The translations under genes and the position numbers were made by a program. The notes beneath the pieces were generated by a model. It did not search any database, was not told where the DNA came from, and saw nothing but the letters and a program-made list of their open reading frames with translations. DNA of 62,338 nt, counting the filler, from Dugesia japonica (lineage: Eukaryota): the NCBI GenBank assembly GCA_001938525.1. It is 5 parts of 5 records of this genome, joined end to end, with 100 filler letters (N's around TTAATTAATTAA, not from the genome) between each part and the next. Parts side by side here need not be neighbours in the genome. Positions count along the whole stretch, not along the records: positions 19,626 to 35,675 come from MQRL01580728.1; 4 more parts are not named here. One strand, written 5' to 3'. Below, in pieces: positions 1-62,338 of this stretch. Positions within the stretch are counted from its first letter, which is position 1. Each line of letters starts with the position of its first letter.

Positions 1-1539
1 GAGAATTTTACCAAGTGATACTGCAATGACTTTTGAACAAAATTTCAAGATTTATACAGGATTATGCAGATTCATGTGATTACTTTTGTATAAAAATGCA
101 CCTGCACGTGCTTTACTTACCGTTTCGCGATTTTTCGCGAAGAAAATGATTTCCATTATCAAATCCACCATATTCAATCGATCTAGCTCTGAGCGAATAG
201 TTTATATTACCGAATCTCAAAACGACACTTAAGGGAATGCATTTTGATAATAATTCTAATAATAACAATACTACTAATAATAATATTAATAATAATAAAT
301 TGCTAAATGTAAATACCTTAAGCATTTTCCATTACAAGTGTTGATGACAAACTTATCTTTCATAACAATNNNNNNNNNNNNNNNNNNNNNNNNNNNNNNN
401 NNNNNNNNNNNNNNNNNNNNNNNNNNNNNNNNNATTCAATAGAATTATTTAACATTTTTCCAAACATTTCATTACTTTCTTTTTCTTTCAAATTTAGTAA
501 TTTGATGTAGCACCACATAAATACATTATTAATTTGATTTGTGATTAAATAATTATGTCTGTGAAATTTGAGAAAATTTTCAAATTTCATTAATTAAAAT
601 TGTTAAAGAAAATAATTGATGAGAATAATTAATTATAAATAAAACAAGATATTTATTTTTTGAATTATTCGTGAGACTATNNNNNNNNNNNNNNNNNNNN
701 NNNNNNNNNNNNNNNNNNNNNNNNNNNNNNNNNNNNNNNNNNNNNNNNNNNNNNNNNNNNNNNNNNNNNNNNNNNNNNNNNNNNNNNNNNNNNNNNNNNN
801 NNNNNNNNNNNNCTATTTTTACTACACTCGAACATTTTAGACGAGAGAAAGTGAATAGTGGATAAATTGTAGCTGAGAAATGTAAATTATTATTTACTAA
901 ATCGAATTATTATTAACAAAAGTCGCTTCCAATAATCATCAAAACTCATCGATCATCCAAAATAAGGAAGAAAAATCTATTATCCAACTTTATCAAAGAA
1001 AATAAAATAAAATTAATAGGTAGATGCTAGCGCACTGGAAGACGTTATGGTATCGTCTGAATCGTTATGACGCAAATCTTATGATGCAATTATGTGTTCA
1101 ATGAAGCGTGATTGTGAAAAGTTATTAAAAATAACAGAATAAAAGCTTGCTTCACCAAAAAGTTTGATCGGATCAAGTAGATCTTGGTATGATTCCATAG
1201 AAAATTAATTACTATCTATACATTACCTAACGTTAGGTGGTCAAATAATACTTTGTTATCAAGATTTAGGGTTTTACGCACTGAACCAATTTAATGATAA
1301 TAAAGACTTTAAAACGCTATTTAAATATACGTTTTTGTATAATAATAATTGTAATCTTCAGATACAAGTTAATTCTTTACTGAAAAAATATTTATTTCTT
1401 TTTTTCATTTTTTTTAAAAATTCTTATTTATCAAAAAAATCTGATTATGTAAACAATTTTAAATCATATAAATTAAAAACATTCAATAAAGATTTAGAGA
1501 GACCAGTTTGAACATTAATTTTTGGATCAATTGATCTAA

Positions 1540-2231
1540 TCATCAATGCTTCACAAATGACTCTCTCCTAATAATCTTTAAAGTTGTTGCACAAAATTTT
1601 AAAATTATTTATACTGATGTAAAATTAATATCATGTTAAGCAATATTACTTCCACTACCAACTCGACGATGTTATTGAGTTCCTGTACTGATATGACATG
1701 AAGTCTTTCCAATGTACGTGGCAATACACCCATTCTATTCATATTTATAAACAAAATCAGAACACAATTGAATACTAAATATATTTATGATTTCATAATA
1801 TCGCGAAACAATTTTAAAATTCCAAGAGTCATTTCTATATTTTAATAACCCACTCTAAAATTGTTTAAATCCTTCTAAATATGGAATATAGTTAATACGT
1901 AACTAAACTTATCTTTCTTATTTGTGTCTTAGTTAATATTTTTACAATTTAAATTATTATTATCATTATTATTGACATCTTTAATTTCATTTTTATTTTT
2001 ATAAACGATCTTATCAATTGTTTCACTATTTAATTTCTCAACAATTGATTTACAATAACAATTTTTTAGTAAAGATGTTAAACTTTGAATTTTAGCACAA
2101 GACTTCCAATATGAAAAAGAAAGAGTACACGATCTATACAACAATCTTTTAATCGTGTCATACCTGTATAAAGCTTCACAAAAACTAGAAGAATATGTAT
2201 ACAATTGGTTTGTGATAAAGTTTTGTTTCAA
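1540..2231 (-). mobile_element. Possible heavily decayed MULE-like transposase remnant
   Basis: Fragmented minus-strand frames with an (R/E)xNNIVE-W-like motif near 1660-1690 resembling the MULE RTNNxxE motif; many stops. Confidence 0.3.
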
Positions 2232-4429
2232 AATGTCTGGACTTTCTTTCTATTTATAATTCAAGGAAAGAAAGTATACATTTACGTTCCATTTCTGTAG
2301 TGAATTTATTGTTGCTATGTAATGAATTCATATAATTTAGGAATGGGTCAATTTCTACTTGGTTATTAAAAACCAGAAATATATAACCCACATAGCATTT
2401 ATACACTAGTAATTTATTTACAATAAACAAATAAATCCTTTCCTCAATATTCGACAAAAACAAAAATGCTAAAGTAGGACCAAAAGATGAATCAATATCA
2501 ACTTCATCAACTTGTTTGTACTATTCATCATTAAACAAAAAATGTATATATATTAGACGTAACAAAGATAAAAAATAGTTATATATATAATGAAATAATA
2601 ATTTATACCAAAACATTTTAGCACCATTGCACTCAGCATTAAAAATTACCTATACATTGTTTCATCGAAAAATGTACCATACCTCCTTTAACCGATGAAA
2701 TGATGTAGAAATGTGGTTTTCACATTTAGATAGAAAATTAAAAAGTAAGATAGAAACGCATCGATACAAAATTTATGAAAATGCTTTCTTTCAATTNAAA
2801 ATAGCGGCTAAAGGTACATATCGATTTTTTTAGGTAAAATTTCATTTAAAATCCTATTTTTTGGTCAAACTTAATATTTTGCATGCAAAATAAGATGGTG
2901 AACACAATGAAGTAGTTTTAAGTTTAGTTAGATGTAAGGGTAAAAAGTTATCAACGATTTAAAATTTTAAAAATTTCAAAACATTGGTGTCCTTCAACGT
3001 TTCCCATTACACTTATCAATTATTTGAAACCATGTGATAAAGAATTAAAGGTAGAATATATTTCATTTATAAATTTTTAAATACAAATGTTTTCCAAACC
3101 GATAAAAAACAACGTTTGGCTCTACGGTGGGCGGTTCCAATTTTGCGAATAAAAACAACCATCATACAGTTAAAAATCGAAAACCATCTATACATATCAA
3201 AGGTTTGATGAAAAATGCTTAATTCATATCGAAAATTAAGAAAATTGTAGTAGGTAGAAAGTTTACCATGACACCAAATAAAATCATCACTATTAAAATT
3301 ACCATTCAAACAAGTATATGCATGCTATTATAGCAAACTTGGTATCGTTGGACTTGAAAAAGCTTAGGGAACATAACTATTATCTCAGAATGTCAATCTG
3401 ATGTGTTAGTCACGGGTTATTAATGATTTAAACGTTTAAAGTTTAAAAGTCGCAGACAGACTCAAATTTTTATTCTCTAGACTTAAATTTGATACTATTG
3501 AGTACACAATTAAAAAATACCTATACATTATCTGATGAAAATGAGCATTATATCCAATGAACATTATCTTATGGAAAAATGTATAATTTAGCAGAAAATC
3601 ACATATGAAAAAACAAAGGACTTTTAAAAAATATTTTTAAAATGGATTTTTGACATTAGTTTTTAATCAAAATGTATAAAAATTGATATCATTAGAATGG
3701 TAATTTTATGGGGTTTTGTATGGTAATTATATATGTGTTATAAGGTAGTTATAGGATTTATAGAGTAATTATATGCTTTTATATGTGCTTATTGATCAAT
3801 TATCCAAAAATTGCATAGATTTTAATGAAGCGTTTCCAGATGTCATGTAGTTATTGTAAAAGATTAACCAGAGATCCGGTAATTATTTCAAAACGTTACT
3901 AGAGATATGTTAATTTTTTCAAAAAAATGAATAGAAATTGTAATATCTTAATTGAAAAATAAAAGTTATTCTTATCTGATTAATTGAAATTTTATTTTAG
4001 AATTATTCTTATTTAATTTTATAACTGCAAATTATAAGAATTTTCCTCTTTATAATTGATTTTTAATTATTATTGAAAATTTGTAATTTAATTTAATTAT
4101 TTAATGTAGGTAGCATCTATAATTTATTTACTTTTTTAAATTAATATTGTATTATATTTGATTCGATTTAATAAAAAAATATATTTGTTTTAATGTTATT
4201 TGATAAACGCCTTAATTTTTTAAGTTAAACTTTCAAAGCAAGTAAGTATTTTTTGATATTATTTGATTTATGTTTTTTTATCTTAGAATTTGAAGATTAT
4301 GAAGATGTTTATGAAATTAAATGACGAAGAAAATGTTGAATTGATTCAAATTAAGAAGAAATAAATANTTGAGAAATNGATAATTGAAATTAATATGAAA
4401 TTTAATGAAGATGAAATTATTTAAGGTAA

Positions 4430-4820
4430 GCGATTGATTATTATTATTAATTGATTATTATTATTATTGATTTATTATTATTATTTGATTATTAATTTGT
4501 TTTTATTATTATTGATTTATTATTATTATTATTTGATTATTAATTTGTTTTTATTATTATTCATTTAATTTTATTATTAATTATTGTTTTTCATTTAATT
4601 AATGATTATTATCCATTAATTATCATTTTATTATTAATATCTAATTATTTTTTATTACACATTTTTAATTATTATTCTTCCTTTTTACTATTATTAACCG
4701 TTTATTATTATTATTTGATTAAATATTAATATTATTGATTAAATATTATTGTATTGTAATTAGTCATTTACTATTTTATTTGATTATTTTGATGATATAT
4801 TATTACTATTATTATTAATA
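4430..4820. repeat. Degenerate (ATT)n low-complexity tract
   Basis: Repeated ttattatta/ttgatt units. Confidence 0.8.
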
Positions 4821-6158
4821 AACCATATAAAAATTAGCATTGCTTTTCTTGGAGATATTAAACGTTTTCTTGAGTAAGCAGTTAATATTAGTAAGCCAAG
4901 AAATAATTTAATGACGGATCAACTAATAGTATGAGACAGAGGGCATCTAATGTTGGGTGCAGCCAACCAACCAATTACCGAAATTGACAAATCCTGAGGA
5001 AAGATTCAACCAAATCGCCCAAAGCTTACCTAAAACTGACAACGTCTACCCAAACTGACCAATTTCGAGGAAATATTCAACTATATTCACCTGAACCAAC
5101 CAAAAATTGACTTCATTCGACCTTACTGAATAAATTCCCAACTAAAAAGCCTAAAAAAAATTTTTCCGCTTAGGAATTTTCCAACTAAAACCACTGGAAA
5201 AAATAACCTCTCTTAATCCTTTTAAATAAAACTTCACCGATGAAATTAATCTCATGACATAATTTGTGTGCAAAACATTTTCCCAACTAAATACACAGGG
5301 AAAAAGCAATCTCTCTGACATAATATTACCTAATGATGCAATTTATGATGTCATTTTTAATTTCCCTACTAAATGCATTAGGATTAAGTTTCATTACGTC
5401 ACGGGAGGCTACTGAATGTGTGTGGAAGCTGTCTGCCACTATCCGTCTACCCTGGTATATACAGTTACTGTATTAAAATTTATGAACTAATTTTTTACAG
5501 GATTGATAATATTTTTCCGTATGATTGAGCCGTATTGAAAACACAGCGAAACCGCAGTTTGGCCACCGTGGTTCTATAACATTGTAAAATTGAATTAAAT
5601 GATTGTTATTATTATTAGTTAAATTAAAAACTTCACAACTTTCTATAAGTTTTATTTATTATCACAATTGTTTNATTCAAGTTAAAAATATGTTAGAATA
5701 ATTGATTGTCGTTTTACAAATAATCCATATCAAAGAATTTAAAATTGTATATTTAAAAATATCGATTTTCAAAAAAATACACATATTACAAATTTTTACT
5801 GTTTTTTAAAAAATCGGTAATATAAATATTTCAAAAAATATAACTATAATTATAAAGATAATTTTATTAAAAATAATTTTTATACAATACAATATTAAAA
5901 TTGTTTAAACCAATTTAAATTTTCAGAAAAAAACTTTCGACATAAAATGTCTTCAATTTTTAAATCTCTTACATACTTTGTGTTTAATATAAAATATTCT
6001 AAATAATTTTTAAAATTATTTGAAGAATTAGTTTTAATACTACATAATACTATATAAAATGTTCCAAATTATTTAATTAAAAAAATTCTCAAGATATGCA
6101 TCATTTATGAATTACTGTTATATCAGATTATTAAGAAACATGTGTCAATTAAAAAGTC

Positions 6159-6235
6159 TATTCCTGACGAAATATAGAATTATTATCAAAAACCAAAAAA
6201 AATTTTGATCGAAGCTTTGATTTTAATGTATTCTG
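6159..6235 (+). repeat. Penelope-type terminal repeat copy with a deleted hammerhead (stem II lost)
   Basis: ttcctgacgaaatatagaattattat..aaaaccaaaa..aaattttgatcgaag matches 10331-10412 but lacks the 12 nt tgaagacaaagt. Confidence 0.65.
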
Positions 6236-6949
6236 AAAAAACGATCAATGCTTTCTTTCAACAATTATTCTCGCAATAATTGCAATTTTAAAAGTGTCCA
6301 TTGGACTGGAAAACTTTTTCATGAATAAAAAATAAGTAATATCTTAAAATGTTTTAAAAACGAAATAAATATTTAATTGGTAGATTAATTTGCTAATTAT
6401 ATTCATTCCAATTAATGGAAATATTTGATATTTCTTGGATATATTTTATTCTGGTATTAATATTAATATTTGCAAGGTTTCGTTGTTAGAATATTTTTAT
6501 CACCATATTTTATGGTTTCTTTGATAATACTTTTATAAATCTCAGATATTGTGCCAAAATATTTTATTAAAAAAATTATCAATTAAGAATCTAATTAACC
6601 TTACTTTTATGTAAAAATAAGTAAAGAAAGTATTAGTCAATTAGTCTTAGTAAAAATGATTACAATGAAGAATTTCAAATTTTCATGTCTTCAAAATTCT
6701 CAACAAACCGGAATTAGAATTATAATTTTATGAGTACTTCTAGACTTTTCATTTAATTGAAATTCAAACTAATGCAAGTTCTATTTTTAGTTAATTTTTT
6801 AATTAAGGGTGGAATTTGAAAATCGCAAATGAAAGCATTATTTAATTCTATGATGCCTGAATTTTAAAAGTAAGTAAAATTTATTTTTTTTGTTTTATTT
6901 TAGGTTTCCGTAATTTTGAGAAAATTAAAATTAAAGTTATATTTTATGA

Positions 6950-7225
6950 TATTATATTATATNNNNNNNNNNNNNNNNNNNNNNNNNNNNNNNNNNNNNN
7001 NNNNNNNNNNNNNNNNNNNNNNNNNNNNNNNNNNNNNNNNNNNNNNNNNNNNNNNNNNNNNNNNNNNNNNNNNNNNNNNNNNNNNNNNNNNNNNTATATT
7101 ATATTATATTAAATTATATTATATTATATTATATTATACTATATATTATATAATACTATATTTTATTATAGAATATTGTATTATATTATATTATCTTATA
7201 TTATACTATATTATATTATATTATA
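6950..7225. repeat. (TATAT)n-like microsatellite spanning an N gap
   Basis: atattatattat repeats either side of the gap; explains the spurious ILYY ORF. Confidence 0.9.
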
Positions 7226-7329
7226 GTCAAATATATTTAGATTTTAAATTATTTTTCATTTCTTTACGTATTTCATTTTTCAATTCCTGTAATTGGATTT
7301 TATTTTGCAGAAATTTATGTTTTTCCTAA

Positions 7330-8248
7330 TTTTTAAACAAAAAGAATTTATTCATTTGCTTGGAGATAGGAAAATGTACTGAGGATTTATTTTTAAGAGC
7401 AAACAATTAAACGTTTCTTTCACCATAGATGATAGATTTTCAATTCTTTTACGATATTATTAATATTAGTTTAGAAATCCTTGAGTTTATTTGTATTATA
7501 TTGGTATAAATTTTTCTTCTTTAACATAATAAATAAACTAGAATAATTCAAAAGGTTATATAATACTTTAAAATTATAAGTAGCTAAACAATAATAATTT
7601 GTTTATTGAATTAAATACAATAAACATATTAAAAGATTGCTGATTATATGCTCTCTCTTGCATAACAAAATTTATCAGTCTTCTCTTACACACAGCTGCC
7701 AGTACAGAAATATTTTTACTTCTTATTGCCCTAATAATGTTTCTTGGTGTTGTATTGATTAAACTTCTTCCATATTTTTGTCTTGAAGAGCAACTTACTT
7801 TAAACTCATCCAGAAATATCACCTTATCTTCATCATAAGTTAGTATTTTCAATATTACTTTCTGAATTTCTTTGACGAGGAATTAATTGTATTCTTTTAT
7901 AAGAATAATTTAATATTGTTATTGAATTATTAATGGTACTTAAACTAGCTTTAATATTAAGTTCGGATTGTAAATTATTTTTTCACTCATTTAAAGTTAT
8001 CGAAACCACTTCTTCTAATGCTGATCGAATAAATTTTTATCTTTTTCAGTTATAATTTTAGTTTTAGCTTGTTGATTACACTTAGCTGAAATTCTGCCAG
8101 TAGTTTTTTAAAGTCTTATAACCAAATTTACCGTTTTATAATTCAATTCAGGTTCCGAAGCTATTTGAGAAGGAGTTTTATCATCATCATATTGCTTGAA
8201 AATATGGGATCTGATATCTTCTGTGAGCTCGAAATAATGTTTTCCATT
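7330..8248 (-). mobile_element. IS630/Tc1-like DDE transposase pseudogene
   Basis: VIFLDE..S.S.RQKYGRS..NTTP.....RSKNISVLAAV...LINF....AYN..SF; upstream HTH-like IFKQYDDDKTPSQIA; frameshifts and stops. Confidence 0.75.
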
Positions 8249-8689
8249 TTATATTATTTAAATATTTACTAAATTTTGAAAGTATTAAACAAAATTGCAA
8301 AAGAATTAAATTAAGTTGAAAACCCTGTAATTGATAATTGAATTAATTTGTAATGCAAGACAAATGACGGAATTACTGTGACAGACTTTGTATGAATAAA
8401 GATTTTTTATTAATAAATTTGTTTTTAAAGTAAATATAAATAAAAATTGATCAAAATCAAAAAAACGTAGCTGCAATTTATTTTTCAATCATTTCATTTT
8501 TTTAAGTAGATGTAATAAAATATGAATAAATAGGCCAAAATGATAGAATTTGTTATACTTTATTGGGAATTTTACTATTTTAAAAATAGACCGAACAGTA
8601 CTTTCTATATTTAAAATGTTCTAAAACCGGGCGTCAGTTTTGTTTTACTATTTTTCATTTACAAACTAAAACCATTAATAATTCAACCT

Positions 8690-9530
8690 TTATTCTTAGT
8701 GAATTCTATTCTCAGAAGTGTATTTCTTACTGGTGGTCATTTAAATAATTTCACAAATTTGTATGCACTGCAAACTGTCAAATCTGTTTTCTTGCAAATC
8801 ATCTTGTTCATTCATTTATTAATCATTATTGTTATTTTCTCCGTAATCATTGGTGTATTGCAGACCGATGTTTCTAAATTTTTTTGATTTGACTTCATCA
8901 TTTTATTAATTTAAAACATTTCTATGGATACTTTGTAATGAGTTATTGTGATGTAATTGTTGAATAGCATTTTTTAATTCTAAGATTTTTTCTGAGAATT
9001 GCACTATTATTTCTGACTGCAATCAAATCTGAAAAAGCTTTTATTGAAATTGTTTTAATTGTTCTTCTGTTAANNNNNNNNNNNNNNNNNNNNNNNNNNN
9101 NNNNNNNNNNNNNNNNNNNNNNNACATCTTTCATGAATTCTAATTTGTTAATGATTTAAAGTAATTTCATTAGACTATTAACAGAAATCTAATCATATTA
9201 TATCGTATCCATTTGTTAATTGAAACACAAATTGTTGTCGGGTCCTACTTGTAATTCTTCACATTTTCTTTGAACTGCTACTTTATTATACATAATGCTA
9301 ATAATTTCAATATAGAAATAAAAANAATTTCAAACGAAGTAATTCTTTTATTTTAAGAAAATTTAGTTAAGGAATACACTTTTAAATAAATATATATTTG
9401 CTATTACCATTGATTTGTTTACTATTTCCTCCTACGTAAGTTTCACAATTTCATTTCAATATTGAAGAATTTGTACCATGCTACTTTAACTCTTTCACTA
9501 ACAAATTAAATGGTATTTGTTAAAAAAAAT
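8690..9530 (-). mobile_element. hAT-like transposase remnant
   Basis: YKFVKLFK*PPVRNTLLR resembles hAT KIVKLFKRSPxKNxxLQ; upstream decayed SINKW-like segment resembles LTLDEWTS. Confidence 0.4.
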
Positions 9531-10328
9531 ATTAGTTAGCATAAGTAAGTAGAACATCAGGCTTCATTAATGTTGTGTGTATGTTTTAACTTGACCAATT
9601 ACATCAACCAATAAATGAGTATATATTATATTCCTGAACAAAAATCAGAAAATATTTACTGACTCTGTATGACATCATGNGTAATAAAATAGATAAAGAA
9701 GGATAATTTGATCACCATTATTAGTCTTATTTTCAATCCATAAAATAATTGCAAATACTTATAGAAATTACTAATAGAAAATACTTTGCGCCGCCATTTC
9801 GTAATATTCTGTGTTCTTTTCACAAAATATTTTAGCGTTATAGTGCATAAAATTAAATCGAAAGTAAAATAATATTTAAATCTAAAAAACATACGTCTGA
9901 AATTTGCTCAGCTTAGCTCTTGTTCTAAGAAATTCTGAAAATATTACAATTTTTCAAATATATAATGCTTTTGTCACAATTGAAAGAAACATACTCGATT
10001 ATATCGATACTGTAAAGTGTTCTGAGTTTAAAATATGATAATACAAATTTTTTTGACGAATTTTATTATACTTTGGTTGATAATCCCTAACTATTGAAAA
10101 AAGTCATTCTAGCGAAAAGTAGACATTCAATTTGAAGTTACAAATAAATTGTTGTATTCACATGAAATAATTGACATTTTTATTTTTTAGTTTTAACAAA
10201 GAACATCATTTGCAGAAATTTCATAATCTCTTCCTATTTTAACTAGCTTGATTAGTTTCAAAATATGACCGTCTTTATAATATTTGTATAAAAAGGTTTA
10301 AATAAGTAATATATATATATATATTTTC

Positions 10329-10363
10329 AATTCCTGATGAAGACAAAGTCGAAATATAGAATT
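10329..10363 (+). ncRNA. Minimal type I hammerhead ribozyme of the Penelope-like-element class
   Basis: AAUUC-CUGAUGA-A-GAC-AAA-GUC-GAAA-UAUA-GAAUU: stem I AAUUC/GAAUU, intact core, 3-bp stem II, palindromic AUAU stem III, predicted cleavage after UA at 10358. Confidence 0.75.
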
Positions 10364-10917
10364 ATTATAGAAAACCAAAAAAACAAATTTTGATCGAAGA
10401 ATTTATTTTAATGAATATATATAAATAAAAATATTGAAAAAATAACAAAAACAACTAACTGTCTAAATTTTAAAAAATATAACATCCTGATTAAAATTGC
10501 TGGCTCATTTTAATTGACATTCTGTTCCAATAGCAGAGAAACAATCTCTAGGTACCATAATTTCGTGCCATATCCGGTCATCCATGTCTATAAGAACTTC
10601 TCTCAATCAGTCACTCGGAATTTTAAAATACTTAGTTTTTCATGAAGTAACTGAAATACTTTACGTTGCAGAGAAGCGAAGAAATTATCAATTAAATTTA
10701 TCAATGTTATTTTAACTATTAAATGATTGAATTTCTAAATATTTTTTATTTTTTGATCCGATGAATGAAAAAAAATATAAAAATTTAAAATATAATTAAT
10801 TTTTCGTTTGAATTTTTCTAAAAGAGAATTAATTAATTCTCTTGTTTTAAATAATAGCAAAATTTTGAACAATATTAAATTTCATTTAAATGTTAAATAT
10901 TTATGACAAAGAAAATT

Positions 10918-11017
10918 NNNNNNNNNNNNNNNNNNNNNNNNNNNNNNNNNNNNNNNNNNNNTTAATTAATTAANNNNNNNNNNNNNNNNNNNNNNNNNNN
11001 NNNNNNNNNNNNNNNNN
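10918..11017. other. Artificial scaffold-joining spacer N44-TTAATTAATTAA-N44
   Basis: Exactly 44 N + TTAATTAATTAA (stops in all six frames) + 44 N; identical at four sites. Confidence 0.97.
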
Positions 11018-12539
11018 AATTATTTAAAACAATGTTTCTAATTGTTTGTCTGAAATAGGAAATTTAATTTGAAAAGTTTAAGTATTCAAACAAATATGTG
11101 AATAGTCATTTTCATAATTTTTTCCAAATATTTAAAATTTCAAAATTTTGGTCAAGATTTTAATTATGCATACAAGTTTGAAATTAAACAATTCAAATAT
11201 CCTTCTCAAAATCCACATTTATTAATATTTTTAAGCTTTGAAATATTAAATCGATGTGCTTTATAATAAGTATAAAGAAAATTTACACGTACGAGTCTGA
11301 TTTAGTGTAATTAAAAAATGTGAATTGATGCCCACAACATACTTTCCTTGCCAAATGTGATGCACAAACCCAGAAAAATTGAACAACCCTGCACTCGAAT
11401 ATTCTATGATTTTTAATAATGAAAAAAATAATTTTACCAATTTCAAAGAATTTTTTAAAATGAATTGATAGCAATTTTTGGCACTTCACACATACAATTA
11501 TCATACATTTATTTTCAGTTCATTTTGGTAATTGCGCTTTTTCTCGGATTTTTAGTTCCAAAATTTGATTATAAATAATAATTTCTCTAGATTTATTCTT
11601 TAATTTAATCAATAGTTTTGATATAAATATTCTATTCGGCTACCGACAAGTGGTACCAAATTAAATGAAATACATAATTTTTTAATCACTATAAATTTTC
11701 TAAAATTTCATAACTTTATGGATCTTATAATTATATAAAAACACAACTAAACATCGTTCGACGTGAACCATATTTTTAGAATGGATAATCAAAAGTTGTA
11801 ATTGAGACTAAAAANNNNNNNNNNNNNNNNNNAATGACAATGATGAAAGATGTCTTAATAAATCCTGAAATATTATATATTGACAAAACTTTATGAAAAA
11901 AAGACTTCTCAATAGCTTTCTTACAGTTCGAGTTCATTATATAATTTACGAAGTACATGTTTGTATAATACCCTCTTATTTTTGCAGCCTCTATTTATCC
12001 GAAGATATTACTGAAAGATAACACTAATAAGCATTCTTCATATTTTAAAATATAAAAACACAAAACAGCCCAAGGTTTTACCTTGTAATATTTCAGGCCT
12101 GAAAGTAAATATATCAATTTTTTGTATAATTCAATTTTTTTGTATAATAGTTAAATTCAAAACTTCACAACTCTCCATAAATTGTATTTATTACAAGTGT
12201 ATTTGATTAAAATAAACATTATATCATGAATAATTCATAGTATTCAGACAAATAATATGATAATACATAAAAATTTATAAAATATTTTTAAAATATCGAC
12301 TTTTATAATTTAATGAAATATTTAATTTTACCTAAAAATTTCATTAAATAAATTAAAAATATCGACTTTTTTATTTTATGAAATCTCTAATTTTACATAA
12401 AAATTTAATAAAATATTTTAACTAATAATTTCATATAAAAATTAAAAATATCGATTTAATTTTATGGAATATTTTATTTTACATGTTTTAAAAATAAATT
12501 TAAATATTATATATATATATATATATAAATTAAAGAAAG

Positions 12540-12900
12540 ATTTCTCAGATATTTAAATCCATGAATAATTTTTACTATTCTTTAATATTTTGTTCAAAAT
12601 TTCAATATTTAATAAGAAAATTAGAACTTTTCTGAAAACTTCAAATCAATTTGATTATTACTATTGATATATTTTTGTCATTAATGATATTTAAACGCTA
12701 AAACATAGATTGATTTTAACTGTAGGTTGTTCAATCAAAATCAAAATCAGGATTTGGATTAGAATGTACACTAAAACTGCAGCCAGGAATGCAAGTTCCA
12801 GTTCACTTAAATATTGATCATTTATTTGATGGAAAAGTCTCAAATAGAAATCAAGGTTATTATTAAATAGATTTTGAGATATTTTGAAATATTTGGAATA
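12540..12900 (-). pseudogene. Probable nuclear hormone receptor ligand-binding-domain fragment (helices 7-10), frameshifted
   Basis: FYLRLFHQINDQYLSELELAFLAAVLVY then, across frameshifts, NPD, LQLKSIYVLAFKYH and VFRKVLIFLLNIEILNK; follows the NR LBD pattern F..L..L.L...E.A.L.A..L..PD..LQ..Y..AL..Y..F.KLL. Confidence 0.45.
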
Positions 12901-15155
12901 TCCATTTTTAAGCAATTTGATTGGTCGAAATTATATAAAGTCAACTGGGCCAGAATTTGATTACTTGAAATTTTCTTTGAGATTTGACGAGTTAATTGTT
13001 ACCTAATTACCAAAAATTAATTTTTGTTTAAATTAAGTGAAACATTTTATTTCTGCACATCTTATTTTGACTGTTTGTGTTTTTATTTTTATTAATATTG
13101 TGAACTTTGACTGATTTATTGAACAGATTTAGGTAAATGAATGATAAATGAGTAAATATAGTAAAATTAAAGTAATTCATAACGTTATTGATAAAATTGT
13201 GAATGTATTAAGNCGCATTAAATATAAATTAAGTAAGGTGGAATTGCAATAATTGGTTTGAAAGGTTAATTGAGCAGGTTTAAGTTTTTAAGTAGATGAT
13301 TGTTAAGTAAAAAGAGTATGCCAATGAAATATTTCCGATAAATTTATATAATTTTTGTAAATTCTTAATGACCTCTATGCAATTACTGAAAACCTTTATG
13401 GAGTACTATTTAATTTCTATTTTTTTTCATATTATTTTTTAATGTTTTACATTGGAATTTTAAAACTTTAAGGACTTTATGTAATTTTTAAAAATTTTCC
13501 ATTTACTTTTATGCAATTTCTATACGCTTTCCGATATTTCTATATAATTACCATAAATTATTATTGACTTCTTTAAAATATTTAACAAATGTTTTTTATC
13601 TCTATGTAATATTTTACAAATTTGAACTAATAAACCAAATAAGTTACCAGCATAGAATTCACTGGAATGAAATATCGGATTCATAATGGAAAATAGAGAC
13701 AACAACATGAAAAATACACGACTCGTCTTTTTATAAGTTAATTATTTTATAAATTAATAATTTGATTTAATATTTAGTTAATGATTTGATAATCAGCTAA
13801 ATTTAATTTTGTGAATTGTATATGATGTAATGAGTGGGATTATGTGTTTTATCGGCAATAAATTTTGTGTTAAAGATAAGTGTGCCGATTTTGTTATGTA
13901 TTATTATTGCCCAGGTGTAATTAATGTTAAGATTATTATTGCCCGGGTGAAGCTTCTGTTAAAGCTCCCCGTGGATATGCCACCATTTTATTTGTGTGTA
14001 TATTTTAACAATATTATCCTTGTTCAGTTAAAAATTTCACGTAATTTAAGCACAAGTCATTGATTTAGTTTAATTTAACTAAGATGTTATGTAGTAATGA
14101 TTACATTATATGCTCATGGAGATTGCATAATCAAATCTCACATATAATTTCACCAAATCAAAATGCTTTAAAATGGGGTTAATTGACCTGAAAATATTTC
14201 TAATAGGAAAATTCTGGACCCGTTGATCTTACAAGTAAATTTCGACCAATCACATTTTTAAAAATCGACACACCTAATTTTCGACCAATCAAAGTCTGGG
14301 ACAAAAAAATATTCTGGAGATGAGATTGTCCCCGATTATCTATCTACTTTAAACGATTGATACTTTTTCACGTAATTAGTAAGAGAAGTGAAATTTTTTC
14401 TTCCTTGATAACTCTCATTCCAGTTTACATTTTATATACACATTTCACTATTCATCTTGACGAGAAATCGGTGAAAATCACTTTTAATTTTTTAACTTAA
14501 TATTTATCCTTCATGATTTGCAGTTCAATGAAACATATATCATTCGTAATTAATCTAGAACTGTATAAGTATTGAAGTTAATAATTAGGGCAACCCAACG
14601 CAACTTCTTGCTACTTTTAAGCAAAAATGCAACTACTTTGCTACATTTCAAAATAAGTGTATTTTTGATTATTTTATTTGTTTCATTTTAATTTTACCCA
14701 CTTGATTTCTAATTCAAACTCAATCGCCAGCAACCAAGAGAAAAATGTGAGACAATATAAAAAGGATTTTATTACGGGAGCAAATAGAAATCTTTATCGC
14801 ATTCTATGCAATCAATATGCAAGGAATTCAATAAACTTTTATATATTTTTGCAACTTTTGGGTTTCCTTAATAATAACATTAGCAGATGACGATGAAAGA
14901 GTGACCATTATTTTTTCACTATGGATATTGAGCTTTTTAATTCAATTATTATACATGATCTTCTTTTCTACTTTTAACGATCGTTGGAAAAAAACTCATT
15001 TTGTAACAATTCAAAATGGTAATGCAATTTACAACATAAACTGTTTTATGTTATTTGTTTAAATATTATTTCCCAATTTTTTAAATAATTATTTCATATT
15101 ATCATATTAATCCACTATGGTATTAATATACAATGTTGATTCATTTTTATTACAG

Positions 15156-15188
15156 GCAAAATTAAAAGATCTGCAGTTGAATGGCAAG
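15156..15188 (+). CDS. ATP7: Putative 33-nt micro-exon of the ATP7-type ATPase
   Basis: tttttattacAG acceptor, open frame KIKRSAVEWQ, GT donor at 15189, 44-nt intron, phase 1 joins in frame to the next exon. Confidence 0.5.
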
Positions 15189-15232
15189 GTGCTTATTTAA
15201 GATATCTTTCAAATAATGAATCAGTTTTGTAG

Positions 15233-15522
15233 AAATCACACAATCTACTGAAGCTCATATATTAATAGGCAATCGTAATATGATGAAAGAAAATCATATA
15301 TCTGTTCCGGAAAATTCAGATTTAATGATGTCAAAGGATGAAGACAAAGGTAGAACAGTTGTGTTGATGGCTGTTGATAAAGTTTTAATTGCCATGATTT
15401 CTATTGCTGATCAAGTAAAAAAGGAAGCTTCATTAGTAGTATACATTTTAGAGAAAATGGGAGTTGATGTTTTTCTTCTAACGGGTGATAATCGAAAAAC
15501 CGCAGCTGCAATTGCCAAAGAA
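15233..15522 (+). CDS. ATP7: Internal exon of copper-transporting P1B-type ATPase (ATP7A/B homolog), N/P-domain region
   Basis: ILIGNRNMM...EDKGRTVVLMAVDKVLIAMISIADQVKKEASLVVYILEKMGVDVFLLTGDNRKTAAAIAKE closely matches ATP7A/B; AG at 15231-15232, GT donor at 15523. Confidence 0.92.
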
Positions 15523-16836
15523 GTAAAATATAATTAATATAATTTTTGTTACACTAAATTATTTTTGAATTTTCAATGTTAATTGTAGTTTAATTATAAA
15601 TTTTTATTTTTATTTACAATAACACAGTGTTACAAAAGATTTCAATCAACCAGTAACAATGCGTTGATATTTGTCGTGTTGATCCATAAGACTAATTTTT
15701 TAAATTTTTTTAGTTTGAAACATTCCCGACGATTTTTGTTTGATTAAACTCCATTTTATTTGGTTTAAACAAATCGAAATTGATCTCCGTGAATCGAGAA
15801 AACTATATTTTTGCCGTTGTTTGGGAATATCAACGTTTCCATAATGGAAACATGTTTTAGCGACCTCTGTTTATGTACTCGATTAAACTCGATCAATAAA
15901 ATATCACCTACTTATTCATTCTTATTAACTTGAAACATCATTTTCATTAGCTAAATTAAAATTATTTTTAAGCAATAAGCTTGAAAACTTATCAATTACT
16001 TGTTTTAAAATGGTATGTTTATTTATTGTATATTTAGTGAAATTAAACAAACTGTAAATATTGTCAAAGTTTTTAAGTTAATAAAATATGCATCTTGTAA
16101 ATTCTTGTGTATAAAATTGTTTAAGTATGAAAATTTATTTAAAGTTTAACTTTTAATTTAAGATTGAAAATTTATTTTTAAATTCGGTTTTCTACATTTT
16201 AGTAGTTTAGTTTCTAAAAATAAACTTTAAGTGATGAAATTTTGTAAATTTATAAAATTTGTAAATTATTATTGTATTGTTAATTTATTTACATTAATAA
16301 TAATAATTAAAATTTGGGAGTCTCTATATTTTGCATTGGACGGGCAGTCTATAAATTCCCAGGCACGTGTTGCTGTATTGCATTTATTAATAAAAAACGT
16401 TTGCAGTTTTGATATTTTTGGCGCGAATTTTTAAAATTTTTTTGGTGGGAAATTTCAAAAAAATTTCTTTTTTTTCTATCCACTAGCTTTTTTGATGGTT
16501 TAATTAACAATCACGTCCGGGAGCATCGGTTGTCGTTCTTTGTCAAGCAACCCTCGTTTTTCCAAAATATCTGAGAATTGCAAAATTAAATTTATTAAAA
16601 AAAATTTACAAATTAATAAATGTCCAACCTGTTTTCATAACATCGTCTTTAAAATCTTTCAATGTTGATTTTCTTGCATCCATTTTAATTTAATTACAAT
16701 AAATAATAATGAAATGTTATATATATATAATAAAAAACCACAACGTAATATATAAATTATTTGAAATTTAAATATCTAAATTTAAATTGATACTTTTTTT
16801 TACTTGAATTGTACATGTATCTGTGTTTCGAATTTT

Positions 16837-17295
16837 TTAAATATTTTCAAGCAAATTAAACAAATCTGAAGTAATGTTATTCACATATCCCTGAAAATAC
16901 AAATTTTTAAGACCTAGTATTACTAGTTTTCCTGTTGAGAACACATTTACACATAAAAGGTCATATTTTGCAAGTCTTATAGCAGGAAATAACTCCGGTT
17001 CGAACCAACAGTTGATAATTCTTACTTATTTATACACATTTATTGGAACTCCCATATTTACGACAATTGTTAGTGATTGTAATGGTAATTTATTTTATCA
17101 TAGGGTTCCAATGGTTTCTTGCAACCCATTATTCTACATTTTCCTGATCTGAAGAATATAATTTTATATTTATCACTTTTGACTTTGAATTGACATGGTT
17201 TACCTATAGGAAAGCTCATTTTTTGTAACTTCTTGAGACACTTCACCTCTGTAATTAACATTGGTAATTTTAATTAATGAATTAATGAAGAACAT
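16837..17295 (-). pseudogene. Compact TATA-binding-protein (TBP)-like gene, copy 1 (two frameshifts, one stop)
   Basis: ITNVNYRGEV...KIIFFRSGKCRIMGCKKP...LQSLTIVVNMGVPINVYK*VRIINCWFEPELFPAIRL....CVNVFSTGKLVILGLK; both TBP repeats recognisable (IFSSGKMVCTGAK, YEPELFPG, IFVSGKVVLTGAK); no introns. Confidence 0.85.
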
Positions 17296-17424
17296 TGAGG
17301 TTTAGGTGGAATTAATTAAATTTATTCGCTTAACACAATGTAAATAATGTACTAAAATATGGATAAATTAAAGAAAAACAAGATTTAAAAATTAATTGAA
17401 TTAAATAAATTAATTAAATATCAA

Positions 17425-18000
17425 AATGTTGGACCCAGTGGTAGCAGGAAAACTTTGCTTGTAAGTCAATTATTGAAATAAAATTTATTTAAGTCTAAAT
17501 TTAAAAACATATAGGGGAGGAGCATGGATTGACTAAATCTGTATTTTGTAATATTAAAATAAAAATTATAAATGGTTTTGATAAAAATTTGATGAAAAGA
17601 GTAAGACCAGGTGATACTATTGTTGTTGATGATCTTTATCAGGAGGTGAACAAAGAAAAAGATTTCAATAATTTCTTCACAAAGATATCAAGAAATCGTA
17701 ATATAAATGTGATATTTATTACACAAAATCTATTTCATCAAGGTGGTAGTCATAGAATTCGTAATTTAAACGTGCAATATTTGGTTCTATTCAAAAATCN
17801 NNNNNNNNNNNNNNNNNNNNNNNNNNNNNNNNNNNNNNNNNNNNNNNNNNNNNNNNNNNNNNNNNNNNNNNNNNNNNNNNNNNNNNNNNNNNNNNNNNNN
17901 NNNNNNNNNNNNNNNNNNNNNNNNNNNNNNNNNNNNNNNNNNNNNNNNNNNNNNNNNNATATATTCAATCCAAATGATATCAGAGTATATAAAGAAAATA
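17425..18000 (+). pseudogene. Maverick/Polinton A32-like DNA packaging ATPase
   Basis: Walker A VGPSGSRKT (G>R) at 17431-17454, Walker B TIVVDD, FTKISRNRNINVIFITQNLFHQG...LNVQYLVLFKN signature; partly in an N gap. Confidence 0.88.
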
Positions 18001-18278
18001 GTGAATTTTTCCTAATATTACAAAAAATGACAAAATTAAAGAAATTTGTATTTGATCAAGTAACTGATGGTGTTGTTAAACGCTAAAAAATGTCTTTCCA
18101 GAAGAGAAAGTATGGAAAAAATCAAAAACAATCGCATAAGAAACATCATGAAAATAAAAGGAAACAAATGAATATGTTTAAAAACTTGCAAAGAGGAGTG
18201 GAAAGAAACAGAGAATGGTGAACAGAAAAATTATTATTATAAACAAATAAATGGTATGTATTATTTTAATAAATAAAG

Positions 18279-18533
18279 ATGAGATTAAAAAGAAGCATTC
18301 CGTTTCTTACTGCATTGATTAAATCATCAAAACCTTCTAGAATGAGAATTTTACAATCATTCTCAACATATGTTATAGACGATTTACTTGAGATTATTAT
18401 AAATATTGTTCGTGGCAATGTAGATTTGAGTGCAGCCAAAAGGAAAACATTGAAGAAATATAAAAGAAATCTTAATTAACGCTTGAAAACACAAAAACTA
18501 GAAAATCAATTAGACGAGTAATGAATAATCAAG
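18279..18533 (+). pseudogene. Conserved small basic Maverick protein
   Basis: PFLTALIKSSKPSRMRILQ....VIDDLLEIIINIVRGNVDLSAAKRKTLKKYK fits the Maverick L..L....R..IL...I..I.E...N...GNV.L......L.K.K pattern. Confidence 0.7.
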
Positions 18534-19004
18534 NNNNNNNNNNNNNNNNNNNNNNNNNNNNNNNNNNNNNNNNNNNNNNNNNNNNNNNNNNNNNNNNNNN
18601 NNNNNNNNNNNNNNNNCAATGGTTGACTTTAATATTATTAGTTTCAATAAAATCAACTCAAATGAACAATGGATAAATTGCAACCATTACCTATCTTTGA
18701 CCTGATATTTGCATCGAATAGTTGTAATGAAGACAAAAATGACGACAATATAGACGGATCCAAAGAACCCAGTAGGTTTTTAAGGCTTAGAAATGTTGAT
18801 GAAAACAGCTCAAAAAAGGCAAAGACAGACGAAAAAGTGGTTATAGAGTCAGCTAGTGTGCAGTCCGAACAAGTCAATCTTGAAAAGATTTCCAACAAGA
18901 GCATAAAAAGCATATGATATTGATGATCTATGNTAAATACATCTAATGGAAATGATTCCACATTCAAAGATTAATAAAGTTTACAAGTATATTTTTGTCA
19001 TTTA

Positions 19005-19110
19005 TCGTTGTATTCCATAGATTTGCAAGAGCTGCTCTATTTTAGGGAATTGAAAGAATAAACAATACTATGTAAAATGGTATGGATACGAAAAGTAAGT
19101 TGGATATTAA
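19005..19110 (+). pseudogene. Maverick integrase C-terminal chromodomain fragment
   Basis: KQYYVKWYGYE..SWI. Confidence 0.6.
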
Positions 19111-19140
19111 CAATACAAATAGACAATCAAGACAAAAAGT

Positions 19141-19302
19141 ACGATGAAACCAAATAATTTCTATACATTTCTATACTTCCCAATTTACATGGATGGTAGT
19201 TGGGAAGTTGCAATGATGGATTTAACCTCTGTATATTCAGCCATGCCGATTTACAGTCAATCTTGGATTGTGTATGAATTACTTAAACCAATTGAGAAAT
19301 AA
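19141..19302 (+). pseudogene. Maverick minor capsid (penton/PX) N-terminal fragment
   Basis: KPNNFYTFLYFPIYMDGSWEVAMMDL matches the PX pattern N..S.F...L..PI.L.G.WEV.L.E. Confidence 0.72.
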
Positions 19303-19525
19303 CTAACAATTGTTGTTAACCATAAAGAAAAACAGTTCTTTTAACGGTTACTAGTAAAGACAAATATCAAAATAATAGCGAAACACTTATACAATTAAAG
19401 AACAAAAATATGTTATTCTTTAGTAGTGATATTAAATTACATAGTTTATTATTTGATATTTTATAATTACAATTATTGTGAGAATAATTGTTGGACTTAA
19501 CCATTGATCGGATTTGAGATTTCAT

Positions 19526-19625
19526 NNNNNNNNNNNNNNNNNNNNNNNNNNNNNNNNNNNNNNNNNNNNTTAATTAATTAANNNNNNNNNNNNNNNNNNN
19601 NNNNNNNNNNNNNNNNNNNNNNNNN
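19526..19625. other. Artificial scaffold-joining spacer
   Basis: N44-TTAATTAATTAA-N44. Confidence 0.97.
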
Positions 19626-20041
19626 CTCTTTTTACTTTAACACCTATTTCTATTTTTGAACACTGTTCACATGTTAAACCGGCAGCTCCAACTATGTTTA
19701 TTTCAGCCTGTTCCAACTCCCTACCTATTTCTCTTTTTGTTTCTGCTAACTGATCCTATACTGCTCTTAAACAATAATAACATGATTTTATTAATCGACT
19801 CTTTATTAATGGTATTGTTGTTGATTTGATTTCATTACATAGTTTACATCGGTTTTCACTATCGTTTACGTTTGCTTTTGGGCTAGCAGTATTCATATTT
19901 ATACTTTGTCTTGACCTCAAAGGATATCTGTTTTCGTCATTAAAAATTTCCGGTTTTTTATTTTTTTGTTTTTGTTTCTTTATTTCTGTCGAAAGATCTA
20001 CTTGATCGATTTTTGGTTCTTCATCTGTTGCCGCCGCTAAC
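19626..20041 (-). repeat. Diverged duplicate of the gypsy post-integrase Cys-rich tail
   Basis: Closely similar to 20217-20581 with scattered substitutions; continues further with CKLC..CYYC..AAGLTCEQC. Confidence 0.85.
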
Positions 20042-20340
20042 NNNNNNNNNNNNNNNNNNNNNNNNNNNNNNNNNNNNNNNNNNNNNNNNNNAAGTATACA
20101 TAAACACTTTGACCTTGAAAAAAATTTCCCACCAATCACAATCAAGTATACATAAACACTTTGACGTTGAAAAAATTTGATCTTGAGGGGGAGGGGTGTT
20201 TATGTGCGCTAGGATCTATCTACTTGTTCCAACTCTCTACCCATTTCTCTTTTTGTTTCTACTAACTGATCATACACTGCTCTTAAACAATAATAACATG
20301 ATTTAATTAATCGACTCTTTATTAAAGGTTGTTAATTTTA

Positions 20341-21728
20341 TTAATTTTTATTAATTGTTGTTGATTTGATTTCATTACATAGTTTACATCGGTGTTCACA
20401 ATCGTTTACGTTCACTTTTGGTCTAGCAGTAATCATATTTATACTTTGTCTTGATCTCAAAAGATATCTGTTTTTGTCATTAGAAATTTCCGGTTTTTTA
20501 TTTTTTCGTTTTTGTTTCTTTATTTCAGTTGAAAGATCTACTTGATCGATTTTTGGTTCTTCATCCGTTGTTGCTGCTAACTTGCATCTTGACACCTGCA
20601 CAAATCTTGGTTTCTTTAGTAGATTCCCTACTTCTTTCACTTTTAAATTCGTAGTTGTGATATCCAATACTACATAGAGACCCTTATTTGGCCATTTTAA
20701 TTTGTTTGATGTGCCAACCTCTATTGATGGTGTATTTACCAAAATTAAATCTCCGATTTTAAATTCATGTGGTTTGGTATCTCTGTCATATAGTTCTTTG
20801 TAACTCACTTGAAAGAATTTTGCATTTGATTTTGCTAATTTCCACAAATCTTCCATATGTTCTTTAATACCAGTCACATAATCACTTTCTTCCATATACT
20901 GAAATATCGGTGGTTGATGTTCTAAATCAATCGGCATGTTGCATTCTCGTCCATACATCACTTAAAGGGTGATGCTCTTGTTGCCGGATGTACACCCATC
21001 CTATAAGCAAATAAACATAAGTTTAACTGTTTGNNNNNNNNNNNNNNNNNNNNNNNNNNNNNNNNNNNNNNNNNNNNNNNNNNTCTTGTTGCCGGATGTA
21101 CACCCATCCTATAAGCAAATAAACATAAGTTTAACTGTTTGTCCCAATTCCTTTGATAACTGGATACGTACGTCGACAGCATTCTGACTAGAGTTTGATT
21201 AAATCGTTCAGTCAGCCCATAAGTCTGCGGATGATACGCTGAAGTTCTCAATTTGTGAATGTTGAAGTAGCTTGTAATTTCCTTCATTAGCTCGCTAATA
21301 AAATGTTTTCCTTGATCCGTTAAGATCTTCTTTGGACCGTATCGACTGAATAATTTTTCTACCAACACCTTTGCGATTTTGTCTGCTTTTTGGTCTTTTA
21401 ACGCAAATGCTTCTGGATACTTTGATAGATAATCCACAACTGTTAATATATAAACTTTCCCATTATCTGTTTCTGGAAATGGACCCACAAAGTCCATTGC
21501 AATTATATCCATTCGAGCTAATGGTACTGGTATTGGTTGTAATGGTACCTTTGACTTCTTGCCAGTGCTCCTTCTTGCTGCACATACTTCATACCGATTT
21601 ACCCAATCTCTAACGTAAGTAGTAATATGCGGCCAATAATATTTCGCTCGCAATTTTGATTCCGTTTTCTTTGCAGACATGTGTCCACCCAATAATCCAT
21701 TGTGATACTGTTCCAATATTTTAGTCAA
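20341..21728 (-). pseudogene. Gypsy integrase (HHCC zinc finger, DDE core, GPY/F-like region)
   Basis: YHNGLLGGH...YYWP...(C>Y)EVC; IAMDFVGP, ILTDQG, SAYHPQTYGLTERFNQTL, HPATRASPF, KWPNKGLYVV. Confidence 0.95.
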
Positions 21729-21729
21729 T

Positions 21730-24700
21730 TTTATCCTTGATTATTTCAACAACCGGTAGTTTGCTCATGTCAAACTTCGCTACCGGTCTACTTTGGGTAA
21801 ATATTATGGGTGCTTGTTTAATCAAATATGCAATCGCGATTGCAATTCTTGTGGGTGATGGACTTCCTGCAATTAATCCATCTACTGCTTCTTTCGTTTC
21901 ACTTTTCAAAGTAACTTTTGTTCCTTTCAAAGCAGGTAATTTTGTAATTAACGGCTCCAAAATTGAAGCAATTTTTTCAGATTCTTCCGTTATTTTTGCA
22001 CTTCCAATCCACATCTTTAGTTCTGGATATAATTTTAATAAAATTAGATGTATTAGTTTTTCCGTTGTCATTTCTTCTGATTCCATTTGTTCTAACATTT
22101 CTTGTGATACAACTGTTAGTTGCTTATTTTGCCTCACGTTTCACTTTGTTACTTTTTCTTGATTTGAAATTCATTAACCGTTGATTCCTCTTGAGTTCCT
22201 ACATCTTGTATTCTTTTTTCTGTCACTTCGTCTGACACATTCAATTCATCTACCGTTTCATCTGCAATTGTTTGTAATTCGGGTAATATCGGCAGTTCTG
22301 CATCAATATCCACTTCTTTGGAATTCCAATTTAGAGATCCTTCAATCTTTTGACTTCTCATTTCTCTTTCTTTTTCAGGCTCTACTTGAGTTAACAAGAC
22401 CTCGTCGTTTTCTTGAGTTTCTGTTCCTTCATCTTCACTTTCTGTAGAAGATGAACTTATTGATACTCGTATTACTGTTTTTGCTGCAATTGTTGATTGA
22501 GTTGCCCAGTCTTTGGTAGGACGTTGTCCAGCCGTAAATCTGGGCTTTTCTGCTAATACGTTTGTAGTTAGTTTCTTCTTCAGCAATTCTTTACCCACCA
22601 CTGGTTGTATATATATTTTATTTGGATGTCTCACTTGCACATCCAATGTTCCAATGATATCTTTGTTTAATAATTCCGGATTAATAAAAAAAAGTGAATA
22701 TGGGAAATTAAATGGCAATTTATTTTTTAATTGATCCACTATTTCATAAGCCATTGTTTCCACTCGTGTTTCTAGGCCGGTAGGTTCAATTATTCTGAAA
22801 GTAAATTTGAGAAGCTTTTCTTCTTCCATCTCTCGATTTTGCCATTTAGTAATTATAATTTTAAATTGATTTGGCCTCCAATCACATTCTTCTTTTAATC
22901 CTGATATTTGATAAGTTAAATCTCTCTTAATGATAAAACTCTTTTAATGATAAATCACTGCTGATTAGTTGATCCAATAATTGTTGCACTTCTTGTTTTG
23001 GTAAATTCTCTTGTTTATTGATGGTTGCAAATTGTTGTATTAAACTTTGCATGTTTACAATATTGTATCTGTTTCTTGTTGTTGCTGCTGCTATTGACTC
23101 GCAAGGTTGGCTTATTGGACACATTTCTTCGCTCAATTGATCTTGTAATCTAGATCTTTGTTCAGGTAGTATTATCGCTACCGTTTCTCGTATATCAATA
23201 TTTATTTCCTCTCCATGTATCTGTAATCCCAATGGCACCTCCGGATTAATCTCACCGATAAACAACTGAATCGTTTTTCTACACAATGTTTCTCTTGGTC
23301 GTTTTTTAGTTTACGGATTCCTTTCTTGATCTTCTGCTAAAAACACGTAAACATCCATCATCGATCCAGGCCAAATACCTGAAACCTTTACTGATTTCTC
23401 CTCATTTTCCTCGTTGATCTCTTCTCCACAATATATAGCGATATCTTCCCTTTTAGTTTCTAAACCAATTGTCTTTCCTCTTGGCATTTGCTTGTTAATA
23501 TACTTCAGTATTTCATTTATTAATTTCTCCCAAGTTGTAGTTGTTTTAATCTTAAATTCCTTTTCTGATTCATCTTGGAAATATACTGTAACATTTACTG
23601 ATTGCTTTGGTATGTTTTTAGCATGTATTTCCACAAATGTATTAACTAATTCACAGAACATTTCTCCTCCAATTAATTTCAATTAATTTAATTGATTTAT
23701 TACTTCTTCTATCTTTAAATTTCGCATTTGTTTATAATTTTCCTTTATTACTATTCCTACCTTGGTTAATGCCAACCTATATGTTGTCCATGGTTCGATT
23801 TCTGTTGTTATTTCTGCTGTTGACTCAATTTTCTCATCTATTATATGCGTAAAGCAATCCATTCGATCTATTTCCGTCATAAATATTTCCCTCATTCTTG
23901 CACCAATTCTATGTATTGGCTGTATTCGAAATCTTTTTGACATTTCATCATCAAGTTCTAATGTCAATTTCGTTATTTCTTCTGGTCGTAATGTAAATTC
24001 AATTAGATGCTCATTAATCTCGTTTAATTTATCATTTTCTAATATCATATAATCACACGTTATTCTATATTTATTCAATTCCTTCTTCAATGGCAGTTCG
24101 CTTATTATATCTTTCAATTCTCTTATTGTTGTAGTTTGAAATTTCGTAATAGTTTTAGATGTCAAACTTGTTGTCGACCCTTTACCTTCGCTCATTACTG
24201 GATAAAAAATTGACACCCCAAAATCGGCTCCAAGAATTGTCTCTTTTATCAGATCTCGATAACTCTTTGCTATTTTTATCCATTTTCTTCTTTTTTCCCA
24301 ATTAATTTGAAAATGAAAACAAGCGTCGCATAATAAATTCATCATCTTCCAATAACTTTGTTTCGGAATAATCTCTTTCCAACTAATAGTAATTTTTACT
24401 AAATTATCCATTGCTTCTAAATATCGACTATTTTCTCACAATTCATCGTCACTCGTCACTAGTTGTTAACTCGATTCGCTATACATTTCTGTAGCTACGC
24501 TGTTTGCTTTCTTTTTATTTTTCTTTACTTTATTCAAAACTTTACTCGAAAACGCTCTCAACATACATATTTGGGCTTTAGGTCCTTCTTTATCTTCTGG
24601 CATTGAAATCGATGCTTGACTGTCGTAATTATTATATACCATAACGTTTTTTTATACTTCCCGTCTAATGATCTCATGATTTGCACTGTTGTTTGAAGAT

Positions 24701-26090
24701 GTAGATGTGACAGTACTGAGGCTTTAAATAAAAACAATCTCTCGCTTTCAAATAATATCACTTCAGTGGCACCATCAGGCTTCAATCCATAGCTGTAAAT
24801 GTGCTCATCTACCGCTTCTTTATTAACAATCCCAACTGGTGAACAAATTATATATTGTTCGAGTGGTTTTGGCCATTTTAGCTCATTTAATGCTTATAAT
24901 AATGCTTCCACGGTTGTATTCTTTAATGAAAATTTTTGAGGAATATTTTGGTATCCAAATCGATGATTGTATTTAGATATTTGTTCTTCCATCAAATAAG
25001 CCATATTCATACAATCATGTGCGGGTTTTATCGCTTCCATCCTACTAATTTTATAATCATTCGTAGTTGACTCTTCTAAAATTTCTTTTTCATATTCATC
25101 GATTATATACTTCCATTGTAATTTAGTTGTTACATCTATGTGTCCTGGCTCTGTTAACTCAACGATATGGTTCATTATCGACCAATACGTTTTTCGATCA
25201 ATCTCATATTTTCTTTTTCTGGTTCTTCTCATTATTGTATCGACATATTCTCTCATTTGTGATTGACATTTTATTGATGTTTTCATCTTTTCGTTCGTCA
25301 CAAGTTGATCCATCGTCATTTCCGTTCCCTGTTTTGTATTTTCGTCATTTTTTACTGAGTTCTTTGATGCTTTTGCTTTTTCTATCTTTTTCTATAATTA
25401 CCCTTTTAGCTAGTTTCTTTTGTCTGTCCAATAAAGTTTGTACTCTCATCGTATGCTTAAAAAATGTCTTTTCCAAAGATTTAATTATTTCATTTATTGT
25501 TCGATACTCAAAATGCATAAACNNNNNNNNNNNNNNNNNNNNNNNNNNNNNNNNNNNNNNNNNNNNNNNNNNNNNNNNNNNNNNNNNNNNNNNNNNNNNN
25601 NNNNACCGAAATGTGTTCTTTAAGATTATCCTGATCAATCACTCTTGATGATGAACATAGTACATATTCGTATAATGGTTTCGGCCACTGCAGTTCATTT
25701 ATCGCTGTTATCAACCCTTTGACTGTTGGTGCTTTAATTTCAATTTTTCTCATTATATTCTGATATCCACATGGTATGGATTTAGTTTCATCATTACTTG
25801 TTGCGTATATGTATCTCTCAATTGACGGTCCCGCCACTTTTGGATCGCCTGTAATCGATTTTTTCAACGGCTTCATTATAATGACTTTGTAATCCTCGGG
25901 ATAAGTTTCTGTCATCAATTCCACTTCATACTTTTCCGCTTGAGTCTTCCAATTCATTTTGGTAACTGCATCTACATCCTTTGATTCCACGAGTTCAATT
26001 AAATGATTNATTATTTTAAAATATGCTTTTCGCTTAATTACATCTCTAAAGTCTTCAACAAGTTCTAGTTTTTCTTCTATCTGTCGTTGA
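21730..26090 (-). pseudogene. Non-canonical Gag-Pol insert: three ~200-aa diverged tandem repeats plus SUMO/ubiquitin-like modules
   Basis: Same-strand ORFs linked by single stops or frameshifts; repeated RK.YW.IMNH..EL..W...YE and TT...L...I.EL...K.L..Y.IC...EHI motifs; SUMO-like VNVTVYFQDESEKEFKIKTTT at 23341-23598. Confidence 0.65.
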
Positions 26091-27844
26091 ATTGCGGGAT
26101 GATTTTCTAACGACTTATCGTCTAAAATCTTCTTGGAACGTATCATATTAATTTGTCCAGCATTAGAATTCTTCATTCCTCTTGCTCTCAATCTATCCTG
26201 AGCTATTTGTTGTTCTTCCAATTGTTGTCGCAGATACTCTTGCTCTTGNNNNNNNNNNNNNNNNNNNNNNNNNNNNNNNNNNNNNNNNNNTTGTAACATA
26301 TTTATTTGATGCTGAGTTTTGGCTCTGCTACTATTTATTTCCTGCTTTAATGCTTCATTTTGCTGTCTCATTTTCTCAATTGTAGGATTTAAATTTGGTT
26401 TTGCATTAAAGTTATTATAATTTGATTTATTACCGTCATTTCTGAAGCAATTTCTACTAATATCTCCTGACTTATTACATATATAACATACCGGTGGCTT
26501 GTTCTGAAAACAAGTTTCTCCATTATGCCCGGGTTTCTGACAAGTTGTACAAATTTTTATTGTTTTTTCTGGCGGTCTAGATTTGCACTCTCTTGCTCGA
26601 TGTCTAATTTTTCCACAATTATAACAAGTCATATTTGATGATTGCCAGTTCACTTGTTTGTTGTTATTATTATTCGACTTAAAATTATTCGTTTGTTCTC
26701 TCGTCTTCTCAGGTGATAGTGACTTCAATAATGGCTGGGCTCTTGGGATGAAATCAGATACCTTCACAACATCTTTAGTCTGTTCATTTTGCTCTTCTAT
26801 TTGAAACACTTTACCCACTTTTGGTTGACGAACGTCCACATTATGACATACTCTTGCCGAATTTATGGCCAACTCTACGGTTTGCGGTTGAGTTAAATGC
26901 ACATGTCTCTTTACGTCCGCATTTCTCAACCATTTTATAAATGCTCCAATAATAACTCCTTCATTAATATTATCTCCCATAGCTATTTTCCCAAGTCTTC
27001 GCAATTCAGCCGCAAATGAAATGATTCAACTTTATGCTGTCGTCTGTTCATAAAATCTTGCATTTCCCGACCTTGTAATGCAGATGCTTTAAAAATATCT
27101 AATAACAATGTTTTAGCTTCTTCCCAAGTTTTCACTTCTTTATCTTTCTCAGTGGCTTTATCCCAATAAATAGTTTTATTAGCTCCAACTAAATACTAGT
27201 GGTAAACGTTCTACTGCTGTTTCATCGCTCCAACGACATGCGTTGATATGAATTTCATAGTTTGTGATGAAATCGAGTATTTTATCTGGATCTCCGTCAT
27301 ATTTTTCACTACTGAAATCAGTTCTCCATTCTTTACGTTTATCGTCCATATCCGATGTATGTTGTCTACTATTTAACGACATTTTATTTAATTCTTTGAT
27401 TTGCTCTTGATCACTTCAATCTTCTGCTTCGCTCTCTGATTCCGAATTTGTTTGAAAATGCGACACAGGTACTGCGATATTTGCTTTATCGGCTATTGAA
27501 TTATCACTATATTCGCTATCTGTTATATTCGCTTCTACTATCTGATTCTGATTTTCAATTTTTGACTCTGTTTCTATATTTTCTCTTGATTCTAAGGATT
27601 TCCTTGTTATTTTTAAAGGAAAGCAGTTAGGTGATTGATTTGTTTCTGAGGATATTGGCTTTTTAGATGTCCTTGATTCCTTTCTTGTAAGTGATGATGC
27701 TCTTTGGGACTTTGCTTGGTGCTCTTTTCTACTTCCAACAATAGATCTCGTATAATATCTGGGCTTTTCCGAATCCTCAATGGCTATCGTAGTATAACAA
27801 GTGTTCTCTTTAATCTGTAATATAATAATATGCTGCCCTTTTCC
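26090..27844 (-). pseudogene. Gypsy Gag with capsid-like domain, three CCHC zinc knuckles and coiled coil
   Basis: EKYDGDPDKILDFITNYE...WSDETAVERLP; CYNCGKIRHRAREC, CTTCQKPGHNGETC, CYICNKSGDISRNC. Confidence 0.92.
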
Positions 27845-29042
27845 CTGAAATATAAAATAAAAGCCTTTCGGCCTATGCATATTAATTAGGAATAAATTAA
27901 TCAATTAGCCTTAATCTTAACTTATTCATTTCATCTAATATTACAATTAATGCTTATTTCCTAGTTTTTTAGACAATACTATCTTTTATGTAAAAATCTA
28001 CTTAACTCTCAAGATTAAATCCTACACATATCATTTTATTATTTTACAATATTATTCAATCTACCTTTACATGTTATGTTATAATACTAAAGTGTTTTTA
28101 ATTTAACTAAATCTTTTTAACTGGCACTTATTCAATTTATTATTTATTTATTTTCTTATATTTTATATTGCACTCTGATTATTACAAAATTTATTATATT
28201 ATCCCTATTTGGTTTTGCTTCTAATTTTTCTTTCAATTTGTCAAGATAATATTTCAAAATTTCTGTCTTCAAAATTAAAACCTTCGATTCTCTAAGTGTT
28301 GTTTTCTCGAATTTATGCGTAATTTTAACTAGATTCTACGATTCCTACTCCCATTCAGATTTTCTATCAAATCCCTTCTTCGTCTTCACTCCAAGAACTC
28401 AATGATTTTCTATAATCTTTCAAAAGTGTCAGCGAGTTTTCTTTCAAACCCAAGGTTTTCTTTCAAACTCAAGGCTTTCTTTCAAGCCCATTTCTAAAGT
28501 TCTTCACACTTAGTCCCAACTATTGTGTACTTCAAATAAATTAAACTTTCATAATTTTTCAAAAAGAAATAATTTTCTCAAGTTTTTAGATTCCCATACA
28601 AAGAATACTGCTTTCAAACTTTCCAACAAAGCAACTCCAAATTCTACAACTTTTCTTTCCTTCCGCCAAAATTCAAACATTTTCCAATAATAAAATGAAT
28701 ATGTGAAGTACCATGCTAACAAGGTATGTTAAAAATAACCAAAAAAAATGATTATAAATTTTTGTTTATCACTAAACTCTTCATATTAATATCTTTATCA
28801 TCGTTTAAAAAAATCTTTACAAGTTTTATTAAATTTTGTTAGGTAAATTATCAGGAGAATTCTCGCAATTTCAAAAATTTTTCAAAAAAATAAACACCTT
28901 GCAGAGTTGTGTAAGGAAAATAACATGCTAAATACTTTATTTTCAACAAATTGTAGTCATTAAATATGACATCAAAAGTTGTCATACATCCGAAGACAAA
29001 TCAAATCGCATTTGTCTTGGATGCCGCAATTGTTCAAAGTCG

Positions 29043-29429
29043 TCAAGTTTTTTCTTTCTTTACTCCTTCTTTAATGAATTTCTCCAGACATTTTGCTTTT
29101 TCATCTTTATCTTTCAGAAGAAACTCCATTCTTGCTACACCTTCGGCCAACCGGCTCATCTTCACCTTAAGGTCCTTGATGATCTCTCTCAACATAATGA
29201 CCTCTTTTCCAACTTTTCTCTGATAGAAAGCCACGCGCTGTCGGCGGGTGTATTCGAGGCAATTCTGGATGGTGAGCTTTGTAATGAGCTTCCGATGGAC
29301 GGGCCAATGGACCCAATATTTTCCATCCTGGTCAATGAAGTCATCATCATTATCGCTATCTGGTGGACTGCGCGTCAGGCTGGTGTTTGGCAGGGTTCTG
29401 TATTTTGTTTGCTTATTTTGGCTGGTCAT
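29043..29429 (-). CDS. Intact accessory ORF (128 aa from MTSQ) in the leader of the gypsy element, unknown function
   Basis: GC-richer open frame inside an AT-rich leader, same strand as gag; W-rich motif then coiled coil; TTATTGTAG acceptor-like site directly before the ATG. Confidence 0.5.
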   Translation of the reverse strand: MTSQNKQTKYRTLPNTSLTRSPPDSDNDDDFIDQDGKYWVHWPVHRKLITKLTIQNCLEYTRRQRVAFYQRKVGKEVIMLREIIKDLKVKMSRLAEGVARMEFLLKDKDEKAKCLEKFIKEGVKKEKT

Positions 29430-30907
29430 GCTACAATAAACATTTACCATTAAACACTGGTGTTACATACTCATATATCAAACCAATGATAGATATATAA
29501 CTTATTATAATGGGCTTGTAAATAATTGAAATACACCAAACCAACACAACTTGTAAACCCTACCCAAAATTGAAACTTCATTAGATATTCAAGGGTAAAT
29601 AATTTTATCATCAACTTTCATCATCATTAATGTTATCTTTTTATTCAAAGTAGAACAATTTTATATCCAAAAAGGAACCAATTTAACTATGTTAATCCAC
29701 ATTATCTTTAATATCGTTTTAAGGTGAATCAATCATTTTACAACTAATTTCAATTTTATTTTTCTAATCAGTATTAAAAACCACATTTAAAGGTGGATTT
29801 CATCATTACTTTATAATACTTTAATATCCCAATTCAATGTAGTCCATTGTTATGAAAATCTGGCTTTCATTTCATTTATCAAAATTTTACTTTCAATTTT
29901 AATTAATCATTAATTTATCAACTAACTATCTCTAATTTTATAATTTATTTTCTCTGGTTTAATACATTTCTACCACAAAATTTCTGATCTTATGTCGACT
30001 GTTTAGTTTGATTATTTCTTATTATTATCTCTTATGTTACTTCTTAGTTAAAACTAATTTCATTGCTTATATCAATACTCTTATATTATCATCCCAATTT
30101 ATTGTCACTCTATCTTACATTAACATTTTATACAGTGTAATTTTCATTGCTGCAAAGTCAAATTTATCTTTATCGTCATCAAGATCCTCTGTTAGTCCTC
30201 GTTTTATTTTTAATTGTTATCATTATTTAAAATTCCTCATAATAACCTTCAGTGTTTGACTCATGTTTCAGTATTATTTTAAAATCATTAATTAATAATA
30301 AAAATAAAATATTATCATAATTTATGACGAGTCACTTGTCTCTTTCTCTCATACTAATTTTTGTTCTTTATGACCAATTAGCAGAGAATCATAGCTCAAG
30401 TGATTCGCCATCTTATGTTAGGGAGTACATTGAGTGTATCAAAAGGTTTTTCTCTTTTTCTTTGTTTTAAGTATTATTAATAAACGTTAGCATTATCTTT
30501 TCATTGGGGTAAAACAATTTTATCTCAACATAAATCAATTTAAGTTTTGTTAGCCAATAAATAATTTCAACATAAGTTATAGATGAATCGATTTTACCAG
30601 AAATAAATCGGTGTCAATCCACATTAACTTCGACATCATTTCAAAGTTAATTCATTTTCAATAATAAAATATTCTATTTTATTTGTCATTTAACCACAGC
30701 TGTGCCCTCAACATTTCCCACTTTCAACAAAAGTTTCATCACTACTTGTTGACAATTTAGTTTTATCAATAAAATTTTTCTACGAATAAATTTATTAACG
30801 TTAATAAAATTTTCAATAATTTAATAAAACTATCCCATCTTATTTAACTTTTGATTTAAATAATGAACAGCAAAACAACAAACAAAATGTTTACGAAAAT
30901 AATTATT

Positions 30908-30925
30908 AACCCGGCTGAGCCCCCA
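30908..30925 (-). promoter_or_regulatory. Primer binding site complementary to tRNA-Pro 3' end
   Basis: Minus strand TGGGGGCTCAGCCGGGTT, 8 nt after LTR end CCCAACA; compare canonical Pro PBS TGGGGGCTCGTCCGGG. Confidence 0.85.
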
Positions 30926-30933
30926 AAAATACT

Positions 30934-31180
30934 TGTTGGGTTTCCACATGTTTTAAAATAATTTATTTTTCCTATTAGGGGCATACTCCTGAAAACCACA
31001 AGTATCTTAGCGTCGTGTGTCGCTTACACGCTCTCGGTCTGGTTCCGGTGACTCCTTGTTACGGGAGTGCAGTAACCGCCCCTTTAGTCTGGGTCCAGCG
31101 GACTAGAGTGTTAGTCCGTCTTAGGAATATGTTGTTTCTATTTATGTGTGATGCATTACTAACAGGACTTCAGTAACGTT
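30934..31180 (-). ncRNA. Structured LTR R/U5 RNA motif, copy A
   Basis: AAGAC-GGACUA/UAGUCC hairpin-GCUGGACC...GGGGC/GCCCC closing stem enclosing further hairpins; ends in CCCAACA. Confidence 0.55.
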
Positions 31181-31377
31181 TTTTTTCTTTTAAAAAAAAA
31201 ATAATAAAAATAAATGCAATTTCGTATCATTTATCATTTTATCTTATCATATTTATCATGTTTGCAAATTTAAACTCAAATAAAAAATTTATGATAAATC
31301 AGTATTTCATATATTTTATTTATTATTCAATTCATTTATAAATTAATAATAAAATAATAACTCCGTTTGATATTCAA

Positions 31378-31827
31378 AACTTTAATATTTTCATAACTGT
31401 TCAACACAAATAAAAATAATCTATTTCATTAATAACAAAAGAAGAAATTTCATGAAGACCTACACAAAAATCCAATAACCCTTTCTTATTTCACTATAAG
31501 TAAACTCGGATATCCTTTGGTTCTTCTCATCATAATTCAAAAATTCAATTAATTATCATCGTAAATTTTATCGTAAGNNNNNNNNNNNNNNNNNNNNNNN
31601 NNNNNNNNNNNNNNNNNNNNNNNNNNNAACTTTAATATTTTCATAACTGTTCAACACAAATAAAAATAATCTATTTCATTAATAACAAAAGAAGAAATTT
31701 CTTGAAGATCTACACAAAAATCCCATAACCCTTTCTTATTTCACTATTAGTACACTCGGATATCCTTTGGTTCTTCACATCATAATTCAAAAATTCAATT
31801 AATTATCATCGTAAATTTTATCGTAAG
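31378..31827. repeat. ~200-bp direct duplication flanking an N gap
   Basis: 31378-31577 vs 31628-31827 near-identical, few substitutions. Confidence 0.85.
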
Positions 31828-32029
31828 ATTTATTTGGTTTATTATTATTTTATTTCAAAGGGTTTATTTCTCTCATCTTTAATTTTAATTAATTAAATTA
31901 AGATTCATTTTCATTTTATCTAATTCTCTATTCAAAATTTTATTTTTCTAATTTTAATACTAAAATGTTTTTCGTGATTGATTTCATCTCGCATTGTAAA
32001 TTATAGATAAAATCTAATAATGATTTAGT

Positions 32030-32385
32030 GTGACAGTGTAATTCATTATCATAAAATCTACCTAAATTTTTTCATTATCTAAATCAGTAATTCCATAANT
32101 AAAAGGTTTTGTATTATAAACTTGAGTTACTACAAATACTTAATTTGTCCATTTAGCTGTAAATTCTTTTTCGAATTTGTATTTATATTTAAAGATTCTA
32201 ACTCGATATCCAATTTTAAATTTCTGTTTAAAACTAAAGTTATCATTTTCATGATTATGATCTTTGATTATTTCTTTTATTTTATCTGGATTTTCACTAG
32301 CTTCTTTTGGAGTTGTTTTTATACTGGAGTGAATTGTATTATTATAATCATTTACAATTTTATCCAACAAGATTTTATTTATTAA
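32030..32385 (-). pseudogene. Maverick-type integrase C-terminal fragment
   Basis: LDKIVNDYNNTIHSSIKTTP...KFKIGYRVRIFKYK..FEKEFTAKWT...TKPF.YGITDLDNE..LGRFYDNEL. Confidence 0.85.
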
Positions 32386-32752
32386 TTTTTTTTAAAATCA
32401 ACTCAAAAAATTTTTTAATTAATACAGAAAAGTCTTAGATATTTTAGATATACTATACTTAGAATTTTTTAATTTTAAATTTTTGTATTTTTTTTTTAAA
32501 ATTGTAATATTTTTAAAATAATTTTCAAAAAAATACATCTAACATCTAAATCTCCTTGATTTGTGTCTGGCAACTAACCTGATAATTCACCATAAATATT
32601 TTTATAAGTTGAACTAGTTGTTACAAAATTTAACATTGTAGATGAAATTTCTGGTTATTCTGCGTTAGCTCATTCTGTATTATTTCACTCTTCATTAGCG
32701 TTAGCGAATTACTAACCATTTTATTAATAAAATTTTGCAATACCTTAACTGT

Positions 32753-32810
32753 ACGATTACTATACGATTACTATACGATTACTATACGATTACTGCACGA
32801 TTACTATATG
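32753..32810. repeat. 11-bp tandem repeat (ACGATTACTAT)x~5
   Basis: Direct reading. Confidence 0.9.
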
Positions 32811-32833
32811 ATACGATACTATAACTAAAATAT

Positions 32834-32885
32834 TGTTGGGGTTTTACTCTAGGTGGGTTGAATTCTTGTATGATTCTTCTTAGGT
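32834..32885 (-). repeat. LTR terminus fragment, same family as the LTR ending at 57494
   Basis: tgttggggttttactctaggtgggttgaattcttgtatgatt matches the reverse complement of 57450-57494. Confidence 0.7.
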
Positions 32886-33861
32886 CTGAGTGCTTTGCTT
32901 TCTTTTCTGACGACCATTTTTTTTTAACTTTGAGTATACTTATTGCCACCCTTATTTCACCCCAACGATATTAATAAAATATTAATAATAAAAAACTACT
33001 GTTTTATTCTGATATTATATTTTTTCTTTTAGGATTTTATTTTTATTCTTTGTTTGTGTTAGCCCAATTTGTCTTTCTAACAGTTCAAGTAGTATGTAAA
33101 TGGTTTTTGGGTATCATCTTTCAGACAGGAAGAGAAGAACGTGAAAATGAAATAGTGAAGAAAGTACTCATAAAAAATTAAAAGCCTTGAAGCCCAACAG
33201 AGTTAAGCTTTTCTGTAATTTAATTCGGATGAATGATTTGAGTTTGTTGAACAGGTATTATCTTATCAAAAAGACAAGATCTGGAAATATAAACAGAAGA
33301 TCAGATCAGAAAATATATTTAAATTTAATGTAGAGATGCCACCAATTTATTCTTGCTGATCTTTGCATCTTTCAATGATAAAATTTAGATTAGTATTTTT
33401 GAGTTATAGATAAAACTTCAAACTTTGCACGATTATTATTGTTAGAAAAATATTATTACCATTATACTCTCAAGGTGTTTAAAATGTGTACTTACAAATT
33501 ATTTATATTCAAAAAGTGACCAAGTTCTAAATACAATAAATAATAAAATCTCGGAAATGCAGACAAAAACTGTCTATCAATGATTCAATTAATTATTTAA
33601 TATCACTTGTTATTTGTTTTAATAATATTAAAAATTCTTAATAATTATAAAAAATATTTAAGTTGTTTTACTTGTCATTTATTTGAAAGTTTATTAATTT
33701 TCTTTTACCGAACGGAAAGTAATTTCAGAAGTAAATTTGTATTTGCTTTACAAATCAATGTTAGACTTCAAATAAATAAAAAGACTTCAGTAATTAATTT
33801 TCATGGAAATAATTTTAGAAGTTTCATAAAAATTATTTTGTTAATTAAATTAATTGTTATT

Positions 33862-33865
<4 letters not shown>

Positions 33866-33926
<61 letters not shown>

Positions 33927-34016
33927 NNNNNNNNNNNNNNNNNNNNNNNNNNNNNNNNNNNNNNNNNNNNNNNNNNNNNNNNNNNNNNNNNNNNNNNNNN
34001 NNNNNNNNNNNNNNNN

Positions 34017-34083
<67 letters not shown>
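33866..34083. repeat. (ATT)n microsatellite spanning a gap
   Basis: Pure tatt/att repeats. Confidence 0.97.
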
Positions 34084-34084
<1 letters not shown>

Positions 34085-34530
34085 TAAGACCTTTACAATA
34101 AAATTGAATCCGTCATTTTCATTTCTATTTTGCACTGTAATTTCGAAATTGAAGTAAAAATTACTTTTGTACTTTTGCTTTCAATGTACTTGGAGTGCCT
34201 AATGAGAAATAACACAAACCCAACTTAAATGCAGAAAACTAATCAATTAGAAATGAATTTCGTGACTCGGAAATAAAGTATTTGTAGTTTGCAGTAGAAA
34301 TGAATGTAAAGATCTCATGATAATCGAAATAAAAGAATTATTTAAATTTAAGAAAATGAAATTTGAAAGAAAATTCTAAGGAATTGATAAATAGAATGAA
34401 TTTTTTATGTAGGAAGGAGATATTAAAATGTAATAATCAGTTTTTAATTAAGTATTTACTTTGTCTTAACAAACGTGTGTAGGAATTGTGTTAATATGAG
34501 ATTTGGAATTATTTTTTTGAAATTTTTCAA

Positions 34531-34650
34531 GTCAACGTTTATACTAGGTTGAATACATTCGATCTTGTTCAATCTCAGAAGTTAAGCAGCAGGAAACCTC
34601 GTTAGTACTATAATTGTGAACAGTGACAGCTGATTTCCAGTGCAAGAAAG
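34531..34650 (+). pseudogene. Degenerate 5S rRNA copy (pseudogene or SINE3 head)
   Basis: gtcaacg..atac....ttgaatac..tcgatcttgt.caatctcagaagttaagcag......cct.gttagtact aligns with eukaryotic 5S rRNA positions 1-80 including the box A region; 3' part diverged. Confidence 0.72.
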
Positions 34651-35675
34651 ATTCCACCACCTTGATTCTAGATTCTTACGTATTTAATGCGAAACTTGTT
34701 AGTCCTTTCAACGTCTCTTGAGTTTCTGCCTTAATAATTTTTCGAAACTTTCAGCATTAGATAGTCAAACTAATTCTGGTAGTTGATAATTAATAACATA
34801 TTTTTTTATCTTATGACATACATTAGAAAACATAACTACGCTACCATTAATTGGGTTTCTTCGGCATGTTTATGGCGGCGTGTTTAATACATGTATTTCT
34901 TTTTCTAAAATACAAGAAAGTTAGTATTTTGTAAAAGCATACATTTTCATTGAACTTTTAGATTGATATCAACAAGTGCATTCTCAAATGCAAAACGACG
35001 TGGAATACTACAAAACCAAAAGTTTATGAAAATGAACAAGAATTCAGTTTGGTTTAATTAATAAACAATTTATCATAAACTTTGAGTTTACACATAATCT
35101 ATTACAAGTAAGTCAGAATCAAATAAAGAGTTGTTTAAATTTGATAAAAAGAAATTAATGTAATTATCTTTTATCTCTTTATCTCCAACGGTTTCTAGTA
35201 TCAATTTGAACTACTTAAAACTTTGCGACGCACATATTAATTTTTATTTTACATAGTAAAGCATGATTTTAAATTTGAATCATATTGAATCTAAGTGTGG
35301 TTCAATGTTTAATAAACATACTCTCATTATCTCGTCTATAATTAACAAACGCTATCTCTTATTTAATTTCAATACACTTAGTAAATTTATAAACCAATTT
35401 AGAAAATCTCAGGCTTAACTGGCCTTTTGATAATTTTCCACGACACAATTTCGTGGCTTTTAATGCACAGAAAAATGAATTAATGAAAATCAAAGTTAGA
35501 TTTCGAATCCAGATTAAATTGTTGAATTCGTTTTGGGGACGCTTTTGGGACTGTTTTTTTTTTAAATTAGACTTTCAATTTTTATAAATCCCTACAAATT
35601 TTTGGTTTCTAACACAAATTATTTCTCATACTTCTTTTATTTTTGTTTTCAACACTAATTATATATATATATATA

Positions 35676-35775
35676 NNNNNNNNNNNNNNNNNNNNNNNNN
35701 NNNNNNNNNNNNNNNNNNNTTAATTAATTAANNNNNNNNNNNNNNNNNNNNNNNNNNNNNNNNNNNNNNNNNNNN
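35676..35775. other. Artificial scaffold-joining spacer
   Basis: N44-TTAATTAATTAA-N44. Confidence 0.97.
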
Positions 35776-35959
35776 AAATAAGAGTTTCTATTTCTCAACA
35801 AAAACAGAACTTAAAAAATGCCAACTACTCAGAAAAGATTATGATTGATTCCTGAAAAAAGAAATTCTCCTGAAAATGTAGACTTAACAGAAATGCAAAA
35901 AGAACTATACTTTGTGCATTGGAGTTCATGGAATTCTAGGACATCAGATAAAACTTGAA

Positions 35960-36330
35960 GCCTATAATACTGAAAGCTATCTTACTTTTATTCATAATAC
36001 AATTACTTTATTTCGATATTCATAAAACTGCAATCTTAATAATGAATAATGTGTATCTTCCTAAATCATTATTAGTGCTTCAAAAATTGAACTTCAAAAA
36101 TATTGCTTATAAATTTCTCATTCCATATCCACCAGAGTTTAATTCAATAGAGGAAATTTTCTCATTGATAAAATCAAAATACTATACTGTTAATACTGAA
36201 AACAGAATGACTTATTGATTGAAGTGTTTAGAAATAATTCTTTGCAGATCTAATAACTACTGCCAAGAGTCTCGAGCATTTTACAACAATAAGGTGGGTA
36301 GAAATAACTCTTAGAGGAGCTTTTCATAAA
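35960..36330 (+). mobile_element. IS630/Tc1-like transposase C-terminal fragment
   Basis: ILIMNNV..PKS...YKFLIPYPPEFNSIEEIFSLIKSK (compare MDNA..H...FLPPYSPELNPIEE.FS..K). Confidence 0.8.
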
Positions 36331-37031
36331 ATTTAAATTGAATAAAAAAATTAATAATTTCATGTACTTTTTTATAAACTTACTCTTTAAATATAGTAAA
36401 TTTGCTATTTAATAATTTTAAATATATTTGGTTTCAAAATATTTTTATGAGTATATAGATTTGATTAAATGAATATATTGATCTGAAGAACCCTGCTAAC
36501 AAATCTTATTCGGAAAAGAATTGTGTTGTCTTAGTTATTTCATTCATATTTAGAATATTATTGTTATTAACTCTTTCATTACTCAAATGATGACAAATAT
36601 AGTTAGTGAATACTTTTTTCTTCAGGAATACAAATAAATGCTTTCAATGTTTGGTTTGTTGTGATTGGTCAAATCCATATGACACACATACAACATGAAT
36701 GCAGTCTTCTGTACTTATTTAGTGTGGTATTTTTTGTGTTAGAGAATAATAACTATCTCTATATAATATAAATCTCCAAATTTACAAGAAAGCAGAGATT
36801 AATAAAGGCTTAAAGTATTGAAATTAATATATTTATGATAAATTTATTAATATATATTTGAGTCAGTAAATTCTTTGAAAGTAATGNNNNNNNNNNNNNN
36901 NNNNNNNNNNNNNNNNNNTATCATTATTAGTTTTATGGTTTAGAATTAACAAAGTAAAGTATTACAGAAATGATTTAAAATAAATATTGTAGAAAACAGC
37001 TATTTTTACTTCTATATGACACTTCATTTAC

Positions 37032-37246
37032 CATGTCAGTAATTGAATGGTAAACATATTGATCACCAGCCAAAAAATAACACCAAGTAAAACCATATAT
37101 GATCTTGGGGGTTGGAAGAAAGCAAATATAATTTTAGAATGAGAAAGATAGTCGGAATCAACAAATTTGGATATGTAGTCATTTGCTGTTATCAACAATT
37201 GCAATACACATAATTGAATCCAAATATACATACCTTGAAGGAAGCT
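37032..37246 (-). CDS. Possible exon of an unidentified membrane protein
   Basis: Open frame with two hydrophobic segments between a ttAG acceptor-like site and a TG|GTAAAT donor-like site; no recognised family. Confidence 0.3.
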
Positions 37247-39189
37247 CTAAGTATTGAAAAAAGTTCTTAAATACATTCTTTTTAATATTGGAATTATTTA
37301 AGTTTAAAATTAAGTTTTTTATGATTAAATTGATCAATAATTAAATTAATTAGATTAGATACAAATTTAAGATCATATTTTTTATTAATTTGAAATGGTA
37401 CTCATCCATAAACTGTCATAAGCTGACGATAAAATTTGCCATATAAACAATCGAAGTTTTGGAGGGAAATCGTCTTAAAAATTTGAATTACCATATTTTA
37501 AAGAATTAATAAAATCTCTTTATATATAACAAATATTTGTGCCGATTTCCGGAAAATTTCAAAGTAAATTTTTACGATTTTTATTGGTTATAATATTAAT
37601 GAATAATTCTTATAAGCGAAAGAATAACCGTTAAAGCTTAGAAGCGAAAGTTTTTGTGGCAAACCATATGATTGAATATTATTGAAAAATATGAGTAGAT
37701 AGAAGTTGATATGACAAGAAATTGAAACTCAGACGGTGGTGGTTGAATTACTTACTGACTTTCTTGTCCAAAAGTCATTTGAACTAAAGTGTAAATTGTT
37801 AGTGGAAAATATGAATTTAATTTATATTTTCTTAATTGAGTATTATTTATATTTAATATTATGATGTGCCTTATCAATAAATAATGATTCTATTTGATGT
37901 TCGTTTTATAGATTAATATATTATTTCACCACTTTATTATACATTATTAATGAATTTATTATATGATTTCGTTTATTTATCACGTTGATTTAATTTCATG
38001 AATTTATTTTATTGATTATTTAATTTTATAATTTGTTGGGTCCGCAATTTAACAAAAACTATTAACAGTTAACTTTACTTTGATTTTAATTATTCTTTTA
38101 CCTTGACAATATTTATGACAATTTATTTAACATTTTGATTTCTGATTATGGGTAATTAATCTTTAATTGAAGATTTTAATTTGATTATAGATTTTAATTA
38201 TTATTTTCAATTTTATTGTATTTCTCGGGTTCTATTCATTTGATTTGGATTATAATTTAGTTTTATTTTAATTATAGTTTATAATGATTTAAATTTAATT
38301 TTGATTTATAATTTTTTATTATAATTTTGATTATATTTTAATAATTATTAATTATCTAAAAACTGGGTTAATGAATTTGTCATTTTTGTGTGACATGTCT
38401 TATAATTGTGCTGTTTTTAATAATTTTTATTATTTTTATTGACATTTTGTTGGAAATGTTATCACATAGTTGTGGGTCACTTCAAAAATAAATATCTAAT
38501 GATTTGTAGTCAATTAACCCTTAAAACAATTACTGTAGTAGCCGAGAAGGTGGAAAATCTAAGGTTTGACAGAGGCGAAACAGTAATAATTTTTTTAATA
38601 CTTTAAGTTGTTGACGCCAATTAAAGATGTATTATATTGTTATCGAATAAAAATTTTTAAGGCAAAATTTATTCTGATTTTTTATTTATTATTAAATAAA
38701 TATATTTAAATACAAAACTCATGAAGTTGAGCATTTATAAACTCAACAAATTTTTGCTTTTATAATCTTAGTAATATTAATAACTTTATTATTTAGTTTA
38801 AATCTTAGTAATTTGCGACTTTAGGTCCACCCATGATCTTAGGAATTATAATCTTAATTTGCATTTTAGTTATATTATTTATGTCTTAGTTTATTCATTC
38901 ATATAATTTTTTATGATTTCTTATAAATCATACTAACGAATCACTTTGGATATGCTCGACCTTAAATTTAGGATTAAATTTTAGTGACATCACGTATTAC
39001 TAACCTTCAGATATCAAATAAACAAAAGATACAGATAAATTTCAGAAACAACATCCGAATGATAAATAAACCAGTGGAATGTTTAAAAAACCAGTAATTG
39101 TTAAAAATAATTAAGAAATAAGTGAACTGATAAAACAAAGCCAAAATATTTTACTCATGATGGAATTTTAAAATGTATTATTAGAATGA

Positions 39190-39495
39190 ATGTAATAGTG
39201 CTACCCAAAAATTTGAGACAGGCGATCATGTTACAATATTATGATGACACTCTCGGATGTCATTTATCAAGTCGTAAACGTTATCAAGAATTAAAATGAA
39301 ATATTATTAGAAGACAATGGACCAAGATATTAAAGAATAATGTAAAACATTTGAAACGTGTCTAACCAGGAAAAACACGGGCACAAAAATAAAGGTATCA
39401 CTAAGATCTATGCATGTACCATTAGCACCTAGGGAAATTACAGCAATGGATTTATTGCTCCTCTACCAGAAAAAGTAAACGGAAAATTCTATATC
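39190..39495 (+). mobile_element. Gypsy integrase zinc-finger fragment related to the 20341-21728 integrase
   Basis: IVLPKNLRQAIMLQYYDDTLGCHLS...KYY...ETCLTRKNTGTKIKVSLRSMHVPLAPREITAMD..PLPEKVNGKFYI. Confidence 0.85.
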
Positions 39496-39849
39496 GAATT
39501 ATATTAATTTCGATAAATTTTGAGTTACTTGATATTTTCGAAAAATGTTACCAAATCTAGGAAGACAGCTGTATATATTCGTTATTAAGCATTTTTGCTT
39601 AGGTGATTTTTTAACTTTACAGTCACTTTTACCTACTGAGTTAAATAATACTAAATTCGAGTCCATTGCCGTTAGTTGCGCACATATGTTTGAGTGCTAA
39701 AATCTGAACTTTGAGATTTATTCACCACAAAATTTTATTTATTTCATTTCTACAAATAAATAAGGTTTGGAGTAAAGGTTACAAAGGTCCATAGAGCGGT
39801 AAGGTTTACTAAAGCACACATTTATAAAAATTAAATTGAAACATAAAAT

Positions 39850-39960
39850 TCATTAGGAGCAGAATGTAAAACAGAGCTTGAGAAAAATTACTACAAACTA
39901 TTGAACAACAGTTTGTATCGGAAATCGATAGAAAATGTAAAGAAAAGGAAGAATTTGCGA
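39850..39960 (+). mobile_element. Maverick protein-primed DNA polymerase B fragment (motif B)
   Basis: ECKTELEKNYYKLLNNSLYRKSIENVKKRKN (compare KLxNNSxYGKxxEN). Confidence 0.8.
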
Positions 39961-41303
39961 TCTTCTTGCGAAGAATTATTTTGGTAATATAATATATAGA
40001 ATATACAATTATTTAAAATAGAATGAATGAAAAAAAAATTTGTGTGCCGCGAGAAAATTTATATTTTAGTGTGCCGCAGACTAAAAAAGTTTGCGAGACA
40101 CTGATTTAAATTCCGGTGACCTTTAAAAATAAATTTTGATTTCATTTCGCAAGTATGAACTTGTTCCGATAAATTTAGATTTAAAAAAAGAACACGAACA
40201 AACATGCTCAGTATCAAATAATCGTACTACAGAAGCGGCAATGAATATCAAATTGTAAAATGCCAGTAAATACACACCAACAATGAATTATCAACGGCCG
40301 TAGTACGCATGATTCAAATCTGAAAAAAGCAAATACTAACTGAGAACAATATAGACACACATTGTAAAAAGTAATGATACGTGGCTATGTTTAAATTTGA
40401 AGAAACAAACAATTTAAACTGAATTTAGAAATATGAAACTCGAAGAAAGATGAAAGACGGCGATATACAAAAAGATTTAAAAAACTATTTAAGCAACAAT
40501 AGAATTACTTAAAAAAAAACAAAACTAAATAACTCTGAAAAACTTTAATTCGTTATTTTGAGAACTATTTCGGTTTAATCTCTTAAAAAGANNNNNNNNN
40601 NNNNNNNNNNNNNNNNNNNNNNNNNNNNNNNNNNNNNNNNNTAGAAAATGTAAAGAAAAGGAAGAATTTGCGATCTTCTTGCGAAGAATTATTTTGGTAA
40701 TATAATATATAGAATGGACAATTATTTAAAATAGAATGAATGAAAAAAAATTTGTGTGCCGCGAAAAAATTTATATTTTAGTGTGCCGCAGACTAAAAAA
40801 GTTTGCGAGACACTGATTTATATTTCGGTGACCTTTAAAAATAAATTTTGATTTCATTTCGCAAGTATGAACTTGTTCCGATAAATTTAGATTTAAAAAA
40901 AGAACACGAACAAACATGCTCAGTATCAAATAATCGTACTACAGAAGCGACAATGAATATCAAATTGTAAAATGCCAGTAAATACACACCAACAATGAAT
41001 TATAAACGGCCGTAGTACGCATGATTCAAATATGAAAAAAGCAAATACTAACTGAGAACAATATAGACACACATTGTAAAAAGTAATGATACGTGGCTAT
41101 GTTTAAATTTGAAGAAACAAACAATTTAAACTGAATTTAGAAATATGAAACCCGAAGAAAGATGAAAGACAGCGATATACAAAAAGATTTAAAAAACTAT
41201 TTAAGCAACAATAGAATTACTTAAAAAACAACAAAACTAAATAACTCTGAAAAACTTTAATTCGTTATTTTGAGAACTATTTCGGTTTAATCTCTTAAAA
41301 AGA
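39929..41303. repeat. ~660-bp direct duplication flanking an N gap; each copy includes a hAT/MITE-like terminus
   Basis: 39929-40591 vs 40642-41303 with a few substitutions; aaaagtttgcgagacactg is the reverse complement of a CAGTGTyTCxCAAAC-type TIR, preceded by repeated gtgtgccgc. Confidence 0.85.
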
Positions 41304-42740
41304 ATTATTGATTGATACAGCGAATTTATTGTCAAAATTAGAGAACTCTACATTAACATTTTAGTAAAAATCGAGTATTAAGACAACATTACTATTCAGT
41401 GACTCAAAAATTTGGAAGCATCATTAGTTTTATTCATAAAAACTAATTTAATTTCTGTTGTAATGAGATAATCTACTAGCCGGATATTAGACCTTAATAA
41501 TTAACTATAGCCCATAGAGCCCCGAAAGAATTAATATTAAAATGTGGTTACGAATATTTGATTATGATTTAATGAAAATCCCATTGAAAGAATGGTGGAG
41601 ATCNAATTTNCTATACATCTTTATGATATTCTTTATATTATTTTTATGTTTCAAATATTTATCAATTTGGATTGTAAAGATATTTTAATTTTTGATAATT
41701 ATATTTGACCAATTTTAAAACCTCGTTTTTTACAAATTGATTTTTTTTTAATTGATTTTATCATAGTAATTATATTGTAGGGTTTTAATAGCCTTAATTA
41801 TTTGAATACTAAAGTCAGATTATGACATACATAGGCATAAACAGATTATAATTAAATATTGAATTCATCCGAATTATTGTTATCACTTAAAATGTTATCA
41901 CGATGATATTAACCAATAATTTTTAAAATTTTGTTTTATTACGCTGGATTCAGTTTATAATTAATCTTGATTAGAAGGTTTTAGAATTTTGACTATCATA
42001 AAATTTCAAATTTTTTAATTTAGTTATTTCTCTTATTATAATTAATTTTGAAATTTAATCCCGTTTTAATTTTATAAATAATAATTAGGTTTCCTTAGTA
42101 ATTTAAAAGATAAAATGAAGTTGTTTTAACAATTTGAATTTTAATGATTCAGTTTAATGTAACTCTATCATAACCTAATAACATTTAATAGTTAATTGAA
42201 ATTAGTTGGGTTTTAAACCACTAAGATATGTCGAACGTATTTCGTGAATTAACTATTTGAATTAACTAATACTATTAAAGTTATTGAACTATATTTTGAA
42301 TTTTTGTAAATTTAATTTTTATTCTTCAGTTAGACTCGTTTGTTTGAATTCCTAATTATAATTTTTGTTGTTAATCTCACTCCTTTGTGACGAATTTTAT
42401 ACAATCCTTTTAGTTAAAATATCTCATAGAAATATAAGAAGCGACTAAACTGTATTATTAATACTATCCTCTATCACAGTAGTTATAAGGATTGGACTTA
42501 GCACGTTTTTCTTTAATTATTATAAATGAAATAATGCATATCTTATAATTGTCGATACTTTTACCAATAACTCGGAGTGAAATAAATAAATATGATTGGA
42601 TTATTATAAGTAGAATTATGATCATCGAAAAACAGTGGCAAAATTCATCACTAAGAGTCGTTATAGAAATGGCGATTATAGAGAAATTTTCGCTGATAAC
42701 GCTTAAATTTATGACAATAAACTACAAAAAATATTTTAGA

Positions 42741-43217
42741 ATGTCTAAAAAATTTACCTTCGACGAAGCTCAGAAGACACTATCTGGATGGTCGTTCAAC
42801 TCTACACCGCCGAATAATTTACCGCATTTGTGGGATTCAGTGAATGATTACCGTTGCGATGCTGAACCATGGTGGATGTTTCAGGATCGATTGAGACTAG
42901 CGAATATGTAACTTGCAGATAAAAATGAAGTTATCAAAAAACTGCAAATCACTATTACAAAGCTTAAAGCAGAGCCACTACAGGACCGAGTTTATCAAGA
43001 CACATCATTGACAGGATTGTTGATTAGAGTCGCTCAACTTCTTCGTCAGTCACCTACACCATCGACCCCCGAAATGATACCGGGAAGACTATTGAACGAG
43101 CACCAAAAAGCGTCTGAACGCCTAGTTGCGAAGGTGGAAGAATCATTAGCGATTCTTGAACCACACGAACTCGTTACGGAAATCAAGAACACATCAATGA
43201 AGGAAACAGAAGTTTAG
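42741..43217 (+). pseudogene. GC-richer orphan ORF (158 codons, one internal stop), possibly an LTR-element accessory ORF
   Basis: ORFs 42549-42911 and 43008-43217 share a frame; MSKKFTF...PWWMFQ...*LADKNEVIKKLQITITKL coiled coil. Confidence 0.4.
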
Positions 43218-43395
43218 AGTTTGATACGATATCAAGCATTTTGTTGTGGACAGAGAACATATAATGATGAAATAATGATGATATTNNNNNNNNNNNNNNN
43301 NNNNNNNNNNNNNNNNNNNNNNNNNNNNNNNNNNNNNNNNNNNNNNNNNNNNNNNNNNNNNNNNNNNNNNNNNNNNNNNNNNNNNNNNNNNNNNN

Positions 43396-44260
43396 TGTTT
43401 CTTCTTGTGAAGTGTAGAAATGTAGCATGTTCCTAGTGTTCTCCATGTTATGTAATGTTATTGTTGTTCTGGTGAAATGTTGTGTTTGTGTTGAAAGTGT
43501 TTAAAGGTTTCACTTTCTTTTTATTTCAGGTGATTTTTAATTTTTGTTCGGATAGTTCTGCATGTTTCACCTATATTTGTTTCTTGACAAATAGTGNNNN
43601 NNNNNNNNNNNNNNNNNNNNNNNNNNNNNNNNNNNNNNNNNNNNNNNNNNNNNNNNNNNNNNNNNNNNNNNNNNNNNNNNNNNNNNNNNNNNNNNNNNNN
43701 NNNNNNNNNNNNNNNNNNNNNNNNNNNNNNNNNNNNNNNNNNNNNNNNNNNNNNNNNNNNNNNNNNNNNNNNNNNNNNNNNNNNNNNNNNNNNNNNNNNN
43801 NNNNNNNNNNNNNNNNNNNNNNNNNNNNNNNNNNTTTGTATTTAAAGATAAATTATATTTTGATATAATTTTTTTTGGGTAGCCATTATTTAAAAATTTA
43901 TTTTTTATCAACTTGAGAGAAATCAATTTCATTTTTTCATTTGAAGGTGTCTCTCAGCTCGAATTCTTTCACCTTTAATTATACCAATTTTCTGGCAGAT
44001 GGTAGTATTACTACTCCAAGGTAATATATGTCAACTGTTAAATGGTTTCATAAATAATTGGGTAGTTAATATTTCACCAGATTTCTTTTGAATTAAAGTG
44101 TCCAGAAAATTAGGAATTTGAAAGTCAATTGATTTCTCTAAAGTGAATTTAATGTTATCATTTATACTATTGGCTAATTCTAAANTGTTNTTTAAAGGAG
44201 AATTAGTAAAAAAGAAAATATCATTATCGATGTCTCTAAACCATAGATGAATTTTCTTGC
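43396..44260 (-). mobile_element. Penelope-like element: RT C-terminus/thumb and GIY-YIG endonuclease remnant
   Basis: WFRDIDND...NIKFTLEK...IPNFLD...FMKP...ILPWSS...IKGERIRA..NNGYP; CQETNIGETCRTIRTKIKNH. Confidence 0.88.
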
Positions 44261-45149
44261 TTGATTTGAATAATTATTTGATTTTCAATCAAGTGACCAT
44301 TTTGTTTTCAAAAATTTTCATCTTGATTTCTTTTAACATTATGCATGGGTTTTCTTCAACTATTTTTTCAATGTTGAATATTTACTCAGACAATTTCCCT
44401 TTTCTTCTATCGACTCGATTTCTTTTAATTAATTACAAATTCAGTTTTTGTAGAGATTTATTATGAATATGGCGGTATTTTTAATTCTTCTAAAATTTTG
44501 ATTTTCTTTAACTATTTTTTGTAATCTGTCCAATTTGATATTTACAGTTTCAAAATAAGAAGATTGAATTACTAATAACATTATTCGGTGGTACTCAAAA
44601 AAAATATGTTCCAAATTTCAGTTATTAATTATTAAAACAAAATAAATACATCGGATTGTTCTCTTCACGAATAGAGAACATAAGTCGCGATCTAATAGCT
44701 TTACTATTAATATTTATCCATGAATCCAAATTACCTCTTACACAAATTGGCTCCCTTAAATAAATCGATAAACAACAACTTAATCTAAGTTGACCTCGAT
44801 TTCAATTAAAAGTATCTGATTAATTAACAAGTTTCACTAAAGAATCAAATAGTAAATTATTATTTAAAGCTTTCAAAATGTCGTGAAATTATTTATTAAA
44901 CTAATATTTATTCAGTGTTCCTCCAAAAATTGATTTATTCTTATATTTTCACATGTTATTTCAAAACTGTTTGTGCTACAAAAAACATTTTTATGAGTTG
45001 TCCAGTTGGATTTTACATGGAATCCTGCTTTTTTATATTTTGAAAACAAAATAGTCACAGCCAGTATTTTTAATGATTTGTTAGCTTTGCGAATATCATT
45101 AAAAATGGTACAATAAACTGGCACAATTCACTTTAATCACTAGGTTCCA

Positions 45150-45530
45150 GAAAAACGAAAGAAAATAGTTGTTATTAATGAATCTAGATTTAATAACCAT
45201 CTTTGCAGAACTGAGGCTCAGTTAAAGATAAATATTCCTGCTGATATAGTTTTACCGATTGTGATAGGACGAAATGTTTCATTCATTGAGGTTATGAATT
45301 TACATGGGATCCTGGGTTTTCAAAGAATTTCAAACACGGCTGTTAATTCAAACATTTTATTATCTTTCTTGAATAATTATTTACCAAGCTGATATCGACA
45401 AAACTCATGAGGTGCGTGATTAAGTTAGTGAGACAACTTACAGATTAATTTTTCTTTCTACATACTCTACAATGTTGAATCCAATTGAAGAGGTTTTTGT
45501 CAAAAATAAAATTGTCTTAGAGAAATTTGT
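45150..45530 (+). mobile_element. IS630/Tc1-like transposase remnant
   Basis: IVVINESRFN...GRNVSFIEVM..HG...FLNNYLP and a frameshifted FLxTYSxMLNPIEEVF-like motif. Confidence 0.7.
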
Positions 45531-45559
45531 TATCGGATTCACAATCTAATGAAAACCTA

Positions 45560-45880
45560 GCAAGTACAACTCAAACATTATATAATCTGATTTTTAGCTT
45601 ACTTTACACTAATTGCCCAACAACTTTAAAAGAGTTTGCTGACTACATAAAAATCAATTATATTGCACATTTGAATGTATTGAGGAATGATAAGTACAAT
45701 AAGAATTTGGAATTGTTATTCTTCGGTCTTGTCAGTTGAAAAAGAACGAATAATGTGGATAGGTGGCATTCCGAATTTCAAAGAATTATTTCTACCAAAT
45801 TTCCATCAATTTGGAAGTGTTTAGAATTTATTCGAAGGGATGATAACGACAATGGCAACTTAATAAGAAAAGTACTTTAT
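45560..45880 (+). mobile_element. MULE transposase C-terminal remnant
   Basis: EFADYIKINYI...RTNNVDRWHSEFQRIISTKFPSIWKCLEFIRRD. Confidence 0.75.
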
Positions 45881-45999
45881 ACAAGAAAGAAGTTGCTCTT
45901 GCAATCACCTCTTCAGGAATTACGGCAACGTAAGAATGGAAAAAGGGAAGACTTATTCATTATTCTCTTAAGTTACCACTTGATATTGCAAGACAAGAA

Positions 46000-46800
46000 A
46001 ATCCTACGTGCAACATAATCAAAGTAAATGGATGTTACAAATGCTAAACGCATGTGAATTAATCGTATGGGTTTAAAGGAAAAGAGGCAANNNNNNNNNN
46101 NNNNNNNNNNNNNNNNNNNNNNNNNNNNNNNNNNNNNNNNNNNNNNNNNNNNNNNNNNNNNNNNNNNNNNNNCTGGTCAACTCCAAAAAGAAATACCAAA
46201 GAGGAAAATTTATGGAAAGACTATGCTATGCATCTGATGAGACCTTAAGGGTGTGATATATCATGAGATGTTAAAACCTGGTCAGACGGTTATTGGAAAC
46301 ATGTACCGAGATCCAGAGGCAAAAATACATGAAGCAAGTAGTAATGAACTCGTGAAATATCTGGACAATTTAGCTTACATTTTAAGTTACTATACTTTAA
46401 TAATAAGTCCTATATTGATCTTAATTATGTGTATCGTAGTTTTGTTTTCTGTTGACAATAAAACACAACGTTCGACACAAACCAAATTTACACTGAAAAG
46501 GATTATCTTGACTGTTTGGTGATCAATAACTGGCTTGATACGTCACAATTTTTTAAATTCGAGAGAAGCTTCTACCGCAGAGAAATTCTGCGAACAAATT
46601 TCAGAGATACAAATCAGCTCGGTATTGATCAAAACAGAGGGCGCGATTAACCCACAAAACCTCTTGCCAACAGACTACTTCCATTTTTCTTAAAGTATCT
46701 GGAGAACTTCTTACACAAGAAGTTCTTTAGAAACCGAGCTGATCCTGAAACAACCTTCGACGAGTTCCTTGACTCGAAATATACGATTTATAGTGAAATC
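46000..46800 (+). mobile_element. Mariner transposase fragments (two pieces)
   Basis: MLCI**DLKGVIYHEMLKPGQTV...YR; KRIILTVW*S..GLI...FL; LLPTDY.HF..YLENFL..K.F.N. Confidence 0.85.
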
Positions 46801-47706
46801 AGAACTTTCAAGAAAAAATCACCTTTTGGAAGTAAGTAAATACGACTGCTTTTAGATGTTAAAAGTAAAGTAACAGAGAATTATTTATCGGTATAACAAC
46901 GAAGATGGGTGAAGAATTAAACGATTTGTGTGAAAACAATGCATTTGATCGTACAAATTTGTTACAGTTTTGGTTGTTGGTACAAAATACATATCCGGCT
47001 TTACACATCACATATTTATACATTAAATATATTGGCGGGCTGTTGAAAGATAACTTTTCATTTAATCAATAAAATTATACATTGTAATTATTTTGGTGCA
47101 GTTTTATATTATCTTATACCATTAATTAGTTTTTATACATTTTGTCTGCGGATCGAGAAGTATGTCCCGTCATTAGCGAACCCTAATTTTACTGGCATTC
47201 AAATATCGGAAATGGGCTAAAAAGTCAATTTTAAATGAGCACATTGACTAAATCATAGCCAAATCGCTTTTAGTTTAATTTCATTTAAAATCTAAAATCA
47301 GGTTGTAAAATGTTTGCACGCCTGCCATAAGATATCTACGTTTACTTCTCTATAATAATTTTATTTAATTTTCATTTAAATATTAAATTATACACTTAAT
47401 AATTGAAATTTTAATATTATTTTTTGTTAATGAAATAAAGTTGCGATGTACCTTTAATCAATAAAAGTTCATAAAAAGCAACAATTAGAAAACAATTATT
47501 ACTTCTAAAGTGAATTAAATATTTTTACAGGTAATGAAGTCCAAATTATCATTACTTGTAAACGTTTATTAATTAAAAAGGCACCATATAATATTTCTAC
47601 TTTCAGTTTTCTTTTCATTTCGATGTATTTACAAACGTAATTAAAATGCAATATTTTATCGCAACTTACGTTTGTTCACTGCGTGAGCCGTACTTCATAA
47701 ACAGAA

Positions 47707-48021
47707 TTAAAAATTATTCATATTAAAAATATATTCCAAAATTGTGATGTAAACACATAAAAATAATAAATAAAATATTAACCATTCTAAATAATCTTCG
47801 ATATTTCCAATCCAAATCAGATCATTCGGTTGTATTTTATAAAATGTCAAAAATTTGCTATCGTTCAATATAAACCATTTATAAATAATAACGAAATTTT
47901 TGGTATTATAAGAGAATTTTTCTTTTACTATTTCTTTAATATCATCTGCATTCATTAATTCATTAATGTCTACTTCATTGCATGACTCGGATTTACCACC
48001 AATTAGAAGTTTTATTTTCAT
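47707..48021 (-). CDS. Ubiquitin-like domain protein (possibly the first exon, with a donor near 47782)
   Basis: MKIKLLIGGKSESCNEVDINELMNADDIKEIVKEKFSYNTKNFVIIYKWFILNDSKFLTFYKIQPNDLIWIG aligns with the ubiquitin pattern (IF.GK.L.D..TL..Y.IQ....I.L); no C-terminal GG. Confidence 0.7.
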   Translation of the reverse strand: MKIKLLIGGKSESCNEVDINELMNADDIKEIVKEKFSYNTKNFVIIYKWFILNDSKFLTFYKIQPNDLIWIGNIEDYLEWLIFYLLFLCVYITILEYIFNMNNF

Positions 48022-48076
48022 TTATCAAAATAAGTTCAGTTATAATATGTTTAAACAATTACACAATTTCAACTGT

Positions 48077-48176
48077 NNNNNNNNNNNNNNNNNNNNNNNN
48101 NNNNNNNNNNNNNNNNNNNNTTAATTAATTAANNNNNNNNNNNNNNNNNNNNNNNNNNNNNNNNNNNNNNNNNNNN
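48077..48176. other. Artificial scaffold-joining spacer
   Basis: N44-TTAATTAATTAA-N44. Confidence 0.97.

Positions 48177-48236
<60 letters not shown>
48177..48236. repeat. (AAT)n microsatellite
   Basis: Direct reading. Confidence 0.95.
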
Positions 48237-48554
48237 TGTTAGCTGAGTTTGGAATACTCATCGGATCATTAATATCAGAACTCGAATTCATTACAAAATT
48301 TATTAAAACAAAAATTATACATATAAATTTGTTTTTCTCAAACAAATTTAAAACTTCATATTCAAAACGGAAAACCTCAAATATCTGCATCTGCAAAACA
48401 TTTTAAAAATTTTTCTCATGTCAAATTTTAAAAATACATTTTTTAAAAATACATATTTTATCTTATTTTAATTTATCCAAAATTTTTTTAACGTCAAATT
48501 TAAAATAACAATAAATTCCAACTCAAAATACCAAAATTTAATCTGCTTTAAAAA

Positions 48555-50560
48555 CTATCTTCCATCCCCTTTTTAGGAATTTTTTGATCTTCTCTACGTT
48601 TCTTTCAAGACTTTTTCCCTTTGTATCTTTCAGGATGTAACGTCTGTCGTGAATCTTCGTCTTGATCTTATAGGGTCCTTCATAACGATCTTGGTTCTGG
48701 TTTCGACTTTCACTAAGACCTCATCACCGACATCGAATTGTTTTTTGGTTAGTTTTTCTTCATCTTGCTCTTTGTGCTCTTTTTGAGAATCAGTTTCGTA
48801 CCATTTTTCTATGTTTATTTTCTTCACAAATACGATTTCAGCAGAGCTTTCCCGACAACCATTTGTTTGGTAGCATTCAAAGCAAATTCTATTTCTGGCT
48901 CTATATGATCACTTTATTCATCATTTCCTGGAACTTACCTGGTGCAGCTGTAATTCCAAAAGGCATTCTTTTGAAATAAAATTGCCCTTCTTTGGTGGAA
49001 AAAGCCGTCTTCTCTTGAGAATCCTCAATGAGTTCCACTTGGTAATATGCATTTTCCTAGTCTATTGGGCTAAAATACTGTGTATTTTCCAAAGCATCCG
49101 GCATTTCATCCATGTTTGGCACAGGAAAAACTTGTCTTTCTGTTATTGCATTGAGCTGTTTAAAATCTAATCATAATCTTATATCTTTTTTTTCCTTTTT
49201 CTAAACGCAGATTAATGGCGTTAAAATTATTACTCCGGATGATACCATTATCATACAGATTCTTGATGGCCTCTTCAATTTTCTCTTGTAGATTCATTGG
49301 TTGACGATATGGTTTTATGTGGATTTGACCTCCGTTAGTGATTATTCGAAGCTTCGTTGAATGTGTGCATCCAATGTCCCAATTATCCGCCATAAATACA
49401 TCTTTATTATTTTGAATAATTGCCTTTAATCTATGATTTTTGTTAATTTCTAGAATCTCTATTTCATGTATCAATCGTTCACCCGTAATTATCTGCCTTC
49501 TAAATTTTGCCTCGATGTTGCAAACAAATCTTTCTCGACGATTATTCATATATCTACCCTGCACTTTTTTTGAAGATGATACCCAAAAGTATTCTGAGAT
49601 TCCACTCCACCAATTAGATCTGATATCAATTTCTCTACTTTTATAAACGTTACTTCCTTGCACACCTCTGAAACTACAACTTCAACACGTATCTTTCCAA
49701 TCGTATCCAATGAGCTGTTATTCGTGCAATGAAATCGTTCCTTGCTTTCCTCTAACATTGTTTCTCTGAGTCTATTAAATCATGTCATATTTATTACATT
49801 TATTCTTGCTCCTGTATCCAACAAACAATCAAACTGTTTATCCTAGATCATCACTGAAATGCTAGGTCTCCTTTGCATTTTATCATACAAAATTTCTACA
49901 TTCTGTTTCTCTTCAATTATTCCTATCACTTCTGCTTTGTTAACTTCCTCATCATTGAAACTTTATCGTTTTAGGAATATATAAACTTTTTTCTCACTTT
50001 ACTCGTCTCATCCCATTTCTCGGCCTCTTGAGGCTATTCAAATGGTATCTCGTTTAATGAATAGCTCAGATCAACTGCTTTACTAATGGCGTCCTGCCTT
50101 TTGGGTATTCTTTTCTTGGATTTTATTTTCTATTATGCTCTAAGAAAATCTGTATTCATTCTCATCATAAAATTCTTTTCGAATAGCATGAATTGGTTTG
50201 GTCCGACTCCAATCATTTGTTTTTTGTCCGCTTTTAGAATTGTATATTCTGTCTTCTAGTCTAGGTATATTAATGTTCGAATAACATTCTTCTGCTCTGT
50301 GACCTGGTCTTTTACATCTACCACATACAATTTCTGTGCACATCCTTCTAACATGACCAATCTTATCACACACAAAAGATTTTGGTGGTTTCTTGTCGAG
50401 GAAATTTTTACTTAAATGCCCTTTCTTGTGACAAGTCCAACATTCCACATGAGAATTTTTTGGACACTATCTTTTTGTATGCCCATAACTCTGACATGTC
50501 TAACACTGTGGTTTTGTTCTTTTAGTAATTCTCTCAATATTTTGTCTTCTTTCTCTGAAA
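48555..50560 (-). mobile_element. Internally deleted Ty3/gypsy element: zinc knuckles, protease, RT N-half, integrase tail, PPT
   Basis: CWTCHKKGH / CGRCKRPGHRAEEC; FDCLLDTGARINV; KPYRQP..LQEKIEEAIK; RMPFGITAAPGKFQ; FDVGDEVLVK; PPT AAAAAGGGGATGGAAGA at ~48558-48575. Confidence 0.9.
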
Positions 50561-50800
50561 CGTTTTTATTTATTATTTATTAAAATTAATTTTAACATTT
50601 ATTTATTTCATTAATTCTCATTTAAAAATTTCCGACAAAATTTCAACTGCTTTTAAAATTTTATTTATTAAAATTAATTTGATCCCATTGAAAACATTTT
50701 ATTATTTACTTAAATTTTTATTAAAAAATTTACGACAAAATCTCAGCTGACTTTCAAAAGTTTATTTATTAAAAAGTTAAACTTTATTATTCAATAATTT

Positions 50801-51007
50801 TGTTGGGTTACTAGGCTTTTGATGTTAACTATATTCACTCCTGCGTATCTAAATTTTGAATGCTATATGGTTTTTTAAAAGAAAAGATTGTCTGGGGGAT
50901 GATACCTAGTAACCACAGATACTTGTGATGTCTTCTCCTACATCACGATCCCCATTCCCGAGTTCAGCGAGACTACGCGGTATCTCGTCTTTGACAGAAA
51001 GTTCTGC
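50801..51007 (-). ncRNA. Structured LTR R/U5 RNA motif, copy B
   Basis: AAGAC-GAGA/UCUC hairpin-GCUGAAC...GGGGAU/AUCCCC stem, GUGAUGU/ACAUCAC hairpin; internal GGUUACUAGG is perfectly complementary to terminal CCUAGUAACC; ends in CCCAACA. Confidence 0.55.
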
Positions 51008-51196
51008 TTCAAATTCCATTCTGCTATATTTCTATATGCTTTTATCTCGTTCTATCCCAACAATTTTAATTTATCCTTAAACCAATATTTCTTTATTTAA
51101 ATTTTTCATCAATAATTTAAATCTCTCTTTTAAACAAAAGATTTTAAAAATAAGATTATCAATCACACAAAAATTTCAACTTGCTTTTAAAAACTG

Positions 51197-51500
51197 CTCA
51201 CATGGTTCATTAGCCTTTAATTTTATAGTTTCCTCCTTTATTCTAATTGTTGTTACTTTGTTCATTTGGACAGCTGTACATTCTTTAAATACTTTTGACA
51301 CAGTTTCTCGTAACTCTTCCATATCATATTCGTTTTTCAAATAATTTATGACTTTTCCGTGCCTGCGTGCACCAATAATTTATGGATTTCTTTTACCATT
51401 TGAATTTTCTTTTCTAATGGGATCCATATTTTGCCGTCTTTTGTTTTTATTATTTCTTCTATTAATAGAAACTTTTTATATCTTCCATTTTTTATTTCAT
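51197..51500 (-). mobile_element. Gypsy integrase zinc-finger fragment
   Basis: HKLLVHAG..KVINYLKNEYDMEELRETVSKVFKECTAVQMNK. Confidence 0.6.
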
Positions 51501-53569
51501 TCTGTATCTGTTAAATTTTTCCACGTTACTTTGCTATTTATATGTATCTGAACCTGATATACCATTAATTGTTCTTGTTTTATTATTATACGAGTTTAAG
51601 AGAAAATTCGTGCAAACAACGAAGTAATCCTGACGAGAATTTATTGAAAAATTCAGGTGTTTAACGAGAAATTTTATGCTAAAAATCTAATGAGGTTGGG
51701 GAGAAATAAGGTTTGACAGTTAATTAGAAAAGTCAAGCGGATAATGAGAAAACCAATGACAAAAGAGTTGACGAATGCATGTTGTTACCTAGAAAATTGT
51801 TGTTATTATTGTTTACACTTTTACTTCTATTATTTCCTTTGGTAATAATTGATAAATAAATAAAAACGATTTTAACTTTTATTTTTGATTTTTTCAATAA
51901 TTTAACTATTAGGCATAAATAATAAAAAGTTTAGCAATTCCCTCCAAAATGAATAATTTATTGTTTTAAAGCATTTGGTTTTATATAAACGTAATTAATT
52001 TAGTCTGAATTAGGATTTGTTTTGATTTTTTAAAATAAAATGAGAAACTACTTGATCGAAAAAAATATTTTGTTGAATACCCTAAATAATAAAAGTTATT
52101 TCAAGGTATTTTATAATTAGAAAAATTTAATTTGATAAGACTCGTTACAATTAACAAAAAATTTAGGTTTTTATTAATACAAATCAAAAACGTTGTCTTA
52201 CAATTTTAATTAATTGTTTTGAATTCGTCAATTATTAGTAAAATTCTTGAGAGAGCTCTGCATTATTGGGAACGAAAAAAATGGCTGTTTACACTGTTAT
52301 TTTTCCTGTTTCGTAATCCAGGAGTAGTGGACAAAGACATATTAGGCTGCAGGCCGAAAAATTTGATAAGGACTTGTTGTGCATGATAGTTCAATACATT
52401 TTATAATTTTGCATAAAGAGATTTTTCATGATGTCCAATTTATTTTAAAATTAACAGATGCATGATCACAAACAGAGCCATGGAAAGTTCAACAGATATA
52501 ATAGGCCATATATTGATGCAACCGGTTATTATTTTATCGAGTGGACAGTGGTGACAAGAAAGATATAAAATAATCAGCTAAAATTATCCAAGCTAAGAGC
52601 CGATCCGGATATTATGTCATTACAACTAGCCATTGCAGTGAGAGAAAATGGGGGAAGCTTTCAAGATAATAAGTAAAGAAGAATTCGTAAGAATACCAAG
52701 GAGGTGAATAATTGTAAAATGCTAGTTATGAAGGACAAATTGGATGAGCAGCGAGAACAAGAAGAAGAGCTCAAAATCTTGCAAGAGATGATGGGTCTAA
52801 ATATAATCTCGCCGTAAGAACTGAATAACGATGTATAAAACGTAGTTATAATTAATTGAATTGGAGTTTATTTTTTTGAGCCAGTTAAGTGATCTGTATA
52901 TCACGATTTAGAGTTGAATATTAATGTTAGGAGTTTTAGAGGCAACCGTGGGAAAGTTAAATGCCGATTATTTTTTATTAGACTTAATGCCATTTATATT
53001 TATGGTTGTGTGTAGTAATCTGTTATTGTTAAGCGGAAAAGAGAGAATTCATTTCTAGTTAAATTAATTTTAATTACGTCTTTATTAGTTTAGTGAATAA
53101 AACACAGAAGGGACAAATGTTAATGAAGGATGTAATAACAATGCAAAAGAGATGGAAGGATGAGAAGAGGGAATGACGCAAATAGGTGCTCAGATTGAAA
53201 GGAATTAATACTAAAACAGAAGGCAAATAAGCACAGCTAAAAGAGAAAGAACTTGCGCTTCAACAACCCAACAGATTAATTGCGGAGATCATCAAGATTT
53301 ATCGGACAGAGAGACCACAATGTTCAATTCACTTTAAACATTGTGGTTAAACTATCAGCTACCGAAAGAAGATGATATCAGAGAAAGCACGGTGGATCTG
53401 GACGCCTAAAATAAGAGAGATCAAACAAACAAGTAGATTGAACGCTTTTGATACTGTAAATAAATAATAAATGTTAGACACTCTGTAAAAGAAATAACTC
53501 ATTTCGGTTACGCATGACCATTTTTGTTATTTGAATTAATGTCTGTGATGATAGATTACGGAGCAAAAT

Positions 53570-53777
53570 TATTACTGTGGTTCATAACAGCAGAAAGTAA
53601 GACGCGATACTGCAAAGTTGCGCTGAACCGGTTTAATGAGGGTCATGTGAAAGGGGTGATATAAACGTTTGAAGTTTTCAGTTATGCCCCTAGATTGATA
53701 AAAAACGACAAAATAAATGACAATAAAATTCGAGAAGAGAAAGTTAATTAAAACACCAAAATTCTAGAAAACCAACA
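53570..53777 (+). ncRNA. Structured LTR R/U5 RNA motif, copy C (degraded)
   Basis: AAGAC-GCGA/UUGC hairpin-GCUGAACC...AAUGAGGG...GUUUUCAG..AUGCCCCUAG; ends in CCAACA at 53777. Confidence 0.45.
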
Positions 53778-56207
53778 TATAATTAAATAAAACTTGATAC
53801 ATTTTTATATGAATAAAATAAAAGTTAACGCTTTTTTATTAAAATTAAATAATAGGTATCATTTTTTTAAAATAAAATTTGTTACTTATTAATAAAAATT
53901 ATTTAAAATTTACTTGTTAAAAAAACTATTTACTTATTAGTTTTTATATAATTTCATAAGGTATTTATGCAATAATTTTAAGTTATTTATTTGGAAAAGT
54001 TCCACGCTTTTATGATTTTTTAAAGATAAGTTCTATTTTAAATAATTTAGCACCTCTTCGATTATTTTTTATTATATTTTAAAATAATAATATACATAGA
54101 CTCCCCTCTATCTTTATTTGGATTATATATTTTATAATAAAAATATGCAAAGACCTCTGAATATATTATCATAGAAAATCAAATATTTAATCAATTATTA
54201 GATTTTCCTTTCTTAGTTTTTTTAAATCTTTCATATTGAATTTTAGAATACCCTGAGAATATAAACTCTCCAAGCATAGATATATAGATCATCATGATCA
54301 TTTAAGAATATCTATTCAAAAATAAATCAGTATTGCAACACATATGCATCAAGCATGCACCAGAAAAGCACGTGCCAATATAATTTTAGACTCCCTGGTA
54401 CTTTAAAATATCAAAACTATCTAAAAACCAACTCAAACGCAACACCATCACCTGGCTCAACTCACCATTTTTCCCATAATATATAAATTTCCCAAAATCC
54501 AACAAAAACTCTTTACATCACATTCCTTTTTAACAAAAATGCTTGATAACTCATCACTGCAGTGCCATTCTGACCTAAGTCTGTAAACCTCAAGAGCATT
54601 TTAGCTCATAACTATCTTTAACAACCAATAGACCTATTTCGAGGGCCCAGTCAAATCAACCACAGAAACCCAAAAATCGATACCCCACACATCCACACAG
54701 TCAATCTGTTGTTAATTTCGTTTTTTCAATATACAATGACACAAACACACACCAGCTCTATATTTTTTGCACGCCAATGTGCACCTGCACTTTGCACGCA
54801 TAATTGCAACCAAAAATTTTTTTAAAAAAATTTTAAAAAAACTAAAACAATATTTAAAATTCCCGCAAAACTACTTGTCCAATATTAATTAAAACAAAAC
54901 AAATGAAAATATTTCAAATCATATCCAATCAAAAAAATTTTAATCAATCTATCATACCGGAATCAATAGTCAATCAGATCGGAAATCTAAATAACGATCC
55001 GCAGGGTTCTTGAATTAACCAATCAGATTAGTGGTGTCATGCTAGTCTATCTACATACTATTTATTCATGTTGAAAATTAATAATTTAATATTGTTTAAA
55101 ATAATTATTTATAACAAAGCATATATTTGAAAACTATTAATAATACTAATGATTGCTAATGTTAGGGTGAAACACTTGAGATTAAGAAGTAGGCCAGCAA
55201 TTGGGTGCACCTGAAATTTGAAAGGATGTCACAAGAAAGAAGACAAAGAACGCAGAAAAAGGAGGGAATTAGACCAGTTACCGAAAGGAATAATTGAAGA
55301 GGAAACCAAAATAACGAAACTAAATATGGAAAATGATCCGTAACTTAGTGAGTTACAAAATAGAAAAGAAATGTTGGAAGAGAAAAAGCGGGCTGAGAAA
55401 ACAGAGAAAGGAAGATTGATGGCGGAAGAGGGTAATTAATTTAATGAGAGAAGGAGAGTCGAGGGAAATAATCAACTTACAGAAAATGAATTGAATGAAT
55501 TAATTAGTAAAAGAAAACAGTAAATTGAGTTGATTTCGAGGCGGAAAACAGAGTGGTGAACCTAGAATTGATATTATGGAAGAGAATAAAATGAATAATT
55601 TGTTTATTTGAATGAAATAAATCGAACAATTTGGAATGGATTGTTTTTGAATGAAAAATGATTGTTTCGTGAAAAGTGGCCGAAATGACGACTTCCCATG
55701 GTGAGGGGATTGGTAATTAAGAGATTCTGGTCAAGAGGAAATCGGAGATCTTGAAAATCTGAGATCTTGAAAATCTGAGTTGGGGAATCGTTATGAGTCT
55801 CGGAAAAGGGATGCAGGGGTTTGAGGGTGGACCAATGGAGTCGAAATCTAGGGGTATCAACCAATAAAGATAACGCGTGTGACCATCTGGCCAATAAAAG
55901 CGCCAAGAATTTATATCCACCAATAAAATAAACGAGGGTGTAGAAAAAACTGGTATAAATACCGATGTAATTTTCACAAAAATATACAATTTTTTCAAGG
56001 AAATACGGAAATTAAAACGAAATTAACACAAAAGGTGATTATTTATGCGATTCGATTGATGATTCAACGAATTCCGACTAGATTGCTAAGACTTATTATT
56101 ATGGAGAAGCTCTGGACTCACTATTGGATAGGAATGAAATGGATGTTATTGTTGAGTTTATAAGTCACAAATAACATGCAAAACATAACAACATGCAAAA
56201 CAAAACA

Positions 56208-56262
56208 CAACAGAATATCGGAACAAATCCTCAAACAGAATATCAGAACAAATCCTCAAACC
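56208..56262. repeat. 25-bp tandem duplication
   Basis: acagaatatc(g/a)gaacaaatcctcaa x2. Confidence 0.85.
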
Positions 56263-57259
56263 AAAAAAGCAAAGCAATCAAATCCCAAACAGAGCCAACC
56301 AATTTGATCTATATCTGACAATTATTTAATTGAATCGAACAATTTATTTTATTTCATGTTGTTTATCTGAACTATTAAATCAAACAGTTTATAATTCATG
56401 AATTAAATAATGTATTGGTTTTATTTTTAATTCTGAATTTATTTTTATTTTTTAGTTTTATTTTGTTTTATTTTTATTTTTGGAAAAAAACAATTTTATT
56501 TTATTTTATTTTGGAAAAACAATTTAAATTTTGTACAGTTATTTTGAAAAAAGCAATTTATTTTTTGTAAAAAAATATTTGAAAAATAAATTTTTATTGT
56601 AAAATGCTGAGATTTTTATTGTAGGTGTATCAGACCTACCCATGTAAGATTAGTATAAATACTAATCAGTTTTAGTGTAAGAGCAGACATTTAAATTACA
56701 GAAGGCTCCGAACTCTAAGTGAGGCAGTACTTCTGGTAATTAAAATTAGCTCATAAGGTTTAAGGTGATCATTGTGTAACGATCAATTATATATCCCAAA
56801 ATAATAAAAGTATTTAAAAAGGTGAATCTTATTTATTTACATAAGGAACCCCACATATAACCTTATTTATAATTTTGATAATATATTACAACTATATAGT
56901 ATTGTATTAACATATATTTGAAAACAAATAAAGAATTTTAACACCCGTAAAATCTTATTTATATTTGTACGAACCATAAAATCTTTTTGTTGAGTTCGAA
57001 TACCCAACATTATGATCTTGTGCTTGATCCGGTTTGGGATTCAGGACACGTTAGTTTTGTTAATTATGTTAATTGTTAGTTTATTATACCCCAAGTGAAA
57101 TTTAAATCATATAATATATTTTTCACTTATAAATTCTTTTGTTTTCCGAATTGATAAATAGCTATTATAATTATAATCAAATATAAAGTGACCGAAGTAA
57201 GGAATACCCCACAAAACGGAGAATTGTCGGTGGAAAATTGTAAAAGCTAATTGTGATTA

Positions 57260-57494
57260 GTAAACTAAGCGAGTATCATGTAAAACGAACCCGAACCAAG
57301 GGAATGCGAGTCTGTACTCGAGTTACGAGTCAGCGGCTTCATTCCGAAGATCTGGATATTTTGGGGAACACCAGATTCAAATTCATCGCGAGATTTTACG
57401 AGATCAGTTACCCTAGACTTAATTTTATAGATGGTTCGACCCCCCTAGATTTAATCATATAAGAAATCAGTCTACCTAGGGTAAAACCCCAACA
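57260..57494 (+). mobile_element. 3' end of an LTR with a hairpin-rich U5, abutting the second TBP-like gene
   Basis: Ends in CCCCAACA; hairpins ggaatg/cattcc and atctgg/ccagat; ttaccctag (57408-57416) complementary to terminal ctagggtaa (57476-57484). Confidence 0.6.
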
Positions 57495-57940
57495 CTAATA
57501 TTAATTATAAAGGGCAAGTATCTCAAGAAATCACTAGTAAAATGAAATTTCCTATCGATAAAGCATCACAAATAGTTGATAAGTGGAAAGTATACAATTA
57601 TTTTATTTAAATCAGGGAATTGTAGAATCATGGGATGCAAGAAACCAATAGAAATGAAGCGTTTACAATATTATATTAAAAACACTCAGTAACAATCTTT
57701 AAATATTGTAGTCAATTTGAAACAATCAGTCAATTTGCATACATTAGCAATAATAACAAAGTGTATGTATGAACCTAAATAATTTCAAGTATTGAAACTT
57801 CCTTAATACACTCCTACATAAGTTAATGTATTTGCTATTGGAAAGTTGTAATACTTGGTTTCAAGAATTTATATTATCAGAATCAAGTTTATAATATAAT
57901 ATTAGATTTAAACAGTTTAATCGAGAAAATACAATACTAG
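57495..57940 (+). pseudogene. Compact TBP-like gene, copy 2 (5' end cut by an LTR; several stops and frameshifts)
   Basis: NINYKGQVSQEITSKMKFPIDK...TIILFKSGNCRIMGCKKP...QSLNIVVNLKQSVNL...CMYEPK*FQVL.....VNVFAIGK.VILGFKNLYYQ; collinear with copy 1. Confidence 0.82.
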
Positions 57941-60900
57941 TGCAACACAAATGAATGAAAACAATAAATAATGTGTTATTAAATAAATCTTGTCACGTAA
58001 AATTAACAAAGTAGTTTATAGCTTAATTAAAACTAAAAACAAAATAGAGTTTTAAAAAAATTTATTAATAAAACTCTTGCAGTTTTTATCTTCCAAATAA
58101 AGATAATTGTACTGTTATATCTTATGAATCCTTTGAATACTACAATTATCAAGTACTTTTTATCAAACGTATAGCTATTTTCATTCGATTCCTAATCATT
58201 TATAAATGGTATATCATCTATTTTAATATATTATAAATTCTTGATAAAAGATTGTTAATTATTGCCTTGTCTTCTGTATTCATTTCCAATATTTGCATAT
58301 TAAATGAATATATTTTTAGTTTAACCAGATCCTAAATTAAAATGATAACAGTAATAATAGTTATAAATTTTAATTGGAATGCATTAATAATCGACCTTAG
58401 GAAGAAATCTATCTTTAACTGATAAAAATCTCAAGGAATTTGAGAATAAATTACAATTATCATAACATTTTCCTTGTCGCGTGAATATTTCAGACTTTTT
58501 TAATTCCCAAATTGGTTTTGTAACATTATCTATTTATCAATATCCTATTATATCCACTGTGATTATAGATTTGTTGATGATTATTTTCTTTGAATCAATG
58601 TAAGGGCTATCCTTTATTGACATTGTATTGTCAAATTTTGATAGAATATCTTTAATAGCCATTTGATTAGTTATGCTGTTTGTTAAATACAAGCTGTATT
58701 TAGATTTCAGTACATTAACTTGTTCCTAAATGAATAAGTGCAATTATAAAAGAAAGTATTACTTGAAACGAATAAGTGATTGGTTTGTCGAAGTAGGACT
58801 TCATCAATTCAATATCAATATTTGTTGCACTATCTTTCGATTCTTGCATTTTCATTAATGAAATATTGTAAATTGTTTTAATTTATATGGTAACTAGTTA
58901 CGTGTGCACATGATTTGTAATACCTTAGATTATGTACTGTGTGATTAGTAATTTTTTGTTAAACCATCAACCCTATGATATGAAATTTTTTTATTTCTAT
59001 GCAGGTGTGTATAATTAATTGATTTTAAATAATATAAACGAAGATTTAATTGTTCAACTTATTGACCATGAATATTGATAAATTTTAGGTAGTATGGTTG
59101 AGTAAATCGATATTAATTATTCAGTTTTCATGGAACCAGTTAAATTTGAGAAAGAAGTTAACTTGGCTGATATTTTACTGGGAAAATTAGCGATTTATGA
59201 AAAAACTATTGATCAAAGCAATAACATGTAGTATTTAATTAATTATTATTTCAATAGTTAAATGCATTTTTAGTGTGTCAATACAAACTAGTACAATATC
59301 ATCCAACTTGAATGTGTTAAGATTAAATATTTATTTAAATAAATCTTGTTATATCAATAATCTCTATATATTCCCACTATAACTACGCATGTTTTGAGAA
59401 AAGTACAGATTTTTTAATTCTTCCTGAGCAATTTTTCGACAATTTCGAACCGAAATCAAAAGAAATTTCTTACTAGCCCAATGAAATCATTAACCACTTT
59501 ACCTGAGAGGATGAGGAGGCTAAGTGCGCCACTATCAATATTCTAGTTTATATTTTCAATCTTGCTTCCTAAAATTCCATTATCGAAGAAAACTAAAATT
59601 ATTTTTTCAAAATGAATACTTTCAATTTCAAAGTTTATAATTTTGAGTACTCGTTGGATTATCAACATCAAAATTCAACTCCATAAAATTTATTTCAAAT
59701 AAAATCTATAAGATAACTATTTGTTTATTCAAAAAAATAATAACCCATGCTTCAATTGGGAATTATTTTCCAATAAATTTAATATTTATTTCTTAAATTT
59801 TAAAATAAACAACCATTCACAATTAAAATATTTATTTTTAATTTCCTAAACTTTTAAATAAATAAAATATTTTAATTGATCTTTTACACATAATTTTTTT
59901 ACTAAACATTAATTTAATTTTCTTTACTTTCTTGATTAATTTGTGACTTCAATTTTTAATTAAAAGATTAAAAAAATTCGCTTCAAAACACACTCACAGT
60001 TCATATTTCAGTCTTGTAAATTTTCCATTACATTTTATGGTTTATCGAATTTTTTTAATTATTTAAAAGTCCTTAGATTTTCGTGTTCATCGTATTTCTT
60101 TAAATTCGATTCAATTATTTTTGAATTTTTAACTTTATTCTTATTTAAGATTTCTTTTGCCATTTAAATGATTTAAATTTTATTTTTGAATTTTACTTTA
60201 TTTGAAGGACTTATTTTCTTCGAATCTCTCTGTTCCACTTTTTTTACAAATTCCTAATTTTTAAACATTCATCTTTTTTCTTAAAAATATCAACAATTTT
60301 TGATTAAATTTCTAGAGAATTTTAATTGTTGGTATCATGTTTTCAATATCTCGATCCTTTATTAAAAATAACTTTTATAAAATCTTCAGTGATTTCATTG
60401 CTTTAAAATTTTTCTATATTGATAATATTTTCAGATTTTTTGAAAATATTATTAATTTTTATAATTTCAATTTTTCTATGATTTTTTAGCATATTTTAAC
60501 CCATCACTTTTTGATTTACAATTTTCTATTACAAAGTTGAGCGAATTACTCTCAAATTGTCATCATTACTATGTTATCATTGGAAGCTTATTTTTAAAAG
60601 CAATTTTCGCTACGAAGCAAGAATTGATATTTATTATTATTATTAAATCTAAAATAATTACAGATTTTCTTTGAGTATTTTATTTGAGTACACGAATAAA
60701 GAAATTATTGCGAAACATTGTAAAAATATTACTTTCCAAATACGCTTTTTTTATATTTACTTTTGTTCAATTGATAGGTACTCTGACTGTTTTAAAATAT
60801 ATGTTTAGTTAAAAATACGATAGTACATAAAATTAATTGCGTTTTTTTTTTAACAGAAAACTCAATTAATGTTAATTTGTATAATAGCATATTGTGTAAT

Positions 60901-62338
60901 ATTTAAGTAAAAAAATAAATATAGATATGTATACATATATAGATATACATAGTTATTTCTAACTGTTTTTCTGAATTAGTAATCTTATTCGAATAAAATG
61001 CGCGTGTATTCAGGTAAGACTATAATTTGTTATTATCGAAAATTTTTGTCATACAAAGCATTTAATGAAAGCCCGACAATCTTTTAACTACCTTTTCTTT
61101 TTGTCGTGGTGATAATTCTAGTTTGTAATTTGGGTGAAGTACATTGTGAGTGTTTTGAAAAGCGAGTTGAAATTTTTGTGTGATTGGTTAAAAGATTTAA
61201 ATTTTAGATGAAAAATTTAAATAACGACTATTTGCTTTTTAAATTTGGAATGAAAATTAAGTAATAAATTAAAATTCTCGAATAAATGAATACTTGGTTT
61301 TAAATTTTAAGACGACGATTGAATAATAAAGTAAAATTTTTAAATAAATTTTAAATAATTTAAAAAGATGATCACCAATTAAAACACGGGATTTTAATTT
61401 GTTTGAAGAAACCAATAATTATGCTATAATTTTTTTTTTGAATAAATTTTGGTATTGGTGATCCGATGAGTACTCCAAACTCATCTAACATACAAAAAAA
61501 TTTTGGAAAAATATTTTTAAAATTTTTTTTAAAAAATTGCGAGAAAATGAAGCATTTTTTAATAGTAGTTCTTTAGGTAATTGATAGATAGATTTTAATT
61601 GTCTATCGAACGATATATAAGATTCAATTCAAAATGGCGGGCGTAGGAGGTTTTATTTCTTAGATTTTTAATAACTTTCTACGGCCATCTTTAATTTAAT
61701 TTTTATATTTAATTAAATTTATTAACAAATAATTTATTTTCTATAATGCATTAAATAATTGTATTATTTCCATTAATTAATAAAAATTATTTACAAAAAA
61801 ATCCAAACTTGTATCGTGAAACCGTGGAAAAAGAAATCTCCTTTTCTTTCCTTTTCGTATCACGACACTCCTAATCAAGAAACCTACATCATATAAAACC
61901 TAATAATAGTTTTTAAAACGTAATTAACAATTTAATAAAAATGTTGAAAAATTTATAATAAAATTAAAAATCATTAACAATTTTTTTTTTAGATATTTTT
62001 CTTAAAATTTTACCTTATTACATAAAAATAAATTCGAATTGGCAGCACAACTAAATTTACGAATTTTTCTCTTTGATATAAATAAATCTAAATGCATATA
62101 AATAATAACAAATGAAATTTTAATGAAAAAAATAATCGATAAGTTATATTTAACGAAATCGTTTTTGAAATGTATCGTCTTCCAATAAATCTTTACTATC
62201 TGCTTTAAAATCTGACTCAACCCATTTTCTTTTAAGAAATGCCAGTGCCAACCCAATTTGTTTTCCTGTGATGAAGTATTATTTATTTATTCGGTCAAAA
62301 TATTAATTATTGTATTAATTATATTTGATAATTAATTA

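What the first reader, a model, noticed from the sequence alone, without database searches (positions are those of the whole stretch)
16837..19302. Maverick/Polinton carrying its own compact TATA-binding-protein-like gene
Seen: an intronless ~150-codon gene with both TBP saddle repeats sits head-to-head with the Maverick packaging ATPase (about 135 bp from its ATG to the Walker A), upstream of the small core ORF, chromodomain and minor capsid fragments. Three of the four TBP DNA-kinking phenylalanine positions appear kept (FFRSGK, EPELFP, VFSTGK); the NPKRF position is lost. There is no N-terminal extension and the helix linking the repeats looks shortened. Established: TBP homologs occur in large nucleocytoviruses, but TBP is not among the canonical Maverick core genes (pPolB, INT, ATPase, protease, capsids). 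Inference: this endogenous virus lineage captured a TBP, either to drive its own AT-rich promoters or to act as a decoy that redirects host Pol II/TFIIB. I do not know of a description of this.
Basis: partly seen in the sequence, partly recalled or inferred. Interest (0 to 1): 0.88.

Follow-up and report, generated by a model that had tools for sequence, protein, structure and literature searches.

The report
Maverick-encoded TBP with private promoter
This is a broken copy of a gene shared by a large group of virus-like Maverick elements; it encodes a trimmed TATA-binding protein with a rebuilt DNA-facing surface, which likely reads a private promoter word found in front of the elements' capsid and packaging genes.

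Summary
Confirmed. A TBP-fold gene lies head-to-head with a Maverick ATPase, followed by core-like, integrase and minor-capsid relics. This copy is dead (two frame changes, one stop); a second dead copy is at 57.5 kb. Intact relatives of about 150 aa fold like TBP (Z 12.8), form one Polinton clade apart from the cellular TBPs sampled, evolve under purifying selection (median dN/dS 0.21) and sit beside ATPase, integrase, capsid, protease and pPolB genes. The family keeps three of four phenylalanines and both TFIIB-contact glutamates, lacks helix H2, and has a near-invariant, more polar DNA face. Its elements carry YATAAAC, mostly 32-41 nt before the start codons of ATPase (19 of 21), core (17 of 18) and capsid (10 of 10) genes, but not before TBP itself (1 of 56). 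Best reading: an early-made viral TBP opens late genes through host TFIIB/Pol II (0.6; binding untested). Starrett 2021 labels a TBP in one figure; ten library searches found no description of this family. The scan found this before on other DNA (8 notes shown), and those notes led me to test the motif.

The parts
16837..17295 (-). TBP-like gene, broken (frame changes near 17222 and 17095, in-frame stop at 17026-17028); homology to intact relatives begins at about 17268
   Evidence: C-terminal piece 76% identical to intact P0001
17389..18002 (+). Maverick packaging ATPase relic, broken, with an assembly gap at 17800-17958
   Evidence: 66-74% identity to the L007 ATPase; relatives hit Pox_A32
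18238..18244 (+). TATAAAC word, 41 nt before the ATG of the core-like ORF; candidate late promoter
   Evidence: family-wide spacing
18279..18533 (+).
   Evidence: 46-49% identity to the cluster found in 17 related loci
18757..19014 (+). Integrase N-terminal relic with several stops
   Evidence: 50% identity, E 6e-22, to the L002 integrase
19045..19095 (+). Integrase C-terminal chromodomain piece; the catalytic middle of the integrase is missing; holds an ATAAAC variant at 19058
   Evidence: relatives are rve + Chromo
19156..19296 (+). Start of a probable minor capsid protein gene (weak match)
   Evidence: E 8e-5 to 0.014 in a sub-window tblastn
57494..57940 (+). Second, more decayed TBP-like copy of another subfamily; no Maverick gene found next to it
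   Evidence: 64% nucleotide identity to the first copy over 467 nt

Best explanation
The window holds a dead, cut-down Maverick/Polinton whose lineage encodes its own compact TBP-fold protein, which in intact elements likely acts as a late-gene promoter factor. Shown: fold, linkage to Maverick genes, purifying selection, residue pattern, and the promoter word with its spacing. Inferred: (1) the TBP gene is made early, from a host-type promoter; (2) its rebuilt concave face binds YATAAAC in preference to an ordinary TATA box; (3) the kept C-lobe glutamates dock host TFIIB, so Pol II starts about 30 nt downstream, leaving a leader of only a few bases; (4) loss of helix H2 frees it from TFIIA, TAF1, Mot1 and Brf1 contacts. 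The result would be a two-step cascade that switches on ATPase, integrase, protease and capsid genes without a viral RNA polymerase. The copy in the window is non-coding.
For: Fold: model of P0001, pLDDT 93; 44 Foldseek hits at E<=0.001, all those listed being TBP; Z 12.8, rmsd 2.7 over 145 residues. Linkage: 37 of 80 TBP-picked loci, and 25 of the 35 that are 3 kb or longer, hold a Maverick hallmark ORF; L081 holds pPolB, ATPase, INT, minor and major capsid, protease and TBP. Selection: median dN/dS 0.21 in 30 pairs. TBP and ATPase distances correlate (rho 0.62, 21 loci, 0 of 2000 permutations). Residues in 62 family rows, yeast numbering: F116 62, F190 61, F207 62, N69 56, E186 55, E188 62 kept; F99 is P in 60, V71 N in 54, V122 R in 61, T124 M in 61, N159 S/T in 62, L205 N in 62. 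Motif: 85 sense / 15 antisense (expected 31/26) and 78/5 (expected 17/17) in the two subgroups of the clade, against 9/5, 15/21 and 5/7 in three other Polinton sets. It lies within 100 nt before ATPase 19 of 21, core 17 of 18, MCP 10 of 10, PLA2 8 of 9, but TBP 1 of 56 and pPolB 0 of 4; 70 of 127 instances lie 30-49 nt before the ATG and none at 12-31 nt. No TFIIB-like gene was found in loci L001-L090 or the window. KSHV ORF24, a proven late-gene TBP mimic, has polar residues at four of the same positions (PMC12529657, Table 1).
Against: No binding or transcription data. Motif and protein belong to the same clade, so their co-occurrence is one evolutionary event, not repeated evidence. Host TBP has been crystallised on a C(-25) TATA variant (entry title 1qn3; that this equals TATAAAC is my recall), so the host factor may read the word. 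V122R and I194R are listed as DNA-binding-null changes in yeast TBP (PMC2265533 Table 1), so the protein might not bind DNA at all. The control elements are few and mostly fragments. A host-type TATA+Inr pattern was found before only 13 of 56 TBP genes, with no chance control. RNA reads on this stretch are few, mostly under 95% alike and on both strands.
Confidence: 0.6

Rival explanations
1. Host TBP reads YATAAAC as a weak TATA box, and the element's TBP-like protein is a timing repressor or has a role unrelated to this word.
For: The word is one base from a canonical TATA box and lies at normal TATA distance; wild-type TBP binds TATA variants in crystals (titles).
Against: In AT-rich DNA the C at position 7 is strongly preferred: 60 TATAAAC and 34 CATAAAC against 4 TATAAAA and 11 TATAAAT before 101 late-gene starts. 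Polintons with a four-Phe TBP or with a TBP+TFIIB pair lack the bias.
Confidence: 0.17
2. The protein is a decoy that soaks up host TFIIB (or Brf) and dampens host transcription, without specific DNA binding.
For: E186, E188 and L189 are kept; several DNA-face changes would be null in yeast TBP.
Against: The changed DNA-face residues are nearly invariant (R122 61, N205 62, S/T159 62 of 62 rows) while the rest diverges strongly; a sponge would not need that. It does not explain the promoter word.
Confidence: 0.12
3. The protein bends or marks AT-rich DNA for another step, such as integration targeting, replication at the ends or packaging.
For: It lies next to the ATPase or near the integrase in many loci.
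Against: The word tracks start codons, not ends; the TFIIB-contact glutamates are kept.
Confidence: 0.08
4. It is a processed pseudogene of host TBP or TRF2 that landed beside a Maverick.
For: Intronless and broken in this window; the second copy has no Maverick neighbour.
Against: The modelled relative is 13-23% identical to solved TBPs but the window piece is 76% identical to an intact 150-aa relative; own clade (100/99); conserved Maverick context; purifying selection.
Confidence: 0.01

Closest known systems
Cellular and archaeal TATA-binding protein (Pfam PF00352; PDB 1ytb, 1c9b, 2z8u)
   Same: Two-lobed saddle fold over the whole length (Z 12-13); F116, F190, F207, N69, P191; TFIIB-contact E186 and E188.
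   Different: About 150 aa, no N-terminal tail, helix H2 replaced by a loop, F99 replaced by Pro, six DNA-facing positions changed to fixed, mostly polar residues.
Beta/gammaherpesvirus late-gene TBP mimics (KSHV ORF24; PMC12529657, passages and section 15 read)
   Same: Viral TBP fold with a polar DNA face at positions 122, 124, 161 and 205, paired with a private TATA-like word before late genes, using host Pol II.
   Different: ORF24 is 752 aa, keeps all four Phe, lacks the TFIIB glutamates and works in a six-protein complex; here the factor is a bare 150-aa saddle and its function is untested.
TBP homologues of large DNA viruses (Ravarani et al. 2020, PMC7221094; passages and sections 7, 11, 12 read)
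   Same: Virus-borne TBP that has lost the N-lobe regulator surface.
   Different: Those mostly come with a viral TFIIB and vary at the TFIIB glutamates (about 40% conserved); this clade keeps them and no TFIIB gene was found. The genomes are 15-20 kb with no RNA polymerase gene seen.
Mavericks/Polintons/adintoviruses (Starrett et al. 2021, PMC8502044; sections 3.2, 3.4, passages and part of the supplement read)
   Same: pPolB, rve integrase with chromodomain, ATPase, protease, major and minor capsid, PLA2 in some. The legend of Fig. [quoted passage not shown]
   Different: I could not see the figure, so not which element carries it. The text and the Fig. S2 labels do not describe TBP as a conserved gene of animal elements, nor a promoter word. 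VLTF3 is the transcription factor reported for coral polintoviruses (PMC11131425, passages).

Membership tests
TBP family (PF00352) | Two-repeat saddle fold | tested here: met
   Model of intact relative P0001 aligns over 145-149 residues, Z up to 12.8
TBP family (PF00352) | Pfam score above the curated cut-off | tested here: met
   Intact relatives 47-63 bits against 22.9; the window's separate pieces score 17.4 and 22.0
Canonical cellular TBP | Four DNA-kinking phenylalanines | tested here: not met
   Three kept; F99 position is Pro in 60 of 62 rows
Canonical cellular TBP | Basic helix H2 surface for TFIIA, TAF1, Mot1, Brf1 | tested here: not met
   No long helix between strands 45-51 and 66-78 in the model; gaps at 133-138 in the compact subgroup
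Canonical cellular TBP | C-lobe glutamates that contact TFIIB | tested here: met
   E186 in 55 and E188 in 62 of 62 rows; both present in the window copy. Binding itself not tested
Canonical cellular TBP | Binds and bends a TATA box, supports initiation | not testable with these tools
   Needs EMSA/SELEX and transcription assays
Maverick/Polinton | Packaging ATPase and rve integrase | tested here: met
   Relics in the window; intact in relatives
Maverick/Polinton | Double jelly-roll major capsid, minor capsid, adenain-type protease | tested here: met
   Met in relatives: MCP model matches iridovirus, PBCV-1 and mavirus capsids (E 5e-16); Peptidase_C5. In the window only a weak minor-capsid start; the minor-capsid name rests on position, not on a profile hit
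Maverick/Polinton | Protein-primed DNA polymerase B | tested here: met
   DNA_pol_B_2 in L055; 8 TBP-picked loci and L081 hold this ORF. The window has only a fragment 20 kb away, probably of another copy
Maverick/Polinton | Terminal inverted repeats and 6-bp target duplication | tested here: inconclusive
   None found in the window or in 15 loci self-compared; the contigs are partial and the window copy is cut by a gap and an LTR element
Viral late-gene TBP mimic (works like ORF24) | Private TATA-like word before virion genes | tested here: met
   YATAAAC counts and spacing
Viral late-gene TBP mimic (works like ORF24) | Factor is needed for late transcription | not testable with these tools
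   No expression or knock-out data

The most novel reading that the evidence does not exclude
A widespread clade of 15-20 kb Mavericks runs a true early/late programme with a single-protein switch: a minimal TBP with changed specificity, in which the N-lobe that lost its phenylalanine and gained an invariant arginine reads the C of YATAAAC, and which plugs into host TFIIB while escaping TFIID and Mot1 control. It would be the smallest natural orthogonal TBP-promoter pair in eukaryotes, and one of at least two independent TBP captures by Polintons (another lineage carries TBP plus TFIIB).
Probability: 0.5. Interest if true: 0.88.

Novelty: new variant of a known kind. Interest (0 to 1): 0.72.

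Why it matters
How Mavericks turn on their capsid genes, and whether they are self-sufficient viruses with a timed programme, is an open question (my reading of the field). A conserved factor and a precise promoter word make it testable with one small protein and a 7-base site. It would add a route, parallel to herpesvirus ORF24 and giant-virus TBP/TFIIB, by which DNA viruses re-aim host Pol II, and it offers a natural altered-specificity TBP for studying what helix H2 and the fourth phenylalanine do.

Tried and rejected
No whole genome is held, so copies in this genome and their TIRs could not be counted. IMG/VR gave 1 locus for the family profile, a giant-virus-type contig, and none for the ATPase alignment, one MCP or a cellular TBP. 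The MCP alignment had no PDB hit by sequence. The ESM Atlas did not complete, so host taxa of the family are unknown. No RNA holder was listed for the stretch. Laid RNA reads (32, 712 and 81 reads in three runs of a related organism) fall on both strands; in the one clearly stranded run they are mostly sense over TBP but mostly antisense over the ATPase, so I draw nothing on expression. The host could not be named: its ATP7-type exon is 54-61% identical to the 24 hits, the named ones all insects. The idea that the word is an initiator-type element right at the ATG was rejected: the 7 close instances all have a second copy at 37-45 nt. The sister grouping of this clade with the four-Phe Polinton TBPs (99/92) vanished under the mixture model, so I do not claim it. 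No complex prediction was run: no animal TFIIB was at hand and the contact depends on DNA. A small spliced ORF at 16.5-16.7 kb did not give a consistent frame. Literature: ten searches; only Starrett et al. link TBP to such elements. Its supplement was cut at 4 million characters and the GenBank maps were not seen; bioRxiv supplements, subscription journals and Repbase reports were not searchable and may hold a description.

Full report
1. Observation. The unbroken 62-aa C-terminal piece matches PDB TBPs (best E 1.5e-6; 35 of 37 hits are TBP entries); the 67-aa N-terminal piece gives weak TBP hits; both hit Pfam TBP below its cut-off. The copy is dead: frame changes near 17222 and 17095 and a stop at 17026-17028. 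A second copy at 57494-57940 (+) is 64% identical in DNA over 467 nt and more decayed.

2. Surroundings. On the plus strand follow a broken ATPase (66-74% identical to that of L007), a small conserved ORF, the N-terminal part of a Maverick integrase, its C-terminal chromodomain with the middle missing, and a weak match to the start of a minor capsid gene. An assembly gap and an LTR-type element with gag- and integrase-like ORFs follow from about 19630. An exon of a copper-transporting ATPase at 15259-15525 marks host DNA; the host looks like an animal but could not be named. In a DNA run of a related organism (host exon differs at 44 of 313 letters), 8517 contigs were laid on the 2.7-kb stretch, with summed depth above 100,000 over TBP and ATPase against 16 on the exon. 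The tool warns this is no copy number, but it fits a large repeat family; some contig joints run collinearly from the TBP into the ATPase region, so the head-to-head layout is not unique to this copy.

3. The family. A search with the C-terminal piece gave 31 proteins among 42 candidates, 147-207 aa, the best nine 61-77% identical. A profile of them found 57 clusters (50% identity level) at E<=1e-30. The model of P0001 (pLDDT 93) matches TBP along its whole length. A metagenome scan returned 79 loci and IMG/VR one. Of these 80, 37 hold a Maverick hallmark ORF; of the 35 at least 3 kb long, 25 do. The other 10 are a giant-virus-type contig, a cellular-type TBP, seven loci with accessory ORFs also seen in hallmark loci, and L045. 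Hallmarks were checked by Pfam (rve, Chromo, DNA_pol_B_2, Peptidase_C5, Pox_A32, PLA2) and by folding the capsid (double jelly-roll hits). Of 24 loci with TBP and ATPase, 22 have them on one strand; L007, whose ATPase is closest to the window's, has them divergent. Of 9 loci picked by ATPase alone, 2 carry this TBP. dN/dS in 30 usable pairs among 54 ORFs has median 0.21 (0.05-0.66; pairs not independent). TBP and ATPase distances correlate (rho 0.62, 21 loci).

4. Tree. I aligned 90 rows and built trees on 60 and 36, dropping near-duplicates and a gappy row. The divergent Polinton TBPs form one group (100/99 in both), and the compact, H2-less ones a subgroup (96/94, 98/93). They do not nest among the cellular TBPs sampled. 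A single origin of all 21 Polinton TBPs in the smaller set is rejected (AU p 0.018), with long branches as a caveat. No named animal TBP or TRF2 and only two giant-virus-type rows were in the set, so the donor is unknown.

5. Anatomy. Yeast numbering was anchored on the match to 1rm1 through a fungal-type TBP (P0145); the DNA-contact list is from PMC12529657 Table 1 and the TFIIB and N-lobe signatures from PMC7221094. In 62 family rows: F116, F190, F207 are kept (62, 61, 62), F99 is Pro (60); N69 is kept (56); V71 is Asn (54), V122 Arg (61), T124 Met (61), N159 Ser/Thr (62), V161 Thr/Ser (61), L205 Asn (62); E186, E188, L189 are kept (55, 62, 53); helix H2 positions are gapped in the compact subgroup. 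The window copy shows these family residues. A changed but fixed DNA face points to a different DNA target, not to decay. ORF24 has polar residues at 122, 124, 161 and 205. Against this, V122R is a DNA-binding-null change in yeast TBP (PMC2265533, passages).

6. Promoter word. Earlier scan notes mentioned a shared TATA-like word, so I tested it. ATAAAC is the top enriched hexamer before 257 gene starts (100 observed, 14.5 expected). YATAAAC is strand-biased in the clade (85/15 in 12 loci, expected 31/26; 78/5 in 11 loci, expected 17/17) and not in Polintons with a four-Phe TBP (9/5), with a TBP+TFIIB pair (15/21) or picked by ATPase without this TBP (5/7). It is biased in non-coding DNA too (83/18), so lysine-rich coding does not explain it. 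With starts refined by family alignment it lies within 100 nt before ATPase 19 of 21, core 17 of 18, MCP 10 of 10, INT 10 of 14, PLA2 8 of 9, protease 4 of 6, minor capsid types 4 of 7 and 5 of 5; but before TBP 1 of 56, pPolB 0 of 4 and several small ORFs rarely. Of 127 instances, 54 lie 30-39 nt and 16 lie 40-49 nt before the ATG, none at 12-31 nt. That is the geometry of a TATA box about 30 nt before a Pol II start (established knowledge) with a very short leader. A host-type TATA+Inr pattern precedes 13 of 56 TBP genes, 9 of 14 genes of two small families, 0 of 21 ATPases and 0 of 10 MCPs (no chance control). The window keeps one exact word, 41 nt before the core-like ORF. From memory, the N-lobe Phe pair sits at the 3' end of the TATA box, which is where the word differs; I did not verify this in a paper.

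7. Mechanism and odds. Most likely (0.6) the protein is an early-made, altered-specificity TBP that opens virion and packaging genes through host TFIIB and Pol II, free of the H2-binding regulators. Rivals: host TBP reads the word (0.17); TFIIB decoy (0.12); non-transcriptional DNA bending (0.08); host pseudogene (0.01). Protein and word share one clade, so their pairing is a single observation.

8. Novelty. Viral TBP mimics are known from herpesviruses and large DNA viruses, and Starrett et al. 2021 label a TBP in the legend of a figure on MELD viruses (figure not visible; no TBP in the part of the supplement held). Ten library searches found no account of a conserved Maverick TBP family or of this word; three further Polinton or Bamfordvirae papers searched for the terms do not mention TBP. 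I rate it a new variant of a known kind. The scan has noted the same family on other DNA and the TBP+TFIIB type too; these notes are leads, not support. Interest 0.72: the copy here is a relic, but the family and its promoter make Maverick gene control directly testable.

Noticed in passing
The ten stretches fetched show Polinton units, some in tandem at about 18-kb spacing, with a different divergent TBP followed by a 232-252 aa TFIIB-like gene (zinc ribbon; weak TFIIB repeat), some with two capsid genes and a split pPolB. Probably misbinned eukaryote DNA.
   Followed up: partly
L073-L078, e.g. L076:1302-2728: Polintons with a TBP that keeps all four phenylalanines and helix H2, next to a PC4 coactivator gene; no YATAAAC bias.
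   Followed up: partly
L069:2065-3582: Two TBP-like genes in a row beside major capsid and protease genes.
   Followed up: no
window 16270-16700: Repeated in the related organism (depth rises from 16270); holds an E2F-like site at 16417 and, on the minus strand, a TATA run plus TCATT before a short ORF starting at 16683. May be the element's end or an early promoter; no homologue found.
   Followed up: partly
window 32065-32391 (-) and 39721-39981 (+): Separate Maverick-type integrase and pPolB fragments, probably from other copies.
   Followed up: no
window about 19630-29500 (-): LTR-retrotransposon-like ORFs (integrase 20958-21740, gag-like 25508-27025) directly after the relic; a second such element near 48600-50500.
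   Followed up: no
ATPase genes of L014, L043, L049, L055 and others: The promoter word is often written into the last codons of the upstream gene (the ATPase ends in YKQ; also inside the chromodomain and capsid C-termini), so coding sequence doubles as promoter.
   Followed up: partly
L014:1502-2135 and relatives: Two small ORF families upstream of TBP look like exons of one spliced early gene (donor- and acceptor-like ends).
   Followed up: no
L081-L089: Nine Maverick-type ATPase contigs sit inside prokaryote MAGs, i.e. likely eukaryote or virus contamination of those bins.
   Followed up: partly

Follow-up and report, generated by a model that had tools for sequence, protein, structure and literature searches.

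Predicted tandem helix-bundle and ubiquitin-like units behind Gag in a decayed, probably Burro-type gypsy element of Dugesia japonica

Behind the zinc knuckles of a gypsy Gag in Dugesia japonica (GCA_001938525.1), a 4.36-kb segment was described in an initial annotation as a ~1,450-codon array of ubiquitin- and SUMO-like modules lying between Gag and Pol. This raises the question of what the segment encodes, which kind of element it belongs to and what such modules could do for that element. We analysed the whole stretch of DNA in which it lies (62,338 nucleotides with filler; hereafter the window); it is eukaryotic scaffold sequence, rich in AT and interrupted by N gaps.

Layout of the element and its mostly missing Pol region

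The element lies on the minus strand from at least 29600 to ~19700 and, including Gag, exceeds 9 kb; it begins with a 139-codon ORF and Gag, whose three zinc knuckles are followed by a probable coiled coil, and ends in the 4.36-kb segment and a gypsy integrase (Table 1). Of the marks of Ty3/gypsy elements, it has an H2C2 plus rve integrase and a Gag with CCHC knuckles; we read it as one decayed member of a multi-copy gypsy family that has most likely undergone an internal deletion. The Gag region gave no match to Pfam retrotrans_gag and only a weak tblastn match to the Gag of P0002 and P0003, two long relatives discussed below (E 0.006–0.007). The 139-codon ORF is without a Pfam match and is a probable accessory ORF. 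No flanking direct repeat was found that could represent an LTR pair; the family extends past 29600, and an N gap occupies 19526–19625. A GC-rich island upstream of the element (30990–31170) is possibly part of a leader or LTR, with Rfam giving no match to it or anywhere else in 18000–36000. Between the two copies of the 3' tail lies a short repeat (20094–20197), probably a MITE or SINE, with a contig depth of ~81,000 in X1, far above its surroundings.

Table 1. Features of the element in window coordinates
Feature	Position	Strand	Basis
Coiled-coil-like 139-codon ORF upstream of gag, probable accessory ORF	29043..29462	-	covered by family contigs
Gag N-terminus and capsid-like region; one stop, two frameshifts	26700..27790	-	weak tblastn match
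Three CCHC-type zinc knuckles; His absent from third	26438..26632	-	Pfam zf-CCHC (E 6.4e-6) and sequence
Gln/Glu-rich probable coiled coil; N gap 26249-26290 inside	26110..26400	-	sequence by eye
Repeat unit 1	25607..26104	-	homology to units 2 and 3
Repeat unit 2, one stop	24726..25262	-	shuffle-tested alignment to units 1 and 3
Repeat unit 3	23950..24432	-	AF2 model, fold searches, profile score
Likely SUMO-like (Rad60-SLD-type) domain, without di-Gly	23341..23598	-	Pfam, PDB, ESM Atlas, profile against shuffles
Possible Ub-like domain	22593..22814	-	by eye only
Acidic low-complexity linker	22150..22500	-	sequence
Helical domain, possibly Bcl-2-like; deletion cuts C-terminal side	21760..22100	-	motif spacing and Burro domain order
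Junction of most likely internal deletion, at least ~2.0 kb missing	21725..21726	.	contig divergence, clipped Integrase_H2C2
Gypsy integrase: zinc-binding domain, core, C-terminal part	20578..21725	-	Pfam (E 1.4e-15 and 8.5e-14)
3' tail with CxxC..CxxC motif, two tandem copies (87% alike)	19709..20581	-	sequence, contig depth

The segment (26090–21730) is decayed coding sequence whose continuity is beyond chance: its 4,361 nt are crossed with 11 stops or frameshifts, against 53–70 breaks in 30 shuffles and 53, 54 and 58 breaks in minus-strand crossings of three control regions. The ~4.3-kb same-strand frame of the initial annotation, broken only by isolated stops and frameshifts, is borne out, and the peptides quoted from it are indeed found at their places on the minus strand. 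Contigs of the family from all four runs (4/4) cover 30 of 30 bins from 19626 to 29600, are mostly 90–95% alike to the window and show a similar depth over gag, segment and integrase (depth is no measure of copy number here). Because these contigs cover the segment evenly with gag and integrase, it is part of the element and not a separate nested insertion, the outcome named beforehand as fatal to the polyprotein reading. Of the 15 breaks between the start of Gag and the integrase, at least 5 are places where family contigs depart from the window; a single family ORF likely runs through the whole segment and would yield a long polyprotein in full-length copies. A raw RNA run contributed 43 reads over 2.4 kb, 42 of them less than 95% alike and mostly from one strand (strandedness of the library not being established), and transcription is at most low-level and from diverged copies.

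Protease, reverse transcriptase (RT) and RNase H are absent from this copy by Pfam (12 ORF pieces) and by tblastn with full polyproteins, which match at Gag, knuckles and integrase only. From either side, the high-depth contigs pass into sequence unlike the window at 21725/21726, continuing for 2,019 nt on the segment side (X11 record) and 656 nt on the integrase side (X7 record); of 126 pieces, the 16 listed include none that bridges the junction, and the Pfam Integrase_H2C2 match starts at profile position 7 as opposed to position 1 in P0002, P0003 and P0004. Most likely, this copy has lost at least 2 kb at this point and therefore the segment did not abut Pol; the deleted part probably held Env, protease, RT and RNase H. 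The placement between Gag and Pol given in the initial annotation does not hold for this copy, in which only the integrase follows, behind the deletion junction.

Several other features of the window were recorded. An ORF fragment beside an N gap (17505–18086, plus strand; PHROGs ATPase match, E 0.11) presumably resembles a packaging ATPase of the Polinton/Maverick type, and an exon-like piece (15220–15537, plus strand) reads by eye as part of a P-type ATPase, probably copper-transporting, encoded by a neighbouring host gene. Pieces of further gypsy elements are present at 48904–50580 (minus strand, RT/protease region) and 39105–39457 (plus strand, integrase piece). Near-identical direct repeats at 20976–21141, 31378–31827 and 39929–41042, the first two flanking N gaps, are probably scaffolding duplications; an X11 contig joins across the repeat at 20976–21141.

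Repeat units and ubiquitin-like candidates

The tandem repeats mentioned in passing by the initial annotation exist as three units of ~270–280 codons each, with a period of ~800–840 nt and 18–47% identity between units. Units 1 and 2 are 41% and 47% identical (E 5e-29); in shuffle tests unit 2 reached z 18.8 and 31.8 against unit 1 and z 8.2 and 9.1 against unit 3, with 0/300 shuffles in each case. Unit 1 comprises a helical part (26104–25892) and a Ubl-like part cut by an N gap (25523–25604), and unit 2 likewise a helical part (25262–25056) followed by a Ubl-like part. In unit 3, a predicted three-helix bundle in an MIT-like arrangement (24432–24226) precedes a predicted beta-grasp (24222–23950): fold searches run on its AF2 model, itself of low confidence (mean pLDDT 45), returned Ddi2 and Get5 among the matches, and none of 1000 shuffles reached the score of the unit against the Ubl profile of the relatives. 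The fold of units 1 and 2 is a prediction carried over by homology to unit 3, and we infer that the triplet arose by tandem duplication of one helix plus Ubl unit. A single-sequence AF2 model of 501 aa had a pLDDT of 31 and made fold searches uninformative. The idea of a protease or MATH domain at 24432–24200 was dropped because the region proved to be the helical repeat of unit 3, and a further Ubl at 23755–23985 (minus strand) found no support (modelled as helix/coil, pLDDT ~30, 833/1000 shuffles, no match).

A SUMO-like fold is likely at 23341–23598. The best Pfam match is Rad60-SLD (PF11976; E 0.0039), which with 17.4 bits does not reach the cut-off of 23.8 and covers only profile positions 2–33 of 72; SUMO2 is the best PDB sequence match (E 0.48), the third-ranked cluster in the ESM Atlas is of the Rad60-SLD kind (score 0.85), which we take as no more than a lead, and 1 of 1000 shuffles reaches the score against a profile built from the relatives alone. 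The domain once called convincing is hence consistently supported, but weakly. The Ub-like domain proposed at 22593–22814 is a resemblance by eye: no match to the ubiquitin family was found in Pfam, NCBIfam or PDB, 185/1000 shuffles reach its profile score, and its similarity to a region of P0004 (z 2.8, 2/200 shuffles) was one of 51 comparisons. At ~21950–22125, 918/1000 shuffles reach the score of the candidate, and this region looks more like a Bcl-2 fold than a Ubl: we take the spacing of the helix-1, BH3 and BH1 patterns of Bcl-2 to fit 22100–21760, although the helical domain found no Bcl-2 match in Pfam or PDB. In a forced six-module alignment the modules did not align.

Of the proposed ~1,450-codon Ubl array, three tandem units and one weak SUMO-like domain survive, but the supported Ubl-like candidates amount to at most ~450 of 1,453 codons, with the rest of the segment being helical, linker or acidic. 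Within the seven pieces scanned, Gly-Gly occurs only at 23670, outside the modules, in agreement with the earlier statement that none ends in di-Gly. The segment likely holds several non-conjugatable ubiquitin-fold modules, and what is new here is the predicted tandem helix-bundle plus Ubl triplication, which is without detectable homologue. Searches for homologues of the segment with the SUMO-like ORF found 0/183 candidates among proteins of 215–2,000 aa and none in 155 metagenome loci; residues of 22930–24432 gave 0/5,095 against proteins of 1,802–5,737 aa, and a 903-residue single-frame read, ~260 residues of which lie outside the coding frame, gave no phmmer match at E ≤ 0.001 among 1.84 billion representatives. 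Scans of viral contigs were equally empty (0/52, 0/6 and 0/55), a scan of genome contigs yielded one weak locus in 101, and neither NCBIfam nor PHROGs held a relevant match.

Relatives and the Burro layout

The closest long integrase relatives found are 49–56% identical. The best three of nine long proteins by integrase (49–53%) are P0002 (52%), P0003 and P0004, Gag-Env-PR-RT-RH-IN giants with an in-frame fusion glycoprotein Env that carry a helical region behind Gag together with a single domain whose matches are ubiquitin variants (E 0.03); in P0002 and P0003 an acidic stretch lies between Ubl and Env. As close by integrase (53–56%) are 4 of 14 metagenome loci (L001–L004), two of which (L003 and L004) have ankyrins and also exonuclease ORFs; a clear Ubl is found in the accessory ORF of one close locus. 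In an integrase tree of 12 rows, leaving out 11 of the 23 (P0007 and L005–L014), the window groups with these relatives at 81/74 support, and the 23-row set does not resolve its placement. P0002–P0004 and L001–L004 resemble the window in having a helical region, a Ubl and an acidic linker between knuckle and in-frame Env. They differ in possessing one Ubl instead of a triplet and in their extra proteases; the window segment has no detectable sequence match in these three proteins or in the loci.

The relatives show features of their own. P0002 and P0003 (3,771 and 3,761 aa) are single ORFs of the order Gag-Ubl-Env-PR-PR-RT-RH-IN-PR with a C-terminal membrane-anchored region, giving three protease-like domains per polyprotein, and the NCBI record of P0004 labels it a hypothetical protein from a bacterium, which probably reflects a binning error. 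In related gypsy elements, downstream accessory ORFs (L003 7268–11517, L004 6861–9920, L002 3712–5556) provide exonuclease domains of the RNase T/DEDD type along with ankyrin repeats, and a second protease follows the integrase; L003 10906–11517 combines a helical domain (TFIIS-N-like by eye) with a clear ubiquitin-like domain.

Burro has the published order Gag, three CCHC, Smc, MATH, PF11976 SUMO-like, BCL2, in-frame Env, PR, dUTPase and RT-RH-IN (PMC6431247). Since PF11976 is listed there between Gag and BCL2/Env, a SUMO-like domain in this place is already known, and the earlier guess of a Burro relative fits. Compared by layout, the family probably belongs to the Burro-type Gag-Env-Pol giants: it shares with Burro1-4/GYPSM1 a Gag with three CCHC knuckles (three or two in Burro; the third degenerate here), a probable coiled coil and an upstream accessory ORF, and probably also the PF11976 motif (here under the cut-off) followed by a BCL2-like domain. 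The size would also agree, as ~2,020 codons from the start of Gag to the junction plus the missing Env-PR-RT-RH and the integrase would come near the 4,873-aa ORF1 of Burro. The difference lies in the three helix-bundle plus Ubl units ahead of the SUMO-like domain, which the text of PMC6431247 does not describe, although its figure marks tandem repeats. Pfam gave no MATH, BIR or ankyrin match in the scanned pieces of this copy; a Dugesia element is likewise reported without an in-frame MATH (PMC6431247). An Env between Gag and Pol is also found in GAG-ENV-POL errantiviruses of Nematoda, Bryozoa and Platyhelminthes, in a paper whose main text contains 0 occurrences of ubiquitin, SUMO or Burro (PMC13524379); in this copy Env, which would lie in the deleted part, was not seen. 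Among titles and abstract openings we found no multi-Ubl or MIT plus Ubl cassette in a retrotransposon, though repeat databases or supplements may annotate these repeats.

Possible roles of the modules

Integral (type II) Ubl-domain proteins, e.g. Rad60/NIP45, Ddi2 and Get5, carry Ubl domains that are established as binding modules. The modules described here resemble them in their predicted beta-grasp without di-Gly, and differ in being part of a transposon polyprotein, in their pairing with a three-helix bundle and in having no significant sequence match. With no di-Gly there would be no conjugation, which suggests binding modules: we propose that they are built-in, non-conjugatable docking sites for host ubiquitin-binding and ESCRT trafficking factors at the Gag particle. 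Retroviral late domains lie right behind the nucleocapsid knuckles, and ubiquitin on Gag can drive budding; in this scheme the Ubl parts would take the place of ubiquitin attached to Gag and the MIT-like bundles would bind ESCRT-III, thereby helping enveloped particles to bud. For budding driven by ubiquitin on Gag, we found no support in the literature searched, including the accessible part of PMC7828637. Recruitment of ESCRT and ubiquitin readers is preferred because the units stand behind the nucleocapsid, the lineage carries Env and an MIT-like bundle is paired with each Ubl. We give anatomy, family placement and mechanism jointly a probability of roughly one half; confidence in the anatomy and family placement is good, and particle exit via ubiquitin readers and ESCRT, judged by itself, is a tentative proposal. 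More specifically, the triplicated MIT-like plus Ubl unit could be the particle's own ESCRT-III-binding, ubiquitin-mimic surface, with captured host folds replacing late-domain motifs, which we regard as a long shot.

Other explanations draw on the same evidence. The modules could act together with the Bcl-2-like domain as a host-survival or proteostasis cassette that shuttles or protects substrates (proteasome, p97, E3 adaptors) and keeps the host cell alive: Burro carries BCL2-like, BIR and MATH motifs (PMC6431247), its Burro1 B-IAP is reported second-hand to protect stem cells from apoptosis (PMC13465017, in the part available), and the modules here are followed by what is probably a Bcl-2-like domain. 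Given that this last assignment is drawn from motif spacing, with neither a Pfam nor a PDB match, and that the present copy showed neither BIR nor RING, we consider such a cassette rather unlikely. The decoy role suggested by the initial annotation, in which modules released by the protease titrate SIM readers, Ubc9 or SENPs and so weaken SUMO-dependent piRNA/H3K9me3 silencing, would suit the one SUMO-like module, the requirement for SUMO in piRNA-guided silencing in Drosophila (PMC9406493, accessible portion) and the repression of BURRO1/4 by PIWI in planarians (PMC8532177, accessible portion). However, only one of 4–5 candidate modules looks SUMO-like, with a Pfam match over less than half of the profile; in an element with env, products linked to Gag would likely stay in the cytoplasm, no sign of nuclear location or release was seen, and no transposon SUMO mimic emerged from the literature as far as searched, making this decoy quite improbable.

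It is also conceivable that captured, fast-drifting domains have a folding or spacer function, or next to no effect on fitness, and were inflated by tandem duplication without a specific host target. The low identity between units and the lack of homologues among the 1.84 billion representatives would agree with this, as would the divergence of family contigs, with the longest one over the segment differing from the window by ~10% (142/1,443 nt) compared with ~6% over the integrase (39/639 nt); yet several relatives likewise have a Ubl, either behind Gag or within an accessory ORF, as does Burro, which suggests repeated retention, and drift alone appears unlikely to us. Finally, the element may never have carried RT, being a non-autonomous gag, accessory and integrase element, a Ginger-like DNA transposon without RT here, or two families fused into a chimera at 21725/21726. 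Neither protease, RT and RNase H nor an LTR pair lies within the window, and no single record joins the segment to RT; against this, the high-depth contigs of both sides diverge exactly at the junction, no listed piece bridges it and the integrase lacks the start of its zinc-binding domain. Ginger1 elements measure 2.6–7 kb with terminal inverted repeats of 40–270 bp (PMC2836005, as far as available), whereas the present element is longer and contains Gag; of 91 inverted pairs, the 25 longest include none that flanks it. We therefore hold an origin of this kind to be very improbable.

As it stands, our result extends a known architecture. Roughly half of the Burro-type polyprotein is all that published annotation covers; the predicted folded repeats in the rest are testable domains, whose docking role at the Gag particle is the reading we favour. 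If the units bind ESCRT-III or ubiquitin readers, this would show how Gag-Env-Pol gypsy elements exit cells, and SIM binding by the SUMO-like domain, should it occur, would make that domain a transposon-encoded counter to SUMO-dependent silencing.

Follow-up and report, generated by a model that had tools for sequence, protein, structure and literature searches.

What function could preserve a multi-stem RNA motif in long terminal repeats (LTRs) whose flanking sequences cannot be aligned? The question arises from a 62,338-nt stretch of Dugesia japonica DNA (the window), which consists of five scaffolds joined with spacers and has a GC content of 17–35% per kb. The window holds decayed retrotransposons and an exon resembling a P-type (probably copper) ATPase (15220-15534, plus strand; PF00702, E 4e-09). 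No tRNA genes were found in the window, and the whole of it lacks any Rfam match at gathering level. The three motif copies described in an earlier note were all found at their positions, on the third and fifth of the five scaffolds: copy 1 at 30978..31122 (minus strand), recognized by the anchor pattern and the fold, copy 2 at 50894..50991 (minus strand), and copy 3 at 53599..53690 (plus strand).

The shared anchor pattern, AGACG-N8-25-CGCTGRAC-N4-8-AAWGRGG, has three matches in the window and none in 100 shuffles. Since the pattern was derived from the same three copies, the hairpin P2 that it encloses serves as the independent test. P2 contains 7, 6 and 6 pairs in copies 1, 2 and 3, respectively; 18 of 18 cells are paired and both sides have changed in three of six pairs, so that the stems indeed change letters and still pair, as had been claimed. 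Slid controls are 22–44% paired, and 21 of 500 shuffles attain the observed score, which is based on three sequences only. The folding z-scores are modest (-2.1, -0.6 and -0.15). BLAST between the flanks of the copies gives no match, in agreement with the description of the flanks as unalignable. In viral and metagenome contigs the anchor pattern has 161 chance matches (43 viral and 118 metagenomic, the metagenome scan taking in 63 of 64 parts); a 6-bp hairpin is present in five of them, a downstream CCCC in 26, and both in none. These matches appear to be due to chance, and the two best hairpins fall within protein-coding frames. A covariance model of the 5' core did not find a fourth copy in the window.

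The copy 1 hairpin P2 (31099..31118, minus strand) has 7 bp closed by C-G/G-C, with pair probabilities of 0.93–1.00; nearly all other copies carry U-G at 31113/31104. The closing stem P3 of this copy (31082-31078 with 30982-30978, span 30978..31082, minus strand; pair probability 0.82) encloses three hairpins, two variable ones and that of L5 (31000-30989). The corresponding elements of copy 2 are P2 (50987-50968), P3 (50953-50948/50900-50895), P4 (50946-50925) and L5 (50917-50906). Copy 3 is the weakest: its P2 (53603-53622) has pair probabilities of only 0.15–0.19, and its closing stem pairs via a second G-run instead of the anchor G-run (0.92 versus 0.03). It is apparently a decayed motif. 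Several further pairings were tried and rejected. An outer stem that would give a three-way junction forms in copy 1, but the upstream flanks vary while the downstream letters stay; an L2–L5 kissing loop would be lost in a 47% variant at 50979, for which no partner change is listed; and almost no family 1 copy can form a 3-bp hairpin in J2/3. The sequence CGCUGAAC resembles the 5' end of 28S rRNA, a relationship also rejected since Rfam gave no support for it.

Conservation of the motif was assessed in public sequencing reads, compared at 85% likeness for copy 1 and 80% for copy 2; the depths given here are summed over contigs and do not equal copy numbers. In run X4 the depth for copy 1 is 14,000–42,000 over the motif, 3,000–5,200 over the LTR end, 185–23,600 over the upstream LTR and 86–1,900 over the leader, and the motif is the most shared part of this LTR in DNA contigs. 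RNA reads of run X16 branch into other flanks at 30979 and 31123, the edges of the copy 1 motif. For copy 2, L5 and the 3' arm of P3 reach a depth of 31,000–45,000, against 3,000–4,900 over the 5' core, 760–2,400 over the spacer and 320–1,650 upstream, and ten joints connect the 3' part of the motif to the LTR end through other spacers. Run X11, labelled as a second organism, gives the same depth shape for copy 2 (about 700 and 35 versus 4–27), with carry-over possible between X11 and X4, which share a study code. In both families, and in X11, high depth is restricted to the motif and the terminus of the LTR. RNA reads cover the motif and come mostly from other copies.

The variants found in these reads mostly respect the fold of copy 2. 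Among 40 variant rows for this copy 18 are inside the motif, 11 of them outside the four scored helices and seven inside. Pairing is preserved by five of the seven helix variants and disrupted by two, at 50985 (4 of 6 X16 reads) and at 50928 (partner change seen in loose ends only). Positions 50940/50931 show a joint change from U-A to C-G, with depths of 310 and 325, and four one-sided changes give G-U pairs, on the motif strand only. AAGACG, CUGAACUC and the GGUU of L5 have no variant among the rows listed. Among the 23 of 153 loose-end rows listed, two other 7-bp P4 hairpins, one with three double changes, can be made out by eye and indicate further families. For copy 1 there are at least eight rows of motif variants, and the eight listed include five unpaired changes, one wobble and two that disrupt predicted pairs; five of these eight are private changes of the window copy.

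Selection at the level of DNA, or simple shared ancestry, would be an alternative to selection on RNA structure. AGACG in all three copies matches the downstream promoter element (DPE) pattern, and the weak folding z-scores are also consistent with a promoter module or with common descent that involves no selection on RNA. The double changes in P2 and P4 and the one-strand wobbles are, however, unexpected for a double-stranded DNA element or for drift; nothing that acts as DNA could account for wobbles restricted to a single strand. We therefore regard this explanation as extremely improbable.

The Rfam search, extended to E 10, gave no ribozyme match, only single weak chance matches (E 0.24, 2.2 and 0.91), which agrees with the previous observation that the motif matches no recognizable hammerhead, HDV, twister or pistol consensus. 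With the P2 pairing and the conservation in reads, this bears out the proposal that divergent LTR families share a conserved cis-acting RNA structure: the motif is a real RNA structure under selection, undescribed in the literature covered here.

The element that carries copy 1 is the best resolved. The motif ends 44 nt upstream of CCAACA (30934..30939, minus strand), the 3' end of a 5' LTR that possibly starts at 32035. A tRNA-Pro primer binding site (PBS; 30910..30925, minus strand) begins 8 nt past the LTR end, and 14 of its 16 letters equal the complement of the human tRNA-Pro 3' end as printed in PMC12217144. The degenerate Ty3/Gypsy element body (19626..30909, minus strand) runs off the scaffold end and includes, all on the minus strand, a zinc-knuckle gag (25508-27025), a weak SUMO-like match (23311-23682, E 0.008) and a Gypsy-type integrase (20341-21740). 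Since PBS, gag and integrase lie downstream, the motif strand is the sense strand of the element. Searches with seven homologous proteins (six long pol-type and one integrase) found no reverse transcriptase (RT); gag and integrase are present without RT in the assembled element, which the scaffold end cuts. The copy 1 element would be a deleted or non-autonomous Ty3/Gypsy derivative. No relatives of its integrase were found in viral contigs.

Additional coding sequence was observed in this element. About 4 kb between gag and integrase is unexplained, and the open reading frame there has no match in an Atlas search; a repeated domain at 24894-25391 resembles, by eye, part of 25508-27025. A GC-rich frame of 139 amino acids (29046-29462, minus strand), which has no Pfam match, lies in the long leader before gag and is perhaps an accessory open reading frame. 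The element shares with the giant planarian Gypsy elements Burro and GYPSM1 a CCHC-knuckle gag, a long unexplained coding region, a SUMO-like PF11976 domain (weak here), a very AT-rich host and a high copy number, as far as the accessible text of PMC6431247 describes them. In contrast to them it is about 11 kb long and shows no RT; the likeness is one of domains. The AT content and this domain set are in line with a planarian host (PMC11410931). The same text describes no LTR RNA structure for Burro or GYPSM1 (PMC6431247).

Copy 2 resides in a 262-bp solo LTR (50801..51062, minus strand) whose ends are inverted over 7 bp and which is flanked by a 4-bp target-site duplication. It has both TG...CA termini and the duplication, whereas copy 1 has the 3' end only. 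In an end-pair scan this LTR was one of six pairs and the only one with G-rich ends, and in one contig position 50795 connects directly to 51062, with 266 bases absent, as expected of an empty site. As the unit is a solo LTR, adjacent gag and RT pieces may have another origin. Next to it is a second decayed Gypsy element (48541-50466, minus strand) with gag knuckles and an RT fragment (PF00078). Contigs of both DNA runs cross the family-2 LTR end (50793-50801) into AT-rich or TAA-repeat flanks, hinting that this family prefers such targets. For copy 3, the end-pair scan found no matching 5' end with a target duplication, so the assignment to LTR families stands for copies 1 and 2 and lacks a 5' end for copy 3. 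No PBS is seen for copies 2 and 3, the loose ends of family 2 being mixed flanks only.

The distances from the motif to the LTR-type end agree with those reported before (44, 93 and 87 nt beyond the motif ends in copies 1, 2 and 3), but the placement of the motif in U5 does not. A poly(A)-type hexamer follows the motif in all three copies, 31–35 nt before the LTR end: AATAAA in copy 1 (30962..30967, minus strand; 34 nt), the variant AATATA in copy 2 (50830..50835, minus strand; 35 nt) and ATTAAA in copy 3, where hexamer and CCAACA LTR-type end span 53747..53777 (plus strand; 31 nt). From the order of these signals, the motif is probably in R or U3 of the LTR. Its place just upstream of the hexamer in every copy would suit a 3'-end element that promotes polyadenylation there or shields the RNA from decay. 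That role appears very unlikely, as the spacer between motif and hexamer shows little conservation and differs in length (about 10 to 60 nt), the sequence contains no ENE-type U-rich internal loop, and a poly(A) loose end is absent among the rows listed.

The motif combines a compact invariant core with peripheral hairpins that can be exchanged and, possibly, a pseudoknot. Such an anatomy could also be expected of a self-cleaving ribozyme of an undescribed class, which would process the RNA of the element at each of its LTRs, like the hammerheads of retrozymes and Penelope elements. The cores of hammerhead (CUGANGA and GAAA around three stems), pistol, twister-sister and hairpin ribozymes are absent from the copies, as is hatchet by Rfam; the HDV L3 pattern is absent from all three, and the strand order of its nested double pseudoknot is not seen by eye. 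A twister-like heptamer occurs in copy 1 only. Moreover, cleavage in R would be expected to strip cap and poly(A) tail from elements that have open reading frames and hexamers, and there is no pile-up of RNA read ends, a weak test with 11–153 fragmented reads per run. Retrozymes and the Penelope PLTR resemble the present units in having a conserved structured RNA in a short LTR of similar size, a PBS and 4-bp target duplications, and differ from them in that the planarian LTRs have no hammerhead core and the element retains gag and integrase in remnant form along with a poly(A) hexamer (PMC6765202). On balance we find self-cleavage distinctly unlikely; if the motif does cleave, it represents a new ribozyme class.

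The reading that we rank first follows from a complementarity that is absent from the earlier note. The invariant strand UGRACY is fully complementary to the universal tRNA T-arm motif GGUUCR, a property of 32 of the 4096 hexamers; its variable R and Y face U and G, so that either letter pairs. In copy 1 the strand UGGACCC (31091..31097, minus strand) forms seven contiguous pairs with the T-arm of tRNA-Pro (PMC12217144), the tRNA named by the PBS of the same element. The copy 2 strand (50956..50966, minus strand) could form 11 pairs with tRNA-Pro (one a wobble) or 10 with tRNA-Gln; nine of nine pairs were computed with a 9-mer probe, and the longer counts were made by eye against PMC12217144. 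The copy 3 strand is UGAACC (53624-53629). When a Pro T-arm 9-mer chosen from the copy 1 PBS is used as a probe, the UGRACY strand is the best site in all three copies, with 7, 9 and 6 bp, values reached by 1.5%, 0.01% and 6.9% of window 11-mers. A subfamily of family 2, represented by six RNA reads with an agreement of 0.7, shows 11 Watson–Crick pairs with human tRNA-Gln (by eye; PMC12217144), and this match extends six letters beyond the fixed core, for which we estimate a chance of about 1% over all tRNA types. All these comparisons used the human tRNAs printed in PMC12217144, which may differ from those of the host.

As its fixed core is complementary to the T-arm, the motif likely helps to hold the tRNA that starts reverse transcription. 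We propose, with a probability of about 0.45, that it is a reverse-transcription initiation element of divergent Ty3/Gypsy LTRs, of the primer-activation type, which would provide a second grip on the primer tRNA. Once the tRNA 3' end has annealed to the 16-nt PBS, the T-stem would come apart and leave the 5' side of the T-arm (approximately nucleotides 47–57) available; in HIV and RSV such opening of the T-stem by the PBS duplex is established (PMC3185550). The freed side could then pair with the UGRACY-N strand located between P2 and P3, while the P3 domain of about 50–100 nt would loop out and draw this strand near the PBS. Until the primer arrives, the strand may be masked by the invariant GUU of L5. 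L5 can pair with it over 4–5 bp in copies 1 and 2, in pseudoknot order, and over 4 bp in copy 3 (by eye); both the J2/3 and L5 sides are invariant, so that this pairing shows no covariation. Given the probable location in R or U3, either end of the RNA is a conceivable site of action, the 3' end being the one used in Ty3.

Several observations speak against this proposal. The T-arm complementarity is post hoc, one among several ideas tried, and it covers 6–11 of about 25 fixed letters, i.e. under half, so that AAGA, the C-G/G-C base of P2 and the L5 letters have to be explained otherwise. Agreement between strand and primer was checked in one family only and adds two letters beyond the fixed core. 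Copy 3 pairs over only 6 bp, and the motif is missing from an LTR-like unit of 134 bp (32834-32967). In HIV, too, the primer activation signal (PAS) is a matter of dispute (PMC3185550).

Precedents for extended pairing with the primer tRNA are the HIV-1 PAS and the RSV U5-TpsiC interaction (PMC3185550; PMC11251516). These signals also consist of a short LTR-derived strand upstream of the PBS that is complementary to the 5' side of the T-arm and is proposed to be masked by pairing within the template. They are 8 nt long and lie in retroviral U5, whereas some 170 nt separate the planarian strand from the PBS downstream of it; this strand is probably within R or U3 and forms part of a multi-stem fold that is kept across families with unalignable flanks. 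The bipartite PBS of Ty3, with its part in U3, and Ty1 likewise use sequence outside the PBS to pair with the primer T-arm (PMC5371799; PMC11381356), but these are yeast elements with tRNA-iMet and a short 5' PBS, in contrast to the 16-nt Pro PBS of copy 1, and the motif has no evident sequence likeness or shared fold with them. The full-text literature searched, in the parts accessible, contains no structured RNA in Gypsy LTRs of flatworms or other animals. On a wider and doubtful extrapolation, the pseudoknotted LTR fold would be a new class of RNA machine in retroelements. It could cleave itself, as a ribozyme of a kind so far undescribed, or it could be a switch triggered by tRNA: the T-arm of the primer would displace a T-arm mimic within the fold, and a swappable strand would set primer identity across the animal Gypsy radiation.

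A signal bound by protein offers another account of the fixed letters. Families that use the same trans-acting machinery could share a packaging signal for Gag or nucleocapsid, or a nuclear export signal, which is in line with a scaffold that covaries while the letters of its junctions and loops stay fixed. The AAGA between stems resembles the MPMV CTE loop. The motif is also kept by the copy 1 element, which, having no RT, would depend on cis signals. On the other hand, the CTE core motifs (AAGACA opposite GACGGG in an internal loop) are absent, and no self-complementary 6-mer is present in copies 1 or 2; the dimerization signal suggested earlier likewise lacks its loop palindrome in copies 1 and 2, with two palindromes in copy 3. 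Packaging or export would also leave unexplained why the variable extension of the strand fits tRNA T-stems. In Ty3 the packaging and dimerization signals are located in UTRs and gag (PMC11381356). We therefore consider a packaging or export signal unlikely.

If the reverse-transcription reading is true, a high-copy motif with covariation across many families would make the primer rule testable by comparison alone, since any change of the PBS should be accompanied by a matching change of the strand. Extended pairing between primer and template has been debated in HIV for two decades and mapped in few retroelements beyond yeast. The motif would also be useful as a marker, based on structure, of LTRs whose relationship escapes a sequence search.

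Other parts of the window show further features of LTR type. A fourth GC island (57262-57494, plus strand) precedes a CCCCAACA end and contains a strand with about 8 pairs to the tRNA T-arm, followed by AAGGG and a downstream complementary GGUUCG; its CCCCC-UAGA end is as in copy 3. It has no good P2, was missed by the covariance model and also carries a B-box match, and it is possibly a distant or decayed member of the motif. The ends of the 134-bp unit (32834-32967, minus strand), GTTGGGG and CCCCAACA, are near-inverted; the unit apparently has a 4-bp duplication, ATAT, and its 3' end is common with the end at 57494. Near-identical duplications that span 50-N gaps at 31378-31827 and 39929-41303 are probably assembly overlaps. 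Two frames bear a likeness to Polinton components: 17505-18086 (plus strand), presumably a packaging ATPase, and 32143-32391 (minus strand), presumably an integrase C-terminus; a Pfam search gave no confirming match for either. The latter frame ends beside the candidate LTR start at 32035.

Follow-up and report, generated by a model that had tools for sequence, protein, structure and literature searches.

A dead, amplified gene for a reduced TATA-binding protein in Dugesia japonica, probably derived from a Maverick/Polinton lineage

Does a decayed gene for a TATA-binding protein (TBP), found next to retroelement sequence in the genome of Dugesia japonica, descend from the host's own factor, or was it cargo of a mobile element, and if so of which kind? 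The gene (copy 2) lies at 57495–57940 (+) of the stretch of DNA analysed here, which comprises 62,338 nucleotides in five joined parts of assembly GCA_001938525.1 (hereafter the window), is AT-rich and yielded no Rfam match. Copy 2 is recognised as TBP-like both by Pfam (E 2.2e-7, middle frame) and by an HMM of its own family (iE 3e-29), ends with a stop codon at 57938–57940, and is a pseudogene carrying four in-frame stops (57690, 57780, 57804 and 57819) and two frameshifts (near 57576–57587 and 57837–57847). It matches P0005, a relative that is naturally intact, at 115 of 139 mapped residues. We conclude that copy 2 is probably a dead copy of a gene for a TBP of ~150 residues (hereafter mini-TBP) that belonged to a Maverick/Polinton lineage and was multiplied in this genome, and that the protein, where its element is intact, likely serves that element as a promoter factor for the late genes; we assign this joint reading a probability of about 0.65. 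Copy 2 itself is a dead remnant, of value for what it tells of selection on the gene and of its large amplification in the genome.

The first-pass annotation had taken copy 2 to be truncated at its 5' end, where an LTR end abuts it. An LTR-type end is indeed present at 57494, but the gene is split rather than truncated: its first codons are found on the far side of a 2335-bp LTR-like insertion (55160–57494, no strand assigned), at 55149–55159 (+), where a start codon at 55149 opens the Met-Ile-Ala (55149–55157) also encoded by P0005. The insertion has the TG...CA ends, the short terminal inverted repeats and the target duplication (4 bp, solo LTRs having 4–6 bp) of a solo LTR; the duplication is a direct repeat at 55156–55159 and 57495–57498, and such a duplication together with an LTR start is expected by chance within 10 kb with a value of only 0.0005. 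Since the first codons stand to the left of the insertion and the 4-bp repeat flanks it, copy 2 was split by a later event. We consider the insertion to be a solo LTR or a non-coding derivative of one, which read depth indicates to be itself high-copy. A shorter candidate, a 243-bp LTR with a 5-bp duplication, was rejected because the 2335-bp element has complementary ends that match those of an element at 32.9 kb. The latter, 134 bp long (32834–32967, −), shares its terminal inverted ends with the 2.3-kb insertion and is flanked by a 4-bp duplication of its own. The window also holds two decayed Gypsy-like retroelements, at 20341–27025 (−) and about 48200–51300 (−), with gag zinc knuckle, integrase and RT-like ORFs (labels based on motifs), and sequences at 48237–48280 and 51079–51194 recur inverted at 61152–61490.

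A second copy of the gene (copy 1) lies at 16837–17268 (−) and is likewise a pseudogene (Pfam TBP E 4.2e-6; family HMM iE 3e-27). The sequence motifs by which the two had been recognised as relatives are present in both, namely CRIMGCKKP, QSL.IVVN, VNVF..GK and V.ILG.KNLY.Q, the last two lying across a frameshift in copy 2, as well as N.NY.G.VSQE.T (TNINYKGQVSQEIT versus TNVNYRGEVSQEVT). Copy 1 stands head-to-head with a decayed Maverick A32-type packaging ATPase that spans an assembly gap (17413–18086, +; 74% identical to the ATPase of metagenome locus L014, E 4e-44; HMM iE 4e-34). There follow a conserved small Maverick ORF in the interval between ATPase and integrase (18279–18497, +; E 1e-16 to locus L004; HMM iE 2e-20) and then an internally deleted integrase remnant and the start of a penton-like ORF (18736–19314, +; iE 4e-22 and, for the penton-like part, 0.002). 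The names penton-like, DEDD-like, X and small ORF, here and below, are provisional ones that we gave from gene position. Packaging ATPase and rve integrase thus accompany the gene at copy 1, but not at copy 2, and neither pPolB nor protease is found beside either window copy. Further Maverick remnants in the window are the C-terminal part of an integrase of another family (31963–32415, −) and a pPolB fragment (39730–39966, +). An ORF at 15220–15537 (+), ~1.3 kb from the Maverick of copy 1, contains an LTGDN motif and looks like one exon of a heavy-metal P-type ATPase gene of the host, in an intron of which this Maverick may sit.

The description of the second copy as residing on an unrelated scaffold finds no support, because near-identical duplicated sequence flanks three of the five 50-N gaps, which gives these the look of gaps inside one scaffold. 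The duplicated stretches around the 50-N gaps (31378–31827, 39929–41303 and 19709–20581; 87–98%) are likely assembly artefacts.

Was the gene maintained before it decayed, and is it as abundant as two copies in one window had been taken to suggest? Of 432 aligned bases, 285 (66%) are identical between the copies, as are 52% of their residues; for the 5' flanks the figure is 39 of 114 bases. Aligned codon by codon without repair and with codons beside frameshifts omitted (126 of 132 columns being free of stops), they yield dN 0.30, dS 1.55 and dN/dS 0.195 over 126 codons, a ratio that is approximate since dS is near saturation and that post-insertion decay biases upwards. The corresponding pN/pS is 0.38 (bootstrap 0.27–0.51). 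Shifted-frame controls give 1.22 and 0.95. The predicted outcome, dN/dS well below 1 and hence purifying selection, is what we obtained. Intact ORFs from metagenomes agree: among 47 of them the median dN/dS is 0.20 and the maximum 0.72, as calculated from the 35 of 1081 pairs that are unsaturated (pS 0.05–0.6), these pairs not being mutually independent.

As for abundance, summed read depth across the copy 2 gene reaches 14,000–52,000, a measure that does not equal copy number, versus a depth of 7–16 for contigs identical to the locus (three sets). All three sets come from this organism; two of them, X1 and X3, are probably DNA, and the kind of X4 is unrecorded. A given difference is carried by up to 58 distinct contigs for copy 2 and 117 for copy 1 among the matches listed, so that there are dozens to more than 100 distinct variants per site, from which we infer hundreds to thousands of gene copies. 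The gene is highly multicopy in DNA contigs of this organism, in line with the high copy number that the first-pass annotation had suggested. At copy 1, depth is similar over the TBP and the ATPase bins. In contigs that derive from other copies, TBP is linked to ATPase over deletions, one from 16959 to 17567 in all three runs and others from 17163 to 17724 and from 17222 to 17531. RNA reads on the gene are sparse, mostly <90% alike and from both strands (9 of 1224 at ≥99% in one comparison, 0 of 73 at ≥95% in a second); given their small number, dissimilarity and strand distribution, they show no mRNA of mini-TBP, and expression of either window copy was not seen in them. No RNA run carrying copy 2 is listed.

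In protein databases, 73 of 78 candidate relatives are Pfam-TBP proteins of 78–161 aa, nearly all of ~145–160 aa, and the 50% library gave 261 matches with ordinary TBPs among them; the ESM Atlas returned no result for the mini-TBP gene. Relatives in metagenome contigs were recovered with an alignment of 62 sequences as query, which matched 143 stretches, the best 80 loci being retained; queries of a single frame or of two sequences found nothing in viral contigs, proteins >161 aa or metagenome contigs. Within the best 80 of 143, a core Maverick gene is present in 4 of 31 loci shorter than 2 kb, in 15 of 26 measuring 2–4 kb and in 20 of 23 of at least 4 kb; an ATPase is found in 27 of these best 80, an rve integrase in 19, a protease in 11 and pPolB in 8. 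Pfam detects DNA_pol_B_2 in L056 and L066, and Peptidase_C5 in L049. Most of the Maverick set, that is, ATPase, rve integrase, capsid-like ORFs and pPolB, is carried by L004, L013, L056, L061 and L066, with a protease also in L004 and L013. The capsid-like ORF (~410 aa), a candidate for the double jelly-roll major capsid protein, is found at the expected position; three of ten members have weak Pfam capsid matches, and no match to a PDB sequence was obtained. The mini-TBP gene itself occupies several positions and orientations in the relatives. A quick tree sets the mini-TBPs apart, with an SH-aLRT of 100, from ten rows of full-length TBP-like proteins, and groups the nearest relatives of the window copies together. 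The presence of Maverick genes both at copy 1 and in the metagenome relatives ties the gene to Mavericks. dN/dS, copy number and this linkage, in the window as in the relatives, support the proposal that the gene was a stable multicopy cargo under purifying selection; rather than being limited to several element subfamilies of one genome, it is older and more widespread, marking a whole lineage of Mavericks.

A frequent neighbour in the relatives is an SSB-like gene, which adjoins mini-TBP in 22 of the best 80 of 143 loci (L004:1788–2135 and 21 others). Its product, of ~115 aa, is a predicted single-strand binding protein of the T7 gp2.5/Enc34/ASFV CP312R type, the family model having a pLDDT of 92 and matching 5odk with Z 8.4. 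Several of these genes are preceded by intron-like DNA that ends just 5' of the ORF.

It is this neighbour that bears on whether copy 2 as well lay within a Maverick. On its 3' side, at 58072–58403 (−), a weak match in two collinear pieces points to a decayed SSB-like gene with the T7 gp2.5/Enc34-type OB fold: the pieces cover HMM positions 7–71 and 69–124 with scores of 13.6 and 7.6, whereas 39 control stretches of 1.5 kb elsewhere in the window reached 3.0 at most. A possible second, more decayed copy at 58486–58790 (−; iE 0.24 and 4, score 2.8) is not significant alone. Only the family HMM matched between 58.0 and 59.4 kb, where Pfam, PHROG, tblastn and protein databases gave no match and hhalign on one frame was negative. 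Read depth remains high without a break from the copy 2 gene to about 59.4 kb. The SSB-like match and the continuous depth suggest, at the level of sequence, a Maverick context for copy 2. One might instead suppose that copy 2 lies outside any Maverick remnant and represents a host TBP pseudogene or cargo of an LTR retroelement. Such a view could appeal to the flanks of copy 2, in which neither tblastn nor family HMMs found ATPase, integrase, capsid or polymerase remnants, and to the lack of Maverick termini: terminal inverted repeats and 6-bp target duplications, looked for at both copies as the first-pass annotation had proposed, were not found there, nor were terminal repeats in five long loci, all of these being fragments. 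It is nonetheless highly improbable, considering that (i) the gene is interrupted by the LTR-like element, which is bordered by a target duplication and hence arrived later than the gene, (ii) the closest relatives of copy 2 fall, in the quick tree, into the mini-TBP clade, apart from full-length TBPs, and (iii) the SSB-like remnant lies 3' of the gene. Past the SSB-like remnants, the stretch 58800–59420 is high-copy, and tblastn, HMMs and protein databases recognised no product in it.

What kind of TBP did these elements encode? Both window copies pass the cut-off of Pfam PF00352 (31.1 and 26.9 bits versus 22.9), and homology to TBP is also indicated by PDB matches. An AlphaFold model of P0005 (pLDDT 94.8) is a two-lobed saddle with a complete C-lobe that aligns with human and yeast TBP over 146–148 residues at Z about 13 (human: Z 13.0, 146 of 151 aligned, r.m.s.d. 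2.7). The predicted fold is that of a two-lobed TBP lacking helix H2: the model has no helix between residues 19 and 83, so that the canonical N-lobe H2 with its basic regulatory patch is not seen, and the alignment of mini-TBPs with full-length TBPs shows a gap at the H2 position. Retained in all 62 of 62 sequences are the stirrup E96-P97-E98-x-F100 (E96, P97, E98 and F100 each invariant), with its canonical glutamates, and the L5.1 Phe of both lobes (F41 and F116). Equally invariant in 62 of 62, and non-canonical, are R47, M49, C112 and N114; the residues opposite R47 and M49 in full-length TBPs are Val and Thr/Leu. The positions of R47 and M49 face, we assume, the minor groove. According to the accessible part of Ravarani et al. 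2020 (PMC7221094), the stirrup glutamates contact TFIIB, the basic patch of H2 serves TFIIA, TAF1, Brf1 and Mot1, and L5.1 Phe has a role as well; most viral TBPs are described there as having diverged TFIIB-binding glutamates and as being supplied with a viral TFIIB. No TFIIB was found in 21 + 63 neighbouring ORFs scanned in these incomplete elements, the 63 having been hand-picked from 86 unassigned ORFs, plus some from shorter loci.

The upstream regions of the relatives' genes share a word that the rebuilt N-lobe might read. Unbiased k-mer counting over 198 de-replicated upstream regions finds ATAAACA 79 times versus 6.6 expected. ORFs were left out if they lacked a Met start, were matched late or had <100 nt upstream. 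Scored within 90 nt upstream, where shuffles give <1 per class, the extended word YATAAACR precedes 23 of 24 ATPase, 17 of 17 small-ORF, 9 of 10 MCP, 17 of 21 DEDD-like and 10 of 12 PLA2 genes, these being counts over the same loci from which the word was derived, many of which share samples. In these five groups it occurs on the sense strand only. The signal weakens for penton-like (6/13), integrase (6/11), protease (3/5) and X (1/6) genes, and the word is found before 3 of 20 SSB-like, 0 of 2 PolB and 0 of 57 TBP genes. Before the TBP genes stands instead the canonical TATAWAWR, in 26 of 57 cases (shuffle mean 7.7, maximum 15). The spacing is narrow, 65 of 90 YATAAACR matches lying 30–49 nt before the ATG. 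In the window, TATAAACA, an instance of the mini-TBP family's putative late-promoter word, lies at 18238–18245 (+), 41 nt upstream of the small ORF's start codon; the decayed ATPase of the window has no exact match before it, and across the window as a whole the word is not enriched (20 versus 21 expected). The loci compared all carrying a TBP, YATAAACR may be general to Mavericks.

The N-lobe of TBP reads the 3' half of the TATA box, and the rebuilt N-lobe of mini-TBP would fit a factor adapted to the C of YATAAACR. The proposed sequence of events is as follows: the mini-TBP gene would be transcribed early by host TBP from its canonical TATA box; mini-TBP would then bind YATAAACR, with the conserved C-lobe on the TATA half and the altered N-lobe, where the invariant Arg47 and Met49 replace Val and Thr, on the C-containing half; host TFIIB and RNA polymerase II would be recruited via the invariant E-P-E stirrup; and the loss of H2 might free the protein from control by TAF1, Mot1 and TFIIA.

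A protein of the same origin could also be a decoy or repressor, non-productive on TFIIB or on TATA boxes and damping host or early transcription, with host TBP itself reading YATAAACR. The title of structure 1qn3 reports host TBP crystallised on a C(−25) TATA variant, which we take to equal TATAAACG, and host TBP might on that account read the word. One of the four intercalating Phe positions, moreover, appears to be lost, position 25, which we take to be this site, being mostly Lys. In the accessible text of PMC4402545, cellular TBP copes with C:G in the TATA box through Hoogsteen pairing, which avoids a leucine clash, so that, with 1qn3, C at that position is seen to be tolerated in crystals; and H2, the surface for TFIIA, TAF1 and Brf1 (PMC7221094, in part), is missing from the model. 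We regard such a decoy as unlikely, for late genes share the non-canonical word and the TBP gene favours the canonical one, the one element with a canonical TBP (L083, below) has the canonical word, and the invariant novel residues on the DNA face suggest a specific site.

The adjoining SSB-like gene in those 22 loci of the best 80 of 143 raises another idea, namely that the TBP fold was reused together with SSB for replication or packaging, bending DNA or marking genome ends, and that YATAAACR, which resembles AATAAA, is a polyadenylation-like or unrelated signal. This appears improbable: the TFIIB stirrup is invariant, and the word stands at a constant spacing ahead of the next ATG, in many cases within the preceding coding sequence. 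We accordingly retain the late promoter factor as the preferred reading. Its most specific form, a Maverick lineage with a minimal, re-specified TBP and a promoter code of its own, in which TFIIB and Pol II would be kept, H2 dropped and YATAAACR read via the N-lobe Arg, we regard as evenly balanced between right and wrong. If true, a transposon of 15–20 kb would run a two-step cascade of early and late genes, and L083, with its full TBP and canonical boxes, would stand for the state before reduction.

Mavericks and viral TBP-like factors as such are already known. The relatives resemble Mavericks, Polintons and adintoviruses in carrying pPolB, rve integrase, A32 ATPase, adenovirus-type protease, PLA2 and capsid-like ORFs. 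In the accessible part of the account by Starrett et al. 2021 (PMC8502044), however, TBP is named in a figure legend only, and no TBP family, reduced N-lobe or promoter word is described; its supplement gave no TBP match. With cellular and archaeal TBPs (PF00352; 7egb_P, 1mp9, 1tbp), mini-TBP shares the predicted saddle (Z 12–13), the L5.1 Phe of both lobes and an E-P-E-L-F-P stirrup, but it is ~25 residues shorter, lacks H2, is about 20–27% identical, has invariant Arg and Met for Val and Thr in the N-lobe, and is changed at Leu and Asn positions of the C-lobe. Like the TBP-like factors of large dsDNA viruses, as far as the accessible text of PMC7221094 describes them, it is encoded by a virus and has a TBP fold whose N-lobe is divergent (BFVD matches); unlike them, it has both glutamates invariant, goes without a TFIIB in the 84 ORFs scanned, no element being complete, and is encoded, at ~150 aa, in a small integrating element. 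It may also be likened to herpesvirus ORF24/BcRF1, which are reported to be TBP mimics acting at viral late promoters with host Pol II. We found no account of the mini-TBP family or of YATAAACR in the literature, where figures, supplements or RepBase annotations may mention them; in the accessible text of 10.1101/2023.08.22.554363, PMC11131425 and 10.64898/2026.06.19.733378, a term search returned neither TBP nor TATA.

A dedicated TBP and a matching word make the timing of capsid and packaging genes in Mavericks/Polintons directly testable, and such a pair would argue for a real viral cycle in these elements. Mini-TBP also constitutes a natural experiment in the minimisation of TBP and in changed TATA specificity, and might be of use as an orthogonal promoter factor.

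The element L083 (L083:546–3351) is a Maverick-like fragment with ATPase and small ORF in a bacterial MAG, where it is probably misbinned. Its TBP, encoded head-to-head with the ATPase, is canonical and full-length with two lobes, and TATAAAAG precedes both the ATPase and the small ORF, a single case; its TBP possibly represents the unreduced state or an independent capture. Other cargo genes of these Mavericks encode a ubiquitin-conjugating E2 (L013:225–719), a dual-specificity phosphatase (L012:4008–4316), a KilA-N protein (L066:7145–8002), a RING finger (L047:1710–2168) and an LRR protein (L030:1918–3327).
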